This document shows positions 1-64,000 of a stretch of 64,000 bases of DNA, piece by piece. The stretch lies in contig JAIORV010000097.1 of NCBI GenBank assembly GCA_021107945.1, positions 2,972 to 66,971 on the forward strand. Reading direction: 5' to 3'. Below the pieces are notes generated by a model that worked only from the letters and a program-made list of their open reading frames with translations, made no database searches and was not told the DNA's origin. The stretch comes from Vulcanimicrobiota bacterium (GTDB lineage: Bacteria; Vulcanimicrobiota; JAJTBE01). The position numbers and the translations under genes were made by a program. Numbering within the stretch: position 1 is the first letter of the stretch; the number at the start of each line of letters is the position of its first letter.

Positions 1-1068
1 TTTCAATGTTTTCTGTATAATTTTTTCCGGGTTCTTGCCGGTAAGTTTTATTGTCATGATAAGGGGCGCGCCTTGTTTCAGTCCCATAGCTGCCTGAACC
101 GAGATGTTGGCCGAGTGTGCCGGATCGCGGTTCATATCATTTGTAAGTATGTCGAACGAGTTTCTTTTTGGGCTGTATAGCCTTGCATCTTTTTGGATAA
201 TTTTGATTTCTCCGAGTTTATGGAGTTCGGGATCAACGGGAGCCCTGTCTATTGCTGTCACTGCATATCCTTTTTCCAGGAGGACTTTTGACCATCCTCC
301 GGGTGATGCGCCCAGGTCAAGTGCATTTTTTTCTTCGGGGTGCTCAAAATTAAAAACCTCGAACGCTTCCAGGAGCTTGAATCCCGACCTGCTCAATTGT
401 CCCGGCTCCTTCGCAAAGCGTACAATTCCACCCGACCGTTCACACAGATTCTCCCGGGGTGTGGACATACCAATCATTGCGATTCGATTATAAGTGGAGT
501 CGCCTCCGGAATCGGGAATCAGCTCTACTGCTTTTCCGGAGTCTATATCGATTCCGGTCGAGTCGCAAATATATAAAGAAATAATAATGTCGGGATTTTT
601 CACCGTGGGAATTGCGGAATATTTCTCCAGCACGCATTTGTCAATCACCTTTTTATACGAGAATGCGCTTTGCTCGCGCTGGAAGGGCATTTTTCTAACC
701 TGAACTGCGACTTTCTTGCCTGTTATCTCTTTCGCAGCCAACCAGTCTATCGTCTTAACAATCATTTCATCTGTGTGATCGGTATGAAAAAACAATACAA
801 TATCTATAGGTTGTATGTGTCTCAAGAAAATCGGTGGAGTTCGGCTGATCTCTTCAAAGAATTTATTTTTTTCCTGTGATATGGAAAATAAAAAGACCCC
901 ATCGGGAAACTTGTCAATTATTTTTACTCCTGAATCAATGCTCTTTATCTCTTTACTGGCATTCTTAACATATTTTTTCGATGCTGTACCCAGGAATATG
1001 TTATCAAAAGAATAAACTGTCAAATTATTTCCTGACCCCTCATTCTTTACTTTGTTTCTACAAAACAT
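1..1068 (-). CDS. FtsJ/RlmM-like SAM-dependent RNA 2'-O-methyltransferase with extra N-terminal domain; 3' end runs off the window
   Basis: Minus-strand ORF starts at the ATG at 1068 and continues past position 1. Its translation contains LDLGASPGGWSKVLLEKGYAVTAIDRAP, the FtsJ/RlmE/RlmM-type SAM-binding motif. The short overlapping plus-strand ORFs in the track are antisense artefacts. Confidence 0.6.
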   Translation of the reverse strand, partial: MFCRNKVKNEGSGNNLTVYSFDNIFLGTASKKYVKNASKEIKSIDSGVKIIDKFPDGVFLFSISQEKNKFFEEISRTPPIFLRHIQPIDIVLFFHTDHTDEMIVKTIDWLAAKEITGKKVAVQVRKMPFQREQSAFSYKKVIDKCVLEKYSAIPTVKNPDIIISLYICDSTGIDIDSGKAVELIPDSGGDSTYNRIAMIGMSTPRENLCERSGGIVRFAKEPGQLSRSGFKLLEAFEVFNFEHPEEKNALDLGASPGGWSKVLLEKGYAVTAIDRAPVDPELHKLGEIKIIQKDARLYSPKRNSFDILTNDMNRDPAHSANISVQAAMGLKQGAPLIMTIKLTGKNPEKIIQKTLK

Positions 1069-1281
1069 TCCAAAATCCCCTGAAATTAAAATAATTTTTT
1101 TACGAATTCTTCATGTTTTGCGTTAAAACTTGCCTTTTCATATGATATCGTTACTCATGCAGCACTTTACTCTCTTTCACATCTTCAAGTTGACCCGGTA
1201 TGCCCAAATATAAAAAGGATTTTGATTTGAACGGTAGAAAATAAACCAGGGCAGTGAAAGATAAACGGCAGGGGTTGTAAT

Positions 1282-1869
1282 ATGGGCATTCATATTCTTG
1301 CATTATTTGGCAGTCCGAGAAGAGGCGGCAACACAGACATTCTCATGGAAGAGTTGCTTAACGGCATATCTCGGGATGGCGGTATTGATATAACCAGGAT
1401 ATATCTTTGTGATTATGATATTAAACCCTGCAAAGCTTGCGCATATTGCGAGATACATGGGGAATGCTGCATACAAGATGACATGTGTAAGATCTATCCC
1501 CTGCTTGACAGGTCACAGATAATTATTGTCTCATCCCCCGTATATTTCTTTGGTCTATCCGCGCAATGCAAGACAATGATAGACAGATGTCATATCATCT
1601 GGGCAAGGAAGTTTGTTCTCAACGAACCCTGGTCCGAGGATGATGAGATGGTCCGACAGGGATTTTTCATCTCTGCTGCGGGAACAAACAACCCAAGTCT
1701 GTTTTACGGAGGGGAGATGACGATCAGGAATTTCTTCGATTGTCTTGATATTTTATACCAGGGGGCGATTATGGTCAGGGGCGTCCAGGAAAAGGGAGAG
1801 GTAAGGAAAAAAGTAAATGCGCTTAAAAACGCATATAACAAGGGCGTTGAGTTGGTAAATCCATATTAA
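1282..1869 (+). CDS. iron-sulfur flavoprotein / NADPH-dependent FMN reductase family (flavodoxin-like)
   Basis: N-terminal LALFGSPRRGGNT motif is typical of the NADPH-FMN reductase/Isf family. A compact Cys cluster (CDYDIKPCKACAYCEIHGECC) is consistent with Isf-type [4Fe-4S] ligation. Confidence 0.7.
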   Translation: MGIHILALFGSPRRGGNTDILMEELLNGISRDGGIDITRIYLCDYDIKPCKACAYCEIHGECCIQDDMCKIYPLLDRSQIIIVSSPVYFFGLSAQCKTMIDRCHIIWARKFVLNEPWSEDDEMVRQGFFISAAGTNNPSLFYGGEMTIRNFFDCLDILYQGAIMVRGVQEKGEVRKKVNALKNAYNKGVELVNPY

Positions 1870-1961
1870 GCTTTCTTTTAGTCCCACAATTCTCCATCGC
1901 CACCGCAGTAGAAACATCTTCCCATGCCGTTGTAAAAACATATAAAACCAATGGAATCCCA

Positions 1962-3194
1962 ATGAACAAAATTATTTACAATAAAACAATCGCCTGTTTC
2001 ATACTGACAGCAATTTTACTTATTGCTATTTCCATAACAGGGTGCCTGAAAGCATCCCGGAAACCGAATCAAGAATCACCCCGGAAACCAACAGAAATAT
2101 TAAATACGTCTCCTGAAAATAAGACCGATGCAAAAATAAAAATCCCGAAATACTGGTTCAAATTCCGGGGAAACCTGAGAAATACGGGGACAAACTTAAA
2201 TACAACAGGTCCTGATAAACCGGTCTTAAAATGGAAATTCAGGGCAAAGCATGAAATTATGTCCTCTGCGTCATTCTCATCCTCCGGTGATGTATTCATC
2301 GGCTCCCACGATGGAAACATATATATTGTCGGTCGTGACGGGAAAGGCTCGATTTTTTTTCATACAAAAGAGACAATAACCTCAACTCCCCTAGTTGTCG
2401 AATATTATGATCGAATATTATGGGGGAATTTCGATGGAAATTTCTACTGTGTGGACGGCAAGGGAAATCTTCAATTCAAGTTCGATACCGGGGACTGGAT
2501 CCCATCATCCCCGACAATCTCCGGGGACGGGAAAATATTTGTCACATGTCGGAATGGATTTCTGTATTGCCTTGATATGAAAGGCGAGCTAATATGGAAA
2601 TTCGAAATCGGCAAGCAGGATTATGAGATCCAGTCGTCCCCCGCAATCTTCGAAAACAGCGTTATAGTGGGATCTGCCGCGGGATTCGTATATCGCATTG
2701 ACTTTGACGGAAGCTTGATATGGAAGTTCAAAACAGACGGCGATATTTATGCCTCGCCTGCGGTTGATAATAATGGAAATATATTTATAGGATCGTGGGA
2801 CGGCACATTTTATTGCGTTGATAAAAACGGGAAATCGGTATGGAAATACGAAGCAGGTTCAAAAATCACATCCTCCGCCACTCTCACCATAAAGGGACAG
2901 ATTGTATTCGGAGCGCATGACGGCAATGTTTATTCCCTTGATAAAGCGGGCAATATTTTATGGAAATTTGATTCGGGAAAATCCATAGAATCCTCACCGG
3001 CATCAGATAGGAACGGCAATATTTATGTGGGATCCGATATTGGAAAGATGTTTGCCCTCACCCCGCGCGGGGGAAAGATATGGGAATTTGAGACCAAAAA
3101 GCCTGTCCTCTCGTCTCCGTCAATTGGTAAAAACGGTGAAATTGTATTCGGATGCGAGGATAAGTATATATATTGTATTTGGGACAAAAAATAA
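1962..3194 (+). CDS. PQQ-like beta-propeller repeat lipoprotein (BamB-like fold)
   Basis: Lipoprotein-type signal peptide (LLIAISITGC). At least eight repeats of the pattern G.GNIY..D.KGN..WKF run through the protein, as in PQQ enzyme-repeat/BamB propellers. Confidence 0.7.
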   Translation: MNKIIYNKTIACFILTAILLIAISITGCLKASRKPNQESPRKPTEILNTSPENKTDAKIKIPKYWFKFRGNLRNTGTNLNTTGPDKPVLKWKFRAKHEIMSSASFSSSGDVFIGSHDGNIYIVGRDGKGSIFFHTKETITSTPLVVEYYDRILWGNFDGNFYCVDGKGNLQFKFDTGDWIPSSPTISGDGKIFVTCRNGFLYCLDMKGELIWKFEIGKQDYEIQSSPAIFENSVIVGSAAGFVYRIDFDGSLIWKFKTDGDIYASPAVDNNGNIFIGSWDGTFYCVDKNGKSVWKYEAGSKITSSATLTIKGQIVFGAHDGNVYSLDKAGNILWKFDSGKSIESSPASDRNGNIYVGSDIGKMFALTPRGGKIWEFETKKPVLSSPSIGKNGEIVFGCEDKYIYCIWDKK

Positions 3195-3202
3195 AGTGAC
3201 TA

Positions 3203-3303
3203 TTCACCGCAAAGACCACAAAGATTAAAAATTTTCTTTGCATTCTTTGCAGGCAACGTAGCGCGGGTCTTCAGACCCGCTAATCATCCTCAGAGCTACG
3301 TTG
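3203..3303. terminator. nested hairpin structures between convergent genes (repeat words plus a stem-within-stem); probable bidirectional terminator
   Basis: ttcaccgcaaagaccacaaag (3203-3223) pairs with ctttgcattctttgc (3236-3250). An outer stem caacgtagc (3254-3262) / gctacgttg (3295-3303) encloses an inner hairpin gcgggtc-ttca-gacccgc (3263-3280). The structure lies between the stop codons at 3194 (+) and 3329 (-). Confidence 0.4.
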
Positions 3304-3328
3304 TATTCAGCAAACCTAAAGGTTTGAG

Positions 3329-5248
3329 CTACAGATCCTTATATCTCCGAAAATCCATTTCAGCTTCTTTTCTCCTGCCCATTCTCTCAAGAACCTCGCC
3401 TCGCTTCAGGTATGTGTTTGCAAGTCCCGGGTCAATCTCAATCGCCTTGTTGAAATCCTTCAGAGCTTCCTCATCCCTGCCCAGCTCGTAATTCAATGTC
3501 CCCCGCGTGACATATGCATCATTATAATCGGGATCTATCTCGATTGCCATGTTAAGGTCGCAAAGCGCTTGCGCCAATTCGCCTGTCTCTTTGTATGACA
3601 ATCCCCTTCCACAATATGCCATTGCTGAATCGGGGTTGATATCGAGGGCACTGTTGTTGTCCTCGATTGATTCCTCATATTCGCCAATATCGTGACATAT
3701 AAGGGCGCGGCAAATAAAGGCCTCCTCATATTCCGGGTTTATCTCCAGTGAACGGTTTAAATCCCCTATCGCCTCTCTGTAATTCCCCACGGCGTAATTT
3801 GCGAACCCTCGCCACAGGTAGGCTTCATCAAAGTCCGGATCCAAATCTATAGCCCTGTTGAAGTCGCCGATTGCCCTCCCGAATTCCTCAACCTCCCTGA
3901 AAACCAGCCCCCTTCCAACAAATGCCTCGGCGTAACCGGGATCGATAAGTATTGCCGAGTTGAAATCATCGAGAGCTTTATTGTTGTCGCCAATGATTGA
4001 TTTGATGGATCCTCTCTTACAAAGGGCGGAGACATAGGCGGGGTCGGCATCTATCGCCCTCGAGTAGTCTTCATTTGCTTTTTGGAGATTATCAAGATTT
4101 TCATAGGCCATTCCCCTCCACAGGTAAGGCCGGGCGAAATCCGAGTCCAACAGAATTGCCCTGCCGAATTGTTTTATCGCCTTCTCATAATCCCCCTTGT
4201 TGTACGAAGCGATTCCGTGGTTAAAAAAAGCGGTGGGTGTTTTTAAGACATGCTTCATATTCTCCAGCGTAACCATTATATGATGTATTGATTCCGGACG
4301 ATCCGCAGGCTTTATCTCGAGCATTTTCATTACCAGAGCTTCGAATCCCGGCGTAACCTCCGGATTCATGTTTTTTATCTTCTCAAAAGAGAAAGCCGGT
4401 AACTCCGGGGTTGCGGGGTTTATACCCGTCAGCAGGTAATGAATAATTGCTCCCAGTGAATATATGTTGCTTTTCTCGTCAACGATTCCCTTGTATTGTT
4501 CCGGCGAAGCAAATCCCGGGATGCCCGTCATTGCCCCTTTTTTTATTGACCTGAAAAAATGTGACAATCCCGGATCGGCAAGGTAAACCCTGTCCCCCGC
4601 CGACACTATAAAATGCGAGGGCTTGAGATTACAAAGAAAGATGGGGGGATACCTGCCGTGTAAATAATCGAGGAGATCCAGCATCTGATGAAGCCAAACT
4701 ATGACCTGGGATTGGGGCAGCGGTGTGTTTTTTCTTTCATACATAATTGTCTGGAGATCCTGCCCATAAACAAAAGCTGTTACCAGATGTAATTTTCCAT
4801 TTTCGAGAAAAAGTTTTATGAATCGCGGAAGTGATTTATGTGTAATATGAAAAATGTTATTAATCTTTTTATCAAGAATGTTGATTATCTCTTTTTTTCT
4901 TGCTTTTTCTGCGCCAGGTTCTCCGGGTTCATTATTTTCAACAAACATCTTTTCCGGTGTGAAGTATAATTTTTCTCCTGCAAAGTCTCTCCTGATATCC
5001 TGGGGCAGGATGATTTCCTTGATCGCCACCCTTGCGCCGGATTCGGTATCCCTCGCCCTGAAAACCGCCCCGGTCTCACCCCTGTGCACAATTGACTCCA
5101 CCCTGTATTTTCCCCCGATGACATCCGACTCACCCGGCGCATCAAACTCGCCAATGCCCTCGGAAGCAAGAGCACCTCCGCATTTCCCACAGAACCGGGA
5201 GGCCTCCTCGTTTTCCGCATTACATTTTTTACAGATAATATTGGACAT
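3329..5248 (-). CDS. Ser/Thr protein kinase-like protein with N-terminal zinc ribbon and C-terminal TPR array; catalytic loop degenerate (predicted pseudokinase)
   Basis: CKKCNAENEEASRFCGKCG zinc ribbon is followed by a kinase domain with VAIKEI lysine motif, DPG in place of DFG, and SPE in place of APE. LCNLKPSH replaces the canonical HRDLKPxN catalytic loop. The C-terminal half carries at least nine TPR-like repeats (AY..RG......A..D...AI..DP). Confidence 0.75.
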   Translation of the reverse strand: MSNIICKKCNAENEEASRFCGKCGGALASEGIGEFDAPGESDVIGGKYRVESIVHRGETGAVFRARDTESGARVAIKEIILPQDIRRDFAGEKLYFTPEKMFVENNEPGEPGAEKARKKEIINILDKKINNIFHITHKSLPRFIKLFLENGKLHLVTAFVYGQDLQTIMYERKNTPLPQSQVIVWLHQMLDLLDYLHGRYPPIFLCNLKPSHFIVSAGDRVYLADPGLSHFFRSIKKGAMTGIPGFASPEQYKGIVDEKSNIYSLGAIIHYLLTGINPATPELPAFSFEKIKNMNPEVTPGFEALVMKMLEIKPADRPESIHHIMVTLENMKHVLKTPTAFFNHGIASYNKGDYEKAIKQFGRAILLDSDFARPYLWRGMAYENLDNLQKANEDYSRAIDADPAYVSALCKRGSIKSIIGDNNKALDDFNSAILIDPGYAEAFVGRGLVFREVEEFGRAIGDFNRAIDLDPDFDEAYLWRGFANYAVGNYREAIGDLNRSLEINPEYEEAFICRALICHDIGEYEESIEDNNSALDINPDSAMAYCGRGLSYKETGELAQALCDLNMAIEIDPDYNDAYVTRGTLNYELGRDEEALKDFNKAIEIDPGLANTYLKRGEVLERMGRRKEAEMDFRRYKDL

Positions 5249-5372
5249 GTATCTGATTTCTAAGTTATGACGGAGATTCCCTTTTATGTAATCAAGTCAG
5301 GTAAGATTCATGTTTTTTTATATCTATTCACCGCAAAGGGTGCAAAGGAGGACGGAAGCCAGAGACCAGAGG

Positions 5373-5654
5373 CCGGATGACGGAGGCAAGTTTCCTGGGC
5401 GTGGTGATATTGCCCGCGGCATGACCCTGAATTATGAGCTTGTCAAAACGGGATTAGCTTGGCAGTGGAAATATTCGAATTATCCGACCCTGGGGAAGTT
5501 GGAGAACGAAGCACGGAGATCACGGCAGGGACTGGCAGGGGAAGAATCCGATTCCACCTTGGGACTGGAGGAAGGGGAAAAGATAATATTTACGAAATTG
5601 CTTCTTATATCCAATAGAAATAGTCCAAAGAAAGGAGATAAATATGAATCCTGA
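5373..5654 (+). pseudogene. remnant of a staphylococcal-nuclease (SNase/thermonuclease)-like gene; only the C-terminal third is conserved and the N-terminus is replaced by a repeat word
   Basis: Translation DDGGKFPGRGDIARGMTLNYELVKTGLAWQWKYSNYPTLGKLENEARRSRQGL aligns by eye with the SNase C-terminus (DKYGRGLAYIY..NEALVRQGLAKVAY...AQAKKEKLNIW). The upstream part of the ORF (5327-5376) is ttcaccgcaaagggtgcaaagg repeat sequence. The catalytic N-terminal region is absent. Confidence 0.4.
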
Positions 5655-6339
5655 GATAGCAGGAATGTTTGACCGGGCTGAGGAGTTAATCAGAGAATTG
5701 GAAGATGAATACACAAGGTGTAAGAAAGAAAGAGACATAACTGAAAAGCTTAAGAACATAACTCATGAGTTAATAGAGAAATTGAGGCATATACTTGACC
5801 ATGCAACAAGGGTGGCATGGGAAAAATATATTGCTCCAAAACTGAATAAAGAAGAAAAAGGCAAAGCTAGAGTTTACTTCCCAATTACGAATAAGACAGA
5901 GGGTTTTAAATCTATACTTGGGCGAGCCAAAATGCAGAATTTGGAGAAAGTAAACAAAGTTTTTTATGATTTTCTATTAAAACAACAACTATTTTCATCC
6001 TCCAAAAACAAATGGTTGATACAGTTAGCAAATCTTGCAGCAGAGGGGAAGCATGTTGAATTTGTGCCTCAGAGAATTAAAAAGCACCATCTAAAAACAT
6101 TAACCACACCGGAAGGTATAAATATTATTTTGGAGACTGCAGGAAATGCAAAAATATCAATTGGGGAAATTATTATAGGTGACCCAAAAGGCGAAAGAAG
6201 TTATGACCCTTCTAAACTTAGTGCGCGGGAGTGTTCCTGGGAATCTATTGTCATTAAAGACTATGATATTGATGTCCTCGATTTTTGCAAGGGAGTATAT
6301 GCAAAGACGCGTAAACTTGTGGAAGAGATGCCTAATTGA
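5644..6339 (+). CDS. hypothetical protein (231 aa), first gene of an AT-rich three-gene cassette
   Basis: Good RBS (aaaggagat) 7 nt before the ATG. No motif I recognise. Highly charged, with a coiled-coil-like N-terminus. Confidence 0.45.
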   Translation: MNPEIAGMFDRAEELIRELEDEYTRCKKERDITEKLKNITHELIEKLRHILDHATRVAWEKYIAPKLNKEEKGKARVYFPITNKTEGFKSILGRAKMQNLEKVNKVFYDFLLKQQLFSSSKNKWLIQLANLAAEGKHVEFVPQRIKKHHLKTLTTPEGINIILETAGNAKISIGEIIIGDPKGERSYDPSKLSARECSWESIVIKDYDIDVLDFCKGVYAKTRKLVEEMPN

Positions 6340-6467
6340 TTGTAGTCAAACGGCAACTTTCCAGATTGACTTTTTTGGGGAGGATACAAATTAAACCTTG
6401 CAAAATGCAAACAAAAATTCTTTCTGTTAAAGCGTTAAGAACAGTATAATAACGGCGTTTGATGGAC

Positions 6468-6497
6468 TTGACAAATGTGACCAACCAAAAGTATAAT
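6468..6497 (+). promoter_or_regulatory. near-consensus sigma70-type promoter (TTGACA-18-TATAAT) with an overlapping inverted repeat, upstream of the 6532 gene
   Basis: TTGACA at 6468-6473 and TATAAT at 6492-6497. The inverted repeat accaac...gttggt flanks the -10 and is a possible operator. RBS ggtgg precedes the ATG at 6532. Confidence 0.5.
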
Positions 6498-6531
6498 ATC
6501 TATAAACGTTGGTTATTTTTGGGGTGGTTAT

Positions 6532-6846
6532 ATGGATTTAATAAAGAGTGTCCTACAAGAGGAATTGGAATCATCACTTGAAACGCAGAAATACTATCAG
6601 AAGGAAATAAGCAAACTTCCGAGAGGAAGCTTATCAAAGAAAAAGACGGGTGGTAAAGCTTATTATTATTTGTCTTACAAGGAAGGTTCCAAAGTCAAGA
6701 CCGACTACCTGGGCAAACTCTCCGATGAAAAAATCAAAGACTATCAAGACAGGATAAACAAGCGAAGACATTATCAAAGTCAATTGAGAAAGGTCACCAA
6801 GAAAATAAAATATTTACGGAAGGTTTTGAATGTTAAAGCAATTTGA
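6532..6846 (+). CDS. small basic hypothetical protein (104 aa), translationally coupled to the downstream nucleotidyltransferase-fold gene (antitoxin-like position)
   Basis: Lys/Arg-rich with a coiled-coil-like C-terminus. The stop overlaps the next gene's start by 17 nt (ATGTTAAAGCAATTTGA). Confidence 0.45.
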   Translation: MDLIKSVLQEELESSLETQKYYQKEISKLPRGSLSKKKTGGKAYYYLSYKEGSKVKTDYLGKLSDEKIKDYQDRINKRRHYQSQLRKVTKKIKYLRKVLNVKAI

Positions 6847-7522
6847 ATTGGTGGACGAAATCCTGAAAGCCCTGGACAAGGAAGGCGTCCTTGTTAATAT
6901 CATTATTGTGGGGAGCTGGTGTATTTATTTCTATAAACACCATTTTGAGGAAGCTAGAATCCTGTCCAATATAACAACTCTGGACATTGATATCGATGTG
7001 AACCCTCTTCGCAAGGAGAAGAGAAAAGTTAATATTTCCGACATATTAATATCCCTGGGGTTTGACCTGCGTTTTCATGGTGATGGTTCTATTTCTTTGA
7101 TACATCCGGAAATCAAAGCAGAATTCCTCGTTCCGGAAATAGGAAGGCCTGCCCATGATCCCATCAAAATACCCGGATTCGGAATCACAGCACAACCCTT
7201 GCGATGGCTTAATCTCCTGGAAGAGGAAGTTATCACTGTAGATTATAAAGGCATGCAGGTGAAGGTTCCCCATCCTGCCCGGTTTGCAGTCCATAAACTT
7301 ATAATATCCCAACGGAGAATCGGGAGGAATCCAAAGGTTAAAAAAGATATTCACCAAGGAATTGAGGTTGCAAGAATGCTTATCGAAATGGGACAAGCTG
7401 GAAAACTCAATGAGATTATCGGGGGATTATCCTTGAAACAAAAAAAACTTGTCAGAAAAGCCCTGGCGGGTGTGGATTCATCATTTATAGAAAAATTGCT
7501 ATCCAATAATGGGGAAGTGTAA
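6830..7522 (+). CDS. Pol-beta-superfamily minimal nucleotidyltransferase-fold protein (AbiEii/MNT-like), hypothetical
   Basis: IIIVGSW (hG[GS] motif) is followed by RILSNITTLDIDIDV (acidic DxDxD). This matches the nucleotidyltransferase-fold signature. Size is 230 aa. Confidence 0.45.
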   Translation: MLKQFELVDEILKALDKEGVLVNIIIVGSWCIYFYKHHFEEARILSNITTLDIDIDVNPLRKEKRKVNISDILISLGFDLRFHGDGSISLIHPEIKAEFLVPEIGRPAHDPIKIPGFGITAQPLRWLNLLEEEVITVDYKGMQVKVPHPARFAVHKLIISQRRIGRNPKVKKDIHQGIEVARMLIEMGQAGKLNEIIGGLSLKQKKLVRKALAGVDSSFIEKLLSNNGEV

Positions 7523-7778
7523 ACAATAATTTCGCAAAAGGTAGGAAGGGGGGATACTTTGCTTTTCCGGATAGTATTCATGCGGGTTCAAGTGGGTGAG
7601 CATGAAGTGGGCAAGCATGAAGTTGGCAAAATGAAGGGAGTGTGGGGCATCTTTAGGACAAAATGTTTCCAAAACAGGATAATACAGTGCTATTTTATAC
7701 CAAATACGACACGATTTTCTATAACTAAAAAACCCACCGTTTTCTTGAAATGGCGGGTTTTGTTATTGTTTTTGGGAT

Positions 7779-7851
7779 GGGCGGAGAGGGACTTGAACCC
7801 ACGACCTCCTGAATGTAAGTCAGATGCTCTAGCCAACTGAGCTACCCGCCC
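7779..7851 (-). tRNA. tRNA-Val (anticodon TAC)
   Basis: Reverse complement reads GGGCGGGTAGCTCAGTTGGCTAGAGCATCTGACTTACATTCAGGAGGTCGTGGGTTCAAGTCCCTCTCCGCCCA. It folds as a cloverleaf with anticodon loop CTTACAT. CCA is not encoded. Confidence 0.85.
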
Positions 7852-7959
7852 GATGAAAAAATGAAAAATTATCCTTTCCGGGTAATATTCTTTACGATTA
7901 TTTGCCCGGATTTGACAGGAAGGCAGGAATATTTCACCTGCCTCCGTCGATTGTAAAGT

Positions 7960-8032
7960 GACCCCAACGGGATTCGAACCCGTGATCTTCACCTTGAAAG
8001 GGTGATGTCCTAGGCCGCTAGACGATGGGGCC
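7960..8032 (-). tRNA. tRNA-Glu (anticodon TTC)
   Basis: Reverse complement reads GGCCCCATCGTCTAGCGGCCTAGGACATCACCCTTTCAAGGTGAAGATCACGGGTTCGAATCCCGTTGGGGTCA, with anticodon loop CTTTCAA. Confidence 0.85.
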
Positions 8033-8100
8033 GTTTTTTATACCAAAATTATTAACATTCCGGTGGATCTTCCACATAAAACAAAGGCCATCAAATAGGA

Positions 8101-8173
8101 TGGGCCCACCCGGATTCGAACCAGGGACCGATCGGTTATGAGCCGACTGCTCTACCGCTGAGCTATGGGCCCT
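8101..8173 (-). tRNA. tRNA with CAT anticodon (Met elongator or Ile2/lysidine type)
   Basis: Reverse complement reads GGGCCCATAGCTCAGCGGTAGAGCAGTCGGCTCATAACCGATCGGTCCCTGGTTCGAATCCGGGTGGGCCCA, with anticodon loop CTCATAA. The G1-C72 pair argues against an initiator. Confidence 0.8.
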
Positions 8174-8334
8174 CATGTCCTTTGACGCTGTTTATTATAA
8201 TGTAAAACATCCTCCAGGTCAATACCCATGACAAAAATATTTTACAACCAGGTTGACATTTACCCGGACAATGCCTTTAAATTCAACGCAGAGCTCGCAG
8301 AGACCGCAGAGGAGAACTAATAAATATCTGCGAT

Positions 8335-9665
8335 ATTTCCAATATTGAGTCATGAAGTGGGAAGTGGGAAATGGGAAAAAATAGAAATTTTGAGATTTTT
8401 CGATGTTCTTTTATCCGTTGTTCGTTTTGGGGGGTGCGGTGAAGAGAGAGAGAGCCACCGGGAAGACGCTGAAGCGCCTGTTTTTTATAGGGTTGTGTGT
8501 ATTCCCTTCTTCCCCCGGATAAATCCGGGGGTTAGTCTCATGGGAGATCTAAAAACCTCTCATGCCTGACCTCCATCCTCCAGCTTCCATATTCCGTCAT
8601 CCATTACCCTCTGCGTTCTCTGTGGTGAATGGGAAAAAGGAAAAGGGAAAAAAGGAAAAGACCGGGGTTTTGAGGTTTTTCGATACTCTCTTATCCGTTA
8701 TTATTCATTTTCTTCGTGACCTCCGTGGCTTCGTGGTGAATTCCATTCTCCATTCTCCGGACCCCTCTGTGTACTCTGTGCCCTCTGTGGTAAAAAAACA
8801 CTTGTCCTTCGAACCTCTTTGTGGGGTTTGTGGTGAATAAATAAATCTGTCATACATTTTTCACAATCCGTTTTATCGGGATTGGGAAATCCCTCCTACA
8901 GATCTAATCTTTCATGACATCTCCTCAACCTCCGATGGGGACTGGATTTCAGAGGTCAGGAGATGTCCCGGGACAAGGTCTTCAAGCTCCGTTGCTTTGC
9001 CTCGGACATCCGGTTTAGAGGTTTTTCAAATATATGGAAGGGGGAAATGAGAAGCGAGAAATGAGAAAAGAATTTCTCAACTCTCGTCTCCCGATTCTCT
9101 TTTCTTATTTCCACCACACCATTAACCTTCAGAATCTGGAAGCCTCTGAAGAGGCTAAGACGGCGTGGTTAAGCCATTCTCTCTCCACCACAATAAATTG
9201 TGGTGTTGTTCTAAAAAACAATTGCGGTGTTGTTCTAAAATTAATAGTTGCATTATTGTCAATGCACTCTAAATATCACATCCATTTCCATGTAAATGTA
9301 AATGGATATAAAGATTAGCCTACAGATCCGGGCTCGTATTTTTCTTCGTGTCCTCCGTGGCTTCGTGGTGAATTCTATCCTCCATTCTCCGGACCCCTCT
9401 GTGTACTCTGTGCCCTCTGTGGTAAAAAAACACTTGTCCTTCGAACCTCTTTGTGGGGTTTGTGGTGAATAAATAAATCTGTCATACATTTTTCACAATC
9501 CGTTTTATCGGGATTGGGAAATCCCTCCTACAGATCTGGGCTCTATTTTTCTTCGTGTCTGGAGCCTGCGCTGAACTTGTTTCAGTGTGTCTTCGTGGTG
9601 AATTCTATCCTCCGAATTCCTCTGCGATCTCTGCGTCCTCTGCGTTGAAAAACACATCCGAGCTG
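8335..9665. repeat. 1.3-kb mosaic array of short modular repeat words downstream of the tRNA cluster; includes two near-identical ~195-bp direct repeats (8710-8905 and 9343-9537)
   Basis: Contains catgaagtgggaagtgggaaatggg, ctccgtggcttcgtggtgaa, the CCCCCGGATAAATCCGGGGG palindrome, ccacaataaattgtgg+tgttgttctaaaa (twice), and ttatcgggattgggaaatccctcctacagatct (twice). The ORFs the track predicts here are low-complexity translations of the repeats. Confidence 0.8.
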
Positions 9666-9667
9666 TG

Positions 9668-11749
9668 TTATCCGACATCCGCTCCTGCGAATATGCCCAG
9701 TGTTACTTCCATATTCATCGGGCGGTATGTCATGGGGGTGGTTTCTTCTTCCGGGACTCCCTCTTCACGGAAAATGCGGTTTATCAACTGCTCGCAAGTT
9801 TTTCCTCCGCATGCGCCCATTCCCACATTCAATTCCGCCTTCAACTGATTCATATCACGAACGCCCGCCCGGATAAGCTTCCTTACCTCGGAATCCCAAA
9901 CACGGGAACATTTGCAGACAATCACATCTTCAAACTTAGTTTTATTTGCCTCTTTTTCTACAAGCTTCACATCCTCCGGCGACTGAATCCTTATTCCCGC
10001 AACCCGGCAGGCATGCCCGGCAGGGACATTGAGCTTCACAAGAAGGGTTCTGTCGGCGAATTTGGGATTTGATATTTTCAGAATCTCAGCATCTACAATG
10101 TAATTCCCGTCAACATCCACAACGGGGAATTTATCACCCACCCCAATTGTCTCACTCAGAAGCTCGAACGGAACCGTCACATGGGCGAATCCCTCGTCGG
10201 ATTTCCTGAAATCGACGAGCGTAATGGCAAGCCCGGGGCATATTGCCACACATTTCCCGCAGGCGGAGCATTTCCCATCAAAAGATGGAATCCCCATCAA
10301 TGTGTCATTGTCGATTTTAATCGAGTTATGGGGACATACCTCCGTGCAAGGGTTGCATGGAATTTCCTGGAAGCAATGGATTACCGGGAATACTCCCTCT
10401 TTCCTGTCGGAGTATTTTACAGGATAAGTCCTGCCGGGTCTGCTCTTTAGAATGTCAGATTTTTCATGCCATTCATCAGGAATTTCCACATCATCGCCAA
10501 GATCGGCGGCAATCGTAAGCCCAGCTATTTTTCCGCTGAACATCGCGGCGCTTGCCTCGGCAATCTCGGCGGCGTCACCTGCGGCATAAACGTCCATACC
10601 TATCTTTTTTGCGAATTGATACATCTCCGATATGGGATTCAAGCCCACCGCTATGAGAACCGTGTCAACATCAAACGCCTGTTCGGTTCCGGGAATCGGG
10701 TTGAAGAATGGATCGATTCTGATAATCTTTATGGATTTCACGCCATTGTCATCGCCGGAAGCTTCAATGGCGGTATGTGATAAATATATGGGTACTCCCA
10801 GTCGTTTCAGCTTGTCGGCGTGAACCTTATATCCGCCAACCCGGGGCATTGCCTCGACCAGTCCCGCCACCTTGATCCCGGCTTGTATGGCGTGATAACC
10901 TGCAATAAGCCCGACATTTCCACCGCCGATGATGAAGAGGCGGTGAGACGGGCGAACGAGATCCCGGTTGACCAGTGTCTGAAATGCTCCGGCGCCATAT
11001 ACCCCGGGGAGATCCCATCCGGGGAAGCCCAGGGCTTTTTCTCTTGCGCCGGCGGCGACAAGAAGCTTCGATGGCTTGACAAGAAAATAGTTCTTTCCCT
11101 GTATAACTCCAATTTTCTTATCCACAAAAACACCGAGTGCCGATGTATTTAAAAAGACTTTCACATTTTCATATTTATGAATCTCGGATTTGAGGATATT
11201 TGCAATGTCAATCCCCCTTGTTCCCGCGTAACAATCGGCAATTGAGCCAAAGAATGTATGTGTCTGCAGGACAAGCTTTCCGCCGAGACTTGCCCTGTCA
11301 TCAACGAGTATGACGGATCTGCTGAGTTTCCCCAGCTCAATGGCGGCGGCGATCCCGGCAGGTCCTCCGCCAATCACCATTACATCACATTGTTTTGTCT
11401 CTACATCTCGAAAATGGGCATCGTAATAATCATCGGGAGGAAGATCGGGCAATTCCTCGCAGGAATATATCTTCATCCCGGATTTCACGGGCTCCATGCA
11501 AGCTTTGACGGCGAGTCCGTCGGCGATAACGGTGCATTGACTGCACTGCCCGTTGGCGCAGAACATCCCCTGGGGGCTTCCGTCTTTGATGTGATGTCCG
11601 AATACATTTATACCGTTGGCAAAAAGTGATGATGATATCACCTCGCCCTCAATGCCGATCATTTCTTTATCGTTAAAATTAAATGTGAATTCATCCCTTT
11701 CGTGAATCGGAAGGATAGGATGTTTGTTTAATCTTTCGTTTTTGCTCAT
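9668..11749 (-). CDS. multidomain FAD/NAD(P)-binding oxidoreductase with N- and C-terminal BFD-like [2Fe-2S] domains and a 2x[4Fe-4S] ferredoxin domain (SoxA/OoxA/HcnB-like)
   Basis: CANGQCSQCTV [2Fe-2S] motif. VMVIGGGPAGIAAA and FIIGGGNVGL dinucleotide-binding motifs. CNPCTEVCP...CSACGKCVAICP ferredoxin motifs. C-terminal CKCSRV...GMGACGGKTC BFD-like motif. Confidence 0.7.
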   Translation of the reverse strand: MSKNERLNKHPILPIHERDEFTFNFNDKEMIGIEGEVISSSLFANGINVFGHHIKDGSPQGMFCANGQCSQCTVIADGLAVKACMEPVKSGMKIYSCEELPDLPPDDYYDAHFRDVETKQCDVMVIGGGPAGIAAAIELGKLSRSVILVDDRASLGGKLVLQTHTFFGSIADCYAGTRGIDIANILKSEIHKYENVKVFLNTSALGVFVDKKIGVIQGKNYFLVKPSKLLVAAGAREKALGFPGWDLPGVYGAGAFQTLVNRDLVRPSHRLFIIGGGNVGLIAGYHAIQAGIKVAGLVEAMPRVGGYKVHADKLKRLGVPIYLSHTAIEASGDDNGVKSIKIIRIDPFFNPIPGTEQAFDVDTVLIAVGLNPISEMYQFAKKIGMDVYAAGDAAEIAEASAAMFSGKIAGLTIAADLGDDVEIPDEWHEKSDILKSRPGRTYPVKYSDRKEGVFPVIHCFQEIPCNPCTEVCPHNSIKIDNDTLMGIPSFDGKCSACGKCVAICPGLAITLVDFRKSDEGFAHVTVPFELLSETIGVGDKFPVVDVDGNYIVDAEILKISNPKFADRTLLVKLNVPAGHACRVAGIRIQSPEDVKLVEKEANKTKFEDVIVCKCSRVWDSEVRKLIRAGVRDMNQLKAELNVGMGACGGKTCEQLINRIFREEGVPEEETTPMTYRPMNMEVTLGIFAGADVG

Positions 11750-11912
11750 GAATGCTTCTCCATTTTTTTGCTTCTTTTTCTTGTGTTTTTTTTACCACAG
11801 AGGTCACAGAGGTAATATCTTAAAACCCTCTGAAACGCCTTAAAATCAACATTTGGTAGTCCCCTAGAAAGATGGACTGAACAGTTACAAAATATGTTAT
11901 TAACCGAAATCT

Positions 11913-12404
11913 TCATTGTTTATTCTTTTTTACATAAGCTCTGTTCACCATAATAATGATAAATATCAGAAAAGCGAATAAAGGCAAGAAAAGAATTAAA
12001 ACAGGTATAATAATAACCGGATTCTTAATAGAGTATATTATGACTATCAGAATTTGGCCAAGGACTATAATCTGTGAATCCGTGCCAAGTAAATAACGAT
12101 CAGATATGTATGCCGTCAACTCCAAGTAAATGAAACTAACTAACGGAACACTCAAAATAAAATATATAATTGCATAAATTACTCCCATTAGTCTGAAACG
12201 GTAAATAATAAAAAATATCCCTGTAAGAATAGAGATAATAAGGAGAATTCCGAGGCAATTTGATAATATATAATACTTGGTACTCAGGGAGAATAGTATT
12301 GTAATGACAATATTTGATGTGATTATTATAAGTAAAGCGGGTAGGAATGAACGGAATTTACTTATAGGATCATTATAATCATTCTTCTCACATTCACTTT
12401 TCAT
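11913..12404 (-). CDS. hypothetical integral membrane protein (Ile/Leu-rich, about four TM segments)
   Basis: Long ORF that is hydrophobic throughout. Low-complexity composition, so it could be spurious. Confidence 0.35.
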   Translation of the reverse strand: MKSECEKNDYNDPISKFRSFLPALLIIITSNIVITILFSLSTKYYILSNCLGILLIISILTGIFFIIYRFRLMGVIYAIIYFILSVPLVSFIYLELTAYISDRYLLGTDSQIIVLGQILIVIIYSIKNPVIIIPVLILFLPLFAFLIFIIIMVNRAYVKKNKQ

Positions 12405-12621
12405 ATAGGTACACCTCGATATTGTATTATAGATAGCTGTATAGCTTTTTTCATTTCACATCGCCAGGTATTTGAAAGATGTCCCGTTGGCAGAAGTGAC
12501 ACATATAAAACTCAAAAATTATCAATGTCCTCTGTGAGCTCTGTGTCCTCTGTGGTGAATTCCTGTCCTCTGTGGTGAATCCAAACAATCTTCCACCCGG
12601 TTTTGTCTTTTCCTTTAACCC

Positions 12622-12650
12622 TTGACACCATTATATTTAACGCTTACAAT
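12622..12650 (+). promoter_or_regulatory. sigma70-like promoter TTGACA-17-TACAAT upstream of the M50 protease gene
   Basis: TTGACA at 12622-12627, 17-nt spacer, TACAAT at 12645-12650. A 5-bp stem hairpin ctgac-aaggaatc-gtcag lies just downstream at 12684-12700. Confidence 0.45.
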
Positions 12651-12735
12651 ATTCAAGATAAATCTTTAAAAAACGACTTCTTCTGACAAGGAATCGTCAG
12701 GATAAATACGAATCTTTTATAAAAGGTGAGAAAAA

Positions 12736-13371
12736 ATGGACTTATTATATAAAATACTTTTTGTGATACCGGCGATATTGCTTTCGTTCGTGGTTCATGA
12801 GATGTGCCATGCATATGCAGCTTATCTATTTGGAGATCCGACCCCGAAATTCGATGGAAGATTGAGTCCGGATCCAAGAAAGCACATCGACCCGTTTGGC
12901 GCGGCGCTCATTGTGATACTACTCCTTATAGGCAGCCGGTTTATTTTTGGCTGGGCGAAGCCTGTGTCGGTCAATGCCAACAATTTCAAGAATCCCAGGC
13001 AGGATATGGCCTGGGTTGCGTTTGCGGGTCCTTTGTCCAACTTCGCAATGGCGGCGGCGGTAGGGATGTTGCTGAAATTCGGGGTTGTATCCGCGGGGAC
13101 GTTATTCGGACAATTTATTGTTGTTTTTGTAATGGTAAACCTTGGATTGGGTATATTTAATATGATACCCTTTCCACCCCTTGACGGCTCCAAAATTATT
13201 TATGGAATACTTCCCTCGGACATTGCGTATAAGCTTATGGCAATGGAAATGAAATATGCCCGGTTTGTACCGTTCGTGCTGATTATTTTAATTCTGTCCG
13301 GACTTCTGGATCCGATTATCGGTTACCCGTATGCTTTCTTGTTCAGAGTTTTCACGGGGTTGAATATATGA
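12736..13371 (+). CDS. site-2 protease family zinc metalloprotease (peptidase M50)
   Basis: HEMCH (HExxH) sits inside a transmembrane segment (FVVHEMCHAYAAYLFG). The protein is multi-TM and carries the downstream LDG-type motif (PPLDGSK). Confidence 0.75.
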   Translation: MDLLYKILFVIPAILLSFVVHEMCHAYAAYLFGDPTPKFDGRLSPDPRKHIDPFGAALIVILLLIGSRFIFGWAKPVSVNANNFKNPRQDMAWVAFAGPLSNFAMAAAVGMLLKFGVVSAGTLFGQFIVVFVMVNLGLGIFNMIPFPPLDGSKIIYGILPSDIAYKLMAMEMKYARFVPFVLIILILSGLLDPIIGYPYAFLFRVFTGLNI

Positions 13372-13463
13372 CGAATTATTGGAGATAAGAAGTTTGATGC
13401 AGTAAAGATGATTGAGAGAACCCGGATAAACTGAACAAAGAACCATCAAAAAGGACAAATAAA

Positions 13464-14864
13464 GTGAAACCTGACAGTAATTTTGAATACGAAATAGGGT
13501 TCTCCTCACATACCGGAAACGTGAAGGACTTAAACGAAGACAATTACTGTGCGGAGCGCAGGGAAGATCTCGACGGAGGATGGACGGCCATGCTCGCCGT
13601 TTCCGACGGAGTGGGAGGTTTTTCCCTTGGCGAAATTGCAAGTAAGATTGCAATAAACCATATGGAGAAATTTTTTAAGCTTGGCGAGTTCAGACAGATG
13701 TACGATGAAACGGAAATCATCGAGCCCCACAGGGTAATCCAGGAATTATATACCAGGATAAACCATATCATCCTCTCCATGGCTGAGAAAGAAAACCGGC
13801 AAGTGGGATGCACGCTGGCCTCCGGTCTTTTTTATGGGAACTCCGTTTATATTGCAGGTGTCGGCAACAGCAGAGCATATTTTATCAGGAACGGAGGCAT
13901 TAAAAAGATTACAGAGGATCAGTCGCCTCCCCTTACTAAAGTAAACCTGGATAAGCTTACATCCGATGAAACCCTGGATACCGGACGGAAGAATGGATAT
14001 CTGAATTCTCTGGGATCCGAGATTACACTCAAAGCTGATATTCATCATATAAACGCAGAAGACGGGGATATTTTCCTCTTCTGTACCGACGGGCTGTATT
14101 CACAAGTGGAAGAAATGGAGATCGTCAACACCGTCGCCGAGAACCCGACAATGCAAGCATTTTGTAATGCGCTTATAGACAGGGCAAACTTTGCGGGTGG
14201 AGCGGATAATGTTTCAGTGACGGCTCTGAGGATTTCACGAAAAAAGAAGACCCTCCGGAGTATCCTTGCAGGCAGGAAAAAGGGAGAAAGTTTCCTTACG
14301 CAGCCGGTTTTAATAATTGCAACTCTCATAGGAATATTATTGTTGCTGGTAGTACTGCTTATGGGGAAAAAATACCTTTTCAGTGAAAAGAGAAAAAAAG
14401 AACCTCACGACATTGTAGCTACAATGCCGGTAGGTCAAACAACTTCATACAACAGCATAACGCTGCAATCAAAAATTCCTCTGAATTATATCTATATAAA
14501 TAATGATAAAAAGTCGATTAAAGAGGATATTGTTACTTTTGAATTCGAAAACGATGACAATACGATAAAGATAATGCCCGACTTCAATAAAATTAAGAAA
14601 AAACCGAAGCTCTACACGCTGACCATGAGCGGGCTGAACAGGAACCTCACGGTTATTCAGGCAAGGAAAAACAAAATAACACTTAATTATGATACAGTTA
14701 CGGTTCACCTCACCGCAGGCTCCAAGATTGATTTCATAGCAAAAGAGGAGAGAACGGGCGAGAAATTCATATTGAGGGTCAATAAACTGGGAAGTCCTTT
14801 TATAATCAATATGAAAGCTGAGGAGAATGTTCAGGTGATGATATTGCCGGATAAGAAGAAGTAA
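13464..14864 (+). CDS. PPM/PP2C-family Ser/Thr protein phosphatase with TM segment and C-terminal extracytoplasmic domain
   Basis: GTG start. Motifs AVSDGVGG, FLFCTDGL and GGADNVSV match PP2C metal-binding motifs. A TM helix follows (VLIIATLIGILLLLVVLLMG). Confidence 0.8.
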   Translation: MKPDSNFEYEIGFSSHTGNVKDLNEDNYCAERREDLDGGWTAMLAVSDGVGGFSLGEIASKIAINHMEKFFKLGEFRQMYDETEIIEPHRVIQELYTRINHIILSMAEKENRQVGCTLASGLFYGNSVYIAGVGNSRAYFIRNGGIKKITEDQSPPLTKVNLDKLTSDETLDTGRKNGYLNSLGSEITLKADIHHINAEDGDIFLFCTDGLYSQVEEMEIVNTVAENPTMQAFCNALIDRANFAGGADNVSVTALRISRKKKTLRSILAGRKKGESFLTQPVLIIATLIGILLLLVVLLMGKKYLFSEKRKKEPHDIVATMPVGQTTSYNSITLQSKIPLNYIYINNDKKSIKEDIVTFEFENDDNTIKIMPDFNKIKKKPKLYTLTMSGLNRNLTVIQARKNKITLNYDTVTVHLTAGSKIDFIAKEERTGEKFILRVNKLGSPFIINMKAEENVQVMILPDKKK

Positions 14865-14884
14865 GGTTATTTTGAAGGAGAACC

Positions 14885-14995
14885 CAGGGGACGAGATCCT
14901 TCGCTGATTAATACATCGGAGGTAAGTAAAACCCGTCCTTGCCAGGATTTATCCAGGAATGGTAAAGATCGTATTCCGCTCAGGATGACACAGCA
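14885..14995. repeat. truncated copy (one end) of the MITE-like element family, in reverse orientation
   Basis: gatccttcgctgattaatacatcggagg is the reverse complement of 35391-35418. ccgctcaggatgaca is the reverse complement of the 35321 terminal repeat. The spacing between the two matches the full copy. Confidence 0.5.
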
Positions 14996-15112
14996 TTGAT
15001 CTTTTTATTAGCCGATTCACTCCGTCCCATAAAATGCATATAAAGATTAGACATAATGCCGGGGGCGGCTTCCCTCTGCCGACTGCGCAGGACGCTTTGG
15101 AAACAATCAAAT

Positions 15113-15499
15113 TTATAGATATTTTTGAGTTTGTAAATATAATCTGACATTTTCAATAAAAACCTTGCCCTTTTCAAGTAAATCAACTGCATCTTGACTG
15201 GAGATAACCGGTATATATCCATATTCCCCGATTTGTCGCTTTTCAAAAGCAAGATGTAATTCTCTTCCCATGATACCTGGAAAAATTCCTGTTTTCACGA
15301 AATGTTTCCCAAAATTTGAGATCACGCCTTTATGAGATGAAAATGTTAGATTTTTTGTTAGCAATACCGCCTGAGTTGAGAAGAACATTGCATAATATGT
15401 TCTGGAAACTGATGATTCATAATCTTCAGCATTAATAAGTATTTCAGAACTCTTAATATATTTTTCAGCCTTTTCTATCAGAGACTTGATCTCATTCAT
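15113..15499 (-). CDS. HEPN domain protein (toxin of a HEPN/MNT pair)
   Basis: Small helical protein immediately downstream of a minimal nucleotidyltransferase. The start ATG overlaps the upstream stop (ATGA), which indicates translational coupling. Confidence 0.7.
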   Translation of the reverse strand: MNEIKSLIEKAEKYIKSSEILINAEDYESSVSRTYYAMFFSTQAVLLTKNLTFSSHKGVISNFGKHFVKTGIFPGIMGRELHLAFEKRQIGEYGYIPVISSQDAVDLLEKGKVFIENVRLYLQTQKYL

Positions 15500-15817
15500 A
15501 CAGCTATCCCTTCTCTTTTCACATTTAAAAGAACAGGTCCCTTGCTGCATTGTAATTCTTTCTCTGAAACAGGATAAATTGCTATTAGTGTATCATGTTT
15601 AAGAGCAATTTCATAAATTGTATCTATCATTCTGTCTATCTCTTTCCCCGGCGATACTTTCCCCGACAAAACAATCATCAGGTCAATATCCGAATTATCA
15701 TCGGCATCACCCCGCGCCCAGGAGCCATAGAGAATAATCTGCCTTAACCTCTTTCCATAGAGTACTGAGATTTTTCTCTTTACTTCATCTAAAATAATAT
15801 TAATTTCCATATTTGAC
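15496..15817 (-). CDS. minimal nucleotidyltransferase (MNT) antitoxin
   Basis: ILYGSWARGDADDNSDIDLMIV is the classic GS...DxD Pol-beta nucleotidyltransferase motif. RBS gaggt lies 5 nt before the ATG at 15817. Confidence 0.85.
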
Positions 15818-15886
15818 CTCAAATAAAAATTCAACCGGCAGACATAAAAACCTGCCGGTTGAAAATCAAGAATGTTTATGTTCTTG

Positions 15887-17113
15887 TTATGGCTTCATCA
15901 GTCTTCCTATAAACAGAACGCTCCCGGTTCTCTTGTCTCTGATTACAAATACAAACGGATGATCCGCCCTGAAAAGCTTTGGCTTCTTCGAGGGGCCGGC
16001 AGCGGATTTCGTCATTACCACTGCTGTTGCAGCGGCGGCTTCCGTACCGGCTTCATAGATCGAGACATATGTCTTGTGAATTACGGCGGAGATGAAGAGG
16101 TCCTTTTTGCCGGTCATTCCAGAGAAATCCGCCTTTGATGAGAATGCTTGGGACATTCCCATTTTCTTGAGGGTATCGCCCAAAGAGAAGCTTGAATCGA
16201 GCTTAAATTTTGGCATTATTACTCCCACTTTTTGATGCCTCATACCCTTTATCCATTTATCCATATTGCCTGAATTCAGCTTTTTTTCAAGTTGATAGAT
16301 TCCGTTAACTTTATCGGGAAGCAGGATAACCATTGATATATCCCTTCCCCTGTAAGGCATTTCAAGAATCTGGACTCCGTCTGCGTTGTTATACTTGAAA
16401 TATGAGCTTTGATGCATCATATCGGTTTTGATTGACTTCCCATCCGCAAGCTTGAATGTCTCTTTCTGCGTCATTTCCGGGTCAAACCGGCTGAGCCATT
16501 CATCCTTGAAATATATGGCGTTTGTAAGGACAAGCCTGGTGTCGGAAGTCAGGATTCCTTTGGAGAGAAGATCCTTAATTTTTCCGTTTGTTTCTTTCTC
16601 GACCCATGTATTTATTGTTACACGAGCTTTTTCCGTGGCTCTTTTAAAATCGACAATCTGTAAGCCACCGTCATAATAGGTCTTTATTACATTGAGAAAC
16701 GAGTCGAGGAATTTGTAACCTTTCTGACCCCATAACCTGTTTGCGACATTTAATTGATATCCCCGCCTCTTTCCTCCCTCGTCGAGGGATTTCATGATAT
16801 CGCTAAAGGACTTGTGAAGTCTTTTTTGCGGCAAATCGTAATGGAGTACTTTTGACATTTGTTTTTGAGTATTCCCCTTTGCGCCCGCATAAGTCATTCC
16901 AAGGGCGGTGGAGATGCTATACGGCGACAGGAAAAGGTTCTGCTTGCTTCCGGCACATAATTTCCTGTAAATATCAAATCCAAAATCGTTGTTTCCCTTT
17001 ACCAGTGTCTTCATATCATCGGACATGCCCGGTTTTCGTGCCGGATACGCAGTCCCGGAGATAAGCAATCCGATGATAATCATCAGCGTTATGAATATTG
17101 TCGTTCTCTTCAT
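15887..17113 (-). CDS. serpin (serine protease inhibitor) with signal peptide
   Basis: NAIYFKDEW serpin motif. Hinge and reactive-centre loop read GTEAAAATAVVMTKSAAGP. C-terminal FRADHPFVFVIRD motif. N-terminal signal peptide. RBS AAGGAG before the ATG at 17113. Confidence 0.9.
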   Translation of the reverse strand: MKRTTIFITLMIIIGLLISGTAYPARKPGMSDDMKTLVKGNNDFGFDIYRKLCAGSKQNLFLSPYSISTALGMTYAGAKGNTQKQMSKVLHYDLPQKRLHKSFSDIMKSLDEGGKRRGYQLNVANRLWGQKGYKFLDSFLNVIKTYYDGGLQIVDFKRATEKARVTINTWVEKETNGKIKDLLSKGILTSDTRLVLTNAIYFKDEWLSRFDPEMTQKETFKLADGKSIKTDMMHQSSYFKYNNADGVQILEMPYRGRDISMVILLPDKVNGIYQLEKKLNSGNMDKWIKGMRHQKVGVIMPKFKLDSSFSLGDTLKKMGMSQAFSSKADFSGMTGKKDLFISAVIHKTYVSIYEAGTEAAAATAVVMTKSAAGPSKKPKLFRADHPFVFVIRDKRTGSVLFIGRLMKP

Positions 17114-17224
17114 TACAATCACTCCTTATGGTATTTCTTTATTATGCCAGTGAAAATTTATTGATGAAAAAAGATAGCCTCCATTGTCAATCTATACAGG
17201 AATCTTTTTAAATAATTCCCCAAA

Positions 17225-17535
17225 CGTAGATTTTTTTTTTTTGATCTGCGGCGAGACGCCGCAGCCACCGGCATTGTTATAATGGTGGGGGCGGCGTCTC
17301 GCCGCCCAAACAAGGGGGATATGGGGAATGGGACATGGGAGTCGGGAAGCGGGATCCGTTCCCCTTTGTGGTCTTTGCAATGAAAAACAAATCCGTTATC
17401 GGGACGAGGACGTCCCTCCTATATGGGAAATGGGAAAAGTGATGTGGGAAAGGGGATCCGTCCTCCGTGTCCTTCGTGCCTTCGTGGTAATAAAAAATGG
17501 GATCAGGGCTCCGTTTATCGGGATTGGGAAATCCC
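17225..17535. repeat. mosaic repeat array: T-run, then the GCGGCGAGACGCCGCAG inverted-repeat element, then gggaa/tggga words, then two TTATCGGGA-hairpin-TCCCTCCTACAG modules
   Basis: ctgcggcgagacgccgcagccacc...ggtgggggcggcgtctcgccgc forms a 22-bp-arm inverted repeat. Modules follow at 17395-17430 (stem GGGACG/CGTCCC) and 17510-17545 (stem GGGATT/AATCCC). Confidence 0.8.
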
Positions 17536-17537
17536 TC

Positions 17538-18221
17538 CTACAGTTCTGATACCTGAACTTCGGCCTCAGGCTCTCCTGTCTCCGGCTCCTGACTTCCGGC
17601 ATCTTTTCCCTTGTCTTTATGGGGGATCTTTATGAATTTCATGATCAGGAACCCACCTATAAGTAAAGCCATAAAGGCAATTGTCAGGGTGTTAAAGTGA
17701 TGATCGATAAAGTACTGGATTTTCTCACCGAATATCATGATAAGACCGGCAACCAGGAAGAACCTTGCTCCCCTGCTTATCACCGTTACTATTACAAATT
17801 TCCAGAAATCGACATAAAAAACACCGGCAGATATGGCAAATACCTTGTAAGGTACGGGTGTGAACCCGGCTATCCCGATAGCCCATTCCTCGTATTTCTG
17901 GAAATAACCATGTATCTGTTCAACTCTCTCTTCTTTTACGAATTTCAGGAGGACAGGCTTTCCGCCCTTGATCCCGATAAAGTAACCCAGCATTCCGCCT
18001 GTTACGGATCCCACAAGACATATAAGCGCATATAAAAGCGCCAACTTCGGATTTGCCACGCACATTGCGACAAGCAGGAGGTCCGGTGGAACGGGAAAAA
18101 ACGATGACCCGGAAAACGCCAGAATGAGAAGGGCAATGGGTGCATACGGCGTCTGAGCCCACATGAGAACCCAATCTTTCAGCCAATGTATCCAGTCTAT
18201 TGCATTATGAAACAACTGCAT
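17538..18221 (-). CDS. DedA/YqaA (SNARE-associated, TVP38/TMEM64) family membrane protein
   Basis: FFPVPPDLLLV motif, about five TM helices, and a charged C-terminal tail. Confidence 0.6.
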   Translation of the reverse strand: MQLFHNAIDWIHWLKDWVLMWAQTPYAPIALLILAFSGSSFFPVPPDLLLVAMCVANPKLALLYALICLVGSVTGGMLGYFIGIKGGKPVLLKFVKEERVEQIHGYFQKYEEWAIGIAGFTPVPYKVFAISAGVFYVDFWKFVIVTVISRGARFFLVAGLIMIFGEKIQYFIDHHFNTLTIAFMALLIGGFLIMKFIKIPHKDKGKDAGSQEPETGEPEAEVQVSEL

Positions 18222-19062
18222 TCTTTACTCCTTTATTTATAAGCTTTTCGAGAAGAACGCCCGCCATCTGACGCCTGTATTTATCGGTGGAGCGAAGGTC
18301 GGTTATGGGAGTTACTTCCGTTGTGATGATTTCACAAGCTTCCTTAACAACCTCATCGCTTATTTCCTTGCCGTTCAGGTATTCCTCGGTCTTTGGTGTG
18401 CGGACAACGGTCGGAGCCACAGCTCCGAGAGATATTCTTACATCCTCCAGTTTGTTACCGGTTATATTGGCGCAAAATGCCATGGAAACTTTTGCGCATG
18501 CAAGAGCTTTTCTCTGCCCCAGTTTTATAAAATCAGAAAAATATGTATTCTCAAGAGGTTTGAACCTTATAGCTGTAAGTAATTCCTGGTCCGTCCTTAC
18601 GGTTTTTCCAGGTCCGGTGAAAAAATCAGATGCTTTTACGAACCTGCTTTTCCCCTTACTTTCAAGTCTAAATTCCGCATTGAGAGTGTATAGAGCGGGA
18701 ATTGAGTCACCTGAAGGTGAGGCATGACAAATATTTCCTCCTATCGTCCCCCTGTTCCTGACCTGTGGCGATCCCACAGAGGCACATGCCGAGGCAAGCA
18801 CATTTGCTTTTTGGTTTATTAGATCCAAGCCTGCAATCTCACCATGAGTCGATAGAGGCCCAATATAAATATATCCATCCCTTTCCTCGATAAATTTAAG
18901 CTCTTTTATATAACTTAAATCGAGAAACGAGTGTCGATCCAATTTCTTTTCCTCTTTTAAGACACTTATATCGGTGCATCCCGCGACAGGCCTGAGTCTG
19001 TCTCCCTCTCTTTCAAGAATCATAAGTGCTTCCATAACAGTTTTGGGGCGGTAATATGCCAT
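18205..19062 (-). CDS. FAD-binding (medium) subunit of a molybdenum hydroxylase, CoxM/XdhB/YgfM-like
   Basis: N-terminal YYRPKTVMEALMIL, AGCTDISV (AGGTDL-like) and RNRGTIGGNICHASPSGDSIPAL match CoxM-family FAD-binding motifs. No large molybdopterin or FeS subunit is adjacent. Confidence 0.75.
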   Translation of the reverse strand: MAYYRPKTVMEALMILEREGDRLRPVAGCTDISVLKEEKKLDRHSFLDLSYIKELKFIEERDGYIYIGPLSTHGEIAGLDLINQKANVLASACASVGSPQVRNRGTIGGNICHASPSGDSIPALYTLNAEFRLESKGKSRFVKASDFFTGPGKTVRTDQELLTAIRFKPLENTYFSDFIKLGQRKALACAKVSMAFCANITGNKLEDVRISLGAVAPTVVRTPKTEEYLNGKEISDEVVKEACEIITTEVTPITDLRSTDKYRRQMAGVLLEKLINKGVKNAVVS

Positions 19063-19336
19063 CTTAATCCTCCGGAAATAATATTTTCAACCTGATATTC
19101 TTTTTCCGGCAAGATATTCCTGTTACATCAGGTTGAGTATCCCGGGGAAGGATTTTATATTGTTTTGCCCGAATTTGTATATGATAGTAGATTCAAAAAG
19201 GAATTAGCTATTTACAATAATAAATGTCGATTTAATTGGAATGACGATAAAACCGCAAAGAAGCAAAGAACGCAAAGAAAGTTATTATTAACCTTTGTGG
19301 TCTTTGCGGTGAATATATTAAAAAGGAGTTTTGCAC

Positions 19337-20632
19337 ATGCCGGCAATCAATCCTGAAAACACAATATTTGTAGCCCTCTCTTTCGAGGGGCCTGATGTTT
19401 ATTCACAGGCAGGCGGGCTGGGCGTAAGAATGACGGAATTATGCCGCGGCCTTGCCGAGTGGGGATTTGAAACACATCTTTTCTTCATAGGAGATCCTAA
19501 AAAACCAGAGGAAGAAAAACATTTCAACAACAAGCTGATTCTCCACCGCTGGTGTCAGTGGATAAGTAAACACCATCCCAATGGCGTATATCAGGGCGAG
19601 GATGGAAAAATTAACGATTACAGGAATTCAATCCCGCACCACCTTGTCGAAAACATAATTTATCCCGCCGCACTCTCAAATAAAAGAGTTGTTATCCTGG
19701 CGGAGGAATGGCACACGACAAGCACCGTGATTAAACTTCATCACTATCTCAAGGCGGTGGGATTGAGAGATTTTGTTATAATTTTCTGGAACGCCAACAA
19801 TACTTATGGATTCTGGAACGTCGAATGGGAATCGCTGAAAAAGGCCTGCACGATAACCACGGTCAGCAGGTATATGAAGCATATTATGTGGAAATATGAT
19901 ATTAACGCCATGGCGATACCCAACGGTATTCCCAGGAGATTCCTCGAGCCTCTCGACAGGCGGTGGGTCGATTATTTGCGGCACATATTCCACAATAAAT
20001 ATTTCCTGGTAAAATTCGGCAGATATACACCCGACAAGAGATGGGTGATGGCGGTTGAATCTATCTGGAAGCTGAAGAGTATGGGTGAGGACTCTTGTCT
20101 TGTAATGAGGGGAGGTATGGAACCGCACCGGGCGGAGGTAATGAGGGCTGCAAAATTCTTAGGGTTGAGAGTCAAGGAGCTTGAATCGAACGAGGTCGGT
20201 GGAAGAAGCTTCGAGGAGATTGCAGGCGCACTTGAAAAGTACAGGGATTATGACATTATAGAAATGAAATTCTTTGTTCCCGATGAATTCAGGAATCTCA
20301 TGTTCGCCTCGGCTGATGCTGTTCTTGCCAACTCTGGACATGAGCCTTTCGGTATAGTGGGGCTAGAAGTTATGGCGACGGGAGGCCTTCCATTAGTCGG
20401 CACGACAGGAGAAGACTACGCCCAGGCTTTCCAGAATTCCATCACCGTGGAATCCGACGACCCCGGCGAAGTTGCTTCATATTTAAAGTATCTCCAGGAA
20501 AACCCCGGAATGATCAGGAAGATCCGGCAACAGGCACAACATACGGCGCAGATGTACACATGGGACAGGGTGCTGGAGGATCTCCTGGGAAAACTGGAAT
20601 ATATCGGAAGAGCATTTGGAGTTATAGGTTGA
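19337..20632 (+). CDS. GT-B fold glycosyltransferase (GT4-like, sucrose-phosphate-synthase/glycogen-synthase-like)
   Basis: C-terminal EPFGIVGLEVMATGGLPLVGTTGED is the GT4 nucleotide-sugar-binding motif. The ATG at 19337 sits 7 nt after AAGGAG. The track's TTG at 19331 is less likely. Confidence 0.65.
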   Translation: MPAINPENTIFVALSFEGPDVYSQAGGLGVRMTELCRGLAEWGFETHLFFIGDPKKPEEEKHFNNKLILHRWCQWISKHHPNGVYQGEDGKINDYRNSIPHHLVENIIYPAALSNKRVVILAEEWHTTSTVIKLHHYLKAVGLRDFVIIFWNANNTYGFWNVEWESLKKACTITTVSRYMKHIMWKYDINAMAIPNGIPRRFLEPLDRRWVDYLRHIFHNKYFLVKFGRYTPDKRWVMAVESIWKLKSMGEDSCLVMRGGMEPHRAEVMRAAKFLGLRVKELESNEVGGRSFEEIAGALEKYRDYDIIEMKFFVPDEFRNLMFASADAVLANSGHEPFGIVGLEVMATGGLPLVGTTGEDYAQAFQNSITVESDDPGEVASYLKYLQENPGMIRKIRQQAQHTAQMYTWDRVLEDLLGKLEYIGRAFGVIG

Positions 20633-20704
20633 TGGAGGTCGAAATTGTAGGAGGGACGTCCTCGTCCCGATAAACTTAAGCTTTAATAAGGAGCATAATT
20701 AATC

Positions 20705-22057
20705 ATGGAAGAGAAGCGAAAAATAGTAATAGGCAATGCCAACATCATGACGCTGGGAGAGAGCAACCGTTTCATCAAAGACGGGGCGGTGTATGTCGAG
20801 AATGGAATAATAAAGGACATCGGCCATACTGTCGAGATTTCCGACAAATATCCCGGTTCTGACTTCGAGGATATGCGGGGACTTCTCATGCTTCCCGGTA
20901 ATATTATAGCCCATACTCACCTTTACTCCTCGCTTGCAAGGGGAATGGGACTCAAGGACGATGCGCCTTCGAATTTTGTCGAGATTCTCGAAAGATTATG
21001 GTGGAGGCTGGACAAGGTTCTTACCGAGGAGGACAATTACTACTCGGCGATGGTGGCTCTCCTGCAATGTATAAGGTATGGCACAACCACGATCATCGAT
21101 CACCATGCAAGTCCCGGGGCGATCGGGGGAAGTCTTGATGTGCTTGCAAGGGCGGTTTTCGAGTCGGGAATCCGCGCTTCTCTTTGCTATGAGGTAACCG
21201 ACAGAGGCGGCGAGGAAGAAGCGATAGCGGGGATAAAAGAAAATGTCCGATTTATGAAAAAATGCAGACAATATCCCACAAGCTTTGTCAGAGGGGCATT
21301 CGGAATACACGCGTCTTTCACCGCGTCGGACGAGACATTGAAAAAATGCCTGAAAGAGATTGAAGGTCTCGATAATGTTGTATTCCATCTTCATGTCGAG
21401 GAGGATATGGCCGACAGGATAGACAGCGAGGAGAAATACGGCGTCCCCGTGCTGTTCAGACTGAAGAATATGGGAGTAACGAAACACCCGGTTCTTGCCA
21501 TACACTGCGTTAACATCAGGGAAGATGAAATAGACATTCTTGAGTCGGAAAAGATCCTCGTGGTTCACAACCCGGAATCAAATATGAACAACGCCGTAGG
21601 GGTCGCTCCCGTGTTGGAAATGATGGACAGAGGCGTAACGGTTGGACTGGGAACCGACGGTATGACCGCGGACTATTTCCAGGAGATGAAAGTTCTGCCA
21701 CTTCTTCACAAAATCCATTCCGGCGATCCCCGTACATACTCGTTTGACAGGCTCTACCAGACAATATTCCTCAACAATCCAAAGATCTGTAAGCATTTCT
21801 GGAAAGATGCCTCGCTGGGGGCGATTGAGCCGGGAGCCTATGCGGATTTAATTGGACTTGATTACATTCCGCCCACACCTTTGAATGCGGACAACTTCCT
21901 TGGGCATTGTCTGTTCGGCATGAATTCTTCCATGATAGACACCACAATCGTAAACGGTCAGCTTTTAATGAAAAAGAGAAAGATCCTTCACCTTGATGAG
22001 GAAAGGATTTTCGCCCGTTCCAGGGAGCTTGCGTCGAAGCTGTGGAAGAGATTTTAA
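20705..22057 (+). CDS. amidohydrolase of the SsnA / chlorohydrolase / nucleoside-deaminase family (SsnA-like)
   Basis: LMLPGNIIAHTHLYSSLARGM resembles the SsnA HNHFYSGLSRG metal-binding region. The amidohydrolase fold runs throughout. Strong RBS taaggag. Confidence 0.7.
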   Translation: MEEKRKIVIGNANIMTLGESNRFIKDGAVYVENGIIKDIGHTVEISDKYPGSDFEDMRGLLMLPGNIIAHTHLYSSLARGMGLKDDAPSNFVEILERLWWRLDKVLTEEDNYYSAMVALLQCIRYGTTTIIDHHASPGAIGGSLDVLARAVFESGIRASLCYEVTDRGGEEEAIAGIKENVRFMKKCRQYPTSFVRGAFGIHASFTASDETLKKCLKEIEGLDNVVFHLHVEEDMADRIDSEEKYGVPVLFRLKNMGVTKHPVLAIHCVNIREDEIDILESEKILVVHNPESNMNNAVGVAPVLEMMDRGVTVGLGTDGMTADYFQEMKVLPLLHKIHSGDPRTYSFDRLYQTIFLNNPKICKHFWKDASLGAIEPGAYADLIGLDYIPPTPLNADNFLGHCLFGMNSSMIDTTIVNGQLLMKKRKILHLDEERIFARSRELASKLWKRF

Positions 22058-22074
22058 AAATCTGGCGGGTAAAT

Positions 22075-22480
22075 ATTTGAAGGATCAAAATTAACCGCAA
22101 AGAAGCAAAGAACGCAAAGTGGTCTTTGTGGTGAAAAAACAAATCCATTATCGGGACGAGGACGTCCCTCCTACAGATCTGGAGAATTCCAACCTCCGAA
22201 TCCCTCTGTGGTCTTTGTGGTCTTTGCGGTGAATAAACAAATCCGTCGTCCATTATTCGCAATCCGTTTATCGGGATTAGGAAATCCCTCCTATAAAGGA
22301 AAGGGGAAAGGGGACATGGGAAACGAGATCCATTATCCGTCATCCATTATCCATTTTCCAATATCCATTATCCGTTTGTCGAGATGGTCATACAGATTCG
22401 ACCTGCGTCATCAGTTTTCCGAATCCCTCCGTGTTCTCCGTGGCTTCGTGGTGAATGGAAAAAGAGAAAAGGGATTCTTC
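22075..22480. repeat. mosaic repeat array (ccgcaaagaagcaaagaacgcaaag words, two TTATCGGGA-hairpin modules, atccattatccg words)
   Basis: Modules at 22155-22190 (stem GGGACG/CGTCCC) and 22262-22300 (stem GGGATT(A)/AATCCC). ccattatccgtcatccattatccattttccaatatccattatccg lies at 22320-22380. Confidence 0.8.
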
Positions 22481-22485
22481 CTCCT

Positions 22486-24126
22486 CTAATCCTCCGTTTT
22501 ATCCTCCACACCCATGTTTTTCATCAGGTTGCCCATAAATTCATTAAACCTGAGAATTACCCCGGAGATCTCGTCCTTTGATTTGATTTTCCTGAAATTT
22601 TTCAGATCAACCGGTATTTCCACAGGCATAACAAGCATGCGCTCCATAAGGCAATACCTGTTTTTTATTATGGCCTTCCTGTCCAGAACAAGTCCGATTA
22701 TTGCCGATGATTCCTGGTTCTGCGGAATATAGAATACATGAGCGGGAATTGTCGCCGATTGACTCCTGATAACTTTTAGCGACTCATATACATTTATCCC
22801 GTGAAGCATCAGCCTGTTTATATAATCCACATGGGGTCCTATCACGATGTAGCCTCCGGGCAGATCAAGAAACTCTCTTTCATCCGGGTTTCCGTCCTTG
22901 AATTCAATTTTCTGATCCCATTCATAAGGTTTATTGTTTATGCCGACCCGAGCTTTGAACGTATGCGTCGAAGAATCTTTTCCATTTATCTTTACATTTA
23001 CCGGGATTGTTTTCATTTCAAGGGTAATAGAATCTCTCTCCCGTGCGAACTCCCTGGACTTATCGACAAGACTTTTTACCTTCTTTTTGTTTCCCGCTAA
23101 CTCGTCCAGAATAATCATCAGGGTTTGTTGCTGCCAGTCCAGTCTTTTATCTAGTGTTTTCAGTCCCTGGTCATATGCGCTTGTTTCAATCAAGAATGTC
23201 ATTGCGTTTCTGAGATTGAAGTAATCCGCCGCCGTAACGCCCATATTCTTCATCGATCCCAGGTCGCCGTAGGGTCCTGCGTAGTAAAAAGCTCTTGTTC
23301 CTCTTGATTTCAATATCGGGAATACCTTTTTATCACATATTTCCCTTGCATATTTTGCCAGAGGCGGATAGACATCGGGGTTCCTTCCCGCTCCCAGTAG
23401 TATATCGAAGCAATCCGACATCCACCATGCATGACTTGTTACAATAACGGGAATCGAGGAGAATTCGTGCAAATCAAAGACAACATCGGGAGAAACGCGG
23501 TTAAAAACTCCCACACAAGCACGGGCTTCGGAACTTTTCAACGCCTGATAATCCCTGTTTATATCTGTCTCACTCAGATTTCCTCTTCCACTCCTGCCCC
23601 AGAATCCGCCGATTTTTTCATAACTTTCAAGGGCGTCGCCGGCTCCGTTGGGATTGAGGCAGGGGATAATATAGAATGTAAAATTTTCCAGGTAATTTGT
23701 CGTCCTGCTGTTTTTTTTGCAGGCCATATCCCTGACAAAGCTAATAATCGCTTCCATCCCGGCAGGTTCACTCCCATGAGCTCTGGCGATTATCATGACT
23801 TTAAGCTTCTTGTCGTCGGGAATTTTTTTGTTGTCGATAGTCACAAGATATATGGGTGTATTATACCTTTGGCTTGTTCCTGCTTCTTCTATCGATATGT
23901 TCTTGTTTGACTCGGCAATTTTTTCCAGAAAATCAACCATTTCCTGGTATTTTGTAAAATAGCTGCTCTTTTCAAATGGGGTCTGCAGTTTCTCGCCGGA
24001 AGATGCAAGACGGTTCTGAGACAGAACCTCAGCTATCTCCGCGGAATACGCACAAGGAGCTATAGAGAAGATCGGAATAAATAAAAAAAGATAGTAGAAC
24101 GCTATTTTAGATTGCTTTTTACTCAT
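22486..24126 (-). CDS. secreted M14-family zinc carboxypeptidase-like protein
   Basis: Signal peptide present. IIARAHGSEPAG is an HxxE zinc-binding motif of M14 type. There is an additional C-terminal domain. Confidence 0.5.
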   Translation of the reverse strand: MSKKQSKIAFYYLFLFIPIFSIAPCAYSAEIAEVLSQNRLASSGEKLQTPFEKSSYFTKYQEMVDFLEKIAESNKNISIEEAGTSQRYNTPIYLVTIDNKKIPDDKKLKVMIIARAHGSEPAGMEAIISFVRDMACKKNSRTTNYLENFTFYIIPCLNPNGAGDALESYEKIGGFWGRSGRGNLSETDINRDYQALKSSEARACVGVFNRVSPDVVFDLHEFSSIPVIVTSHAWWMSDCFDILLGAGRNPDVYPPLAKYAREICDKKVFPILKSRGTRAFYYAGPYGDLGSMKNMGVTAADYFNLRNAMTFLIETSAYDQGLKTLDKRLDWQQQTLMIILDELAGNKKKVKSLVDKSREFARERDSITLEMKTIPVNVKINGKDSSTHTFKARVGINNKPYEWDQKIEFKDGNPDEREFLDLPGGYIVIGPHVDYINRLMLHGINVYESLKVIRSQSATIPAHVFYIPQNQESSAIIGLVLDRKAIIKNRYCLMERMLVMPVEIPVDLKNFRKIKSKDEISGVILRFNEFMGNLMKNMGVEDKTED

Positions 24127-24440
24127 ATACCCACCATTTCCTTATTTTTCCCTCAACTTTGTCACATACCCGCCATACTCCTCTTGTATGGTAGTAAAAT
24201 AACCAGGTAGAATAGAGAGCCGGCGTAGCGGCATTGCTTCTATCTCCGGCTCCCCCTCATCAAACCGTATGTTCGTGCAATTGATGAAAGAGTTTGGGAT
24301 TCACTATTTTTCCGGACCGCCCGAAGATGTTGAGGAAAAAAGCTCTTTCCAAAGGCGGAAGGCGGTTAAAAAATGATAGTTCAAGACCTGACCCCTACTT
24401 GACATCATCATTGTTCTATATTATAGAAGCTTTGGATTTA

Positions 24441-24620
24441 ATGTTAAAAAACCTTTTCTCATCTACAATCAGAATAAAATTGCTGAACCTTTTCTTAACC
24501 AATCCTGATAAGAACTTTTACATAAGAGAAATACAACGGTTGGTCAAGAAAACTCTTTCTGCCATCCGCAAAGAGCTTAACAATCTGGAAAGCATAAGGA
24601 TTACCAAATGGGAAACATGA
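24441..24620 (+). CDS. possible small winged-helix (ArsR/TrmB-like) regulator, convergent with the 24628 gene
   Basis: MLKNLFSSTIRIKLLNLFLTNPDKNFYIREIQRLVKKTLSAIRKELNNLE has the spacing of a wHTH N-terminus. An upstream TTGACA-17-TATAGA sequence is promoter-like. The upstream part of the longer ORF lacks coding character. Confidence 0.3.
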   Translation: MLKNLFSSTIRIKLLNLFLTNPDKNFYIREIQRLVKKTLSAIRKELNNLESIRITKWET

Positions 24621-24627
24621 AGTCTGA

Positions 24628-25641
24628 TTAGATCAAATCATCAATACTGATCTCTTCTTTTGGAAGATTTTCAAGCTCTTTTTGATTCCCAGCCCCTCCG
24701 AAGAAATTCGAGAGAGCAACAGTCTCTTCTTCTTTGGGATTTTCAAGCTCCTTTTTGATTCTATCAATTGTGTCTCTTAGCTGCATGATTTCATCATTTG
24801 TGGGACTTAAAGGGCAGGGCAAATTTATATTAATGATAAGAGTAATGGGAATATTCTCAGCTTCTTTGGGGGTTTTACCTGTCATTTCTTCAGTTTCCGG
24901 GAATGTGGTGATATTAACTATTGCTCCATCGCTCTTGATATTAAGGACTTGTTGAATATCTTTTTCCTTCTCATCCAAAGCTGCATTATCCTTTTCCAAC
25001 GCTATTTGAACGATTTTTTCCCCTCTTTCATTTTTAACTCTTTTATATTCTGCAATGCTATAATTACTCAGCAATAAGATCGTTGGAGAAATCTGTGTGT
25101 ATTTTATCTTATCGCAATACTCAATCTCTATTCTTTGCACCAATTCATTCCATGTCAATGGTCTGTCAAAAAAGGAAATTAACTTCTTATATACAGGGGT
25201 TCTGAACAGGATTTTCTTCATGACCTCCTTTGATTTCTCTCTGTTCCAGGGAAGCATCTTGACAAAATCAACAAGATTCGGAATTGGTAATATGGTTAGA
25301 TCAAGTGGAGAACTCACAGATCTCAGATATTGCACCGGATTCTCCACAATATTTCCTGAAGAATCCAGGATATGTATCATCTTATTTGAACATAAGAACC
25401 TGGTGAAGAAACTTACTGTTTGGTCTTTAAGTTTCCCCTCCATATACTCAATTATTTTCCTGGGATCTGTGGGCCTTGTACCATGTTCACTCGTAATTGC
25501 CATAGTTACAAGGAAATCCTCAAATTCATTGTGCTGATAATATATGATGAGATAATCCTTCAGAGGAATTAATGGAATTGATGGTTTCTTGCTCTTTTCC
25601 GTTTGCATCTTATTCACTGGCCTTTCAGAATTGTTCATCAT
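24628..25641 (-). CDS. hypothetical protein (~337 aa), downstream partner of the P-loop NTPase gene
   Basis: No recognisable motif. Start placed at the internal Met pair, 28 nt after the upstream stop. Codon usage is AT-rich. Confidence 0.45.
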   Translation of the reverse strand: MMNNSERPVNKMQTEKSKKPSIPLIPLKDYLIIYYQHNEFEDFLVTMAITSEHGTRPTDPRKIIEYMEGKLKDQTVSFFTRFLCSNKMIHILDSSGNIVENPVQYLRSVSSPLDLTILPIPNLVDFVKMLPWNREKSKEVMKKILFRTPVYKKLISFFDRPLTWNELVQRIEIEYCDKIKYTQISPTILLLSNYSIAEYKRVKNERGEKIVQIALEKDNAALDEKEKDIQQVLNIKSDGAIVNITTFPETEEMTGKTPKEAENIPITLIININLPCPLSPTNDEIMQLRDTIDRIKKELENPKEEETVALSNFFGGAGNQKELENLPKEEISIDDLI

Positions 25642-25669
25642 ATTCTCCTGCTTTAATAAAAAAATATCT

Positions 25670-27256
25670 CTATAATCGAGGCGATTCTCCCCGGGCTTCC
25701 GTCCCGAATCCCGAACCCCGAATTCCGAATCCCGGGTCCAATATATCAAGGGCATTGCGGTATATTGGAGCCACTTTAAAGAATTTGGTTCTCTTAATCG
25801 ATTTCTTGCCAACTTTCTGCAGAAAGCCTGCGTCCAGCAATTGCTTCAGGGCTTCATCCAGTACCTTGTCTTCATTTTCTAATTCCAATATCTCAATTAG
25901 ATCTTTCCTGGAGAATTTAACCTTTTCTTCCCCCCTGAAATACTCAACTTTCTCTCGTATATCCCTAAAAATGTTATAGAGGTAATCATTTAACTTGGAG
26001 GACGAAGCATCCTTCAGGCCAAAATCGACCGCTTCCCTCCCAATAATAGAGCCTTGATTGTCTCTCTTCCTGTTATACAAATCAATCTGGCTGTCTTTTG
26101 CTTTTCCCACAAAATTTAGCAGATCCCTGGGAGATATGTTTCCATGACCATCTTGCAGCCTGGAGAAAATATAGTCTCGTGTTGACACCTGACTTCCATC
26201 AGGGTTCTCATAATTCTTTCCAAAAAGCCATTCGAACAATTCAACCGCACTTTGCTCGGAAATACCATTCCCCCCATTATTGAGGAAAAACTGAATCCTC
26301 TTTGAAAGAAGCATTATGAGATGAGTATCATCCCATTCAATTTTCAAAACCTTATCAGAAAAATGATCCTTGTTTACAAAAGGAAGTTCATCATATATAT
26401 CATCTCTTATAAATATCTTCAGCTTTATGTATTCATGAATACGAAAATCTGAATAAGCAGTCATTAGTGTGCCCAGGATTTGTCTTTGATTGTCCCTGTT
26501 ACCCGATCCGGGCCAGGGATAGATTTCATCCACCCGGTCAAACAGTACCCAGACTTCGATAATGCCTTTCCCTTTCTCCCCTCTTGTGAAATTAATATCT
26601 TTCAAGACATCATCAATCAACCTGAGCAAAACACGCAGATTCTCTTCCTTTTCTTCAATGTTTTCATGAGGTGCTCTGAATTCAACGGTTCCTTTCGGCC
26701 CTTCGGGTAATTGAATTCCAAGGGATTTAATATATTTTGGAAGATTGCGAACAATTCCGGGGTCATGTTTATCTCCGGTATATAGCTTTAATTTTGATAG
26801 GTAATTTTCAAGCTTTGATGTATCGATGTTGTATTTTGTGTTATTGGAAATAAAACGTTCACCGATCTTCGAGGCTATATAGATTTCCCATAAGTGCGTC
26901 AATTCATTGTGTGAGTCGGATGTGTCGGGTATTTTGCCAAAACTCCTGACAGCTTCAGTAAATTTATTGAGCTCTCTTACCTCATTTGGGTCATCAATAA
27001 AAATAAGGATCTTGTCTGCGATTTCCGGAATTTCAGGATAATGGCCCTGTTTCTTTTTTAGGATCTGAATAATCGCGCTCTTACCGGAACCCTTTGGGCC
27101 TGTTATGATGCTTTTTCTCCCGGAAACCACTTCAAGAAAATCGAGAGTCTCATAGAAATATTCCGGGAGGTAATTATCATCCTCGGCATTTAAATCTCCT
27201 ATCCTCAATTTTCTCAGGAATTTGATCTTGCTTTCTTTTGTATTATATTGATCCAT
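25670..27256 (-). CDS. P-loop NTPase (Walker A GPKGSGKS near the N-terminus, hhhhDD 28 aa downstream) with ~400-aa uncharacterised C-terminal region
   Basis: SIITGPKGSGKSAI Walker A, ILIFIDDPNE and VWVLFDRVDE acidic motifs. The last ~18 codons (GFGIRGSGFGTEARGESP) are encoded by the cccgaatcccgaaccccgaattccgaatcccgg repeat. Confidence 0.6.
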   Translation of the reverse strand: MDQYNTKESKIKFLRKLRIGDLNAEDDNYLPEYFYETLDFLEVVSGRKSIITGPKGSGKSAIIQILKKKQGHYPEIPEIADKILIFIDDPNEVRELNKFTEAVRSFGKIPDTSDSHNELTHLWEIYIASKIGERFISNNTKYNIDTSKLENYLSKLKLYTGDKHDPGIVRNLPKYIKSLGIQLPEGPKGTVEFRAPHENIEEKEENLRVLLRLIDDVLKDINFTRGEKGKGIIEVWVLFDRVDEIYPWPGSGNRDNQRQILGTLMTAYSDFRIHEYIKLKIFIRDDIYDELPFVNKDHFSDKVLKIEWDDTHLIMLLSKRIQFFLNNGGNGISEQSAVELFEWLFGKNYENPDGSQVSTRDYIFSRLQDGHGNISPRDLLNFVGKAKDSQIDLYNRKRDNQGSIIGREAVDFGLKDASSSKLNDYLYNIFRDIREKVEYFRGEEKVKFSRKDLIEILELENEDKVLDEALKQLLDAGFLQKVGKKSIKRTKFFKVAPIYRNALDILDPGFGIRGSGFGTEARGESPRL

Positions 27257-27489
27257 AAGATCTCCTCATAATGATTCCAATTGTACTTCACCAAGTAGAT
27301 TCTTTGTCAGGAAGAGTGGATCCTCTTTGTCCTTGGATGAATACCTATGAGACTTTTGAAATCTAATGGTTGCTAGTGCAAGATTAAAAGGACAGAACTT
27401 TGTAAAAACAGCTTAATTAATGCCGGCAAAAAAAGGGAAGTGGCAACATATAAACAATTAAATTTTGATAATTAATAAATCAGGAGTTT

Positions 27490-28170
27490 TTGAAGATGGA
27501 CAAAGGACTTGAAAATTACAATCAAATAAAACATTTTGCCATTGATAAAGGGGCATCGCTTTTTGGGGTGGCGGATATATCTGATAAGAAGGAGCATATA
27601 AACATATACCCGGAAAAGATCCTCGATAAATTCGACCGGGCTATTTCAATTGGACTTCGGCTCTCCAGCACCGTGCTGAAAACTATTGTGGATCGCCCCA
27701 ACAAGCTTTACACCCGGCATTACAAGATAGTAAACATGTTATTGGATCAACTTGCAATACTCGTGGGGAATAAGATTCAGGAAGAAGGATACAACTATAT
27801 TCCCATTCCTGCATCGGTTCTGCTTGATTGGACCGAGTTGACTGCCCACGCTTCTCATCGTGCGATAGCGTATTATGCCGGGCTCGGTTGGCGGGGCAGA
27901 AGCAGCTTGATTGTGAATCCGCAATATGGAGCGTGTGTACGCTATGTTTCCATTCTTACCGATATGCCGTTAACGGCGGATGCGCCTATAGAAATGAGTT
28001 GTGGAAAATGCAGGGCATGTATCGATGTCTGTCCTGCGGGAGCGATTCATGAAGACGGTTACGATCTCGATGCCTGCCATAAAATGCTCAAACATTTCGA
28101 TAAAACATTACATACAAGTCTTATATGCGGCGTATGCGTGAAAGCTTGCAGGGGCAGGGAGAAGCAATAA
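27490..28170 (+). CDS. QueG-like epoxyqueuosine-reductase family protein (short form) with 4Fe-4S ferredoxin motif
   Basis: SHRAIAYYAGLGWRGRSSLIVNPQYG resembles the QueG GLGW.GKN.LLI.PE.GS region. CGKCRACIDVCPAGAI is a Cx2Cx2Cx3CP cluster motif. The cobalamin-binding and HEAT parts of full-length QueG are missing. Confidence 0.5.
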   Translation: MKMDKGLENYNQIKHFAIDKGASLFGVADISDKKEHINIYPEKILDKFDRAISIGLRLSSTVLKTIVDRPNKLYTRHYKIVNMLLDQLAILVGNKIQEEGYNYIPIPASVLLDWTELTAHASHRAIAYYAGLGWRGRSSLIVNPQYGACVRYVSILTDMPLTADAPIEMSCGKCRACIDVCPAGAIHEDGYDLDACHKMLKHFDKTLHTSLICGVCVKACRGREKQ

Positions 28171-28284
28171 AGGATCTTCCTGCTTTCCGTTGAAAAATTG
28201 GGATGCCGGAATTGAAATTATCGGGCGTTCTTTTATTATTTGTGAAAAAATGCCCTGACAAATAGAGAATTAACAGAGAATTAT

Positions 28285-28890
28285 ATGAAAGATCTCAGCG
28301 AAGAAAATTTAATATCCCTTGCAATAAATGGATCGGAGTTGGCCTGGAGGGAAGTTTATCACAGGTACTTCAATCGTGTAAGAAGAGTTGTCGCGTGGAG
28401 AAAATGGGGCTTCACCCGCGCCGAGGTTGATGAAATCATACAGGAAGTATTTCTTGAGCTTATAAAGGCGCTTCCAAACTTTCGATACGAAGCTTCACTT
28501 TCCACATTTCTCACAAAACTCTCAAAAAACAAGTGTATTTCGGTCTTGCGCAGGAAAAACGCTCAAAAACGTGTCCGGGAAGAATATGGTTTTGTTTTCG
28601 ACGATAGACAGATAGACAGGGAAACGGAGCGGAAGTTATTTGTGGAATCGAAAATAGGAAATCCCGAGGAGATACTAATTTTTGGCGAAGAAGCCATGGG
28701 CTTGATGAAGGCTATGAAGAACCTGAACCCCGATTGCCGTGAGGTGATAAAAAAGAGGTATTTCGATGAGCTTTCATACAAGGAGATTTGCGGCCAGTTA
28801 GATTTACCCCTGGGAACGGTCTGTTCAAGACTGAAACGTTGCCTTTTACGCCTGAAAGAAATTATTCTGAAAAATTCCGGGGAAGTTTAG
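28285..28890 (+). CDS. ECF-type RNA polymerase sigma-70 factor
   Basis: Region 2 (EIIQEVFLELIKALPNF) and region 4 HTH (SYKEICGQLDLPLGTVCSRLKR) are both present. Confidence 0.85.
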   Translation: MKDLSEENLISLAINGSELAWREVYHRYFNRVRRVVAWRKWGFTRAEVDEIIQEVFLELIKALPNFRYEASLSTFLTKLSKNKCISVLRRKNAQKRVREEYGFVFDDRQIDRETERKLFVESKIGNPEEILIFGEEAMGLMKAMKNLNPDCREVIKKRYFDELSYKEICGQLDLPLGTVCSRLKRCLLRLKEIILKNSGEV

Positions 28891-28959
28891 GAATTTTTTT
28901 AAACTTTTAGCGACAATGTAGGTATAAACAGGAAACGGAATGAGGAAAATAGTATTGTT

Positions 28960-29100
28960 TCTAAGGAAATAAGGAAATAAGGAGAATACAGAGGACATGG
29001 AGTTTTTTATTTTTAGATTCTTCGTGAATTTCGTGACTCTGTGGTTAAATCCTGAAAAATCTCTGCGAACTCTGCGCTCTTTGCGGCGAAAAAATTCCAA
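28960..29100. repeat. repeat-word array inserted between the sigma and anti-sigma genes
   Basis: Contains ggaaataaggaaataaggagaatacagaggacatggag, then ttcttcgtgaatttcgtgactctgtggttaaa, then ctctgcgaactctgcgctctttgcggcgaa. Confidence 0.7.
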
Positions 29101-29124
29101 CTTCCAAGTTGTAGGTGAATAAAA

Positions 29125-30744
29125 ATGAGTTGTTCAAAACCTGAGGTATCTGAAAATTTAATAATGTTCATCGAGGGAGATCTGCCCGGTGAAGAATACG
29201 AGAGATTGTCGGCTCATCTTGCTGAGTGCTCCGATTGTCGGAAGGAGCTTGATGAGTTGATGGAGGTCATCGCCACAATCCAGGTATCGGCTGGGCATAT
29301 AAAGGAGAAGTGGATTCATCCCGATCCCCGGACGCTTCACCTGCTTCATTTCTCCCCCGGTTCCATAGAAAAAGAGAAGCGGAAACAGACGATTGCCCAC
29401 ATATGTGCATGCCCCTCATGCCGGGAAGAATACATGCTTTTAAAGGAATCCCCTGACTTCGTGGAAATCGAGGAAGCAGAGTCAATTGCGGAAATCCCGG
29501 ACACCCTTATACAGTCTTACAGGGATCTTCTTGTGAAGTCACACGAAAGCAAGCCCATTGTAGTCGGTTCAATCAAGCCTCCTGAAGTGTCCTTATGGAA
29601 GAGAATGTGGCACATCCTGACGCCCCGCATGAAATTTGCTTACGCCTCTATGGCTGTTATTCTTCTACTGATACTGGCCACCGGCGTCATCTTCTTCGGC
29701 GGCATGCTTCCGTCGGAGCGGTCGCACCGCGTTGCAATTACGAATGTGGATCCCGACAGGCTTGAGGAATTCCCGATGAAAGATGCCAGTATAAATGAGC
29801 GTGAAAATTTTGCAATGCATCTGAGAGATTCCGGAATACCGGTAGTGCTCAAGGATAGTAAAATCCTGGTAAAGGGAGACCGCCTGGGCGTTGTGGAGAA
29901 ATTTTATAATGAATATCAAAATCGGATTGATGTTGCAATGGCCGAATCTCCTTCCGGAAGCGGGTTGCCCGATTTCCATCCCCGGACAAAGGGCGGCGGA
30001 ACGGGACCCATGCTGACAGGACATGTGACACCATCGGCTCATGTTGCCGGTCATAGTGATCGTACGGGAAAAGGCGCCAATGCGAGGCTGGCGGATGCAC
30101 TTGACAAGAGTATTGACTATCCCGAAACAGCTCCCTCTCCCCGCGGAAAAGCCGCTTCACCCACCCGCAAGGCAAGGGAATTCAAATCCGGTATAACAAG
30201 CGACTCGAATATTTTTACAGGAGAGTCTGGCTCCACCCCAACCCCGGGTGATTCAAAATCGAAAAGCGAATCAAAAAAAAGAATTCCTGTCGGTGAAGGT
30301 GATTATGTTAATGACAATACTACCCTGGCAAATTACGATCTTGATACCAGCAAGCGTTTTCATCAAAGCTTTGAAAGTCTGGATGTAAAAAAACCCACAA
30401 TCCCCGCCAGCGAAACATTCAAACCGGTGGAATTCGACGATCTTGAAGAGCGGGAACGCAAGACCGCAGAAGTGCAAAAAAAGCTAAAAAAGAAAATTCT
30501 CGGTATTTTAGAAGATGATCCAACAACAGCCAAATGCAAGGTGGAGGTTTTTGTTACACTCTCTTCAAAGAAGGATCAATGGGGTGAATACAAGGCCAGA
30601 AGTGTCACAATCTCTATTGAACACTCCCAACCCCTTAATATAATTGAAAAAGCCAAGATTAAGGAAAGAATCAACAGAAAAATGGATTGGCAGGGACTCT
30701 GGGATAAGAAGTTTAATTTCATCACCCCAAAAGTAGGAAAATAA
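29125..30744 (+). CDS. anti-sigma factor (zf-HC2 N-terminal domain, single TM, large C-terminal domain)
   Basis: HLAECSDCRKELDEL...CACPSCREEY zinc-finger anti-sigma motif. A TM helix (AYASMAVILLLILATGVIFFGG) follows. The gene is adjacent to the ECF sigma gene. Confidence 0.7.
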   Translation: MSCSKPEVSENLIMFIEGDLPGEEYERLSAHLAECSDCRKELDELMEVIATIQVSAGHIKEKWIHPDPRTLHLLHFSPGSIEKEKRKQTIAHICACPSCREEYMLLKESPDFVEIEEAESIAEIPDTLIQSYRDLLVKSHESKPIVVGSIKPPEVSLWKRMWHILTPRMKFAYASMAVILLLILATGVIFFGGMLPSERSHRVAITNVDPDRLEEFPMKDASINERENFAMHLRDSGIPVVLKDSKILVKGDRLGVVEKFYNEYQNRIDVAMAESPSGSGLPDFHPRTKGGGTGPMLTGHVTPSAHVAGHSDRTGKGANARLADALDKSIDYPETAPSPRGKAASPTRKAREFKSGITSDSNIFTGESGSTPTPGDSKSKSESKKRIPVGEGDYVNDNTTLANYDLDTSKRFHQSFESLDVKKPTIPASETFKPVEFDDLEERERKTAEVQKKLKKKILGILEDDPTTAKCKVEVFVTLSSKKDQWGEYKARSVTISIEHSQPLNIIEKAKIKERINRKMDWQGLWDKKFNFITPKVGK

Positions 30745-30972
30745 TATTCTAATGTAGGAGTGGCATCCTGCCACGAACAAATGTCTGCAGGCAATAATTG
30801 TTTTATTGCAGGAGCGGTTTCCTAACCGCGATAAGAAAAGAGCCAATAACGAAAATATCGCCTTTGGAAAAGGCTCCTACAAAACTTCTGCAATCCCCTA
30901 ATCCATCCGGCATGGGCAAAAACAACAAGAATTAATAATTGAAATGTCAATCCAGACCATTTATTTCCGGAT

Positions 30973-33348
30973 TCAACCTCTCAGGGAAGCTTCAACCTTT
31001 TCTTCGAGTAGTTTTAATATTTTATCGATTTTCTTTTGAACCTCTTCATCGGTAAGTGTTCGTTCGGGAGATGAGAAAGTTAGTTTAAATGTCATACTTT
31101 TCTTGTGCTCGGGAATCTGCTTACCCTTATACACATCATAACAATAAACATCGGTAATGATCGGCTTTCCCTTTTTTTGAATCACTTCCTCCACTTCAAT
31201 CGCTGGAATTGAATCGTCCAGGAGAACAGAAAGGTCTCTCTCGACCGGTGGAAAACGTGGAATTTCTCTGAATTTCAGGGATTTCTCAAGTTCTCTGATC
31301 TTATCGATGAATATCCTGCCGATAACCACATCCTGCTCGATCCCCTGCTCTTTTGCGATTTCGGGATGGAGATAGCCCATAATGCCGATTTTCTCGCCAT
31401 TCGATGATATTTTTGCTGTCTTTCCGGGGTGCAGATATGGAAATTCATCTTTTTTATATGACAATTTCTGCCCTGTTCTGGAAGCTATAAGTTCTATTAT
31501 TCCCTTCATTGCAAAGAAATCGTATTCTTTTTTATCGCCGTCAGGCGCGCTCATGACAAGTGTAAGCTCTCTTCTCTCCTCAGGCTCATTCTTTCCGATA
31601 TCCCTGTATAGCTTTGAAATTTCGAAGAGTTTAAAATCAAAACGCCTGTTTGCCATATTTCTCTTGAGTACATCCATAATATGCGGCACTGCATCCGCAC
31701 GGAGGAGTTGCTGATCGGTAGTGACGGGATTCTTGACCCTGAGAAGGTCTCTGTCATCAATACGGTATTCCCCGATCTTCTCTTCGCCATGAAGACTCAA
31801 AGTTATAATCTCATACATTCCACATCTTGCCAGGATATTTCTCAGTCTCTCGTCAAACTCCGTCTCAGGCTCGATGGATCCGAGAGAGACGCCGATTGGC
31901 GTGGTTGTGGGAATATTGTCATAACCCCACAGGCGCGCAACCTCCTCAACAAGGTCAATCTCCTCGTTTATATCACGTCTGACTGTGGGGGCAGTTACAA
32001 GAAAAGCCTCTCCTCTGTCTTCCACCTTGAAGTCGAGACCTTCAAGTAATTCCTTTATTGTCCCCCTGTCTATATCTGTTCCGAGTATATGGTTAACTCT
32101 CCGGGGTCTTAAAAAGATCTCCGTCAATCCCGGCGGAGTAACACTGCATACCGACTCTCCGGCAAGTACTTTTCCACCCTCTTTTTCCATCAGGTGGCAA
32201 GCCCTCCTGGACGCAAGCTCTACACAGTGGTAATCGATCCCTTTTTCAAACCTGCGGGAAGATTCCGATTTGAGTTTCTGTCTGATCGAGGTTCTTCGAA
32301 CGGACGGAGCACTAAAACTTGCCGCCTCAAGAAGGACGTTTTTCGTGTCTTCCCCGACTTCCGAGTTCAGCCCGCCCATAACGCCGGCTATGGCAATAGT
32401 CTCCGAGACATCGGTTATCATCAACATATCCGGATCAAGCTTCCGCTCTTCCCCGTCAAGACTTATGATTGTTTCGCCGTCACGAGCCGGGCGCACGAGG
32501 ATTAATCCACCTTTTATTTTGTCAAGGTCAAACGCGTGGAGAGGCTGCCCCGTTTCAAGCATCACATAATTTGTTATGTCAACGATATTATTTATCGGTC
32601 TCATGCCTGCCGCGTAAAGCCTGCCCTGCATCCATAGCGGTGATTTCTTTATAGGCACATTGCGGATTATTCTTGCTGAGTATTTTGGGCATAGCTTCAT
32701 ATCCTCGATTTCGATCTTTATAAAATCGGAGGCTTTATCAGGGATTTCCGGGTATTTAATCTCGGGTATTCTCATTTTCTTACCCAGAACTCCCGCCGTT
32801 TCCCGAGCTATTCCCAGGATACTCAACTGGTCGGGACGATTGGCAAATATCTCAAATTCCAAAACAGGATCATTAAGGCAGTAAAGTTGCGTAACGTCAG
32901 CTCCCGGCGGTGTGTCGGGAGGAAGTATAAGAACACCTTCTCTTTGTTCTATCGGGAGATCTTTTAAGTCGATACCCAACTCTTTTGCGGAGCACATCAT
33001 CCCGTTGGATTCCTGCCCTCTTATCTTCGAGCGTTTTATCTTCAAGCCCCCAAAAAGACGTGCGCCGTTAATGGCAAGAGGAACTATGTCCCCCTCTTTC
33101 ACATTTTGTGCGCCTGTTACAACTTGAATCAGATCCTCGCCGATTTTCATATCGGTAACAACGAGCTTGTCAGCGTTCGGATGTGATTTTATCAGCATAA
33201 TTTTAGCGGCAATTACCCCCTTGACATCGGGGCTTAAATAGGTGATTGACTCGACAGGAATTCCCACCGAGGTCAATTTTTCCGCCAAATCTTCAGCGGC
33301 TATATCAACATCCACGTAATCTTTCAACCAACTTAATGGTAGTTTCAT
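30973..33348 (-). CDS. pheT: phenylalanine--tRNA ligase beta subunit
   Basis: N-terminal MKLPLSWLKDYVDV is classic. The 791-aa protein carries tRNA-binding, B3/B4, B5 and FDX-ACB domain signatures. Confidence 0.95.
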   Translation of the reverse strand: MKLPLSWLKDYVDVDIAAEDLAEKLTSVGIPVESITYLSPDVKGVIAAKIMLIKSHPNADKLVVTDMKIGEDLIQVVTGAQNVKEGDIVPLAINGARLFGGLKIKRSKIRGQESNGMMCSAKELGIDLKDLPIEQREGVLILPPDTPPGADVTQLYCLNDPVLEFEIFANRPDQLSILGIARETAGVLGKKMRIPEIKYPEIPDKASDFIKIEIEDMKLCPKYSARIIRNVPIKKSPLWMQGRLYAAGMRPINNIVDITNYVMLETGQPLHAFDLDKIKGGLILVRPARDGETIISLDGEERKLDPDMLMITDVSETIAIAGVMGGLNSEVGEDTKNVLLEAASFSAPSVRRTSIRQKLKSESSRRFEKGIDYHCVELASRRACHLMEKEGGKVLAGESVCSVTPPGLTEIFLRPRRVNHILGTDIDRGTIKELLEGLDFKVEDRGEAFLVTAPTVRRDINEEIDLVEEVARLWGYDNIPTTTPIGVSLGSIEPETEFDERLRNILARCGMYEIITLSLHGEEKIGEYRIDDRDLLRVKNPVTTDQQLLRADAVPHIMDVLKRNMANRRFDFKLFEISKLYRDIGKNEPEERRELTLVMSAPDGDKKEYDFFAMKGIIELIASRTGQKLSYKKDEFPYLHPGKTAKISSNGEKIGIMGYLHPEIAKEQGIEQDVVIGRIFIDKIRELEKSLKFREIPRFPPVERDLSVLLDDSIPAIEVEEVIQKKGKPIITDVYCYDVYKGKQIPEHKKSMTFKLTFSSPERTLTDEEVQKKIDKILKLLEEKVEASLRG

Positions 33349-33349
33349 C

Positions 33350-33935
33350 TATTTACCTCCTATTTATGGAAAATGGGAAATGGGAAATGGGAAATGGGAA
33401 ACGGGATGCGGGAAACGGGAGATGAGAAGTGGGAAATGGGATCCGGTCTCCGTTTTCTTTATTTCTTCACCGGGAAGCCACTGAAGTGGCTGAGATAAAG
33501 AGCAAGAAAAGGGTGGGATTTCCTTCTTCCCCCGGATTAATCCGGGGGTTAGTCTCATGGAGGTTTAAAAACCTCCGCTACCAAATTTCCGCTCTCCGCT
33601 ACCCGACCTCTGTAATCCGTTCTCCATTCTCCGTCAATATTCATTTTCTTCGTGTTCGGAGCCTGCCCTGAATTTATTTCAGGGCGGCTTCGTGGTGAAA
33701 AACAAATCCGTCCTCCGTATTTCAGCCTCTGATTTCCGTTTTCCGGCCTCTGGACTCTTTTATCCGTTCTCCTTTTCGAGCATTTTTTCCTGAAACCTTC
33801 CTATAGGCAAAAACGGCGGAGATTTAACCCGCCGTTTTTCTGAGAATATATTAACAATTTTTTATCCGTTATCTGTCATCCGTTATCCATTGTCCTTTTA
33901 TCGGGATGGGGACATCCCTCCTACAAATCCGTTAT
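33350..33935. repeat. mosaic repeat array occupying the position where pheS would be expected
   Basis: Contains tggaaaatgggaaatgggaaatgggaaacgggatgcgggaaacgggagatgagaagtggg, the gccactgaagtggc hairpin, the CCCCCGGATTAATCCGGGGG palindrome, the GGAGGTTTAAAAACCTCC palindrome, and the ttatcgggatggggacatccctcctacaaatccg module at 33895-33935. Confidence 0.8.
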
Positions 33936-33938
33936 CCG

Positions 33939-35144
33939 TTACAATGGGTAGTCCTCCGTCGCTTTATACCGCCAGTCGTAAAAGAATTGTTGCTCAAACT
34001 CGTTTGTAACTTTCTCATCTTCTACATGTGCCCCGATTTCCCGGTTGATATTTAGCCCCTTGTGAGACCAGTTTGCTGAGCCTATCAAGAATTTTTCACC
34101 GTCCACCGTTGCCCACTTTGCATGAAGCTTCTGACCTTTTTCTACCTTGAACCACCGAACCGGGACGCCCGCTTTTTTTAATATATCGAAACTTTTTCCA
34201 TTGGGACTCCATCCTGTATATGCAAAATTGGGATCCAGTATAACCCTGACATCGACCCCTCTTTTATGCGCCTTTTTAAGTTCTTTGATAACCTTTTTAT
34301 TTGATAATACATACAACTCGGCGTGAACTGATTTCTTGGCTCCCTTTATGCTCTCGAGAATCGCCTTTTGCATCGTCTTATCTTCACGCAACTTAGTGCG
34401 CAATCCCATGACGACAGCCTTTTTTCCGCTATTAGCCGCTTCGTCGTCGAATTTCCCGGGTTTTATTTCTTCCCCGGATGATAAATTCCATCCCTCTGCG
34501 AAGTACTCGCTATAATAATTGACTGCAGGCCCTTCAATTTGTATGTCGGCGTCGTGATTTTTCTTTGAATAGGTGTTCCAGTTCATTCCGCCTAGCATTG
34601 CCTTTTTCCCGTCAACAATCATGAGCTTTACATGATCGATCTGGTTTCTTCCCTTGTCAACAGGAAACTCAACTACATTCACGCCGTTCTCTCTCATTAA
34701 TTCCCGCATTTCCCTGCGCAACCTTGATCCTCTTTTTGAAGAACCTGACGTGGGGTCAACAATTACCTTTACATCTACTCCCCTCTTGACAGCTGCAATC
34801 AATTTCTGGGCCATTTTCATATCCTGGAAATCATACATCTCAACTTTTATATTTTCTTTAGCTGAGTCAATCATTTTCTCCGTTGCCTTGAAAATTTTAG
34901 CTCCGCCTATTATAGACTTGATTTTATTTCCTGATGTCACAACCGCTTCCGGGCAATTAAGAGTGGTTTCGTCCTCAATGTTAAGCTTGAGCTCCGATTC
35001 AATAACATCAACACTAAGAGTCTCCGGGGGCTTGGCGGATTTTAGTGCGCCTGACAAGGGAATATTCTGTTTGAGATGATTGATTTTCACAGAAACCTCC
35101 AATATTCTACATATATTATATAACATGTGACCATGGAAATACAA
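33939..35144 (-). CDS. phospholipase D superfamily protein with two HKD motifs (cardiolipin-synthase/PLD-like)
   Basis: HVKLMIVDGKKAMLGGMNW and HAKWATVDGEKFLIGSANWS are two HxKxxxxD motifs. The N-terminal start is uncertain. Confidence 0.8.
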   Translation of the reverse strand: MYFHGHMLYNICRILEVSVKINHLKQNIPLSGALKSAKPPETLSVDVIESELKLNIEDETTLNCPEAVVTSGNKIKSIIGGAKIFKATEKMIDSAKENIKVEMYDFQDMKMAQKLIAAVKRGVDVKVIVDPTSGSSKRGSRLRREMRELMRENGVNVVEFPVDKGRNQIDHVKLMIVDGKKAMLGGMNWNTYSKKNHDADIQIEGPAVNYYSEYFAEGWNLSSGEEIKPGKFDDEAANSGKKAVVMGLRTKLREDKTMQKAILESIKGAKKSVHAELYVLSNKKVIKELKKAHKRGVDVRVILDPNFAYTGWSPNGKSFDILKKAGVPVRWFKVEKGQKLHAKWATVDGEKFLIGSANWSHKGLNINREIGAHVEDEKVTNEFEQQFFYDWRYKATEDYPL

Positions 35145-35271
35145 ATAATGACGATTTCACGGGGTAATGGAGCAAACTCAGGTACGAAGCCGTTTCGTCG
35201 ATTTACAACCCATCTTGCTAACAACTTTTGTTTGTTAACAATTTGTTAACTTGTGAAATATTATACCACCA

Positions 35272-35590
35272 GAAAACCTATAACATAACTTACGCATTTC
35301 CAGGAAAGAAACGCATGAAATTGTCATCCTGAGCGGAATATGATCAGTTTACTTTAAAAAACAAACCTTTCTCAGGAACGGGGCTTGCATACCTCCGATG
35401 TATTAATCAGCGAAGGATCTTTTCTCATAGCGAATGATCTCCTTCAAGCAAATATTAAAGAGATTCTTCGCTATGTGAACCTTTGGAGATCAAGGAAATC
35501 CCGTCCTTGAGAAAGTCATTGGAGTAAAGTAACTCTCTCGTGTATCGCTCAGAATGACAATTGCGTAAGTCCTACTATAACATAACTATG
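35272..35590. mobile_element. MITE-like non-autonomous element: ~26-bp terminal inverted repeats (acttacgca..attgtcatYctgagcg) flanked by the direct repeat ctataacataact
   Basis: Left end ttgtcatcctgagcgg (35321-35336). Right end cgctcagaatgacaattgcgtaag (35545-35568). ctataacataact occurs on both outer sides as a TSD-like direct repeat. Homologous copies lie at 45395-45730, 14885-14995 and 52780-52945. Confidence 0.55.
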
Positions 35591-35659
35591 CGGCTTTAAT
35601 ATTGATAATACCATGAGAAATATCCGGCATTTGTTTCTTAATAAAATCACCAAATAATA

Positions 35660-35690
35660 AAGGGGAGAATTATTTAAGTCTTCTCCCCTT
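35660..35690 (-). terminator. rho-independent terminator for the 35721..37094 gene
   Basis: Perfect 10-bp stem aaggggagaa / ttctcccctt with an 11-nt loop. On the minus strand it is followed by TTATTATTTGGTGATTTTATT. Confidence 0.6.
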
Positions 35691-35720
35691 ATTACAATCT
35701 GATTTATTATTCGTCTGGAA

Positions 35721-37094
35721 TCAATAAGACTTGTTCCAATAGTATATGGTTCCGTCGTTACTTCCACCTGTATTATCATTATATGATGTAAAGTAGATGG
35801 TAATCTCTGTGCCTGTATGGAACATTATGCCATTCAGGGGGAACTCGACACCTGCGGAAATTAAATCGCTAACTTGCGAGTCGGAGGGTTCGAGCGGGAA
35901 TTTTGTAGAATCGCTCACGTCGATCTCGATCCAGTTTCCACCCTGTACCTTACTAATATTACTGGAAACATAAACCTTATTGAGGGTCCCCTTTAAAGTG
36001 CCGGATGCAATGTCGTGGGGAACCTTGACGTCGTATGGGAATTTCAGTGATTGAGCAACAACTTCCCTTGTACCGTCCTTTTGAATCTGGTTGTTAGCAT
36101 TGTCATATTTAACCTTCTGTCTAACAAGTTGTCCTGAAGAGGAGGAGCAGTTTGTCCAATAGACATAACCCTCCATAGGATAGACGGGGGTTTTGTTATC
36201 ACTTTCATAAATCGGCTGAAAAACCACCTTTGTTGGCATCGACTCGTTGGATCCTACCTCGAATGGGGTTACCGGATAGACAACTTCATCTGCAGAGAGA
36301 TCGTACATCAGCACTTTGCCATCGGGTGCGGCAATTCTCTCTGTTGCAAAAACGAAGTCTTCATCCGGAGCGCTGGCATCGTTGGAATCAGATATCGATA
36401 TCCCACTTACACCATAGGCGTTTGTGATACTCGAATCGACGTCATCCGGTATAGCAGGTGTCTGCTCCGGAAATGCATCCACTTCATGAACTGCACTGGA
36501 GGCTCCCCCGGCGTCACGGGTAAAAAAGAGTGGCCCCATGGAGAACATATATATCAGGTCTCCGGTCATTCCGGTGGTCAACTGCTCCATGGAAAAGCCC
36601 GAGTCGGTCAGATTCACTCTCCAGATAACTCCGTTTGTGGGTGTTCCTGACTCACTGACAAAAAGGTAGTCTTTCGCGCTTCCGCCAGATTCTTGACCAC
36701 TCTGAAGATGCATTGCAGAGGGTTTGTTAAGACCCGAAACTACTGTCTCGACACTTCCGCTTCCATCGGAGAGGATTCTGAATACACTTCCCTGGGGTGT
36801 CGATGATTTCTCCACCCAGTAGATATACTTCTTGCTACTGCCGACACTATGCTGGTAGAGTCGCAGATCAAATGTATTCGCCCTTCCTGTGGCATACTCT
36901 CTCAGGGTTTCCTCACCAGGTTGTGGTGGGGTCTCTGTACCGGTGGGACTTGGAGTTGGGGGTGGAGTTGATGTTCCTGTAGGTTCCGGTGAAACATCAA
37001 AGACTCCCTCTCCTGTACAACCGAATATCCAGAGACATGCAAAACCCAGAATTGCAATAATTAATACAAATACTTTTGCTTTTTTCATAAGCAA
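35721..37094 (-). CDS. secreted/lipoprotein with Pro/Thr-rich linker and beta-propeller-like (YWTD-like) repeats, hypothetical
   Basis: Signal peptide with a lipobox-like FGC. TSTPPPTPSPTGTETPPQPG linker. YIYWV and YVYWTN repeats. Confidence 0.4.
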   Translation of the reverse strand: MLMKKAKVFVLIIAILGFACLWIFGCTGEGVFDVSPEPTGTSTPPPTPSPTGTETPPQPGEETLREYATGRANTFDLRLYQHSVGSSKKYIYWVEKSSTPQGSVFRILSDGSGSVETVVSGLNKPSAMHLQSGQESGGSAKDYLFVSESGTPTNGVIWRVNLTDSGFSMEQLTTGMTGDLIYMFSMGPLFFTRDAGGASSAVHEVDAFPEQTPAIPDDVDSSITNAYGVSGISISDSNDASAPDEDFVFATERIAAPDGKVLMYDLSADEVVYPVTPFEVGSNESMPTKVVFQPIYESDNKTPVYPMEGYVYWTNCSSSSGQLVRQKVKYDNANNQIQKDGTREVVAQSLKFPYDVKVPHDIASGTLKGTLNKVYVSSNISKVQGGNWIEIDVSDSTKFPLEPSDSQVSDLISAGVEFPLNGIMFHTGTEITIYFTSYNDNTGGSNDGTIYYWNKSY

Positions 37095-37145
37095 CTCCCC
37101 TCAGACTACTTTGTTTTCAATAATATATTGAGTAAAAATCCGGGA

Positions 37146-39224
37146 TTATTCATCAGATTTATTCGCTTCCGCTATGATTGGCTCGGCAATCTGACTCGGC
37201 ACCTCTTCATAAAAAGAGAATTTCATTGCAAATTCTCCTTTTCCCTGTGTCAGGGAGCGAAGATCGATTGAATACCTGAGCATCTCTGACAGAGGAACCT
37301 TCGCCTTGATTGATTGCATTCCGTCTCCCAGAGGATCCATTCCCAGTATGCGTCCCCTCTTGGAGTTGAGATCGCCGATACAGTCACCCATAAATGATTC
37401 CGGGACAACGACCTCCACGTCCATAATAGGTTCGAGTAGGATCGGAGTCGCCTTGTGTGCTCCCTTTTTGAATGCCATTGAAGCGGCAATCTGAAAAGCT
37501 ATATCAGAAGAATCAACGGTATGGTAAGAACCGTCAAAAAGTTTTACTCTAACACTTGTCACGGGGAATCCTGCAAGAAAGCCCTCTTCCATTGCTCTTT
37601 TTACTCCTTTTTCTACCGAAGGAATAAAGTTTTTGGGAATCACGCCTCCCACAATTTTGTCAACGAATTCAAATTCCTGATCGCGGGGTAACGGCTCAAG
37701 CTCCAGATAGACATGGCCATATTGTCCCCTACCTCCGGATTGCTTTTTGTACTTGTGCTCAATTTGAGTTTTTGACTTGAGAGTTTCCTTGTAAGGAATC
37801 TTTGGAGTTTTAAGATCCGCTTCGAGTCCAAATTTCCTCTTAAGTCTCTCCATTACAATATTAAGATGAAGTTCACCGATTCCGTAAATCACGGTCTCCT
37901 TCGTCATTTTATCCCGATTAACCTTAATAGTGGGATCCTCTTCAAGGATTTTTGACAAAGCGTTACCTAGCTTGTCTTCATCACTCTTGCTCTTCGGATA
38001 TACCGACATTGACATGAGCGGATCGGGAAAGTCTATCCGGGGAATTTCCACAGGCCTTGATTTATCGCAAAGCGTGTCAGACGTGCCGGTGACAGAAAGT
38101 TTGGCCAGAGTAACAATATCACCGGGAGACGCTTGATCTATAACTTCATGATCCTTGCCCCGGAAAATCATCAGGGAACTAATCTTTTCATTTGTCTCTT
38201 TACCGGGGTTCAGCAGTTCTATATCTGGCTTGAGAGTACCTGAATAGACTCTCAATACCGACAGTTTTCCCACATAGGGATCTGTCGTGGTTTTGAAAAC
38301 CAGCGCAGATACAGGTTCCGAGGGGTCGGGATGAATAAGAATCTCTTCTTCCGTTTCTGGTTTTAATCCCTTTATTTCCTTGAAGTGGCCGGGATCGGGC
38401 AGGAAGTCTATGATGAAATCCATCAGATTGGTTATTCCGATGTTCTTGTCGGATGAGCCACAAAGAACCGGAATTACTCTTCCTTCAGTTATCTCCCCTA
38501 AAAGGGACCGGGTTATATCTTCAGGCGTAAGCTCCCCTTCAAAGAATTTCTCCATCAATTTCTCGTCGTCCCCCGCCGCTGCTTCTGCAATTTTCTCTAC
38601 ATATTCCTCGACAATATCCTCCATGTCCTCGGGAATATCAATTTCAATCGGTTTTCCATCTTCAAACGCATAAGCGCTTTTTTTAAGAAGATCAACAACT
38701 CCTATAAAGCTGTCGCCTCTCCCGATAGGAAGCTGTAAAGGTATAAGCTCTCCATCGACTTTAAGGTCTTTGTTGATCTCGTCGATACACTTGTCGAAAT
38801 CCGCATTCTCCTTGTCCATCATATTAATAAAGAATGCCCTTGCTATGTTCGTTTCACAAGAAAATTTCCATACCCTTTCAAGTCCCACTTCCACTCCGCC
38901 GACTGCGGACACCAGGAACAGGCCGCTTTCGACAACCCTCATGGCGCTTTTGACCTGGGATACAAAATCAAGAAAACCCGGTGAATCCAGTATATTCAGC
39001 TTCATGTCCCTGTATTCCACCGGAAGTACTGTTGTAAACAGTGAAATACCCTTTCGTATTTCATCGGGATCAAAATCTGAAGTGGTGCTGCCTGCTGTTA
39101 CTTTTCCAAAACGATCAATCGCTTTCGTGTCGAATAACATCGCTTCTGTTAGTGTTGTTTTTCCGGAACTGCCATGTCCAAATAGTCCTACATTTCTTAT
39201 ATGTGCCGTATCGTATCTCTTCAC
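37146..39224 (-). CDS. elongation factor G family translational GTPase (EF-G or EF-G paralogue)
   Basis: G1 motif GHGSSGKTTLTEAMLF, DSPG, and five-domain EF-G length (692 aa). No rpsG/tuf neighbours, so it may be an EF-G2-type paralogue. Confidence 0.85.
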   Translation of the reverse strand: MKRYDTAHIRNVGLFGHGSSGKTTLTEAMLFDTKAIDRFGKVTAGSTTSDFDPDEIRKGISLFTTVLPVEYRDMKLNILDSPGFLDFVSQVKSAMRVVESGLFLVSAVGGVEVGLERVWKFSCETNIARAFFINMMDKENADFDKCIDEINKDLKVDGELIPLQLPIGRGDSFIGVVDLLKKSAYAFEDGKPIEIDIPEDMEDIVEEYVEKIAEAAAGDDEKLMEKFFEGELTPEDITRSLLGEITEGRVIPVLCGSSDKNIGITNLMDFIIDFLPDPGHFKEIKGLKPETEEEILIHPDPSEPVSALVFKTTTDPYVGKLSVLRVYSGTLKPDIELLNPGKETNEKISSLMIFRGKDHEVIDQASPGDIVTLAKLSVTGTSDTLCDKSRPVEIPRIDFPDPLMSMSVYPKSKSDEDKLGNALSKILEEDPTIKVNRDKMTKETVIYGIGELHLNIVMERLKRKFGLEADLKTPKIPYKETLKSKTQIEHKYKKQSGGRGQYGHVYLELEPLPRDQEFEFVDKIVGGVIPKNFIPSVEKGVKRAMEEGFLAGFPVTSVRVKLFDGSYHTVDSSDIAFQIAASMAFKKGAHKATPILLEPIMDVEVVVPESFMGDCIGDLNSKRGRILGMDPLGDGMQSIKAKVPLSEMLRYSIDLRSLTQGKGEFAMKFSFYEEVPSQIAEPIIAEANKSDE

Positions 39225-39260
39225 GGTATTACCTCCTGATAACTCGTACTCATCGTAAGT

Positions 39261-39428
39261 TTAGTTCGAGGGCGTTTTATCTCTATATTCCTTTGGAATA
39301 TGTTTGCCCGCTTTAATTGCACACTCCATGTGCCATTTTTTTCCGCCTATTTTTACAACCGGTTTGCCTTCCAGAAAAGCACCGCATCCTCTGCATCTGG
39401 GCTCGCCGATCTTTTTTTCTTTTCCCTT
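39261..39428 (-). CDS. possible small zinc-ribbon protein (55 aa, CxxC...HxxC) upstream of the EF-G gene
   Basis: TTG start 6 nt after AGGTGA. Translation ...RCRGCGAFLEGKPVVKIGGKKWHMECAIKAG. Only the spacing of Cys/His and the RBS support it. Confidence 0.25.
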   Translation of the reverse strand, partial: KGKEKKIGEPRCRGCGAFLEGKPVVKIGGKKWHMECAIKAGKHIPKEYRDKTPSN

Positions 39429-39888
39429 TGCCAAAAAGTATTCACCTCTTTCTATCTAAAAAAATATAGAAAACAAGCAAGAACTCATTTTCTTGCATAT
39501 TAACGGAATATTTCCTTCCCCCCTTTCTATTATTCATGTAAAAATCCTCTTTAGCAAAAACAGATTATGACATAATGGCAATTATTTTACTTTTTATTAA
39601 CAATTTTCCCTTCACTTCTCTCCATGATTTTGTTAAAATAATCACAGGACACATTCGAATACGGAAGAAATACTAATTATTCACCGCAGAGTTCGCAGAG
39701 GGCGCAGAGCTTCAAATGAAGTCAACACTTTTAACCATTATTAATTCGATAATACTTGGGTAGAGGCTGGTTTCCTCACCAGCCTGAAACTGTGTGAAAT
39801 CAAGGTTTAGAAATCTCCAATAAAAAGAGGGCTGAATAGTCATAGAAAATATTTCCATCTAAGCGGAGCGAAATAAAAGAGAATAATT

Positions 39889-41247
39889 ATGAATATTAGC
39901 AATAATATACAATTCAATTCCACATCGAAAGCTAGCCCGGCCACCGGTAAACAAAAAGACTGGACCGTTCTGCTTTATATGAACGGCAATAATGATATTG
40001 AAGGCGACATTCTCAAGGGGTTTCTCACCACCGAGGAAACGGCGCAACATGACAAGATAAATATGCTTGCCCAACTGGGACGCGCCCCGCAGTATGTAGC
40101 CCACCCGACATATAAGGACGAAATTGACGGCGACTGGGGTGGTGTCAGGCGTTATGTGATGAAAAAGGGAGAAAATGGAGACAACCCAAGGGAAGTGTGG
40201 ACTTCGCTGGGGAAGCATGACGCCGAGATCGATTCCGAAATCACAGCGGACCTGGGCAAGGCCGACATGAGCTCCCCTGATACGCTCCAGGATTTCCTTG
40301 AATGGGGAATGAAAAAATATCCCGCAAAGCATTATATGGTTGTGCTTGCAGGGCACGGAGCGGGATTCCTCGGCGCACTGCCCGATTATAAAAGCAAAAA
40401 ACATATGAGTCTCCGGGAGATATCCGATACATTCGAAGAAGTGCAAAAAAATACTGAAATAAAGCCTGACATTGTTGTTATGGATGCGTGTCTGATGGCG
40501 CAGGGGGAAGCCGCCGTCGAACTTCAAAATACAGGAAAATATTATATCGCCTCTGAAGATTACAATTATAATTGTCTTCCCATGCAAAAAACTCTTATGG
40601 AAGTTGAAAAAAGAATGGACCAGGGAAAGGACATAACGCCGGAAGAAATGGCAGGCATACTGGTGGAGCAATCGGGTAAGTTTCGCGACGTCCCCACAAT
40701 CTCTTCCATTAATATGGAGAAGATGACCCAATTCATTCCGGCTGTTAAAGACCTTGCGGACAAACTTCTAAATACAAATACGAATCCCGACACAATAAGG
40801 GATATTATCAAATCAACCAGGGGCTTTGCCGAAAATGATAATAATGTGAAGCCATATTCTGATTATAAAGATCTGAAAGACCTTGCCCTTAGAATTGCCG
40901 GAAGTAAAAATATAAAAGATCCGGATCTGAAAAAATCCGCAAGCCACATGGCGGATGTCATGAACAGCGGGCTTATCACCGATGAAGCTCATGCGAAAGA
41001 ATTAGATGAAGACGGACGGGGAGAAATCAGCGGACTGACAGTTTATATTCCCACCGGCGGTTTTGATTATGATGATTACAATTTCATCTTCCCCGGCAAT
41101 ACAAACAAAAGCGAGTACGAGGGAATTTACAGAAGTCTTGAGTTCACAAGAAAAACCGGATGGGACAAGGTAATTGACAAGTATGCCGAGAGTGCAAAAA
41201 AGAAATCCCGGAGAGAGGATGTTCTGAACAAGTTAATCTTCGACTAA
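39889..41247 (+). CDS. clostripain-like cysteine peptidase (family C11)
   Basis: DWTVLLYMNGNNDIE N-terminal hallmark. Catalytic His in VVLAGHGAGF and Cys in VVMDACLMAQGE. The antisense ORF 39859..40731 is spurious. Confidence 0.75.
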   Translation: MNISNNIQFNSTSKASPATGKQKDWTVLLYMNGNNDIEGDILKGFLTTEETAQHDKINMLAQLGRAPQYVAHPTYKDEIDGDWGGVRRYVMKKGENGDNPREVWTSLGKHDAEIDSEITADLGKADMSSPDTLQDFLEWGMKKYPAKHYMVVLAGHGAGFLGALPDYKSKKHMSLREISDTFEEVQKNTEIKPDIVVMDACLMAQGEAAVELQNTGKYYIASEDYNYNCLPMQKTLMEVEKRMDQGKDITPEEMAGILVEQSGKFRDVPTISSINMEKMTQFIPAVKDLADKLLNTNTNPDTIRDIIKSTRGFAENDNNVKPYSDYKDLKDLALRIAGSKNIKDPDLKKSASHMADVMNSGLITDEAHAKELDEDGRGEISGLTVYIPTGGFDYDDYNFIFPGNTNKSEYEGIYRSLEFTRKTGWDKVIDKYAESAKKKSRREDVLNKLIFD

Positions 41248-41268
41248 ACCGGGAAGAAAGACGATACA

Positions 41269-41781
41269 ATGAATACAGCAGTTTATCCGGGAAGTTTTGA
41301 TCCATTCACAAACGGACACAGAGATATTCTTGAGCGAGCCCTCAGTGTCTTTGACAGGGTTATCATTGCCGTGGCAAGGAATCCTTCCAAGAAGCCCCTG
41401 TTTACATTTGATGAAAGAGTTGAGATAATCAATGAATCCATGCCGGACACGGATCGCGTGGAAGTCAGGAATTTCCACGGTCTCCTTGTTGATTTTATGC
41501 ACAAGGTTAATTCCAGGATAATTGTCAAAGGACTCCGGGCTGTCTCCGATTTCGAGTTCGAATTCCAGATGGCTCTCATGAACAGAAAGATTGATCCTGA
41601 GGTAGAGACCGTTTTCCTCATGACTTCCAGTGAATACGCATTTTTAAGCTCCTCGAAGGTCAGGGAAATCTCAAGTCTGGGAGGACCTGTTTCCTGTCTT
41701 GTTTCACCATTTGCTCAGAAAAAATTAAGAGAAAAATGTAAAATTTGCGATGATAAAGGCGAAACCGTGGAAATAGATTGA
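41269..41781 (+). CDS. coaD: phosphopantetheine adenylyltransferase
   Basis: AVYPGSFDPFTNGH is the HxGH nucleotidyltransferase motif. Length and overall sequence are typical of CoaD. Confidence 0.9.
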   Translation: MNTAVYPGSFDPFTNGHRDILERALSVFDRVIIAVARNPSKKPLFTFDERVEIINESMPDTDRVEVRNFHGLLVDFMHKVNSRIIVKGLRAVSDFEFEFQMALMNRKIDPEVETVFLMTSSEYAFLSSSKVREISSLGGPVSCLVSPFAQKKLREKCKICDDKGETVEID

Positions 41782-41784
41782 GGA

Positions 41785-42180
41785 AATAAGGACCGGGAGC
41801 GGAATAAGGAAATTAGAGAATGAGGAATTTTGCCGCTTAGGAAATTAGGAAACCAGGAAAACGGATAGCTGAGGACGGATCCCGTTTCCCGATTCCCGCT
41901 TCCCGCTTCCCGCTTCCAAAATGGTAGCGGAGGTTTTTAAACCTCCCATGAGAATAACCCACGGATTTATCCGGGGGAACAGGAGGAATCCCAATCCCCA
42001 TGTCTCTCACACAAACCTTCAGACGCTTCAGCGTCTTCCCGGTAAGGAAATGAAGAACTGTTACCTCTGAGGAAATGAGGAAATAAGGATTATGGAAACG
42101 GAGAATGGAGGTCGGAGGTCGGAGGTCGGATCCCATTTCCCACATCCCCTTTCCCACTTCCCTTATGGGAAACATATGAA
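41785..42180. repeat. mosaic repeat array between coaD and gmhA
   Basis: Contains ggaaataagga/ggaaattagga words, cccgcttcccgcttcccgcttcc, the GGAGGTTTTTAAACCTCC palindrome, ggatttatccggggg, and ggaggtcggaggtcggaggtcgg followed by cccatttcccacatcccctttcccacttccc. Confidence 0.8.
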
Positions 42181-42242
42181 TATCTGAAAATACATTGTAT
42201 GCCGTTTAATTTCACAACAACAATGGAAAGGTAAGGATAATA

Positions 42243-42815
42243 TTGATCAACACAATAAATAAATCGCTTAATGAATCCCTTGAGCTTTTCGAGAAGTTGG
42301 GGGAACTGGCTCCTGATATAGAAGAGGCAGGTAGCCTTATTCTCAAGAAGATTTCAGGTGGTGGGAAACTTATCCTTTTGGGAAACGGTGGATCTGCCGC
42401 TGACGCCCAGCACATCGCCGCCGAGATGGTAGGAAGATTCGAGTATGACCACATCCCCATTCCCGCCGTCGCCCTCACGACAAACACGTCAATCCTCACT
42501 GCGGTCTCAAATGATTTTGGGTTTGATGAAATCTTCCTTCGACAGATGAAATCTCTCATGAGGAAAGAGGATGTAGTTCTTGGTATAAGCACATCGGGAT
42601 CATCGGGCAATATAATAAAAGCGATAGAATACGCGCTGGAGCATGAAGTACCGGTTATCGGCCTTACGGGGAAAGACGGCGGAGAGATGAAAGAACTATG
42701 CAAACCCTGCATAATAGTGCCGTCCGAACGCACATGCCGCATCCAGGAAGCGCATATACTAATAGGGCATATTCTATGTGAGATAATTGAAAAGAAGTGG
42801 ATGAGGATCGGATAA
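42243..42815 (+). CDS. gmhA: phosphoheptose isomerase (SIS domain; GmhA/DiaA family)
   Basis: LLGNGGSAADAQHIAAEMVGRF and GISTSGSSGNI SIS motifs. Probable TTG start after aaggtaagga. Confidence 0.8.
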   Translation: MINTINKSLNESLELFEKLGELAPDIEEAGSLILKKISGGGKLILLGNGGSAADAQHIAAEMVGRFEYDHIPIPAVALTTNTSILTAVSNDFGFDEIFLRQMKSLMRKEDVVLGISTSGSSGNIIKAIEYALEHEVPVIGLTGKDGGEMKELCKPCIIVPSERTCRIQEAHILIGHILCEIIEKKWMRIG

Positions 42816-42956
42816 CTGATGATGGAGGATCGGAGGGCGGAGGACGGATCCCATTTTCCACTTCCATCTACCAAAAAGCCCACGGAGTTTTTGATTTAAA
42901 ATTCTCCGTGAACTCCGTGACTTCGTGGTGGTCAAATCCCATTCGACAGTCTTATA

Positions 42957-43403
42957 TCAGTCCTTTGTCTTCTTAATCTTTTCGCCCGTCACTGCATCAA
43001 ATGTCTCTTCAAACCTGGCTTCCCCAATAGATCCTTCTATCGCAACCCTTTCAAGGTAATTGTATGTAATGGCAAGTCTGTCCCCGATCATCTTCTCGGT
43101 AAAAGTCTCCCGCACCACATCACTCGTAATTGAAGGATTTGACGGTGTCCTTTCAAATTCAAACTTAACCTCGTCTTCCGTTTTCGGGCTATCATCAACC
43201 ACGCTTCCATAGATAATTCGATGCTTGTCACCGAGGTTTATCTCCTCCTCAACATAATACCTATCCACATCACTGATAGAGGATTTTCTTTTTGTGCCTT
43301 TCTCCTTGACGATTGCCTTCAAATCCTGGTATTTTGGAAGAACATATTTTGCTATACCATTTTTAATCTCTGACAATGTATCCACCTCCGGTTTAAATTG
43401 CAT
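42957..43403 (-). CDS. hypothetical protein (148 aa)
   Basis: Clean ORF with hydrophilic composition and no recognisable motif. Confidence 0.4.
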   Translation of the reverse strand: MQFKPEVDTLSEIKNGIAKYVLPKYQDLKAIVKEKGTKRKSSISDVDRYYVEEEINLGDKHRIIYGSVVDDSPKTEDEVKFEFERTPSNPSITSDVVRETFTEKMIGDRLAITYNYLERVAIEGSIGEARFEETFDAVTGEKIKKTKD

Positions 43404-43512
43404 TATTACTAAAGATTCATCTGAGAAATTTTGACAAAATCATAATAGCAATTTTACATTCGCGATTAATATCCTTCTCACCTCCCATTTCTCACCTCTC
43501 GTCTCTCATATC

Positions 43513-45285
43513 TCACTTCTCAATAAACGCGTAGATATAGCCCCCTGTAGTTGTTACATATAAAAATCCGTCCGACACAACAGGAGCGGAGCGAATCGGC
43601 GAGTCGAGTTTTTCCTTCCAGACTGTTTCCCCGGAATCTATGGATCTGCAATATAAATACCCGGAGTTGGATCCAAAAAACACGAGATTGTTGCTGACAA
43701 TTGTGGGTGTAGAGAAAATAGCGTCCAGGAGTCTGATTTTATCATTTTTCATCCGCCAAATCTCGCCTCCCGCCCTGAGATCAAGCGCAACCAGGTATTC
43801 GTCCTGGGTTCCTATAAATATTTTCCCATATCCCACCGAGGGGGATCCTTCCACAACACCGTCCAGGTCAACGGCATAAACCCATGAGTCTTCCCCGGTT
43901 TTTAATGAGAGAGCGTAGAAGTGTCCCGACCTGTCCGGTATATAACAATGGTCGTTACACACCGCCGGTGTGGATATAAAACGATGCTGAAGGGGATGGT
44001 CTGCGGGAAACCGCCATATCTCCCTGCCGGTCCCGGAATCCACGCAGAAGACCCTGCCATTCCGCGATGCGACAAAAACCATATTCTCAAATATCGCCGG
44101 GCTCGATAATATCTCGCGTCCTTCCTCGTCAAGGGCGCATTCCTCTTTTCCATTGCCGTTTTCGCCGGACTCAAATTTCCATATTACCTTGCCGGTTTCC
44201 AGGTCAAGTCTGTAAAGCTCTCCCCGGTTATTGACTACGAAAACCCCCTGTTTGCAGGCGAGAATATTTGCCGTTATACTTCCAATATTTTCTTTCCTTT
44301 TCCGGGGAAATACCCAGGCAGGCTTCCCTTTTTGGGCATCACTTGCATAAACCTTGCCGTCACAGGATCCGGCATAGATAATATCATTGTAAATTGCGGG
44401 GGTAGATGCGATAAAACCACTCGTGGGGCGTTTCCATACAACAGCTCCGGTATATTGATTGAGAGCATGCAGGTTCATATCGCCTGAGCCGTAATAGACA
44501 AGACCTTTATATACGATTGGAGATGAAAGTATGCCGGCTATTTGTCTTTTATCAGGGTATGTCCATTTTCTCTTAAGGGCCGGAGTTATTTTCTGACTGC
44601 TGTTTCCGGTACGTTGGGGGTCTCCCTTGAACATGGGGTAACTCCTGCCGTCGAGTTCCATCTTCTTATTGCAATGAATACATTTATTTTTCCATACATC
44701 CGTATATCCCCTACATTCAGAGCAAGTTCGCAATTGGCGATTGCATTCGGGGCAAAAGTTTAAATTTTCTTTAATTGTTTTACCACAGCCGATATATGGG
44801 CATTGAATTATGGGCTTCAGATTAATGCTGGTCTCCCTGTGGAATTCCTTGCAAAGATCAAATCCACAACCGACGCAGAATTTTGCCCCGGGTTTCGATG
44901 TGAGAGTGCCGCAACGTGGACACCGGCTAATTTTCATCTCGACTGTTTTTTTAACGCCACCGGGTGAAGGAGGGAGTATTAACCTCAGGGGCTTTCTATT
45001 CGAGCCGGGAATATCCTTATAGACCCTTGTTTTATCATCCGGCAGGGGATCGGCGGCCTTATGCCAATCCTCCTTAAGGGGTCTGCCCATTGTAGTGCAA
45101 AACCGCGCGGTTATCCTGTGAAAACGCCCGCAAAGAGGGCATTTTCTCTTCTCCTGTTTAGTTTTTTTCAACTCTTTTTTTCTCATATTGTGTCCCGGAA
45201 TCCTGATGTTTTTAATATTCTGCAATTTATAAATTGAATATATTTTACCATTTAGAGTAATACCCAATTTCCGTTGGAAAACCAC
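43513..45285 (-). CDS. multi-zinc-ribbon protein fused to a PQQ-like beta-propeller
   Basis: Four CxxC...CxxC ribbons in the N-terminal 200 aa (CPLCG, CPRCG...CVGCG, CPYIGCG...CPECN, CSEC...CIHC). PQQ/BamB-type repeats (YAGS.DG.VYA.D..GK..W.F) follow. Confidence 0.6.
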   Translation of the reverse strand: MVFQRKLGITLNGKIYSIYKLQNIKNIRIPGHNMRKKELKKTKQEKRKCPLCGRFHRITARFCTTMGRPLKEDWHKAADPLPDDKTRVYKDIPGSNRKPLRLILPPSPGGVKKTVEMKISRCPRCGTLTSKPGAKFCVGCGFDLCKEFHRETSINLKPIIQCPYIGCGKTIKENLNFCPECNRQLRTCSECRGYTDVWKNKCIHCNKKMELDGRSYPMFKGDPQRTGNSSQKITPALKRKWTYPDKRQIAGILSSPIVYKGLVYYGSGDMNLHALNQYTGAVVWKRPTSGFIASTPAIYNDIIYAGSCDGKVYASDAQKGKPAWVFPRKRKENIGSITANILACKQGVFVVNNRGELYRLDLETGKVIWKFESGENGNGKEECALDEEGREILSSPAIFENMVFVASRNGRVFCVDSGTGREIWRFPADHPLQHRFISTPAVCNDHCYIPDRSGHFYALSLKTGEDSWVYAVDLDGVVEGSPSVGYGKIFIGTQDEYLVALDLRAGGEIWRMKNDKIRLLDAIFSTPTIVSNNLVFFGSNSGYLYCRSIDSGETVWKEKLDSPIRSAPVVSDGFLYVTTTGGYIYAFIEK

Positions 45286-45394
45286 TGAAGTGGTTAAATC
45301 AAGCGAAAAAGGGTGGTTATGCTTTTCCTTCCACCATAATAAATTATGGTGTTGTCTTAAACCGCTTTTCTATCGAGCTTCCTTTTTTGCATTT

Positions 45395-45730
45395 AACAGG
45401 CGATAGGAGTTACACATTTTGTCATTGCATACTCCTGAGCGGAAAACGATTATTTTACTTCACTTGATCAACCCTGGCAAGGAAAAATATACTATACTTC
45501 TGATGTCTTTCACAGCGAAGGATCTCACCCCGGCGTTTATGCTTCAAGATAATCCTCCTTCACTATTGAGACTTGCTCCCTCCAGACCATTGGAGTTTAG
45601 ATTCTTCGCTGTGTCAATTTGCGAGCATCAAATAAACCCCGTCTTGAGAAAGTCGTCGGAATCAAGTGTTTCATTCTTGATCCGCTCAGAACGACAGTTT
45701 GCATGCTCAAAATGACAAGAAGTCCCAGGG
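45395..45730. mobile_element. second full-length, more diverged copy of the MITE-like element
   Basis: tgtcattgcatactcctgagcgg (45420-45442) at one end. ccgctcagaacgacagtttgcatgctcaaaatgacaagaagtcc (45682-45725) at the other. The internal core (agattcttcgctgtgtcaa...cccgtcttgagaaagtcgtcgga) matches 35470-35520. Confidence 0.5.
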
Positions 45731-45901
45731 GACTGAATAATTACGATAACTTACCATTATCAAGTTACAAAGGATAGCTTCTTACTATATATTATTTCTC
45801 GTGATTTTTCTATTTCCTTTTCAGATTCGGGTATTTAGGTAACAGGGATATGACTTGTTGTATAGAAAAATTCCTCCAAATCAAATTTTAAGGAGAAAAT
45901 A

Positions 45902-48190
45902 ATGTCCGGAAAATCAATCAACTTCGCATTCGGAATACATAACCACCAGCCCGTGGGGAATTTTGACTCGGTATTTGAAGAATCGTATGAAAAAGCATAC
46001 CTGCCGTTTCTTGAATGTCTGGAAAATCACCCGCATATGAAGGTCGTTTTTCACAACTCGGGACCTATTTGGGACTATTACCAGCAAGAAAAGCCCGAGT
46101 GGATAGAGAAGATAAGAAAACTTGTAAAAGAAGGCAGAATGGAGATGCTCTCCGGGGGATATTATGAGCCTATACTTGTAAACATATCGGATCGCGACAA
46201 AATCGAGCAAATAAAAAAAATGAATAGAAAAATTCGAAGGGAAACAGGAACTCAGCCCCGGGGGATGTGGTGCGCCGAACGAGTATGGGAGCCTCACCTT
46301 GCAAAGCCTATTTGCCTTGCCGATATGAAATATGTGATCCTGGACGAATATCACCTTCGATCCGCCGGACTGGCCGAGGACGATATATTCGGCTACCACG
46401 TAACCGACGAGCAGGGATTTCCCCTGGCAATATTCCCCACTCATTATTTCCTGCGTCACAATATACCATACGGCACGCCGGAAGAGGTGATGGAATATCT
46501 GGAAAAATGGGCATCTGAAGACGGTGACAGACTCGCATTTTTTGCCGACGACGGCGAGAAATTCGGAGTATGGCCCAAAAGTTATCAAGCCTGCTGGGAA
46601 GAGGGATGGGTTGATAAATTATTCAGCCTTCTGAAGAAGAATGAAGACTGGATAAATATTGTTACCCCGTCGGAATATATGGATAAATATCCCCCAAAAG
46701 GCAGGGTATATCCGCCGACGGCCTCATATTTCGAGATGTCAGGCTGGGCGCTTCCCGCAAAAACGGGGGTTGAGTTTAATAAGATAACCGATGAATTCAG
46801 ACAAGAGGATAGATGGGACGAGCTTCGCAACTTCTTGAGAGGCGGTTTCTGGAGAAACTTCCTTGCCAAGTATCCCGAGTCAAACCATATTCAGAAAAAA
46901 GCTCTTTTTGTAAGCGAAAAAGTGAGTAAATTGACAGGCAAAGTAAGAGAAGATGCTCTTACCGAGCTTTTCATGGGGCAATGTAACTGTGCATACTGGC
47001 ACGGCGTATTCGGGGGAATCTATTTACCTCACCTTCGTCATGCCATTCAGGAACATCTTATAAATGCCGAGATAATTGCAGATGAGGAGAAACATGGCGC
47101 AGAACCTTTCAAGGAGATCCTGAAGGTTGACATAAACCGGGATATGCAAAATGAAGTTATCATAAACACACTAAACTTCGGACTATACTTTATCCCTCAC
47201 CTGGGAGGAGCATTGAACGAGCTTGATTACAAGCTCGAGGCGATCAATTATTGCGACACTCTGACCCGCCGCCCCGAGTCATACCACGAAAATGTGAAGA
47301 ACCTGAAAGATGAGGATATTACTGAAGATTCGGATATCGAGGATATAGCGGATCTCAACAGGGCGAAGGACAAGAAACTCAAGGATCTGTTAAAGTATGA
47401 CAAATATGAGAGACATTCTTTTCTTGATCACTTCATCGGGAAGGATGTGGATATTGACTCTTTCAGGAATTGCCAATATGAGGAATTGGGCGATTTTATA
47501 GGAAAGCCATACGAAATTTTCACATCAACCAAGGATGATAAGGCCGCATTGACGCTGTCGAGAAAGGGCATGGTAGAAACCGACGATGATGAAATTCCCG
47601 TGGAGATAGAAAAGACTTTCTTCGTTCCCGAGGTAGGCGATACGATACAGATTCAGTACTGGATAATAAATGATTCCGATGATCCTCTGATCGTCAGATA
47701 CGGATGCGAACTGGATTTCTCAATCCTCTCAAAGGAAATGGACACGAATTTCATTTATACCGAGCAGACGGTTGTTGAAAAGAAAGAAGAGCGTCTTGAG
47801 GTTCACAAGTTCGCCCTTGATTCGGTGGGAGAGCATGAAAACATCTCCAAAATATCGATCCGGGACGGCCACAGGTTCACGAAAATTCACATCGAAACCG
47901 AGAGAGAAGCCGACGAACTATGGCGTTTCCCCATAGAAACCGTTTCAATGTCCGAGGAAGGCTTCGAAAAGATATACCAGTCAACGGTACTCATGCCCAT
48001 CTGGAATATTGTGCTGGAACCCGGCGACAGTTGGGAAAACAATATGGAGATAATATTCGAGCCGATAGAAGAAGAGGATGAAGAGGCAGATGCAAAAACG
48101 GCCGGCGATGAGGAGCTTGATACGGAAGAGATGAATATAAATGACATTGAAGAAGAAGAGTTACCGGAGGAGGATGTTCTTAAGGTTTAG
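45902..48190 (+). CDS. glycoside hydrolase family 57 enzyme (alpha-amylase / 4-alpha-glucanotransferase / branching-enzyme-like) with acidic C-terminal tail
   Basis: N-terminal FAFGIHNHQPVGNF is the GH57 hallmark. GGYYEPIL and WCAERVWEP are conserved GH57 regions. The C-terminal 60 aa are poly-acidic. Confidence 0.8.
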   Translation: MSGKSINFAFGIHNHQPVGNFDSVFEESYEKAYLPFLECLENHPHMKVVFHNSGPIWDYYQQEKPEWIEKIRKLVKEGRMEMLSGGYYEPILVNISDRDKIEQIKKMNRKIRRETGTQPRGMWCAERVWEPHLAKPICLADMKYVILDEYHLRSAGLAEDDIFGYHVTDEQGFPLAIFPTHYFLRHNIPYGTPEEVMEYLEKWASEDGDRLAFFADDGEKFGVWPKSYQACWEEGWVDKLFSLLKKNEDWINIVTPSEYMDKYPPKGRVYPPTASYFEMSGWALPAKTGVEFNKITDEFRQEDRWDELRNFLRGGFWRNFLAKYPESNHIQKKALFVSEKVSKLTGKVREDALTELFMGQCNCAYWHGVFGGIYLPHLRHAIQEHLINAEIIADEEKHGAEPFKEILKVDINRDMQNEVIINTLNFGLYFIPHLGGALNELDYKLEAINYCDTLTRRPESYHENVKNLKDEDITEDSDIEDIADLNRAKDKKLKDLLKYDKYERHSFLDHFIGKDVDIDSFRNCQYEELGDFIGKPYEIFTSTKDDKAALTLSRKGMVETDDDEIPVEIEKTFFVPEVGDTIQIQYWIINDSDDPLIVRYGCELDFSILSKEMDTNFIYTEQTVVEKKEERLEVHKFALDSVGEHENISKISIRDGHRFTKIHIETEREADELWRFPIETVSMSEEGFEKIYQSTVLMPIWNIVLEPGDSWENNMEIIFEPIEEEDEEADAKTAGDEELDTEEMNINDIEEEELPEEDVLKV

Positions 48191-48239
48191 GTCGCAAAGC
48201 TTCATCCCTGGAACTTAAGCTATTTCTACAAGATAATGT

Positions 48240-48440
48240 CTTGTTATTAGGGCGGCGAGACGCCACCCCCACCATTCTTTTGTTATTTGGGCGGCGGGAT
48301 GCTGCCTCTACCATTATATCAACATAGGTGGCTGCGGCGTCTCGCCGCAGTTAAAAAAGGATAATACTTATTTGAAACAGCTTATCCTTTTTCCCATTTC
48401 CCATTTCCCATTTGAAGCAGGGTTCAATCGACGGAAATAG
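48240..48440. repeat. GCGGCGAGACGCCGC inverted-repeat element (inverted orientation, larger loop) plus tttcccatttcccatttccc words
   Basis: gggcggcgagacgccacccccacc...ggtggctgcggcgtctcgccgcag, then ttttcccatttcccatttcccatttgaag. Confidence 0.75.
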
Positions 48441-48535
48441 AACTTTGATTTATTCAGCATATTAAACAAATGTAAGGGAGTAAAATATTAATAGAATTTC
48501 TTGTTTCCATCAAATTAAAATGGAGGTAATAAGAC

Positions 48536-49771
48536 GTGAAAGAATTAAAAATTGGACTTCTTCTGGGCAACGAGATTTCCATGCCCGATGCTTTTGAGGG
48601 ACTGCTTAAAAAGCTCAATCTCAATATCAAGTATAATGGCGAAACATTTACATTCAACACAGACAGGATACTCATCGAGCCTTTCAATATCAGGTACAAG
48701 CCCAATTACGATATGATAATCGAGAGAGTGAGTCACTGGCATACAAACCCGAGAGAGTGGCTGAAAAAAATTATTATTGATGGTGTATATGTTGTAAACA
48801 ACCCATTTAGTTTCCAGTCGATGGAAAAACATACCGGGTTCTGCCTGCTGGCAAAACTGGGGGTATTCATTCCCAACACATGGCTTCTTCCCCAGAAAGA
48901 CCAGTCGGATCTTCTCCAGGAAGCATTGGAGCTTTACAGCACATTTTTCGATCTGGATGAAATCGCCGACAGCATAGGCTACCCTATGTATATAAAACCT
49001 TATGACGGCGGCGGTTGGGTTGGCGTAAAGAGGCTTGAGAACCGCGCGGATCTTCATGAGACTTATAATGGTTCAGGCAAGAGGATGATGCACCTGCAAA
49101 AGTCGGTTGAATACGACAAGTTCTGCCGCGCTTTGAATATAGGTCCGCAAATTTTGCCGATGCAATATGATCCGGATCGCCCGCTTCACGAGAGATATGT
49201 AATAAACTTCGACTTCCTCACTCCTTCTGAAGGAGAAAAGATGGTCAAGATAACGAAGCTTGTCGGTTCCATATTCGGCTGGGAGTATAATTCCTGCGAG
49301 GTGGGCATAATAGACGGGACGCTTTATCCTATCGACTTCTCGAATCCCGTACCGGATAGTTCCGTTATGTCGCTTCATTTCTACTTCCCCTGGATAATTA
49401 AATCACTTATTCGCTGGGTAACATTCTGTGGTGTCACGGGCAGAAAGTTTAGGTTCGACCTCAACTGGCAGAAATATCTTGAAATTGCAGACATGGACAT
49501 TGATTTCATGGAGAAGCTTGATAAATACATGGAGCTTTCTGCAGATTACTTCGAGGAAGATAAGTTTAAGGAATATTGCGACAAACATTTACCCCATCTT
49601 GATGAGGTCGCTTTTGAATATTTCACTTCGCCCGAAATGGACAAGATAATCGAGAAGAAAGTCACGAAGAAATTCCCGGAACATGAGCATGAGGAATTCA
49701 TCGATCACTACAAGGGTCTCAGAGATTTCTGGGCAAAGTGTGAGTATAATAAATTAACGACGAATGAGTAA
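48536..49771 (+). CDS. ATP-grasp fold protein (RimK/glutathione-synthetase-like), hypothetical
   Basis: GTG start after GGAGGT. Central YPMYIKPYDGGGWVGVKRLEN with downstream acidic residues resembles the ATP-grasp nucleotide-binding core. Confidence 0.45.
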   Translation: MKELKIGLLLGNEISMPDAFEGLLKKLNLNIKYNGETFTFNTDRILIEPFNIRYKPNYDMIIERVSHWHTNPREWLKKIIIDGVYVVNNPFSFQSMEKHTGFCLLAKLGVFIPNTWLLPQKDQSDLLQEALELYSTFFDLDEIADSIGYPMYIKPYDGGGWVGVKRLENRADLHETYNGSGKRMMHLQKSVEYDKFCRALNIGPQILPMQYDPDRPLHERYVINFDFLTPSEGEKMVKITKLVGSIFGWEYNSCEVGIIDGTLYPIDFSNPVPDSSVMSLHFYFPWIIKSLIRWVTFCGVTGRKFRFDLNWQKYLEIADMDIDFMEKLDKYMELSADYFEEDKFKEYCDKHLPHLDEVAFEYFTSPEMDKIIEKKVTKKFPEHEHEEFIDHYKGLRDFWAKCEYNKLTTNE

Positions 49772-49900
49772 AACAAAGAATGGATGTCGGAGAACGGGAG
49801 CCGAACTCTACCACGAAGTCACGAAGGACACGGAGTCTTTATAAATGATGGTTCTTCGTGAACTCCGTGGCTTCGTGGTGAAAAACCTTCGTTCTCCCTA

Positions 49901-50908
49901 TCACTCATGTATCTCGATAACGGCCTCGTCCTGAAGAGGATGGTGTTGATCCACCGGTTGTCCGTCATAATATCCCTTACCCCATATCCTGGCAAAACGC
50001 ATATTTCTGGCGAGATCCTTGTGTATATGATATGCGAGATCCTCGACGGTCTTCCCCGCTTTTAAAATGAACGGATGTTTCACGTCAGGTTTTCTGCCGG
50101 GTGTTTTTGTATATACCCTGATAACATCCAGGTTGTCAAATATCGCTCTTTTAAATTCACTAATACCCTCGCCCGTTTCACAAGATATGGGAAAAATCTT
50201 GAACTTCTCACCAAAAAATTCCTTCAGGATCTCCAGGTGCTCACCTGCAATTTCTATATCCATCTTGTTTGCCGCCAGCAAAGTCTTTTTCTTGCTAAAT
50301 CCGGGAACAGGCTTTTCTTTCAAAAATTCTCTTGTTAATGTTATCCTGCCGTCCTCGAGGATAGAAATTAAATTGTCCAGGTTATCAAGGATGTCGGGAT
50401 TACTCAAATCCGCAACCAGAATTGCTACATCCGCATTCCGGATCAGCCCCAGAACCCATCTTTCGTAATAATCAGGATGTATGGCGGGGGTATCGACAAG
50501 CTGAATCTGAATATCTTCAAAGGGCATCATTGCAGGCTGCATAATCCTGGTTGTGAAAGGATAGTCCCCGACATTAAATTGTGCATTTGTAACCGTATTG
50601 ACAAGCCTGGTTTTTCCGGCGTTGGGCGGTCCCATCAATATGACCTGTCCCGCTCCTTGCTTTTCAACATGATATGAAAGCTGCCTTTTGCCACCCTTTT
50701 TCAATTCACCCTTTTTAAGCTTTGCAATTCTGCGCTTTATGTCGGCTTGCATCTTATCCGTTCCCTTGTGTTTCGGGATAGTTGTAAGCATCAACTCAAG
50801 ATATTCGAGCTTTTCTTCGGATGTTTTTGCCTGTCTGTATTTTTCTTCCGCATTCCTATATTCGGGAGTCAGGTTGGCAGACACAATCATCAACTCCTTT
50901 ACAAACAA
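49901..50908 (-). CDS. DRG-family GTPase (Obg-class, developmentally regulated GTP-binding protein-like) with C-terminal TGS domain
   Basis: N-terminal helical region with KHKGTDKMQADIKRRIAKLKK. G1 GPPNAGKT, G2 YPFTT, G3 DTPA. C-terminal VIRVYTKTPGRKPDVKHPFIL..TVEDLAYHIHKDLARNMRFARIWG parallels the DRG TGS region. Confidence 0.65.
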   Translation of the reverse strand: MFVKELMIVSANLTPEYRNAEEKYRQAKTSEEKLEYLELMLTTIPKHKGTDKMQADIKRRIAKLKKGELKKGGKRQLSYHVEKQGAGQVILMGPPNAGKTRLVNTVTNAQFNVGDYPFTTRIMQPAMMPFEDIQIQLVDTPAIHPDYYERWVLGLIRNADVAILVADLSNPDILDNLDNLISILEDGRITLTREFLKEKPVPGFSKKKTLLAANKMDIEIAGEHLEILKEFFGEKFKIFPISCETGEGISEFKRAIFDNLDVIRVYTKTPGRKPDVKHPFILKAGKTVEDLAYHIHKDLARNMRFARIWGKGYYDGQPVDQHHPLQDEAVIEIHE

Positions 50909-51122
50909 TAATATATTTTTTCAATAAATATTTTTTATTGCTATCTCTACGTCCTCCACCATGAATAGTCATATTTTGTTTCAGTATTATTTTCGTGATT
51001 CGATTCAAATTCCCCTTGCACTTTTCAACAGGGAAATTGGATTAATGTATAATGCAGGAATTAAAAAAGGGAAGCTAACTGTAATTTGCTTCCCTTCTCC
51101 TGATTTAATTATGTGAATATTA

Positions 51123-52556
51123 TTATTTTTCCGACGGTCCAACGGGAGGTTCGTTCAATCCATATCCGGGAGGTCCGGTAGTAGCTTTCTTTCTGGCCTC
51201 GTTATCCAGAATACTCCTGCCAGATTTTTTCGAATCAGATTGGTCCGACGAGCTTCCTCCTTCATATCTCGATGGAGGCTGTCCACCGGATCCTTCTTTA
51301 CCGTCTGAGTGAACATTCTGCATTTTTTCCGTCGGTTGCGGTGTCGGCTTGCCTTTATATCCGGGAGGCGGAGGTGGATCTTGCGCTTTGCCGTCATTTG
51401 TTCCAACACCCGGCGGCATCGGTGGTTGAAAAGGAGCGGAAGAACCCGAGTGGGTATTTATCATTTCTCCCCTGTTATTAGTGGGCGGTCGATGTGCCTG
51501 CGGCGCTTTCGCAGGTTTATGTGCCGATTGTTTGTGTGTGGATGTCGGATGTTTTGGTGGGAATACCGGTTGTTTTGCTGAAGATTTCGGTTGTTTTGCC
51601 GGGGACATCTGTTTAATATGCATCGGGGCTTTTGCTGATTCTTTTTCAATCCCTACAGGCATTTCCTCAAGAGCTTTTTCCCTTGCCAATTTCTTTGGAA
51701 TTGGCAGCACAATGGGACTTGCTCCCAGCAGGTTCTCGCTCTTGATGAGCAAATTCCACTTCTGCCAATCGGTTTTTAAACGTCTGATGCTCAGAAGGTC
51801 CGGGGGAGGTGGAATAATATTGCCCGCTTTGTCGATAAAGAGCATCTTTCCCTTATCAATATAGATTTCTTTTTCCGGGTCTTTTTTTGGCATGAAAGAA
51901 AGCTTACCATTCCAGGAATATATATGAGCATTATCATTTTTAAGCACTATTTCAAAATCGTTTCCGTCTCCCTTGATAACCCCCCTGGGGGTTGTTACTT
52001 CAAAAATATCTCCCCCACCTTCAATCCACATTCTCCCTTCTTCCAGAACCAACTTAACTCTCTGTTTGAAATTTGTTGTTTCTTCCGATGACTCAAACAT
52101 AAATTTTGTATCTGAATCGGTCCTGACGGAATGTGCAGACCCGGGAATAGCGAAAATATTTCTCCTGGAGTCATTTCCTGTGAGAATCTTTATTCCAAAG
52201 GGAATCTCTCCCTCTTTTTTAGGTGTCCATGTATCAACCTTTTCGTTATAGATCGAAAAATCGGAGTCAACAAATATCGGTTTCAATTTTCCAGTGGATG
52301 CCCTGCTCGGTATTGCCACATGTCCATTTTTTTTCTGATTCTTGTTTGTGCCTGAAAGGGAATAAACGCCTATGGCGGAGATTAAGAGCAGGAAGATTAC
52401 CGCTCCGATAAAAATTGGTTGCCCCAGTGCGGACTTCTTTTTTCGGGGAGGGATTAGAAGCGGAGCATTCTTTGCCTCGATAACGGGTTGCTCGTCAGAG
52501 CCATTTTTTGCTCTTTCCTTCTGCTCCAGGAAACTTTTATAATCAACCGGGTTCAT
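51123..52556 (-). CDS. membrane-anchored FecR-like domain protein with Pro-rich C-terminal region, hypothetical
   Basis: Single TM (IFIGAVIFLLLISAIGVYS). A beta-sandwich-like middle region follows. The C-terminal 180 aa are Pro/Gly/Lys-rich. Confidence 0.4.
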   Translation of the reverse strand: MNPVDYKSFLEQKERAKNGSDEQPVIEAKNAPLLIPPRKKKSALGQPIFIGAVIFLLLISAIGVYSLSGTNKNQKKNGHVAIPSRASTGKLKPIFVDSDFSIYNEKVDTWTPKKEGEIPFGIKILTGNDSRRNIFAIPGSAHSVRTDSDTKFMFESSEETTNFKQRVKLVLEEGRMWIEGGGDIFEVTTPRGVIKGDGNDFEIVLKNDNAHIYSWNGKLSFMPKKDPEKEIYIDKGKMLFIDKAGNIIPPPPDLLSIRRLKTDWQKWNLLIKSENLLGASPIVLPIPKKLAREKALEEMPVGIEKESAKAPMHIKQMSPAKQPKSSAKQPVFPPKHPTSTHKQSAHKPAKAPQAHRPPTNNRGEMINTHSGSSAPFQPPMPPGVGTNDGKAQDPPPPPGYKGKPTPQPTEKMQNVHSDGKEGSGGQPPSRYEGGSSSDQSDSKKSGRSILDNEARKKATTGPPGYGLNEPPVGPSEK

Positions 52557-53111
52557 AAACTCAACTCCATTCTTCTTTTATCCCAACCATGCTAATTATA
52601 CAATAAAAAGGGACGAAATAAAAGTGTTGCTTATTAATTATTCTCCTGTCTATTTCTACAATTTTCCAGAAAAAACATTCCCATTTTTTGTTTGTATTTT
52701 GAATTATTTGCAAGAAATACTTCCAACTTTTCCTTTTCAACTCATATCTTTCACCGCAGAGGACGCAGAGAGCACAGATCTTAATTGAGCAGGACTTGCG
52801 CATTTTGTCGTTGCGAGGAGGCGAAGCCGACGAAGTAATGACAATATTCCCGGTAAAAAGTGCTAAACCATAGCTTAACATTGACAATGTTAATATTGGA
52901 ATAAAAACCCTGAATAGGCTGACTAAAAAGTGTGTTGAGTCATCCTGAGCAGGAATATTTTCCTTGAATATTTGTTGCAACATGTTATAACTCCACAAAA
53001 AAACCTGGCAACATATTCATCGGGGCGTTTGTTGTAAATTATCGAACGGCAGGAATTTATGACAAATTGAAAAAACATTGTCCTTGACTATTAATATTTA
53101 ATTTAAGGATT

Positions 53112-54476
53112 GTGAGTTTAATTTTTATAAGGCACTTTGCAACAGAGGCATTAAATTTTTTACCGGGATTTTCAATTTCAGGATTGATAAGGACTTTTCA
53201 TGGTCTTGGTAATTTTATAATTTTTGGAATCTTGCTTCTTGTTATCATATATGTTTTTACATCAGTACTTTATTCAACCCTGAGAAAGTCTATCTCAAAG
53301 GAAACCGATGGCGAATATGGCGGTGTCTATTTTATTATTTTATCATTCGGTATTACATTCGGCGTCCTGATGTACTATATACTTCGTAGTAGTTTTCACT
53401 CCCTCAGGATTGATCCCATGGGTTCATATTATTACCTCCTGGGGAGCCGGACAACCTTGCCGGCAATAATTGCAGATGTCTTACTTGCTACGTCAGTATT
53501 GGTAGTTACGGGGTGCTGGATACGCATTTACCAGATTCTGCTTATAGAAGATATCGACAGAAGATTTCGCAAGCTGGTAAAACTACTCCCATATCTTTCC
53601 ATCTTTATGACGCTGGGACTATTAACGATAATATGGTTTTTTTATTCCAATGTCTTCCCTTTCTACTGGTATTTCTTTTCTTTTTTTATAATTTACGGGA
53701 TTATTCTTTATTTTTCTCATAAAGACTTTCTCAAGGTACTACAGATGAGAATGTCCAGATCATATGAGTTCGAGGAGCATTTCTCACTCAAGACCATTTC
53801 TATTATCGCCGGCATACTCCTGATTATCCTGATAGCTTTACCGAACATCTTCAGGATTGATAAATTTGCATTTTTCGTCATTCCCATAATGTCGGTTCAG
53901 CGTGTTCTGCCATTCTCTTATATTTTTATATTGTTTTTCGTATTATGGATTGTTTCAATGTATATCACACCGGGAAAAATATTCAGGCAATTAAAAGTGT
54001 TTTCCAGGTTTGTAGAAACCCCGGCAAGAATTTTATTTTTCACCCGGTTCACAAGAAAATTTCTATTCTTCTGGGGTGTAATTTTTCTATTTATTTCGTT
54101 TGTTTTATCGAGTGGCATTATGTTTGGTCCGGGGTTTTCAAATCCATACAAGAACGTAAAAAGGTGTGAAAATAATCTCCGACAAATTGGTGAGGCCATG
54201 GAGCAATGTATAGAGCAGTCTCATTATTTGCCAGATTCGAAAGCCTGGATAAAAAAGACCTGGCTTTCCAAGATAAAAGATAACAGGAAATTAAAGTACG
54301 TTCCTTATTGCCCTTCAGGTGGAGTATATGAATTTAAAAAATGGAGAGATAAAAAGGGCAGGGCGATGTATGAAATAAGGTGCTCCTGCGGCGCACACAG
54401 AAGAGCGCATATTAAGGATAATTTCTATCCCCGGTATATGAGGAAAAAGGGATTGATTAAAAGTTCAAAGAAATAG
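53112..54476 (+). CDS. polytopic membrane protein with Cys-containing C-terminal soluble domain, hypothetical
   Basis: At least eight hydrophobic helices. A basic C-terminal domain carries CENNLRQIGEAMEQC...CPSGG...CSCGAH. GTG start is uncertain. Confidence 0.4.
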   Translation: MSLIFIRHFATEALNFLPGFSISGLIRTFHGLGNFIIFGILLLVIIYVFTSVLYSTLRKSISKETDGEYGGVYFIILSFGITFGVLMYYILRSSFHSLRIDPMGSYYYLLGSRTTLPAIIADVLLATSVLVVTGCWIRIYQILLIEDIDRRFRKLVKLLPYLSIFMTLGLLTIIWFFYSNVFPFYWYFFSFFIIYGIILYFSHKDFLKVLQMRMSRSYEFEEHFSLKTISIIAGILLIILIALPNIFRIDKFAFFVIPIMSVQRVLPFSYIFILFFVLWIVSMYITPGKIFRQLKVFSRFVETPARILFFTRFTRKFLFFWGVIFLFISFVLSSGIMFGPGFSNPYKNVKRCENNLRQIGEAMEQCIEQSHYLPDSKAWIKKTWLSKIKDNRKLKYVPYCPSGGVYEFKKWRDKKGRAMYEIRCSCGAHRRAHIKDNFYPRYMRKKGLIKSSKK

Positions 54477-54515
54477 AGTTACAATACAGACAATCAAATA
54501 CAGGAGGTTGGCAAC

Positions 54516-54857
54516 ATGAAAAATACTCACAAAACATTCATATTTCTTACTGTGCTGGGCTTGGTTCTGATTTTTTTATCATCAGTTTCGGTACATGCCC
54601 AGTTGGTCATGAGCGAGCAGAAGATGAAAATTGTCAAGGTGGAGAGAGAGTTCAACCGCCTCCAGGCAAGGGTACATGAGGACAACAAGGGAAACGTACA
54701 GTATATACTTGTTGATGGCAATACGAAATTCTCACACAACAACCGTGAGGTCAGTTTTAATAAAGCCTGGAAAATGTTCAGAAAAGATATGATAATCCGG
54801 GTAAAGGGTGGAGTAACTATCACCGGAAAAATCAAGGCTAAACAGATATGGTGGTAG
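54516..54857 (+). CDS. small secreted protein (113 aa) with signal peptide, hypothetical
   Basis: Signal peptide MKNTHKTFIFLTVLGLVLIFLSSVSVHA. RBS aggaggt upstream. Confidence 0.45.
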   Translation: MKNTHKTFIFLTVLGLVLIFLSSVSVHAQLVMSEQKMKIVKVEREFNRLQARVHEDNKGNVQYILVDGNTKFSHNNREVSFNKAWKMFRKDMIIRVKGGVTITGKIKAKQIWW

Positions 54858-54873
54858 ATGGCTTCTGCTAATA

Positions 54874-57867
54874 CTATCTATCTAGTATTTCTCTCACTTT
54901 GTTCAGGAAGTCTATCTGACTGAAAGGTTTTTCAATAAAATCAAGCCCCTCATCGAATTCATAATGTTCTTCCAGAACACCCCTGGAATAACCGGACATG
55001 ACAAGTGTTTTTATGTCGGGATCCATTTGCCGGATCTTCAAGGTCAAATCGACACCGTTTGTTTTCGGGAGAAGCAGATCAACGATTAACAAATCAGGCT
55101 TTTCATCAGCGGATTCATATTGTTGTTTTGCCTGCTCTGCGTTAGTGGAAAAGATAACTTTATAACCCGCATCATTGAGCATTCCCTTTATAAGTTTTCC
55201 TATCATACGATCATCTTCCACAACCATTATGCATTCAGAAGCTCCGGAAAGCGCATTCAAATCCGGGGGAGTCTTTTCCGAAATCCCGGATTTTTCCTCA
55301 ATTGCGGGGAAATATATATTAAATATAGTTCCCTCTCCAGGCTTACTTTCTACAACGATATAGCTTCCTGCCTGTTTTACCATACCATAAACAGTTGAAA
55401 GTCCCAGTCCGATTCCCCTTTCTCTATCCTTAGTTGTAAAGAAAGGCTCAAATATGTGAGATAAGGTTTCATCATCAAGTCCTACGCCGGTATCTCTTAC
55501 CGAGAGTGTTACATAACGGCCGAGTTTGACAAATGGATGGCTTCTTTGAAAAATATCATCAACCGTGAGCATTCCTGTCTGTATTACAAGATCCCCTCCT
55601 TCTACCAGAGCATCCCTTGCATTGACAACAAGATTCATTACAATTTGCTCAACCTGTGCGGGGTCAGCTTTCATCAGGGAAATAACAGGCGAAAGGATTG
55701 TTTTTAAAGAAATATTTTCCGTAATGAGTGGACGTATTATCCTTTGAATGTCTTTGATAATTGAATTGAGATCAACCACCCTGGGAGTTACAACTTGCTT
55801 CCTGCCAAATATCAACAACTCTCTTATCAAGTCAGACCCCTTGTCAGCCGCCTTGTTGATATCATACAAGTATTCAAGAATTGGATTTCCCGGTTTAAGC
55901 TTTTTTCCGGCTATTTCCGCATTTGCCATAATACTCATCAGAATATTTCTAAAATTGTGGGCTATTCCACCGGCAAGGCTCCCGATTGCCTCCATTTTCA
56001 TTGCCTGACTTAGCTGTTTCTCAAGCATAACTTTTTCAGTTATATCTGAAACCATTACCAGGTCGATGATGTATTTTCCGTTTTCATCAGCAAAAGGAGT
56101 GGCATGAATCCTTCCTGTTCTGTGACTTCCGTCTTTTGCCAGAAATTTAATTTCATAGGGAGGAATTTGCTCTCCCCTCATCCTCATATTGAAGTTATTG
56201 AGGACTTTACCGGCTGTTTTCTTATCCCATATGGGGAGTTCCATAATATTCTTTCCTATTACTTCATCGGCTTCATAACCAAGCCAATCGGTAATCCTAT
56301 CATTTGTCCCTATAAAACAACCGTTTTTATCAAAAAGCACTATAGCCTCCGGGGAGAGTTGAAATATTCTTCTGTACTTCTCCTCGCTTTGCCTTAACTT
56401 CCTTTCCATTTCCATGCGCCTTGTCACATCCCTGAATACCCCCCTTGTTCTGACCGGCTTTCCCTCTTCAAAGCGGCAGTTTGCGCCACCCTCAACTTCT
56501 ATGGTCCTGCCGTCCTTGCTTACGAACCTGGCTGAAATACCTTTTTCATTTTTACCCGATATCACCTGTTTAAATACAGCTTTACAATGCTCAATGCTAT
56601 CCGGGTGAATTATATCAAAAAGGTTCAGGTCGGCTATCTCCTCATCTGTGTATCCAAGAGTCTCTTTCCATGCCCTGTTTACATATTCAAATGAACCGTC
56701 AGTCCTCACAGACTGGATCAGGTCGTTCGCATTTTCGAAAAGGTCTCTGTATTTCTCTTCGCTTTCCCTTAGTTCTTCTTCTCCTTTTTTCCTCATAAGG
56801 GCGTTAATTAACACTTCTCCCACTATCTTCAAAAGGGTGATAGTATCTTCATTCCATTTTTTTTCAACTTGTATAGAGTCGAAGCCAAGAAATCCCTTGA
56901 TTTCATCCTGGTATATCATGGGAACAACAATCAGGGACTTGATTGATTCAATCTGAAATTCTTCTTTTTCCGCTAACGCTTCATCTGGAAGGTCATCCAC
57001 TCTTGGAACATAAAAAATATCGAAATTCCTTATTTTCCCGTTAAAATAAGGAAGAAAATCAGAATCAAGATCCGTCAATCTGTTTTTTTGTGACCCAATA
57101 CCCTCACCACACCACTCATGTGTATTACTCCTTTTTTTTCCATCATCCGAATAAAGAAATATATAGCTTCTATCGACATTGGAAAAATTGCCGATTTTTC
57201 TCAGGGCATGATTAATTCCACTATCTATTTCTTCCGGGGAAAGACTTATAAAATGGTTGGATATGGATGTTATGAGATCCTCAAATTGCAGGCGGTATCT
57301 TAATTCTCCCTCGATCTTCTTTCTCTCTTCAATCTCTTTTTTAAGTAACACATTAGATTTTACAAGCTCATCCGTTCTCTTTCTGACTTTCGCTTCAAGC
57401 TGATAGCGAGCCTTTATCAGGGAATCTTCCGCTTTTCGGCACTTTCTTGCCTGACTCTTTAATTTCTCGACCAACCCATGCTGATCCATTGCATACCGGA
57501 GGGTACGTATAAACAAGTCACTGTTTATCTCACCCTTTACCAGGTAACTCTGGGCGCCTCCCTTCAGGGCTTTCATTCCCATAGTCGGATCGTCCAGGGC
57601 GGTTAGCACGATTACAGGCTTATCGGGAGCTTTCTTGCGGACTTTATGTAAGGTCTCTATACCCTGACTGCCGGGGAGCCATAAATCAAGAAGAACTAAA
57701 TCTATCTTGTTATCGGCAAGATAACTGAAACACTTTACAAGATCGTCGGCATGCTTGATTTCAAAATCATTCCCGTCGGAAACCGAGAGAAGTTCCTGTA
57801 TAAATCTTGCATCATCCGGATTATCCTCAACTAAAAGAACTCTGATCTTTTCAGCCTCCATGAACAC
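54874..57867 (-). CDS. hybrid sensor histidine kinase: REC-coiled coil-GAF-PAS-PAS-HisKA-HATPase-REC
   Basis: N-terminal receiver (LLVEDNPDD...DLVLLDLWLPG). HisKA H-box AHNFRNILMSI. N/G-box HATPase (DTGVGL...GLGL). C-terminal receiver (MVVEDDRMIGKL...DLLIVDLLLPKTNG). Confidence 0.9.
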   Translation of the reverse strand: MFMEAEKIRVLLVEDNPDDARFIQELLSVSDGNDFEIKHADDLVKCFSYLADNKIDLVLLDLWLPGSQGIETLHKVRKKAPDKPVIVLTALDDPTMGMKALKGGAQSYLVKGEINSDLFIRTLRYAMDQHGLVEKLKSQARKCRKAEDSLIKARYQLEAKVRKRTDELVKSNVLLKKEIEERKKIEGELRYRLQFEDLITSISNHFISLSPEEIDSGINHALRKIGNFSNVDRSYIFLYSDDGKKRSNTHEWCGEGIGSQKNRLTDLDSDFLPYFNGKIRNFDIFYVPRVDDLPDEALAEKEEFQIESIKSLIVVPMIYQDEIKGFLGFDSIQVEKKWNEDTITLLKIVGEVLINALMRKKGEEELRESEEKYRDLFENANDLIQSVRTDGSFEYVNRAWKETLGYTDEEIADLNLFDIIHPDSIEHCKAVFKQVISGKNEKGISARFVSKDGRTIEVEGGANCRFEEGKPVRTRGVFRDVTRRMEMERKLRQSEEKYRRIFQLSPEAIVLFDKNGCFIGTNDRITDWLGYEADEVIGKNIMELPIWDKKTAGKVLNNFNMRMRGEQIPPYEIKFLAKDGSHRTGRIHATPFADENGKYIIDLVMVSDITEKVMLEKQLSQAMKMEAIGSLAGGIAHNFRNILMSIMANAEIAGKKLKPGNPILEYLYDINKAADKGSDLIRELLIFGRKQVVTPRVVDLNSIIKDIQRIIRPLITENISLKTILSPVISLMKADPAQVEQIVMNLVVNARDALVEGGDLVIQTGMLTVDDIFQRSHPFVKLGRYVTLSVRDTGVGLDDETLSHIFEPFFTTKDRERGIGLGLSTVYGMVKQAGSYIVVESKPGEGTIFNIYFPAIEEKSGISEKTPPDLNALSGASECIMVVEDDRMIGKLIKGMLNDAGYKVIFSTNAEQAKQQYESADEKPDLLIVDLLLPKTNGVDLTLKIRQMDPDIKTLVMSGYSRGVLEEHYEFDEGLDFIEKPFSQIDFLNKVREILDR

Positions 57868-58019
57868 ACCTCTGCCTTAAACTTCTTCACTCCAGCAGGA
57901 ATCCTATATATTTATACGAACTCATCTTTATTAATATTTATTTTTATTTTGGGATTTACTCTTTTCCTCTCTCATGTTAAGAAAAGTTATTATTTAGACT
58001 ATTTCTAATAAGTATTTTT

Positions 58020-58120
58020 CTTTTTGATCTGCGGCGAGACGCCGCAGCTACCGACGTTGTTATACCGCATTGTTATAATGGTGGGGGCGGCGTCCCGCCG
58101 ACCAAATAACAAGACATTAT
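58020..58120. repeat. third copy of the GCGGCGAGACGCCGCAG inverted-repeat element, preceded by a T-run
   Basis: ttctttttgatctgcggcgagacgccgcagctacc-gacgttgttataccgcattgttataat-ggtgggggcggcgtcccgccgacc. Confidence 0.75.
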
Positions 58121-58154
58121 TTTCGAGAAATAGCTTATATTCTAAATTAAAAAG

Positions 58155-59336
58155 ATGAACGAAAACATTCAACAACTTATTACAAAGGCGGAAAGTCAAT
58201 TAAAACGCAGGGAATATCGTAATGCCAGGCTTCTCTTTCAGGAAGCGGCCATACTTGCCCGGGACGAAAGGGACTTCCCATCTGCCGCCGATAATTTTTA
58301 TGCCGCCGGGACTGTTTCATATAAAGAAGGCAATATTAAGGATGCTATAAAGAATTTTCAAAAGGCGGGGAAAATATATTATAAAACCGGTGATAAGGAG
58401 CACCTGGCGGATGCGGGCTTTAACATAGGAAAATTATATCAGGAAATTGGAAGGCCCGAGGAAGCGGTGGAGCACCTGCGTATGGCTTATGATGTATATA
58501 GAGAACGCGGGGATATTGAAGACCTTGGCGACGCCGGGTACAACCTGGGACTTGTCTATCTGGATCTCGACAACACACAGGACGCTTACGATCCATTTTT
58601 CACAGCACTTGATTATTTCGAGGAAATGCATGAGGATGAGAATTTTGCCGATTGCATCTATCAAATCGGGAAAATGTTTTACATGGGAGGAAATCCTTCA
58701 CCGGCAAGAGAGTATTTCACTAAGGCGGTTGAGTTGTTTGAAAAACTTGGAATTGAAGACAGCAAAGCCGACAGTCTTTTTAAACTGGGGAACATATTCC
58801 TGGATATGGAAAAAACCGAGAATGCCCGGGATTATTTTAAAAAAGCTTTAAAAATATATACAAAGCTTGGCGAGAAAAAATACATGGCAGAAACCCTCAT
58901 AAATATGGGAACTGCAGATGAAGCTGAGTGTAATAATGAATCCGCTCGGGATATGTATAAAAAGGCACTCTCGTTATTTACTTCCCTGGATGATGAAGAG
59001 GGCAGAGGAGATGCTTTTTACAACCTTGCTGCCATGGAAAATGAATCGGGCGATTTTATGGAGGCGCTCAAGTTATTCTCCCTTGGCATGTTCTCCTATA
59101 AAAAATCCGACAATTTAGAGAACGAGGGTGATTCAAACCTTAGAATCGCCGGGATATATCGCAGTATGAATGATATGGATAATGCACTCTTCTTCTATAA
59201 AAAATCTATGATCTGCTTTGAAAAGAGTAAGAATTATAACAGGGCTAAAGAAGTGAGGGAGTTGATGGAGAAACTGATGACGCAGAACGGAGGACGGATT
59301 ACGGAAACCAGAGGTCGGAGGTCAGATGATGGATGA
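58155..59336 (+). CDS. TPR repeat protein (at least eight TPR units); C-terminus encoded by a repeat word
   Basis: Regular A..Y/F.....G.Y..A...F.+A 34-aa periodicity. The last 15 codons (ggacggattacggaaaccagaggtcggaggtcagatgatgg) match the ggaggtcgg repeat family. Confidence 0.7.
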   Translation: MNENIQQLITKAESQLKRREYRNARLLFQEAAILARDERDFPSAADNFYAAGTVSYKEGNIKDAIKNFQKAGKIYYKTGDKEHLADAGFNIGKLYQEIGRPEEAVEHLRMAYDVYRERGDIEDLGDAGYNLGLVYLDLDNTQDAYDPFFTALDYFEEMHEDENFADCIYQIGKMFYMGGNPSPAREYFTKAVELFEKLGIEDSKADSLFKLGNIFLDMEKTENARDYFKKALKIYTKLGEKKYMAETLINMGTADEAECNNESARDMYKKALSLFTSLDDEEGRGDAFYNLAAMENESGDFMEALKLFSLGMFSYKKSDNLENEGDSNLRIAGIYRSMNDMDNALFFYKKSMICFEKSKNYNRAKEVRELMEKLMTQNGGRITETRGRRSDDG

Positions 59337-61539
59337 TGAAAAATGGAAAGTGGATCTCGTTTCCCCCTTCCCCCTTCCCCCTTCCCCCTTCGATATAACT
59401 CTTGTAAACATCGTATTCCCCACTGATATAGGCACAAAAAAATACTACTACGTACCCGTAGGCGTACTTTCCCTGGCTTCATTCCTGGAAGAAAACGGTT
59501 TCTCCGCCGAGGTCCTGGACTATCAGCACGCGGTACATCCCCAGCTCGATAAACCGGAGAGTTACTATGAATTTCTTCTGAAAGCTAAATCAGATATTAT
59601 CGGGATCAGTGTGATGGCAAAAGATATGCCCGGAGTGATAATTGCATGCCAGATGCTGAAAAAGAAATATCCTCATAAGATCATCATTCTTGGCGGGCCC
59701 GGCCCCACAGGTGTGGCGAGAAAGTTGATGGAAGAATTCCCGTTTATCGATTTCGTTGTCCGGGGCGAGGGAGAATATACACTTCTTGAGCTGATGAGGA
59801 CGGTTTGTCGGAAGTCGGAAGATAGAAAATGGATGATGGAAAATGGAGAATGGATGACGGAGAACGGATCCCCTTTCCCACGTCCCTTTTCCCATTTCCC
59901 TTATGGGGGGGATGTCCCCGTCCCGATAAACACTGACAACGACACGGAATCTGACATTTTTAAAAATATAAAAGGCCTTATATATAGAAAAGGCAGCAAT
60001 GTAAAAGTTAACCCACAAAGAGAACGCATTGAAAATATCAATAATCTTCCTCTCCCGGCCTATCACTTAATCAACCCCAATAAATACAACCTTGTTTATT
60101 TTCCATCCACAAGAGGATGCAGACATTTCTGCACTTTCTGCGATCAGCCCGCTCTTTGGCAGGGGAAAGAAATCAGCAAGTCTCCGGATAGTGTTTTTAA
60201 TGAAATCGATTATATTACAAGAGAATTAAATGCGAAATGGGAGGTTGCCTTTTCCGACAATGAATTCTGTGCGGACGAGGAAAGATTCGTGGAATTTTGC
60301 CGCCGATACAAAGATGGAGGGTACAGATTCCATTTTTCAATGGATCGAAGGATAGATTCAGTTGACGAGGATTTCCTGAAAGCCGCCCGCAGTGTCAATT
60401 GCCGCTTGACATTATACGGCGTCGAATCCGGAAGTGACAGAGTTTTAAAAGAGATTAGAAAAGGATTCAAAAGTGAAAACATAAAATCTTCCCTTTTGCT
60501 GTCAGCAAAATATATGGATAACACCATTGCATCATTTATGTTCAATTATCCTTTTGAAGAATTGCGGGACTTCATCGCCACGCTGAATATAATTTATTCA
60601 CTCTGGCATAAACCCACCAGAAATTTTATCACATTTCAACTTCATTACCTGTCTCCACTACCTCGTACCCCGATATTTGAGAAATACAGAGATACGCTTG
60701 TCAGGCGCGATGTCTCGAACATGATGATATCAGGGCAAAATGAAACGCAGTATGAACAAGTTATAGATTATGAGAAGAATAAAGTGGCCGTACTGGCGAA
60801 GGTGTTGACGGAGGACGGAGAACAGAGAGCGGATCCCGCTTCCCATTTCCCGCTTCCCATTTCAAGCATTGTTGACAAATACCCTGATATTTTTGTCCCA
60901 TATTATACATACAAATCACCAGATCTTGACGTGAAGGAACATCTCATAAAATGCCTATATGTCGCCCTTGAGATTGATTTACAAAACGTATTGTTTAGGT
61001 ATGGTGATAATTTTATATACTTCGGGCAAGAAGAGATAAAATTCGAGGGCAAATTCGAGGAGGAAAGAGCTGACACCGTCTATTTCAAGCTTACCAGGAA
61101 TTTCTTTGACAAACCGGAAAGACTCCTGAATTTTCTGAAATCCAAGGGAAATGAAAAATATATCCTCTTCTCCGTTGACCTTGAAGGCGTTCCTGAAGAC
61201 AGGGACACGGGAGACAAGCTTTGCCAATTCCTGGAAGACCTCCGTATGGAAGGATTCAAATTCAAGCTTCTTTCCCATATTCCCCGGAAATATTTCAGAT
61301 TTACCCGGTACCTGAAAATGGAATCACAATTCAACATGCCTGTGGATCCTATATCGGCGCATGATTTCTTCTATGTTGACGAAAAGGGAAGAGTGTGCAC
61401 ATTCGACGGAAATAAATTGGACTATGTATGGGAATATGAAAGCAGAGAAGAGATACAACAAGCTATAGATGAAAATGAGAACCGGGAAGAGGACAAAATT
61501 AAAGAAATTAGAAAAAAAGATACATGCTCAGAAAAATGA
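59326..61539 (+). CDS. B12-binding domain radical SAM enzyme carrying three in-frame repeat-word insertions
   Basis: B12-binding region (IIGISVMAKDMPG...IIILGGPGPTG...FVVRGEGE). Radical SAM cluster motif RGCRHFCTFC (CxxxCxxC). Repeat-derived segments lie at 59341-59396, 59815-59933 and 60808-60866 without breaking the frame. Confidence 0.7.
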   Translation: MMDDEKWKVDLVSPFPLPPSPFDITLVNIVFPTDIGTKKYYYVPVGVLSLASFLEENGFSAEVLDYQHAVHPQLDKPESYYEFLLKAKSDIIGISVMAKDMPGVIIACQMLKKKYPHKIIILGGPGPTGVARKLMEEFPFIDFVVRGEGEYTLLELMRTVCRKSEDRKWMMENGEWMTENGSPFPRPFSHFPYGGDVPVPINTDNDTESDIFKNIKGLIYRKGSNVKVNPQRERIENINNLPLPAYHLINPNKYNLVYFPSTRGCRHFCTFCDQPALWQGKEISKSPDSVFNEIDYITRELNAKWEVAFSDNEFCADEERFVEFCRRYKDGGYRFHFSMDRRIDSVDEDFLKAARSVNCRLTLYGVESGSDRVLKEIRKGFKSENIKSSLLLSAKYMDNTIASFMFNYPFEELRDFIATLNIIYSLWHKPTRNFITFQLHYLSPLPRTPIFEKYRDTLVRRDVSNMMISGQNETQYEQVIDYEKNKVAVLAKVLTEDGEQRADPASHFPLPISSIVDKYPDIFVPYYTYKSPDLDVKEHLIKCLYVALEIDLQNVLFRYGDNFIYFGQEEIKFEGKFEEERADTVYFKLTRNFFDKPERLLNFLKSKGNEKYILFSVDLEGVPEDRDTGDKLCQFLEDLRMEGFKFKLLSHIPRKYFRFTRYLKMESQFNMPVDPISAHDFFYVDEKGRVCTFDGNKLDYVWEYESREEIQQAIDENENREEDKIKEIRKKDTCSEK

Positions 61540-62201
61540 AAGAAAAAGACATACCGTTCGTTGTGGAATTGCATTCCGGATATATCCCCGGCGCGCTGTT
61601 TCCAAAGCTGGGAAATAAATTCATGCATGCTCTTTATCACACGATGATTGACATGGATTGCGCGGTAAATTACGTATGGGAAATAGAAGTTGAAGATTGT
61701 AGGAGGGACGTCCCCGTCCCGATAAACGAAGGTCGGAAGTCGGGAGCTCCGAAACATAGAGGAGAAGACAAGGAATCTGAAGCCAGAACCGTCGCATTTA
61801 TTACTGCAACAACCGACTCGTCAGTTCTTTTCCGACAGGTACTCATCAAGAATTTCCCGCTGTTTGTATGGAGAACATTTCTATATTTAATGGGAAATCC
61901 GCTAAGAATAAGAGAGGTCTGGGAAACGGTCACATACTCGAAACTGGCGAAAGTCCCCGATGTTACCGCCGAGCTTCTATTCATTGCAATAGATAAAAAT
62001 TTCCGCAAAAAAAGTATATCAGACGACCTTGTAAACAAATGTCTCCAATGGGCAAAAGAAAAAGGTCATAATAAAATAAAAGTAACCACGTATACAACTA
62101 ATCACGGGGCAAATACACTTTTGGAAAGACTTGGTTTCAAATGTGCAAGAAAAGAGCCCTTCCGCGACAAGGAAATAAATTTGTATGTCCATAATCTATG
62201 A
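61524..62201 (+). CDS. GNAT-family N-acetyltransferase with an in-frame ~30-codon repeat-word insertion
   Basis: ELLFIAIDKNFRKKSISDDLVNKCLQWAKEKGHNKIKV is GNAT motif A. 61698-61790 (aggagggacgtccccgtcccgataaacgaaggtcggaagtcggg...) is a TTATCGGGA-hairpin module translated as EDCRRDVPVPINEGRKSG. Confidence 0.65.
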   Translation: MLRKMKEKDIPFVVELHSGYIPGALFPKLGNKFMHALYHTMIDMDCAVNYVWEIEVEDCRRDVPVPINEGRKSGAPKHRGEDKESEARTVAFITATTDSSVLFRQVLIKNFPLFVWRTFLYLMGNPLRIREVWETVTYSKLAKVPDVTAELLFIAIDKNFRKKSISDDLVNKCLQWAKEKGHNKIKVTTYTTNHGANTLLERLGFKCARKEPFRDKEINLYVHNL

Positions 62202-62209
62202 CAGGGAAA

Positions 62210-62400
62210 TAAGGAATACCAGGAATATTGCCTCTCAGGAAATTAGGAAATAAGGATAACAGATAACGAAAATTTTTCACCACGAAGCCGCGGAGTATGT
62301 AGGAGCACACTATAATAGGGACGTCCTCATCCCGATAAACGGATAATAGAGGATGGATAATGGACGGCAGAGGATGGGCGGCGGAATTTCACTTCAATAT
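62210..62400. repeat. mosaic repeat array downstream of the GNAT gene
   Basis: ggaaataaggaa/ggaaattaggaaataagg words, ttcaccacgaagccgcggag, and a gggacgtcctcatcccgataaacgg module (stem with a G.T wobble). Confidence 0.75.
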
Positions 62401-62512
62401 AATACTTCTTAAAACTAATGTCCAAATTGAAATACGGAGGGCAACCGCTCTCCGCATTTAAAGAAAATATTTTAAACAGAATTTATTATAATGGATCGAA
62501 ACTTACGATTAA

Positions 62513-62908
62513 TCAGGAATTAAGTTTTCTCTCATCATACATATAGATTCCCTCTTGCTTGTTTACGACCACAGCCACTTCTTTATTCTCGCTTGTTGAT
62601 TTCATTGAAACCATTTCGGTTTCACTGTCCGGTATTCTGCCGTAGCTTGCCGTCTCTTCGCCATTTGGGTGTTTGTATGAAATCGACATATCCTGTAGCT
62701 TGTTCATCTGTCCAGGAAGGGAATCGTAGTGCAACTTGGCGTTGAGGGATGTAGTGTCTTCATTCTGGGTGATGACCACTGATCCTTTTTTGGGGTCCTT
62801 GTCTTCCTGTGTGTTGTCCTTTGCAATAAATTGTTTTGCAACAGCCTTGGTTCCCGCTAAGACCGTCAAAGCCTGTTCTTTATTGTTTGATATGCTTTCA
62901 TTTTGCAT
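62513..62908 (-). CDS. hypothetical protein (131 aa)
   Basis: Clean ORF that is hydrophilic and Lys/Glu/Thr-rich, with no motif. Confidence 0.3.
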   Translation of the reverse strand: MQNESISNNKEQALTVLAGTKAVAKQFIAKDNTQEDKDPKKGSVVITQNEDTTSLNAKLHYDSLPGQMNKLQDMSISYKHPNGEETASYGRIPDSETEMVSMKSTSENKEVAVVVNKQEGIYMYDERKLNS

Positions 62909-63678
62909 TATATTTTCCTCCAGCCTATATTTTAGAATTTGAAACTATCGAAATTACAACTATATTATAGTCCGCATTGCGAGGAACATCAATTAACAAA
63001 ATGTAAACAATTGCTATATTATTGTTAAAAAAAAGGTAACTATTCACCGCAGAGGGCGCAGAGAGCGCGGAGAGAAGAAAAAGAGGAGAACTTTCATATA
63101 AGTACTTACGCAAAATGAGGAGTGAGTCCTGTCATACTGAAACAAGCCTGCCCTGACGAAGGCCAGGGTTCAGCACAGGTTTCTGAGCGGTACAAGAAAG
63201 AACGTAAGCATTCAGTCCTCCCTTGCAGGAGTAGCATCTTGCCACGAAAATCGAGGCTGGAAGCCTCTCCTTCAGTGATGGGTCTGAATAAATACTTAAT
63301 TTTTATACTCGAAAATCGGTATTCAGAATTTAGTGAATAGCAGACAATGCTTCTAATCCTCTGCGCCTGCACTGAGAATTCTCTGATTTATCTCTGTGCT
63401 CTCTGTGTTCTCTGTGGTAAAAAAACATAGGGGCTGAACAGTAACAAAAAAAAATTTTAAGTGTAGGGACTGCGAAAAATCGATAATGTCAAAATAAATT
63501 CATGAATCTATAGAAGGGAATGTTGCATAGCTAAAGAATTAATTATCTATACTCCCAAAATATGACACAAAGGCTCAGATTAGGACTGAATTATAGTATC
63601 TATATGCAGGGATCACCAGTTCTTGCTCAAGCAAATGACAAAATAGCGGGAGTATATAAAAAATGAGGAGGGATATGT

Positions 63679-63996
63679 ATGTTTGCCACAATTGTAACCG
63701 TAAAGATTAAACCGAAAAAATGGGAAGAAGCCTGGAAAATGGGAGAAAAGAGAGCCAAAGAGCAGACTCAAATTCCGGGGATGAAGGGCTATTTTGTAAT
63801 GTCCGATCTCAAAGCTCACAAAGTTGTGAAAGTTGTCTTATGGGAATCGGAAGAAGTCATGAAAAAATATGCCGAAAGCAGCGGAGTACACGAAGCCATG
63901 GAACAATCAGAAAAATATCTTGCAGGACCAATGGAGATAGTGAATCTTCCGGTGGTAGCTTCGAGCTTTTCTGATACCCCTGTATCGGTTATGTAA
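63679..63996 (+). CDS. ABM (antibiotic-biosynthesis-monooxygenase-like / Dabb) domain protein
   Basis: About 100 aa with the ferredoxin-like ABM pattern (TVKIKP...W...PG.KGYFVMSD...VVKVVLWESEE..K.). Confidence 0.45.
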   Translation: MFATIVTVKIKPKKWEEAWKMGEKRAKEQTQIPGMKGYFVMSDLKAHKVVKVVLWESEEVMKKYAESSGVHEAMEQSEKYLAGPMEIVNLPVVASSFSDTPVSVM

Positions 63997-64000
63997 ATCC

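Follow-up and report, generated by a model that had tools for sequence, protein, structure and literature searches.

A horizontally mobile operon pairing a DUF6788-like small protein with a PF12281 nucleotidyltransferase, a candidate toxin-antitoxin family

Nucleotidyltransferase toxins such as AbiEii and MenT are an important class of effectors in growth arrest and phage defence, and to our knowledge all of those described belong to DUF1814. AbiE (AbiEi/AbiEii), a type IV toxin-antitoxin (TA) and abortive-infection system, is bicistronic with overlapping genes. In MenAT1 of M. tuberculosis (MenA1/MenT1, Rv0078B/Rv0078A) the DUF1814 enzyme MenT1 is accompanied by MenA1, an all-helical protein of 68 aa that lacks a DNA-binding domain, and in MenAT3/TglT (Rv1044-Rv1045) MenT3, of about 290 aa, has an AbiEi-like antitoxin; tRNA CMP-transferase activity has been demonstrated only for MenT3. 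The type VII HEPN-MNT systems are a precedent for a nucleotidyltransferase acting as the antitoxin; with about 100-140 aa, the MNT antitoxins are nucleotidyltransferases of minimal size. Toxin and antitoxin can also be fused in a single protein, as in CapRel(SJ46).

The locus described here lies in a window of 64,000 nucleotides, the whole stretch of DNA that was analysed, and its two proteins belong to or border on PF12281 (NTP_transf_8; NCBI 'GSU2403 family nucleotidyltransferase fold protein') and PF20586 (DUF6788). Both families have been catalogued without a function in their names. The literature searched mentions neither, and no paper on their pairing, fusion or operator was found there; these were worked out in the present analysis. 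Like those of AbiE, the two genes are bicistronic and overlapping, and they too are apparently under negative autoregulation by inverted repeats in the promoter, with arms of 8-12 bp separated by N18-22 in place of 11 bp and N27 (PMC3985639). The enzyme belongs to PF12281, without a detectable sequence match to MenT1. Its partner of 104 aa is an alpha-beta3-alpha mini-protein with an associated operator, whereas AbiEi, of about 200 aa, joins an N-terminal winged helix-turn-helix to an antitoxin domain at the C-terminus and MenA1 lacks a beta-sheet altogether.

Limits of the module and its genomic surroundings

The four open reading frames that the earlier note describes were confirmed, at 5310-5654, 5644-6339, 6532-6846 and 6830-7522, all on the plus strand (Table 1). 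Its grouping of three genes and a staphylococcal nuclease (SNase) remnant into one cassette, however, had to be given up. Nucleotide similarity to relatives is restricted to 6382-7510 (blastn) and the 231-aa gene occurs in 0 of 80 related loci, and on these grounds both the SNase remnant and the 231-aa gene were rejected as parts of the module. The only stretch that acts as a unit is 6382-7522, consisting of promoter/operator, 104-aa gene and 230-aa gene, and these limits are established by the analysis. Its sequence characterises this stretch as a self-contained, horizontally mobile two-gene operon: two small co-directional genes share 17 nt (6830-6846) and move independently of their context, as is expected of a TA operon.

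Table 1. Positions in the window of the module and of its neighbours
Feature	Position	Strand	Remark
Staphylococcal-nuclease pseudogene remnant	5376-5586	+	5'-truncated, frameshifted near 5531-5534; outside module
231-aa protein, unannotated family	5644-6339	+	independent neighbour, outside module
Conserved upstream leader of module	6382-6467	+	nucleotide similarity shared with relatives in unrelated contexts begins here
-35 hexamer TTGACA	6468-6473	+	12/12 promoter match
Putative left operator half-site TGACCAAC	6478-6485	+	within -35/-10 spacer
-10 hexamer TATAAT	6492-6497	+	between both operator arms
Putative right operator half-site GTTGGTTA	6508-6515	+	about +4 to +11 of predicted transcript start
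Shine-Dalgarno-like GGGGTGG ahead of small gene	6521-6527	+	read from sequence
104-aa DUF6788-like protein; putative operator-binding repressor, candidate antitoxin	6532-6846	+	AF2 model, pairing, fusion
GGAAGG ribosome-binding site of enzyme gene, within small gene	6818-6823	+	read from sequence; fits translational coupling
230-aa PF12281 (GSU2403-family) nucleotidyltransferase; candidate toxin/effector	6830-7522	+	Pfam, motifs, model
tRNA-Val, tRNA-Glu, tRNA-Met	7778-8172	-	start 256 nt after last stop codon

The nuclease remnant itself is real. The first reading frame (114 aa) matches Pfam SNase (PF00565, E 3.5e-5) only over model positions 47-104 of 107, the conserved SNase C-terminus DWQGKNPIPPWDWRKGKR with its stop (the PPWDWRK segment) lies in another frame ending at 5586, and no complete domain in a single frame is found at 5310-5654. 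It is a truncated, frameshifted pseudogene. The repeat word seen earlier in its 5' part, CTATTCACCGCAAAGG (5324-5339), has five copies in the window where 0.04 would be expected. As for the 231-aa gene, it is an orphan without linkage to the module: its protein has 202 library representatives at E <= 0.001, finds its only PHROGs match in a family of unknown function (phrog_13652, E 1e-6) and gave no match in Pfam and PDB searches. PADLOC and NCBIfam yielded no usable match for any of the four window proteins.

The surroundings of the relatives are highly variable. Those at 75-83% nucleotide identity adjoin DnaB/primase/transposase genes, restriction-modification genes and IS110, HicB, or housekeeping genes, and neighbouring genes are different and unrelated from locus to locus (133 neighbouring proteins, 155 Pfam families, with Phage_integrase the commonest). 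Distant relatives are present on 341 plasmid records, distant enzyme relatives among them on rhizobial and roseobacter plasmids; neither the phage collection nor the IMG/VR viral contigs contained a copy of the enzyme. The proximity of the three-tRNA cluster and the AT-richness of the genes, both pointed out in the earlier note, are evident: GC content falls to 0.35-0.36 over 5600-7000 as against 0.42-0.51 in most adjacent intervals up to 11.8 kb, and Rfam finds the three tRNAs and nothing else in 5000-9000. Relatives adjoin tRNAs more often than chance as estimated, and one relative is flanked by tRNA-Thr and a duplicated tRNA 3' part. Integration at the tRNAs here was not borne out, the window containing no att-like duplication of the three; related genomes queried for an empty site through the neighbouring Ser/Thr kinase-TPR gene returned only distant TPR matches.

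Gene pairing and the operator

Hundreds of bacteria that are not related to one another carry the gene pair. In all 78 assessable loci (Omnitrophota, Elusimicrobiota, Planctomycetota, Victivallales, Clostridia, Nitrospirota, archaea and others) the enzyme gene is directly preceded, and overlapped at its start, by a gene for a small-protein homologue, so that the pairing can be called obligatory. On alphaproteobacterial plasmids the small-protein domain is fused to the N-terminus of the enzyme. When an HMM of the N-terminal extensions (about 100 aa) of eight such PF12281 proteins was searched against 2067 ORFs, the top 40 were all small-protein ORFs; this search against ORF decoys is a more convincing test of the fusion than hhalign, which aligned the small-protein family with the fused extensions weakly (P 5.5e-4, probability 30%). 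By its sequence, the extension joined to PF12281 is a Rosetta-stone fusion with the small protein. As in CapRel(SJ46), partner domain and enzyme reside in one polypeptide, with another domain order and other families. Two variants deserve mention: one lineage (L082/L083) keeps the small gene intact and has lost the enzyme C-terminus including motif III, and in a Burkholderia relative the overlapping upstream gene is another one, of wHTH type, a case of partner swapping as for MenA antitoxins.

Upstream of the pair, similarity to three relatives (L082, L093 and L086) starts at 6382-6410 (blastn), and the leader has a conserved block, AAATTAAACCT..TCAAAAT (alignment A4). The consensus promoter recognised in the earlier note, with its 18-nt spacer, is the sole 12/12 match within 5200-7800, and the inverted repeat across its -10 box was also correctly seen. 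The arms in the window are 7/8 complementary with a 22-nt gap, or alternatively can be drawn as 14-nt arms at 79%, and ACCAAC-N20-24-GTTGGT occurs once in 64 kb against 0.01 expected.

In 75 of 79 related loci the -10 box is flanked by inverted-repeat arms of 8 nt, TACCNNAC-N22-GTNNGGTA. A perfect TTGACA at the same position accompanies them in 44 of these 75, the gap of 22 nt (30 bp centre to centre) is kept in 60, and 56 have additional distal half-sites. The arms vary from locus to locus (ATAC, AAAC, TAAC, CAAC, AACCAAC) yet agree inside each locus: the left half-site of close relatives is TAACCAAC, and one locus (L085) has the compensatory pair TACCTAAC/GTTAGGTA. Inverted repeats built on this core also precede the fused genes, TACCCCAC-N12-GTGGGGTA being one instance. 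The architecture of the operator and its covariation are established in this way, and palindromic operators over the promoter provide strong sequence evidence for a predicted autoregulation. The positions of the small protein that show the best correlation with arm type are 57, 48 and 35, by a statistic that ignores shared ancestry; judged by the strand register, these positions should share one face of the modelled sheet with the conserved K37, Y44, Y46, R50 and Y59. The autoregulated, TA/Abi-like bicistronic layout proposed in the earlier note agrees with the overlap, the pairing and the operator pattern as read from these sequences.

The two proteins and their possible roles

The 104-aa protein is predicted (AF2, pLDDT 95) to form a helix (2-27), a three-stranded sheet (33-61) and a second helix (65-99), and a profile search collected 2792 relatives. 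PF20586.3 (DUF6788) scores 16.7 bits against a gathering threshold of 27.2 and reaches E < 0.1 in 7 of 39 small-protein relatives; the precomputed PF20586.4 matches carry no 'weak' mark. A partner resembling AbiEi, considered in the earlier note, does not fit this model, and no HTH or AbiEi match was found in Pfam.

The 230-aa protein matches PF12281 over residues 8-184 with 82.3 bits (gathering threshold 26.3, E 6.5e-23); 18 of 18 aligned relatives match that family too. The family signature is GS...DxD...E...KLxxxxxR. The motifs IVGSW, LDIDIDV and GKAYYYLSYKEGSK had been read correctly in the earlier note. Strand 25-27 runs into G28 and S29, strand 52-56 contains D52 and D54, and strand 96-102 contains E98, with E103 following it; D54 and E98 are nearly invariant, and G28, S29, D52 and E103 fully so. 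An hG[GS] behind the first strand, a DxD on the second and another carboxylate on an adjacent strand place the protein in the Pol-beta-like superfamily. Motif III, KLxAaxxR, which has been defined for AbiEii (PMC3985639), is represented by K156-L-I-I-S-Q-R-R163 with K156 and R163 invariant, and is borne by an additional helical domain; AbiEii and the enzyme here share motifs I-III (PMC3985639). Motif IV, +DxxD in AbiE, is incomplete (K170-D171-I-H-Q174; family consensus KDxxQA, without the second Asp). The model (pLDDT 90) is nearest to the toxins MenT1, MenT3 and MenT4, to ANT(2'') and to LnuA. Fold and motifs are established by these results, which bear out the placement of the enzyme near AbiEii and MenT. 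The earlier note would have been contradicted by a housekeeping family with a conserved context or by GS/DxD residues away from catalytic positions; neither was encountered, because the context is variable and the residues are conserved where catalytic residues belong. Among the 18 members no Pfam match to DUF1814 (PF08843) was found at E <= 1, and when PDB sequences were searched with a profile of the enzyme alignment nothing relevant came back, MenT and AbiEii chains being absent at E <= 10. Counting against a TA reading are the absence of a PADLOC model match, of phage or viral-contig copies and of a DUF1814 sequence match, together with the missing second Asp of motif IV.

The pair is probably an uncharacterised TA family, because a DNA-binding-looking mini-protein is combined with an enzyme shaped like tRNA-poisoning toxins. 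The fold is equally near to the non-toxic ANT(2'') and LnuA. The enzyme might instead modify a small molecule (aminoglycoside, lincosamide or metabolite), with the small protein a mere repressor or sensor domain as in BirA and NadR. The fused forms indicate that the two parts can function as one polypeptide; they are as compatible with an enzyme whose DNA-binding domain serves regulation or targeting as with a toxin and its antitoxin. However, operator specificity diverges fast between loci, the context is very variable, members of the family are over-represented next to integrases, transposases and other TA genes, and the L082/L083 lineage has dispensed with a complete enzyme, all of which are traits of selfish modules. 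In addition, most of the hosts are uncultured bacteria from the environment without an evident tie to antibiotics, and overlapping, coupled genes are unusual among resistance genes. We therefore consider a regulated enzyme of this kind unlikely.

Membership of the Pol-beta superfamily, shared with MNT, would also allow reversed roles, the enzyme being an antitoxin that nucleotidylylates a toxic small protein as in HEPN-MNT. This is very improbable. The small-protein alignment lacks a conserved Rx4-6H motif, no enzyme-like features were found in the protein, and its gene comes first, the usual position of an antitoxin; the enzyme, at 230 aa and with its motif III domain, is unlike a minimal MNT. 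Furthermore, a toxic small protein left intact beside the truncated enzyme of L082/L083 should be lethal. Membership of type VII was rejected on the missing Rx4-6H and the non-minimal enzyme. Least credible of all is nucleotide-signalling defence of the CD-NTase/SMODS (CBASS-like) type, the alternative offered in the earlier note: the minimal GS...DxD signature is shared and nothing else, and this reading was rejected because the combination of a cGAS/DncV-like fold with an adjacent effector gene is not present.

Proposed mode of action and significance

On balance the analysis favours an autorepressed MenAT/AbiE-like TA module with a new partner protein and a putative toxin. How might such a module work? 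A sigma-70-type promoter would drive transcription of both genes, and their overlap would couple translation of the nucleotidyltransferase to that of the 104-aa protein. The latter may dimerise via its helical hairpin and read the half-sites TGACCAAC and GTTGGTTA with the three-stranded sheet of the dimer, 30 bp centre to centre; their occupation on both sides of the -10 box would repress the operon. The same protein is proposed to bind and silence the enzyme, either by occluding it in the manner of MenA1 or by inducing autophosphorylation of its invariant Ser29. Free enzyme would transfer nucleotides to cellular nucleic acid, most likely tRNA 3' ends, and stop growth, by analogy with MenT1/3/4 and AbiEii, and the pair would then serve as a toxin-antitoxin, addiction or abortive-infection module. 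In this scheme we infer the DNA binding, the toxicity, the target of the enzyme and the mode of neutralisation.

A more far-reaching joint reading is put forward tentatively. The 104-aa protein could stand for a class of sequence-specific DNA-binding repressors not described before, in which a three-stranded sheet sits on top of a helical hairpin like that of prefoldin and recognises TACCNNAC half-sites three helical turns apart, with a specificity set largely by residues 35, 48 and 57. At the same time it could be the neutralising partner or fused N-terminal domain of a new MenT-like toxin family that is spread widely among uncultured phyla and alphaproteobacterial plasmids.

For annotation, a pair of genes labelled 'hypothetical / domain-containing' can now be described as a single unit. 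The natural series of operator variants, matched to residue changes in the small protein, is a ready test of a possible new mode of DNA recognition. If PF12281 and its DUF6788-like partner are a working TA pair, the class of nucleotidyltransferase toxins would grow to two enzyme families and acquire a novel fold among its partners, with thousands of small-protein relatives (profile search) in phyla that have seen almost no experimental genetics, such as Omnitrophota, Elusimicrobiota and Planctomycetota.

Extent of the two-gene unit

The four open reading frames (ORFs) that the earlier note had located beside the tRNA cluster were all found at the same positions, including the 17-nt overlap of the last two genes (Table). 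GC content falls to about 0.35–0.36 across 5600-7000. The note had assigned all of them to a single cassette. However, the window and its closest relatives (75–83% identity) resemble each other at the nucleotide level only from 6382-6410 to about 7510, and thus the unit consists of the promoter and two genes, as the proposal of a two-gene module had it, rather than the whole "cassette" with the SNase remnant and the 231-aa gene.

Table. Positions of features in the window and, where a locus is named, in related loci.
Feature	Position	Strand	Remark
114-aa ORF	5310-5654	+	SNase remnant
231-aa gene	5644-6339	+
Promoter TTGACA-18-TATAAT	6468-6497
Operator core arm TGACCAAC	6478-6485
Operator core arm GTTGGTTA	6508-6515
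104-aa gene	6532-6846	+	small protein
230-aa gene	6830-7522	+	nucleotidyltransferase
93-aa ORF	7559-7840		overlaps tRNA-Val
Tandem repeat	7596-7645
tRNA-Val, tRNA-Glu, tRNA-Met	7778-8172	minus	Rfam agrees
Direct repeats	8708-8905 / 9340-9537		198 nt each
Partial third copy	9587-9613		27 nt
Copies of CTATTCACCGCAAAGG	3200-3215, 5324-5339, 19301-19316, 22221-22236, 63040-63055	both
tRNA-Thr(CGT) and second copy, L078 (Clostridia MAG)	3363-3437, 4699-4771
379-aa gene, L108 (Burkholderia gladioli plasmid p1)	1835-2971

The SNase gene is indeed a remnant, and a more damaged one than previously described: of the 107 positions in the SNase model, the 114-aa ORF covers just 47-104, and the conserved SNase C-terminus (DWQGKNPIPPWDWRKGKR and its stop, ending at 5586) lies in another frame, so that this is a frameshifted as well as a 5′-truncated pseudogene. 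Near its start is a copy of the 16-nt word CTATTCACCGCAAAGG, which occurs five times in the window with up to two mismatches (0.04 expected) and resembles a short repeat scattered among the intergenic regions of this genome. The 231-aa protein represents a sparse family of stand-alone proteins, about 235 aa long, with invariant P80, Q115 and H137. The family counts 202 library representatives at E ≤ 0.001; it has no match in Pfam or PDB and, in PHROGs, only a weak one to phrog_13652, a family without assigned function. The 231-aa protein is encoded at none of the 80 loci bearing the two-gene pair.

On the other side, the interval from the enzyme stop codon to tRNA-Val contains a short tandem repeat with a unit of about 15 nt (AGCATGAAGTGGGCA / AGCATGAAGTTGGCA). 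The 93-aa ORF, a gene call in a public assembly, overlaps this tRNA in antisense and is probably not a real gene. Beyond the tRNA cluster, two direct repeats, 98% identical and 632 nt apart, produce near-identical spurious ORFs.

The enzyme and its small partner

The 230-aa protein belongs to PF12281 (82 bits; NCBI name "GSU2403 family nucleotidyltransferase fold protein"), and a record identical to it comes from a Candidatus Eremiobacteraeota MAG. Among 18 relatives (35–83% identity), G28, S29, W30, T50, D52, E103, R125, K156 and R163 are invariant and D54 and E98 nearly so. In a confident AlphaFold model (pLDDT 90.3), GS follows the first strand, DIDID is part of the second and E98 falls within strand 96-102, in agreement with the nucleotidyltransferase class proposed earlier. 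The nearest folds are MenT1 (11.7), ANT(2'') (11.2), TglT/MenT3 (10.4), TM1012 (10.0), MenT4 (10.0), a putative nucleotidyltransferase of H. pylori (9.6) and LnuA (9.5). A profile search with the enzyme detected no solved structure by sequence. The enzyme has motifs I, II and III of AbiEii (as defined in PMC3985639) in common with that toxin, motif III being K156-x6-R163, and half of motif IV (+DxxD), namely KDxxQ. The DUF1814 model matched none of the PF12281 members checked. Thus, the enzyme has the MenT/AbiEii scaffold but stands outside their family. The CD-NTase option of the earlier note is judged wrong, and cyclic-nucleotide signalling is disfavoured. The literature searched contains no mention of PF12281, NTP_transf_8 or DUF6788; the PF12281 family appears to be catalogued with its function uncharacterised.

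A species-representative genome collection yielded 284 stretches with an enzyme relative, and the analysis drew on 80 retrieved loci. At every one of the 78 loci where the enzyme ORF could be delimited and upstream DNA was available, its start is overlapped by another ORF, about 105 aa long. These ORFs are homologous to the 104-aa protein of the window (phmmer E 3e-9 to 4e-31), for which a profile search found 2792 relatives. The 104-aa protein scores 16.7 bits against DUF6788 of Pfam (threshold 27.2), and the newer precomputed annotation of the collection assigns it to DUF6788. Residues 31-64 of 23 of 39 aligned relatives weakly match the Hfq/Sm model below threshold (best E 5e-4, 16–17 bits against a cut-off of 27), and one JGI record labels its copy "Hfq". 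These matches probably reflect beta-strand similarity, RNA binding being a possible alternative.

A probable operator around the −10 box

The operator architecture is the main new result of this analysis. The window promoter, described earlier as a consensus promoter with an inverted repeat over the −10 box, is the sole 12/12 match within 5200-7800; its −10 box is surrounded by an imperfect inverted repeat, and ACCAAC-N20-24-GTTGGT occurs once in 64 kb (0.01 expected). Across the loci, the best inverted repeat in the 100 nt 5′ of the small gene has a mean score of 10.7 (5.3 when shuffled), with mostly perfect arms of 10–12 nt. The order is near-universal: a distal inverted repeat, TTGACA, and a proximal inverted repeat with arms on either side of the −10 box. 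The proximal pair TACCNNAC / GTNNGGTA is present at 75 of 79 loci, in 60 of which exactly 22 nt separates the 8-nt cores, corresponding to 30 bp centre to centre. Of the loci with this pair, 44 have a perfect TTGACA, 57 a −10 box that differs from TATAAT by at most one base, 48 a −35 to −10 spacer of 17 nt, and 56 extra distal half-sites.

The operator core varies by locus (ATAC, AAAC, TAAC, CAAC, TTAC, or AACCAAC in the window), whereas the two to four half-sites within one locus match each other. Within the window's subgroup, loci in unrelated genomic contexts have retained the promoter and arms; at the related locus L085 both arms have changed in compensation (ACCTAAC/GTTAGGT). The left arm lies 5′ of the inferred transcription start, and this favours a DNA operator over an RNA hairpin. 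Operator type tracks positions 57, 48 and 35 of the small protein best (column-entropy-normalised), which by strand register, read from the modelled secondary structure, would share a sheet face with the conserved K37, Y44, Y46, R50 and Y59; as this correlation ignores phylogeny, the link is suggestive only.

Mobility, fusion and proposed role

The nearest neighbours at the 80 loci comprise 133 proteins and 155 Pfam families, most commonly Phage_integrase (5) and ResIII (4). Close relatives of the window module have very different surroundings: they adjoin an HTH/DnaB/primase/transposase block at L084 and L086, a restriction-modification system and an IS110 fragment at L090, HicB together with an excisionase-like HTH at L085, or ankyrin-repeat and unannotated genes at L093, and lie amid housekeeping genes at L082. 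L082 and L083 have an intact small gene, but their enzyme breaks off after residue 133 and so lacks motif III. Of 60 loci, 5 have a tRNA no more than 300 nt from the module, against an estimated one or so by chance. At L078 the module sits in a 1.26-kb insert without integrase, between an intact tRNA-Thr(CGT) and a further copy that shares the 3′ roughly 60 nt and is divergent at the 5′ end; this looks like an att-type duplication, as expected of an integration scar. The window contains no att-like tRNA duplication, an empty-site search found no close relative of the kinase gene flanking its module, and integration at its tRNA cluster is unproven.

Distant enzyme relatives (25–32% identity) occur in 341 plasmid records, mostly of Rhizobium, Sinorhizobium, Agrobacterium and the roseobacter group, and were not found in the phage genomes or IMG/VR contigs searched. 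The alphaproteobacterial plasmid proteins examined are 340–367 aa long, with PF12281 from near residue 105. An HMM built from eight of their N-terminal extensions was run against 2067 six-frame ORFs, and its top 40 matches were all small-protein ORFs (best E 2e-5); therefore, the partner is fused to the enzyme in this lineage. The fused genes have strong inverted repeats upstream, some with the same core, e.g. TACCCCAC-N12-GTGGGGTA. In L108, the enzyme lacks the extension and is overlapped by an upstream 379-aa gene, annotated "RpiR family regulator", with only winged-helix (Crp/MarR-like) matches in its middle part, which may represent an alternative partner family. This change recalls the MenT systems, in which different toxins pair with unrelated antitoxins (PMC10435456; PMC11375011).

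Taken together, pairing, coupling, a fast-diverging self-operator, mobility and a MenT-like fold are consistent with an autoregulated toxin-antitoxin or abortive-infection module. In it, the nucleotidyltransferase would serve as effector and the small protein as repressor and neutraliser in one. By analogy with MenA1/MenT1 and MenA3/MenT3 (PMC11375011), neutralisation could proceed by occlusion or by inducing the enzyme to autophosphorylate its invariant S29, a position occupied by Thr in MenT1 and in the fused relatives. The chief alternative is a self-regulated modifying enzyme without toxicity, kept plausible by the structural similarity to ANT(2'') and LnuA and by the partner-enzyme fusion; reversed roles, as in HEPN-MNT, are disfavoured. 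As a toxin-antitoxin or abortive-infection module, the pair would fit among the nucleotidyltransferase toxin-antitoxin systems as a variant.

Follow-up and report, generated by a model that had tools for sequence, protein, structure and literature searches.

Cyanobacterial genomes reportedly hold STRR heptamers and small dispersed repeats, which are said to have been treated by Mazel in 1990 and by Elhai in 2008. Another heptamer, TAACTGA, recurs in Beggiatoaceae, Cyanobacteria, and Bacteroidetes as a cross-phylum short direct repeat without a known mechanism (PMC4679880). GTAG-tagged REPs and REPINs have been described by Di Nocera et al. (2013; PMC3733652) and Bertels and Rainey (2011; PMC3116915). 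Members of the GTAG superfamily have the tag, a dinucleotide spacer, and complementary stem subfamilies with G-T pairs; they occur as dimers and inside genes, and can donate a TAG stop (PMC3733652). The host phylum of the DNA analyzed here was not found in the published surveys, and a search by topic found no literature on REPs in Eremiobacterota. The sequence covered for this genome was one stretch of 64 kb, the window, plus 1.4 kb, and the claim of a genome-wide family was not confirmed at that extent.

The repeat signal in the window is real, yet it comes from at least five repeat classes and not from the one family of hairpin words proposed in the initial annotation. Several of the classes are unrelated, and two of the words, heptads and nonamers, form tandem repeats and are not hairpins in their own right. 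Catalogued repeats lie in 21 of the 38 intergenic regions of at least 50 nt (about 24 by eye). Roughly 60% of the gaps between genes thus hold small repeats, mostly new members of the REP class together with runs of 7- and 9-base units, and "nearly every intergenic region" was too strong a wording. The sequences described for the 23 loci listed earlier are present in all 23. CTYYGYGGTGAA, with up to one mismatch allowed for it, was matched 31 times compared to 1.9 expected from shuffles; the counts and expectations were 6 and 0.56 for TCCCTCCTACAGATCT and 28 and 8.8 for TTTATCGGGA. Tandem periods of 7, 9, and 14 nt yielded 11, 9, and 14 arrays, compared to no more than 0.5 when the sequence was Markov-shuffled; at the remaining lags between 4 and 15 nt, the same scan gave 0 to 5 arrays each. 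When Rfam covariance models were run against the window, three tRNAs alone reached the gathering score, and a scan of 8150-9750 returned chance-level matches only. The units are contiguous 7-9-mers or irregular units of 150-630 nt, and lack the repeat-spacer regularity of a CRISPR array. Scanning genome contigs with TCCCTCCTACAGATCT gave 45 single chance matches only, all in unrelated taxa. We consider it moderately probable that the window, from an uncultured bacterium labelled Eremiobacterota/Vulcanimicrobiota, holds small non-coding elements in a BIME-like mosaic, in which GTAG REPs of three families (F1, F2, and F3) are combined with tandem arrays and a separate nonamer element (Table 1). 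The earlier listing had left out three REPs at 30746-30888 and the in-frame copies at 59283-59936, 60808-60863, 61675-61773, and 25701-25734.

Table 1. Repeat features of the 64-kb window, in order of position.
Feature	Position	Strand	Remark
Nonamer-array hairpin (TTCACCGCAAAGACCACAAAG / TTCTTTGCATTCTTTGC)	3203-3251		9 nt past stop of ORF 1962-3194
GTAGC REP (GTAGC-GCGGGTCT-tc-AGACCCGC) nested in CAACGTAGC...GCTACGTTG, then CTAC-tagged hairpin 3311-3326	3258-3326	+	z = -6.1
Nonamer array + GGTGAA	5327-5347	-	followed by + strand purine heptads to about 5395
32-nt nonamer inverted repeat, left arm (TTCAACGCAGAG...)	8282-8313	-	bounds region; arms 91% complementary, 1304 nt apart
Heptad array (GGGAAGT/GGGAAAT)	8354-8377	+	
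Composite three-hairpin element, copy 1: AGACGC-TGAA-GCGCCT, CCCCCGGATAAATCCGGGGG, degenerate GTAGC-type REP	8457-8565	+	
Nonamer array + GGTGAA	8609-8629	+	
198-nt direct repeat, copy 1	8708-8905	+	nonamer arrays 8712-8740, 8765-8794, 8817-8837; REP F1 8866-8907
Purine heptads-GAATTTC-pyrimidine heptads	9028-9101	+	block missing in second assembly L061
Two-hairpin element (AGCCTC-TGAA-GAGGCT; CCACAATAAATTGTGG + T-rich tail)	9141-9215	+	paralogue 45280-45360
198-nt direct repeat, copy 2 (98% identical)	9340-9537	+	nonamer arrays 9344-9372, 9397-9426, 9449-9469; REP F1 9498-9539
32-nt nonamer inverted repeat, right arm (...CTCTGCGTTGAA)	9618-9649	+	
Nonamer array	11791-11811	-	surrounding intergenic region 97% conserved in L049
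Nonamer arrays, two GGTGAA ends	12530-12579	+	
REPIN-like doublet F3: CTGCGGCGAGACGCCGCAG-CCACC...GGTGG-GGGCGGCGTCTCGCCGCC	17245-17306		one long hairpin, -29.5 kcal/mol, z = -7.0
Heptads-GGATCC junction, then nonamer array 17364-17384	17323-17384	+	
REP F1	17389-17430	+	stem GGGACG
Heptads-GGATCC-nonamers	17423-17486	+	
REP F1	17508-17549	+	stem GGGATT; its GTAG gives TAG stop of ORF 17538-18221 (-)
Nonamer-array hairpin	19250-19313		within ~120-nt insertion missing in relative L050; z = -5.5
REP F1	20639-20680	-	stem GGGACG; 14 nt past stop of ORF 19331-20632
Nonamer-array hairpin	22091-22135		
REP F1	22141-22182	+	stem GGGACG; covariance model
Nonamer array	22204-22233	+	
REP F1	22261-22302	+	stem GGGATT, loop AGGA; covariance model
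Heptad arrays (GGAAAGG, then ATCCATT/ATCCGTC)	22298-22373	+	
Nonamer array	22427-22455	+	31 nt from stop of ORF 22486-24126 (-)
Heptad array (TCCCGAA)	25701-25734	+	within 3' end of ORF 25670-27256 (-)
Octamer array (TAAGGAAA) + two nonamer arrays (29020-29048, 29061-29090)	28962-29090	+	
Three REP F1 copies	30746-30888		stems GTGGCA, GCGGTT, GCCTTT; first begins 10 nt past stop of ORF 29125-30744
Heptad array (GGGAAAT, about 11 units)	33366-33446	+	GGATCC at end
Composite three-hairpin element, copy 2	33466-33585	+	includes GTAGC REP 33559-33581 (-)
Nonamer word split by nested hairpin (GCCTGCCCTGAA...TTTCAGGGC)	33650-33699	+	
TTATCCG heptads either side of REP F1 (33891-33932, stem GGGATG)	33862-33941	+	14 nt past stop of ORF 33939-35144 (-)
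Nonamer array	39680-39709	-	
Octamer + heptad arrays, composite element copy 3, GGAGGTC x3-GGATCC-TCCCAYT heptads	41837-42175	-	GTAGC REP 41924-41946
Heptads-GGATCC-heptads, then hairpin of CTCCGTG units	42824-42935	+	
Heptad array (TCTCACC)	43476-43522	+	
Paralogue of two-hairpin element (AACCAC-TGAA-GTGGTT; CCATAATAAATTATGG)	45280-45360	+	
Two REPIN-like units (48236-48356), then TTTCCCA heptads (48390-48413)	48236-48413		
Nonamer-array hairpin	49809-49882		19 nt from stop of ORF 49901-50908 (-); z = -4.6
Nonamer array	52750-52770	-	
REPIN-like doublet, spacer duplicated	58026-58100		tag here CTACC
Purine heptads-GGATC-(TTCCCCC x4)	59283-59395	+	across end of ORF 58155-59336 and N-terminal extension of ORF 59326-61539
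In-frame cluster: purine heptads-GGATCC-pyrimidine heptads + REP F1 (59895-59936, -)	59807-59936	+	in B12-radical SAM ORF
In-frame heptads-GGATCC-heptads	60808-60863	+	same B12-radical SAM ORF, residues about 494-513
In-frame REP F1 (61691-61732, -) + heptads	61675-61773	+	in GNAT ORF 61524-62201, residues about 50-83
Octamers, nonamer array (62276-62295, -), REP F1 with 12-nt internal insertion (62304-62345, -), purine heptads	62205-62385		
Inverted nonamer-array pair (63043-63072 -, 63392-63421 +)	63043-63421		encloses 320 nt with F1-like REP (63241-63281, stem GAGGCT)

What had been described as a hairpin "module" is a GTAG-tagged REP, here F1, which on the other strand reads GTAGGA-(6-bp stem)-TCC(Y)-(stem')-GATAAA. 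At least 11 occurrences had been claimed; a covariance model gives 15 copies in the 64 kb, 13 of them intergenic, at 10 separate loci and a density of about one copy per 4 kb. Beyond the window, the model found one more copy just outside it (in L061) and single copies in the relatives L050 and L058. A search with the scaffold alone, TATC-N6-(N)GGA-N6-TCCTAC, returned 17 matches, of which 13 have perfect 6/6 Watson-Crick stems. Stem pairing was no criterion in this selection, and the pairing test is therefore unbiased. Seven different stems were recovered, differing at up to five of the six positions beneath a conserved scaffold and loop. Across the alignment, 98.5% of cells pair compared to 47-59% in slid controls, double changes occur at four of the six stem pairs, and the observed covariation score was reached by 0 of 500 shuffles. 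The base-pair covariation proposed at the outset was borne out statistically, and the covariations noted for ccactgaagtgg and ccacaataaattgtgg are likewise present. One qualification concerns the G.T variants cited with it, since some sit at CpG positions (CTCTGCG versus CTCTGTG) and may be ordinary CpG-to-TpG transitions, not wobble pairs under selection. Perfect hairpins with a GTAG tag number 16 in the window and 0-8 (mean ~2.7) in 20 Markov controls; diverged F1 copies carry GCAG, ATAG, or GAAG instead.

Together with a second family, F2, in which GTAGC is followed by an 8-bp stem with a 2-nt loop, F1 (6-bp stem, loop of 3-4 nt) has the short stem-loop of GTAG REPs (20-40 bp, stem 6-13 bp, short loop). 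The superfamily's unpaired tag (GTAG, GYAG, GTRG, or GTGG, 0-2 nt from one stem end) is present as GTAGGA-stem in F1, GTAGC-stem in F2, and GGTGG/GGTAG-stem in F3. The resemblance to the published superfamily extends to the tag (GTAG, or GTGG/GCAG) being at one end of the stem-loop, to the GTAG-1/2 layout with its dinucleotide spacer and a conserved motif opposite, and to complementary-stem subfamilies with G-T pairs. It extends also to the many dispersed copies, found as singles, dimers, and clusters mainly in extragenic DNA just 3' of ORFs, to TAG stop donation, and to intragenic in-frame copies. The compensatory stem changes fit known REP biology. Unlike published GTAG REPs, the window copies are strictly sense, are embedded in heptad and nonamer arrays, and have far more diverse stems under a fixed scaffold and loop. 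F3 is a REPIN-like inverted REP doublet with its GGT(G/A)G tags (GGTGG/GGTAG) on the inside; at 17245-17306 two inverted REPs with a short spacer form a single long hairpin, as in a REPIN. With these families, the GTAG REP superfamily reaches into a candidate phylum that has received little study, and does so at very high density. Scans of IMG/VR gave 0 matches for the GGGA-type F1 and 0 for the composite-element palindrome. A metagenome scan with the GGGA-type scaffold gave seven loci, none of this organism; four of the seven represent a single locus, from an organism of 55% GC, that has neighbouring heptads and no hairpin.

GTAGGA comes first on the mRNA-sense strand in 8 of 8 unidirectional or intragenic F1 copies and, when the nearest genes in convergent regions are included, in 13 of the 14 copies that could be judged. 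Five copies begin 0-15 nt past a stop codon. By analogy with described systems, the REPs probably spread as single-stranded hairpins by means of a RAYT (REP-associated HUH tyrosine transposase) encoded elsewhere in the genome; the window ORFs have no Y1/RAYT domain, and no HUH...Y--NP ORF was found in 1.7 Mb of collected loci. Each stem subfamily would be copied as a whole palindrome, which would account for the apparent compensatory changes. Survivors would be those mainly just 3' of genes and in one orientation relative to the mRNA, where they most likely form 3'-UTR RNA hairpins affecting mRNA stability or translation termination. The heptad and nonamer arrays around them would grow and shrink through slippage and unequal recombination; they are gained and lost blockwise, and protein linkers and loops accommodate them in frame.

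The stem diversity of F1 is above what is usual for one REP family and fits structural selection at least as well as subfamily copying, and RAYT-driven spread is not known to produce strict sense orientation as a general rule. An alternative is that hairpins and arrays are chiefly selected cis-acting RNA elements, not mobile DNA, kept in place for their structure and conserved single-stranded motifs, for example as 3'-UTR stabilizers, RNase III or terminator-like sites, or modulators of translation termination. The sense orientation, the positions just past stop codons, and the conservation of scaffold and loop while stems vary freely all agree with this. So do two findings on nonamer arrays: the intergenic region 11750-11912 is 97% conserved in the relative L049 compared to about 90% for the flanking genes, and in 17 of 28 cases from IMG/VR loci, an opposite-strand ORF terminates at a distance of 1-15 nt from the array's GGTGAA end. 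We nonetheless judge this alternative unlikely. Orthologous intergenic content is swapped wholesale between related species, as in the relative L050 (about 80% nt identity), where these regions hold different repeats; copies occur in frame within ORFs; and identical multi-copy 198-nt units exist. Most hairpins are not followed by a U-tract, Rfam gave no matches to them, and as RNA the purine-GGATCC-pyrimidine heptad blocks show no folding advantage over dinucleotide shuffles (z between -2.7 and +2.5). REPs have long been debated as either selfish DNA or regulators at the RNA level; F1, with its conserved scaffold, freely co-varying stems, and strict mRNA-sense orientation, is an unusually clean natural case relevant to that debate.

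Returning to the mosaic reading, the intergenic mosaics resemble E. coli BIMEs: both combine a limited set of palindromic units with fixed linker motifs. Unlike the alternating units of those BIMEs, the largest window cluster runs mostly in one direction, and the linkers are tandem 7- or 9-nt arrays. Units at 8282-9649 and 22091-22455 all point one way, and 30746-30888 holds two REPs forward and one reversed. The REP/BIME analogy drawn in the initial annotation holds for the hairpin modules, given their GTAG tag, stem subfamilies, and siting 3' of ORFs, and does not hold for the heptad and nonamer arrays. The heptad arrays are built on an NGGANNN unit, often in the order purine heptads-GGATCC-pyrimidine heptads. 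As with STRR and TAACTGA repeats, they are intergenic tandem heptamers at many loci (the 11 and 14 arrays of period 7 and 14, compared to 0.3 in shuffles), and small hairpins are nested in other repeats (33650-33699, 62304-62345). The heptad units differ in sequence from STRR1-3. What sets the window apart from both systems is its units (NGGANNN, CTYYGYGNN), the many unit types in one genome, the purine-GGATCC-pyrimidine layout, and a nonamer array fixed at three units with a GGTGAA cap. Heptad arms as selected hairpins were dropped on the fold z-scores given above. A cyanobacterial origin (STRR/HIP1) was rejected as well, with GCGATCGC occurring 0 times in the 64 kb and the proteins being those of a MAG labelled Candidatus Eremiobacteraeota.

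In the window, GGTGAA caps 23 arrays of two or three CTYYGYGNN nonamers; some form inverted pairs, and most are solo half-sites. Ten point to gene starts and 13 to gene ends, and a role as promoter-proximal elements aimed at gene starts was rejected; divergent gene contexts are uninformative for array direction. The 1.37-kb region 8282-9649 is bounded by the 32-nt inverted repeat, both arms of which have unusual TTCAAC/GTTGAA ends. Like Correia elements and other MITEs, it is a non-coding segment bounded by an inverted repeat and containing small palindromic units. One reading is that MITE-like non-autonomous transposons, mobilized by a DDE transposase, have the nonamer arrays as their terminal inverted repeats, with 8282-9649 a composite carrying nested cargo. 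A second inverted pair at 63043/63392 and short complete palindromes at 3203, 19250, 22091, and 49809 are consistent with this, as is the ~120-nt block with a nonamer hairpin that is missing in L050 and flanked by an imperfect 17-19-nt direct repeat. We consider it improbable. Most arrays are solo (62 of 97 in IMG/VR), and no consistent short target-site duplication, TA or other, was seen at 8282/9649 or 63043/63421. A transposase or related IS was not found in the window, and no gene is shared beside the arrays in 80 viral loci, where no family occurs in more than seven. Units of 9 bp are also short for DDE transposase binding sites. The Correia analogy offered initially is thus weak.

The unexpected result was that the nonamer word is not lineage-specific, and the earlier remark that the vocabulary was not recognized needs revision for this word. 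The pattern matched 106 stretches in IMG/VR compared to 3 for a control pattern. It occurs in Bacteroides, Gemmatirosa, Calothrix, and Pseudoalteromonas (at least four other phyla, finished genomes among them), and its carriers include more than 100 diverse phage-like contigs; it is absent from INPHARED phages and from 5,426 E. coli genomes. As with TAACTGA, one short direct repeat is thus found in several phyla. Three units make up 60 of the 97 IMG/VR arrays, and this size is kept across contigs of GC 38-71%. Such a fixed size argues against simple microsatellite slippage, and within the mosaic the nonamer array would be a separate element, usually of three units and common to several phyla. 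Literature searches by sequence and by topic, and Rfam, yielded no description of it.

Read with TTCACC first, the units are TTCACCACA / GAGGACACA / GAGNNCACA, each ending in C(A/G)CA, and the first agrees with the DnaA box TT[AT]TNCACA at 7 of 9 positions. From the sequence, orphan RAYT group 1 (TnpA-Y1 subclass 2.1.2) may be a candidate partner protein; its C-terminal HTH resembles DnaA domain IV, which binds the 9-mer TTATCCACA. Subclass 2.1 ranks second in size among the groups, has a patchy distribution over phyla, and carries Bac_DnaA_C-like HTH domains, with no cognate REP identified for it (PMC6006769). It is conceivable, albeit rather doubtful, that the triple-nonamer array, (CTYYGYGNN)x2-3 + GGTGAA, solo or as a palindrome with 30-nt arms, represents a class of extragenic element not yet described, spanning several phyla and served by a protein dedicated to it. 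If so, a large orphan RAYT group would gain its missing DNA partner, and a repeat common to phages and distant bacteria would be explained. A broader proposal makes both heptad and nonamer arrays DNA iterons for a sequence-specific protein, with the same RAYT group as the nonamer candidate. The size fixed at three units over a wide GC range, the unit ends and DnaA-box agreement, and the properties of subclass 2.1 speak for it. We regard it as very improbable, as the likeness is purely one of sequence, no such protein occurs in the 1.7 Mb of collected loci, and dozens of sites per 64 kb, some within ORFs, are unusual for regulatory iterons. The TIRs published beside subclass 2.1 genes (GGGGWSAS) are unrelated to the nonamer motif (PMC6006769). 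Phylogenetic profiling could match a protein to this fixed-size array, which many phages have in common with distant bacteria.

Repeats in a metagenome bin might also be assembly or chimera artefacts. Short-read contigs do end within these repeats, and two assemblies disagree inside 8282-9649. This explanation can be dismissed for practical purposes, since the repeat loci recur at 99.9-100% identity in three independent read sets and assemblies, related species share the vocabulary, and other phyla carry the nonamer word in finished genomes. Over several repeat loci, Logan contigs from two further runs match at 99.95-100% identity, and these contigs break inside repeats. The second assembly (L061) carries the same region, at 99.93-99.99% identity over 18.6 kb; its only structural differences are an extra ~181-nt unit and a missing heptad block of ~62-67 nt, both within 8282-9649. 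Such differences fall in repeats, where metagenome assemblies are least reliable, and the repeats explain the fragmentation of this lineage's assemblies. A protein search with one spurious ORF across the repeats matched only the same locus in the second assembly. In the relative L062 (about 90%), an F1-like REP occupies a site where the window has none.

The repeat clusters also create new in-frame protein segments. Like Rickettsia palindromic elements (RPE) and intragenic REPs, they are inserted in frame at tolerated gene sites and add 20-50 residues; unlike RPE, their sequences are unrelated and the inserts are composite, with heptads and a REP. In the B12-radical SAM protein, the cluster at 59807-59936 corresponds to residues about 160-212, which are missing in seven of nine aligned homologues; the remaining two carry different inserts in the same linker.

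The repeat content described in the initial annotation was found at all of its loci, and the repeat words were strongly enriched relative to shuffled sequence, with tandem periodicity confined to 7, 9, and 14 nt. Its statement that such repeats fill nearly every intergenic region was overstated, the proportion being approximately 60%; a conservative repeat catalogue placed them in 21 of the 38 intergenic regions that measure 50 nt or more. Overlooked in the annotation were three hairpins (30746-30888) and, within ORFs, four in-frame clusters. In two other sequencing runs, Logan contigs matched window segments 9364-14922, 22426-33584, and 30624-33582 at 99.95-100% identity and terminated within repeat loci, and window positions 1-18907 were also covered by a second assembly, ENA ERZ26872897 (locus L061). 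The agreement of the Logan contigs and the second assembly indicates that the repeats are real and multi-copy. Their density is above the usual, and most are of a type already described: GTAG REPs and REPINs that form a BIME-like mosaic together with short tandem arrays.

The window has a GC content of ~43%, and its proteins are exact matches to MCD4784100-140 from a MAG labelled 'Candidatus Eremiobacteraeota bacterium'. The closest homologs of one window protein came from MAGs named Eremiobacterota, Vulcanimicrobiota, or Firmicutes. A cyanobacterial origin was rejected, since HIP1 is absent from the window.

Read on the opposite strand, the variable-stem hairpin module has the form (C)TGTAGGA-[6-bp stem]-TCC(Y)-[stem']-GATAAA(C), here termed F1. 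We selected copies without bias by the unpaired scaffold alone (TATC-N6-(N)GGA-N6-TCCTAC, at most two mismatches), and 13 of 17 matches had perfect 6/6 Watson-Crick stems, an outcome expected by chance in 1 of 4096 per match. Seven kinds of stem were observed (GGGATT, GGGACG, GGGATG, GCCTTT, GAGGCT, GCGGTT, and GTGGCA), and one additional copy with the stem GTGAGC was found in a distant relative. The base-pair covariation claimed for the module was upheld in an alignment of 11 sequences, where 98.5% of cells paired, double changes occurred at four of the six pairs, and the covariation score was matched by 0 of 500 shuffles; pairing in slid controls was just 47-59%. A covariance model identified 15 F1 copies in the window, and perfect hairpins of any kind with a GTAG tag numbered 16, compared to a control mean of ~2.7.

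GTAG REPs are known for their tag, for subfamilies with complementary stems, for the frequency of G-T pairs, and for occurrence as dimers and clusters; they are sited just 3' of ORFs, donate TAG stop codons, and also occur inside ORFs (Di Nocera et al., PMC3733652). The F1 module is a GTAG-tagged REP. As GTAG REPs have been described with complementary stems, the compensatory changes, initially reported as part of an unrecognized vocabulary, are real but represent a known hallmark of this class (PMC3733652). A second REP type, tagged GTAGC (see the table), is also present with other co-varying stems in the relative L050 and the distant relative L058. A further doublet, whose GGT(G/A)G tags face inward, folds as a single long hairpin (z = -7.0) and is REPIN-like. 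No domain of the RAYT/Y1 type, that of the REP-associated transposase proposed to mobilize REPs, was detected in the window ORFs or in the other loci examined, and therefore RAYT-dependent spread of these REPs is suggested by analogy.

Of interest are stems that covary freely while the scaffold is fixed, the strictness of the sense orientation, and the in-frame inserts in proteins. GTAGGA came first on the mRNA-sense strand in all eight F1 copies in unidirectional or intragenic contexts, and in 13 of 14 when the nearest gene in convergent regions was included. Five copies lie close 3' of a stop codon (17508, 20639, 30746, and 33891 at 0-15 nt, and 30800 at 56 nt), with copy 17508 donating the TAG stop of ORF 17538-18221. 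Sense-oriented F1 carries UAG or UAA in two of three frames, and both intragenic copies are nonetheless in the sense orientation. Because genes of both strands within the 64 kb obey the rule, orientation follows transcription and not replication. This favors either a role at the RNA level or an insertion bias coupled to transcription, the choice between the two being a matter of inference.

A 737-residue protein, annotated by NCBI as a B12-binding radical SAM protein, carries a heptad and REP cluster at residues ~160-212, between its two domains. The insert is missing in seven of nine aligned homologs, and the remaining two have different inserts in the same linker. The N-terminal extension of this protein is heptad-encoded, and its loop 494-513 is replaced. 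REP and heptads are found at residues 50-83 of a GNAT protein, and a third ORF has a heptad array at its end. Repeat arrays also overlap ORF starts or ends at 5310-5654 (+), 59326 (+), and 58155-59336 (+), so the annotated termini are partly repeat-encoded, with over-extension possible. A HEPN/nucleotidyltransferase gene pair of the toxin-antitoxin type lies at 15113-15834 (-), after which comes a serpin gene (15887-17122).

The heptads are nearly all NGGANNN on the purine-rich strand (GGGAAAT, CGGAGGT, CGGATAA, CGGAAGT, and others), frequently laid out as [purine heptads]-GGATC(C)-[pyrimidine heptads], with eight such junctions. Heptad blocks were foldable, yet their stability was not above that of shuffles. 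TTATCCA/TTATCCG heptads at 22328-22373 and 33862-33941 match the DnaA box TTATCCACA over its first seven bases, and the nonamer cap TTCACCACA agrees with its last part; these likenesses may be coincidence. Metagenome contigs of GC ~55% from an unrelated organism (L051, L052, L054, and L055) share one conserved locus in which GGAAGGT/AGGAAAT heptads are followed by TTTATCGGGA-N10-TCCCTCCTAA without a hairpin, and therefore F1 flanks are possible in the absence of the stem.

Nonamer arrays number 23 in the window, each with two or three CTYYGYGNN units and a GGTGAA cap. They are solo or form inverted pairs with caps facing out (3203, 19250, 22091, 49809, and 63043/63392); two of the pairs, when folded, gave z from -4.6 to -5.5. 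The T/C variation sits at CpG (CTCTGCG versus CTCTGTG), and thus some of the reported G.T variants may be ordinary transitions. The 320 nt between inverted arrays at 63100-63380 contain an 88-codon ORF without a Pfam match, together with several hairpins (GCCTGCCCTG...CCAGGG; an F1-like REP). This stretch may represent a decayed element or a small non-coding RNA.

The repeat-rich region at 8282-9649 has a tRNA cluster (Val, Glu, Met) on one side and, on the other, a FAD/Fe-S oxidoreductase gene whose 3' end faces it. It is framed by a 32-nt nonamer inverted repeat whose arms are 91% complementary and both show unusual TTCAAC/GTTGAA ends. Within it are several units with a terminal GGTGAA and a 198-nt direct repeat whose copies, 98% identical, are spaced by 632 nt. 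A three-hairpin composite of ~110 nt has three copies with a co-varying first stem, and a two-hairpin element has two. A 15-nt tandem repeat unlike the other words (AAGTGGGCAAGCATG, ~3 copies) adjoins the tRNA cluster at 7590-7636.

The L061 assembly is 99.93-99.99% identical to the window across 18.6 kb, with structural differences confined to region 8282-9649. L061 lacks a heptad block of ~62-67 nt and has an additional ~181-nt unit, which is only ~92% identical to its neighbor and so does not reflect a trivial collapse. In L050 (~80% nucleotide identity), repeats differ in orthologous intergenic regions (72 versus 391 nt and 428 versus 153 nt); its heptads are GGTTATCA and GGAAGTC, and its GTAGC REP type is that of the window. 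An insertion of ~120 nt with a nonamer hairpin at 19175-19313 (compared to L050 4560-4650) has on either side a copy of the ribosome-binding region (TAGATTCAAAAAGGAATT / TATATTAAAAAGGAGTT). These copies form an imperfect direct repeat of 17-19 nt, which exceeds the length of a typical target-site duplication.

Relatives L062 and L049 (~90% identity) have the same vocabulary at other sites. The nonamer-bearing intergenic promoter region at 11750-11912, upstream of the FAD/Fe-S oxidoreductase gene, is 97% identical to L049 4762-4950 where the flanking genes are ~90% identical, which suggests purifying selection or recent exchange. L049 also has, at 1354-4291 compared to window 12405-12735, an additional gene for an N6/N4 DNA methyltransferase and an ORF of 362 residues between the orthologs of ORFs 11913-12404 and 12736-13371, which looks like a restriction-modification-type island. 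Repeats are scarce in more distant relatives (~53% protein identity). L058, the distant relative with a 7.6-Mb contig (ERZ21831104), has very few, and a group II intron reverse transcriptase at L058 14471-15799 adjoins the syntenic region.

Locations of REPs, heptad junctions, and nonamer arrays in the window and in annotated records
Feature	Sequence	Position	Remark
GTAGC-[GSRGGTYT]-loop-stem' REP	Window	3258, 33559, 41924	Second REP type; 33559 on (-)
GGATCC palindrome at purine/pyrimidine heptad junction	Window	17352, 17454, 33439, 41877, 42128, 42846, 59866, 60831	
Nonamer array	Bacteroides ovatus (L169)	NZ_CP081918.1 96277-96351	Perfect hairpin, 30-nt arms, between gmd and fcl
Nonamer array	B. 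finegoldii		
Nonamer array	Gemmatirosa kalamazoonensis (L170)	Two megaplasmids, 19 sites in each	Ends GAACC/GGTTC
Nonamer array	Calothrix PCC 7716 (L175)		
Nonamer array	Pseudoalteromonas shioyasakiensis (L176)		

The chief interest lies in the nonamer array, of fixed size and common to distant bacteria and phages. Across 328 kb from unrelated genomes, a relaxed nonamer pattern gave no arrays, versus the 23 in the window. In IMG/VR, CTCTGYGNNCTCTGYGGTGAA was found in 106 stretches versus 3 for a reversed-order control, and the CTTTGYG variant in 20. The more than 100 contigs bearing these arrays (loci L063-L142 and L180-L197) are diverse and phage-like with GC of 0.38-0.71, and no neighboring gene was common to them. 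Among 97 distinct IMG/VR arrays, 60 had three units, 35 had two, and two had four; flanks were T-rich, and an inverted partner lay upstream in 35. For 17 of 28 cases considered, the end of an opposite-strand ORF was 1-15 nt away from the cap. Four other phyla have (CTCTGYGNN)x3 with GGTGAA in finished genomes. No arrays were found in E. coli genomes or INPHARED phages, and we found no description of them in Rfam or in the papers available.

RAYT group 1 (subclass 2.1) has a wide, patchy distribution over phyla and no known cognate repeat, and its C-terminal HTH resembles domain IV of DnaA, a 9-mer binder (PMC6006769). When the array is read with TTCACC first, its units terminate in C(A/G)CA, the first of them agreeing with the DnaA box at seven of nine positions. 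RAYT group 1 is thus a candidate partner protein of the nonamer array, a lead drawn from DnaA-box resemblance only.

Follow-up and report, generated by a model that had tools for sequence, protein, structure and literature searches.

The window, meaning the whole stretch of 64,000 nucleotides analysed here, contains two co-directional genes on the minus strand that are separated by 28 nt between the stop of the NTPase gene and the partner gene, at the coordinates that a preliminary description of this DNA had given (Table 1). Both products are listed as hypothetical proteins in the NCBI annotation and come from a Candidatus Eremiobacteraeota MAG. The start of the NTPase gene is preceded by GAGGAG, and the partner start carries AGGAG 5 nt upstream. 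The AT-richness of the pair mentioned in the same description was borne out, but is modest, since the GC content of the two genes is 38.2% and that of the window averages 42.8% (sd 2.3). Equal-sized windows were as poor in GC as the pair in just 3.4% of cases, and GC3 amounted to 0.38-0.41 in the two genes vs 0.47-0.57 in the adjacent ones. The operon promoter could not be located, since the minus strand of the upstream intergenic region holds neither a sigma-70 consensus nor a convincing operator palindrome.

Table 1. Features of the two-gene locus, with positions counted from the first nucleotide of the window.
Feature	Position	Strand	Description
Upstream intergenic region	27257-27489	minus	Presumed operon promoter, from the sequence
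Gene 1 (NTPase)	25670-27256	minus	528 aa; NCBI MCD4784118.1; ORC/Cdc6-STAND-like AAA+ ATPase, Sll1717 family
N-terminal motif LRKLRIGDLNAEDDNYLPEYFYE	27149-27217	minus	Consensus L..L.FG..vAE.D..L..YFvET; just before the P-loop
Walker A, GPKGSGKS	27077-27100	minus	Residues 53-60; G53, K55, G56, G58, K59 and S60 invariant
Walker B, VWVLFDRVDE	26525-26554	minus	Residues 235-244; D240 and D243 invariant; strand β3 (234-239 in the model)
LKIFIRDDI	26396-26422	minus	Residues 279-287; R284 and D286 invariant; strand β4 (277-284 in the model)
C-terminal winged helix of the ATPase	25742-25939	minus	Residues ~440-505; G477 and Y499-R500 conserved
Gene 2 (partner)	24628-25641	minus	337 aa; NCBI MCD4784117.1
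Most conserved partner motif, KMLPWNREKSKEV	25222-25260	minus	Family consensus FAK.APWDE..AK
Predicted winged helix 2 of the partner	25000-25197	minus	Residues 149-214; basic, pI 9.5
C-terminal strand-helix of the partner, PITLIININL...DEIMQLRDTIDRIKKELE	24742-24849	minus	Consensus hNINLNLT..T.DEEL..LV.K.K
Convergent ORF, possible wHTH	24294-24620	plus	108-aa product
wHTH-like fragment	24441-24620	plus	59 codons; PADLOC PDC-M05A, E 7e-9, positions 8-59 of 201

A small wHTH gene had also been suspected at the 3' end of the pair. The convergent ORF does exist, but its wHTH resemblance is limited to the last 59 codons and covers only a small part of the matching profile. Given that no source calls a gene with exactly the 108-aa or the 59-aa product, it looks from its sequence like a truncated gene fragment. 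No plasmid homologue of this small ORF was found, and the wHTH-like stretch is probably not part of the system described here.

Sequence and fold of the ATPase

The product of gene 1 passes the NCBIfam model NF047389 ("P-loop ATPase, Sll1717 family") with 200.7 bits vs a cutoff of 75 (E 4.6e-59), residues 19-496 matching profile positions 1-428 of 454. This family has a name only, without a described function, and a literature search on 'Sll1717' returned no paper mentioning it. The window ATPase retains all residues that are invariant across the family (alignment A1) and carries the Sll1717 motifs FG..AE..YF, G.KGSGKSA (Walker A), hhhhDR.DE (Walker B), IF.RDD and PR(E/D)L. G20, E25, L30 and F34 of the N-terminal motif are invariant (alignment A1), and the motif aligns with the N-terminus of the antiphage protein DS-41 and with positions 7-52 of Pfam ORC-CDC6-like (PF24389), a model that scores 20.5 bits, under its gathering score of 27, and only over the N-terminal 44 residues.

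The Walker A motif reported in the preliminary description is present and invariant in the family, whereas the roles of the two acidic boxes had been swapped there. VWVLFDRVDE is the real Walker B, because D240 and D243 are invariant and because it is positioned on strand β3. ILIFIDD (residues 83-89, within KILIFIDDPN 82-91) was rejected for this role, as it forms strand β2 and is not conserved. Going by AAA+ topology, LKIFIRDDI would represent the sensor-1 region. The roughly 300 residues once taken for a long uncharacterised C-terminus are the rest of the AAA+ fold, the lid and the winged helix of a protein that belongs to NF047389. The structure model (pLDDT 78) consists of an AAA+ core, a lid and a C-terminal winged helix, and it shows the ORC/Cdc6-type architecture, in which a large helical insert follows strand β2 and the lid is helical. 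Its closest folds are SSO1545, Cdc6/ORC, STAND/Avs, BrxC and RdrA. Judged by its motifs, this AAA+ ATPase of the ORC/Cdc6-STAND type is catalytically intact.

PDB sequence searches with both proteins, run with single sequences and with profiles, yielded only P-loop-level or winged-helix-level matches. The archaeal ATPases SSO1545 (2fna) and PAB2304 (2qen) share 13-17% identity with the window ATPase and give no sequence-level match. A Foldseek search against viral structures returned only generic AAA+ matches with a TM below 0.3, and tblastn of the NTPase against phage genomes returned nothing. Neither an effector domain nor a transmembrane segment was recognisable in the ATPase or in the partner.

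The partner protein

The partner matched nothing in Pfam, NCBIfam or PADLOC. It is a member of an undescribed family that is absent from the domain libraries and at the same time large, with 755 representatives at 50% identity. A low-confidence structure model (pLDDT 57.6, pTM 0.37) and weak matches indicate that it contains winged-helix domains. Because the model is poor, the arrangement with two winged helices, as well as any DNA binding, is provisional. The predicted layout runs from a basic N-tail through winged helix 1, a PW(D/N) motif, winged helix 2 and an acidic linker to a conserved C-terminal strand-helix. Winged helix 2 is modelled as three helices followed by a hairpin (149-159, 164-175, 181-193, 198-203, 209-214), and the mean pLDDT of these elements is about 54-84. 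The C-terminal strand-helix motif, which is aligned in all partner homologues, is the best-modelled part of the protein (pLDDT 78-91). W132 is invariant and K138 nearly so in alignments A2 and A3, and P131 is nearly invariant in A3. We predict a soluble, non-enzymatic protein. A PD-(D/E)xK-type nuclease, at which the spacing D...AEYK had been thought to hint, was rejected, as even the closest homologue does not conserve the motif and no nuclease fold appears.

Pairing, distribution and mobility of the two genes

The partner adjoins the NTPase in all 12 of the 12 members of one NTPase clade, to which the window ATPase belongs, and lies beside none of about 88 other family members. The window ATPase falls into a clade distinct from the rest of NF047389, always followed by the downstream partner that the other members lack. 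This clade covers at least four phyla, including Eremiobacterota, Acidobacteriota, Planctomycetota and Verrucomicrobiota. Outside the window, 11 loci have an intact NTPase, and in 10 of these the two frames overlap or are at most 4 nt apart, with no gap measured for the contig-truncated locus L025, and the stop and start codons usually overlap in the paired clade. The earlier idea of a two-gene module thus proved true, as the partner occurs with every clade member and nowhere else among the loci examined. A gene of ~660 aa downstream of the Clostridia relatives was considered as an alternative partner, turned out to be UvrB and was dismissed as an unrelated neighbour.

In 55 of 55 comparisons the partner was less conserved than the ATPase, and the identities of the two proteins were correlated (Spearman 0.92), which shows that the partner evolves faster than the ATPase and strictly together with it. 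Among the best 80 loci of a scan of 185,579 species genomes, the pair was present in eight distinct genomes. The neighbourhood comparison called for in the preliminary description revealed that only the pair itself is conserved, while the flanking genes differ between lineages. Moreover, one lineage seen in many samples carries a frameshifted ATPase next to an intact partner. The different neighbours, the GC content below that of the flanks, the ATPase frameshift and the location of relatives on mobile elements indicate that the pair is mobile and dispensable. It is a self-contained and conserved two-gene operon that moves horizontally between bacterial phyla.

Plasmids, a Tn3 transposon and 25 IMG/VR contigs harbour other members of the wider ATPase family. 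On 113 enterobacterial plasmids, a Tn3-family transposon carries a fused relative as a passenger. The pair itself was not found on IMG/VR viral contigs, where a scan with alignment A8 detected no gene of the partner. The Tn3 passenger, together with the prophage-like character of the IMG/VR contigs, would fit a mobile-element relic or cargo, composed of a TnsC/MuB-like target-selection ATPase and a DNA-binding selector, or forming the replication module of an integrated element. We consider this very improbable, given that the Tn3 case represents cargo and not transposition machinery, and that both genes are intact, show translational coupling and have been conserved as a pair of their own in 12 lineages. 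In addition, no transposase, integrase or tRNA gene lies close to the pair in the window, the nearest tRNA genes being 16 kb away, and no meaningful direct or inverted repeats flank it. A search for the empty site in metagenomes via the flanking M14 peptidase gave no relatives.

Genomic neighbourhood

None of the six flanking genes in the window matched a PADLOC model. Among the 80 neighbours of 13 paired loci, 31 PADLOC families were matched (E ≤ 1e-6), each by a single member, which we read as about 1-3 proteins with strong matches, one type IIG restriction enzyme being the main one. Housekeeping genes make up most of the neighbours, and the cassette is not located in a defence island. Such surroundings, and a fold closest to Cdc6/ORC and archaeal ATPases, would also agree with a cellular role outside of conflict, in which a DNA-associated ATP switch and a winged-helix adaptor, comparable to Orc1/Cdc6 with a tandem winged-helix loader, would serve chromosome transactions or transcription control. 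We regard this role as quite unlikely, since the pair is sporadically distributed in the genome scan, has different neighbours in every lineage, is lower in GC than the host genes, undergoes pseudogenisation and includes a fast-diverging partner, and since no other replication or partition genes adjoin it.

Comparison with known defence systems

The DefensePredictor study (PMC13092281) reported DS-41 (AAA2, WP_033812887.1), an antiphage system that consists of a single gene and has been validated in E. coli. The NCBIfam model of DS-41, NF053860, matches residues 231-494 of the window ATPase (E 2.6e-13) with 49.7 bits vs an equivalog cutoff of 370; at the sequence level, the window ATPase is for this reason a distant relative of DS-41 and not a member of its family. 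The family HMM matched the DS-41 sequence from the supplement of that paper in a collinear manner (E 5.7e-9, 21 bits). Both proteins are of similar size (502 aa in DS-41) and have in common, in the same order, the N-terminal F..AE motif, Walker A, a long helical insert, a Walker B (hhhhDKLDE), I.W and SPRELI. In contrast to DS-41, which was cloned as one gene, acts alone and was tested against phage, the window clade co-inherits a partner without exception.

The second link to defence is the PADLOC candidate PDC-M28C, which matched the window ATPase with an E of 2.5e-11 over residues 235-322 only, and matched ATPase relatives without a partner more strongly and over a longer stretch (5.9e-19). 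The other PDC-M28 components are absent, as the partner and the six flanking genes match no PADLOC model, and a literature search on PDC-M28 returned nothing. The proposed resemblance to antiphage systems therefore stands insofar as the NTPase is distantly related to DS-41 and PDC-M28C, but this NTPase is no orphan and has its place in a named family.

Orc/Cdc6 ATPases accompanied by rapidly evolving proteins of 2-4 winged helices have been found in conflict systems (PMC10853773, PMC12839542). The combination of an AAA+ ATPase bearing a terminal winged helix with a separate, fast-evolving protein of predicted winged helices would be shared with SspC-SspB, DndG/DptG-type and HerA/FtsK 'capture' systems. 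Unlike in the Ssp, Dnd and HerA systems, no modification enzyme, nuclease or HerA adjoins the pair, and the partner, in its low-confidence model, appears to have two winged helices instead of three. The PADLOC models of SspB, SspC and DptG matched neither the window ATPase and partner nor the partners at loci L001, L002, L012 and L017, and the only Dnd match, DndC to the ATPase, was at chance level (E 0.025). Compared with STAND/Avs proteins and NLRs, the window ATPase is devoid of sensor repeats and of a fused effector; its fold is NOD-like, but nothing follows the winged helix, so that its 528 aa essentially correspond to a bare NOD-like module. Septu/PtuA, PARIS, AbiL and other defence systems with ABC-type ATPases were rejected, given that the fold is AAA+ and not ABC and that there is no nuclease partner; the PtuA match (E 0.004) concerned the P-loop only.

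Several observations on relatives would suit an addiction module of the toxin-antitoxin or abortive-infection kind, in which the ATPase would be toxic, the winged-helix partner would act as its neutraliser and as autorepressor of the operon, and infection or loss of the partner would free the ATPase. A solo gene of the partner family adjoins an IS element, distant partner-family genes stand first in overlapping operons before genes for HEPN-like (R-x4-H) proteins, which is the usual position of an antitoxin, and a Sll1717-family gene on an Aeromicrobium plasmid follows a gene with an AbiEi-antitoxin domain. The small, mobile and self-contained nature of the cassette and the intact partner beside the frameshifted ATPase point in the same direction, the latter coming from one lineage only. 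Nevertheless, such a module seems unlikely to us: the ATPase gene comes first here, no operator-like palindrome lies upstream, toxicity of such ATPases is without support, and DS-41 alone was tolerated in E. coli (PMC13092281).

Discussion

The explanation we favour, to which we give about an even chance, is that the pair represents an accessory conflict module, directed against phages or plasmids and composed, after a recurrent design, of an ORC/Cdc6-like ATPase and a rapidly evolving multi-winged-helix subunit. The link to defence is provided by the homology to DS-41, seen with NF053860 and with the family HMM, and by the PDC-M28C match. In the mechanism that we infer, the partner would bind DNA and interact with the ATPase, either supplying the recognition of nucleic acid or another target or gating the ATPase, which would assemble on the recognised DNA in an ATP-dependent manner and then carry out the response. 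This response would not be cleavage, as nuclease, NADase, protease and membrane domains are missing from both proteins; invader DNA may instead be occluded or remodelled, so that replication or packaging is blocked, or the assembled ATPase may be toxic. We count against a defensive role that no effector and no defence island are present, that the relationship to DS-41 is remote, that the partner model is poor and that the pair is missing from IMG/VR.

In most characterised defence systems built on an ATPase, this protein works with a nuclease, NADase or protease. The strictly co-inherited pair described here has none of these domains, and its distant relative DS-41 protects E. coli by an ATPase alone. 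If defensive, the pair would serve as a compact model of an ORC/Cdc6-like switch that stops an invader although no killing enzyme is obvious. In that case, two sizeable families would also gain a function, the Sll1717 ATPases and the partner family that Pfam, NCBIfam and PADLOC lack. As a cassette outside of defence islands, it belongs to a class that is missed by neighbourhood-based discovery.

A more far-reaching version of the conflict module, which we put forward tentatively and with some doubt, is an undescribed anti-invader system without an effector, whose partner family constitutes a new and widely used class of adaptors for different executors. The fast-evolving partner with its two predicted winged helices would aim or gate the bare ORC/Cdc6-STAND-like ATPase, and invader DNA would be stopped by ATP-driven binding and occlusion or by toxicity of the ATPase. 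The executors would then be the Sll1717-type ATPase in one branch of the partner family and the HEPN-like proteins in another.

Conservation of the gene pair

Genes 1 and 2 are co-directional minus-strand ORFs with the coordinates and spacing given in the preliminary description, the TAG of gene 1 lying 28 nt from gene 2, and both products are annotated by NCBI as 'hypothetical protein' (MCD4784118.1 and MCD4784117.1, respectively; Candidatus Eremiobacteraeota MAG). A longer, TTG-initiated version of gene 2 is supported neither by the homologue alignments nor by the NCBI annotation. Loci of the ATPase family comprised the best 80 from one genome per species, 25 from IMG/VR and others obtained by exact look-up. 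When 101 distinct ATPases were placed in a neighbour-joining tree, all partner-bearing proteins fell into one clade, which spans Eremiobacterota, Acidobacteriota, Planctomycetota and Verrucomicrobiota. L025, which at first seemed an exception, is truncated where its contig stops yet encodes the first 200 residues of the partner (E 1.8e-61); among the loci collected, the partner is therefore present in 12 of 12 cases inside this clade and in 0 of about 88 outside. The two genes thus clearly do co-occur in other genomes, which favours the module that had been proposed.

At loci with an intact NTPase and a measured gap, the 28 nt of the window aside, stop-start spacing ranges from -46 to +4 nt and is mostly a 4-nt overlap. 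The partner was less conserved than its own ATPase in all 55 pairwise comparisons, the two identities being correlated (Spearman 0.92). Look-ups from the partner side (P0051, P0018 and P0060) found an ATPase immediately upstream in 3/3; in one of these lineages, from peat or soil and represented by dozens of samples (L089-L091), a frameshift splits the NTPase into pieces of 91 and 315 aa and the C-terminal part is missing. The partner there is undamaged, and some 5 kb away is a HigB/HTH_3 toxin-antitoxin pair.

Features of the window and of related loci (locus coordinates refer to the locus named)
Feature	Coordinates	Strand	Details
Gene 1 (ATPase)	25670-27256	-	528-aa ORF; GAGGAG before start
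Gene 2 (partner)	24628-25641	-	337-aa ORF; AGGAG 5 nt upstream of ATG
Longer gene 2 (rejected)	from 25812		TTG start; overlaps gene 1
C-terminal tail of gene 1 product	25673-25741	-	LDPGFGIRGSGFGTEARGESPRL
Direct repeat, 3' end of gene 2	24651-24755		33 nt, imperfect; duplicated peptide KELEN(L)PKEE
Convergent small ORF	24294-24620		
Winged helix-turn-helix remnant	24441-24620	+	59 codons; PADLOC PDC-M05A positions 8-59 of 201, E 7e-9
Second low-GC stretch	~51800-55000		about 37% GC, window minimum
Proline- and lysine-rich protein gene	51123-52556	-	477 aa
Polytopic membrane protein gene	53112-54476	+	454 aa
Distant partner-family operon, L118	2441-4229		gap +18 nt
Distant partner-family operon, L117	5001-7492		gap -14 nt
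Distant partner-family operon, L123	940-3330		gap +1 nt
Sll1717-like ATPase, L125	4965-7061		698 aa; CP067564.1, Klebsiella plasmid
Partner-less ATPase, L126	6354-8458		Aeromicrobium yanjiei plasmid p001, mobilizable
1,111-aa ORF immediately upstream of the pair, L006	889-4224		Acidobacteria genome
Split NTPase, L089-L091	4628-5798		91 + 315 aa
Intact partner gene, L089-L091	6001-6843		

The ATPase and its relation to DS-41

Gene 1 encodes a new member of a family that is named though unstudied, passing the NCBIfam model NF047389 ('P-loop ATPase, Sll1717 family') with 200.7 bits (cutoff 75), whereas its Pfam scan gave sub-threshold P-loop matches only, the top one being ORC-CDC6-like across the N-terminal motif and P-loop. 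The C-terminus, initially taken as long and uncharacterised, is accounted for, since NF047389 matches nearly end to end and the AlphaFold model, computed from an alignment with eleven homologues and of good quality (pLDDT 78.4, pTM 0.79), ends in a lid and a winged helix. Invariant in this alignment are G20, E25, L30 and F34 of the N-terminal motif, the Walker A sequence GPKGSGKS (residues 53-60) recognised at the outset, D240 and D243 of VWVLFDRVDE, R284 and D286 of IFIRDD, and W308, R320 and P376-R377. ILIFIDD, first noted as an hhhhDD motif, is unconserved; in the model ILIFID forms strand β2, which follows the P-loop helix, and about 140 helical residues separate it from VWVLFD on β3, the Walker B position of AAA+ folds. 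From AAA+ topology, R284/D286 may represent sensor 1 and R377 sensor 2. Structural relatives (scores in brackets) are Cdc6/Orc1 chains (10-12.5), the plant NLR WRR4A (11.4), the SIR2-STAND protein EfAvs5 (10.9), BrxC (10.7), RADAR RdrA (10.1), and TnsC and MuB (about 10). Modelled fold, structural relatives and invariant motifs together identify the protein as a predicted AAA+ ATPase of the ORC/Cdc6-STAND type, its catalytic residues intact and without additional domains. The window's ATPase alone carries a glycine-rich C-terminal tail (pLDDT about 30), which is absent from its homologues.

The NCBIfam equivalog 'DS41_1 anti-phage protein' matched residues 231-494 of gene 1 with E 2.6e-13, at 49.7 bits against a cutoff of 370. 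In the DefensePredictor study, DS-41 ('AAA2', WP_033812887.1, 502 aa), a system of one gene, made several BASEL phages plate less well on E. coli; its homologues reach as far as Halobacteria (PMC13092281). In a single comparison, an HMM of 101 family members aligned collinearly, motif by motif, with a partial DS-41 sequence from the supplement of PMC13092281 (E 5.7e-9), and an independent profile comparison aligned the N-terminal motif and P-loop of the family with DS-41. By this collinearity and the sub-cutoff match, the window's ATPase is remotely related to a defence protein that has been validated, but lies outside the DS-41 family. The PADLOC candidate model PDC-M28C also matched gene 1 locally (E 2.5e-11). 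Unlike DS-41, which functions as a bare ATPase, gene 1 is inherited together with a partner.

The partner family

As first noted, gene 2 has no recognisable domain: Pfam, NCBIfam and PADLOC models gave no match, and a word-indexed search of 5.8 billion proteins recovered only gene 2 itself. On a 3.3-kb metagenome contig, the gene of an ATPase 56% identical to gene 1 overlaps by 10 nt a downstream gene whose 330-aa product shares 31% identity with gene 2 (E 2e-37). Overlapping genes, for products of 270-296 aa, also lie downstream of the ATPases next in similarity (Terriglobia, Brocadiia, Chthoniobacterales); an HMM made from these products matched, among 3,640 ORFs, only the partners of the window (E 0.008) and of the 3.3-kb contig (E 0.02) in addition. 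Profile-profile comparison gave E 4.8e-5 over 140 columns, and when the partners are aligned jointly, collinearity extends from an LP motif near the N-terminus to a 'NINLNLT...EEL..L' strand-helix at the C-terminus. The partner-family profile, run in full with HMMER against 1.84 billion cluster representatives, returned 755 sequences at E ≤ 1e-3, of which 355 reached E ≤ 1e-10, and an HMM from 130 members found the contig's partner independently (E 7.5e-12). Neither the family nor its obligate pairing appears in the libraries and literature searched; a prior description elsewhere is possible.

Compared with Pfam one by one, these 130 proteins gave weak winged-helix matches only (HrcA, RuvB_C, DnaD_N, MksE, AbiEi). 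One of them carries Pfam EAD7, 'effector-associated domain 7' (E 5.6e-19), an adaptor domain described in prokaryotic immunity systems. The AlphaFold model of gene 2 is poor (pLDDT 57.6, pTM 0.37), but in its better parts a helix-helix-helix-hairpin spans 149-214, a unit of similar form precedes it, and the C-terminal helix is predicted well. Gene 2 has no transmembrane segment, a basic middle (pI 9.5) and an acidic C-terminal third (pI about 4.3). The partner alignments contain no catalysis-like invariant residue; their top conserved motif is PW(D/N)..K, with asparagine instead of aspartate in the window's protein, and the D...AEYK spacing that had hinted at a PD-(D/E)xK nuclease was abandoned, AEYK being unconserved. 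An imperfect direct repeat duplicates a peptide near the 3' end of gene 2.

Other members of both families hint at a part in conflict biology. The more distant genes of the partner family do not lie beside the ATPase; in 3/3 look-ups the gene after them abuts or overlaps and encodes 307-327 aa, and its product has an N-terminal winged helix, a faint DUF4145 match as its sole Pfam hit, and invariant AFE.FLR and MR-x4-H motifs that we read as a putative HEPN-like signature. One of these loci, L117, encodes a HerA/DUF87 (HerA-type) ATPase and also a partner-family protein extended at its N-terminus by 140 aa, a stretch that matches PDC-M34A. On the ATPase side, a 698-aa 'ATP-binding protein', in which an Sll1717-like ATPase (HMM E 5e-35) is fused to a C-terminal domain, is cargo of a Tn3-family transposon, beside a resolvase gene, on 113 enterobacterial plasmids; its last 200 residues match PADLOC candidate PDC-M36A (1.4e-11), and their RRDIIG...VVFDAKN pattern resembles, in our reading, PD-(D/E)xK. 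The partner-less Sll1717-family ATPase of L126 lies directly downstream of a gene annotated as an AbiEi-family antitoxin domain protein and is followed by a 623-aa hypothetical protein. In gut Clostridia, a clade of partner-less ATPases of the Sll1717 family (L009, L011, L014, L019) lies immediately upstream of a ~660-aa gene, which is uvrB in L011, the one tested.

Orc/Cdc6-clade ATPases with rapidly evolving proteins of two to four winged helices, the latter proposed as DNA-recognition subunits, are a recurrent design, as in SspC-SspB, DndG/DptG and HerA/FtsK capture systems (PMC10853773, PMC12839542), of which the window's pair would be a stripped-down version. The best-supported reading, for which we consider the chances evenly balanced, is an accessory conflict module in which the fast-evolving winged-helix partner would recognise a target or gate the ATPase, and the ORC/Cdc6-STAND-like ATPase would assemble and execute the response. 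Since there is no effector domain and DS-41 works as a bare ATPase, the likely output would be that invader DNA is occluded or remodelled in an ATP-dependent manner, or that the ATPase is itself toxic. An undamaged partner next to a dead ATPase and the partner-first, HEPN-like operons would also suit a toxin-antitoxin-like pair in which the partner neutralises, a reading that we regard as unlikely.

Genomic context and composition

In the window an M14 peptidase lies to one side of the pair; to the other lie a 4Fe-4S protein and an ECF sigma factor with its anti-sigma factor. Elsewhere the neighbours are DeoC and ROK opposite an M50 peptidase and a GH2 hydrolase, a cytochrome c protein opposite GSDH and GH10, or a methionine-synthase domain gene. 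PADLOC matched none of the window's flanking genes and, among 80 neighbours at 13 paired loci, one member per family, mainly one type IIG restriction-modification enzyme (1e-267), with weaker radical-SAM and PDC-S03 matches. The 1,111-aa ORF immediately upstream of the pair in L006 is, judged by its size, probably this enzyme. Neighbours thus vary by lineage with few PADLOC matches, and the cassette therefore moves as a unit, typically outside defence islands. Housekeeping neighbours would agree with a cellular role in DNA transactions, but its patchy occurrence, varying context and gene decay make this improbable. Less probable still is that the pair is left over from the machinery of a mobile element itself, as neither a transposase nor element ends are present; the cassette borders in the window carry no repeats, integrase, transposase or tRNA. 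We regard the conflict module as a solid, testable candidate with a clear evolutionary signal, lacking an effector and a defence-island context, whose defence role we infer.

The AT-richness ascribed to the pair is real though moderate: its GC content is 38.2%, compared with a mean of 42.8% (sd 2.3) for equal-sized windows, 3.4% of which are as low, and its GC3 is 0.38-0.41 compared with 0.47-0.57 in six neighbouring genes. The small convergent winged-helix gene suggested at the 3' end exists as an ORF with a winged-helix-like end; any resemblance is confined to its last 59 codons, corresponding to the first quarter of PDC-M05A. This remnant stops 7 nt short of the stop codon of the partner, which is encoded on the other strand. 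Neither version tested corresponds exactly to a gene product called by any source, and no plasmid homologue was found. We treat the small ORF as a gene fragment outside the module, and the remnant may be the stump of a gene cut when the cassette arrived. A second low-GC stretch of the window contains genes for a proline- and lysine-rich protein and a polytopic membrane protein.
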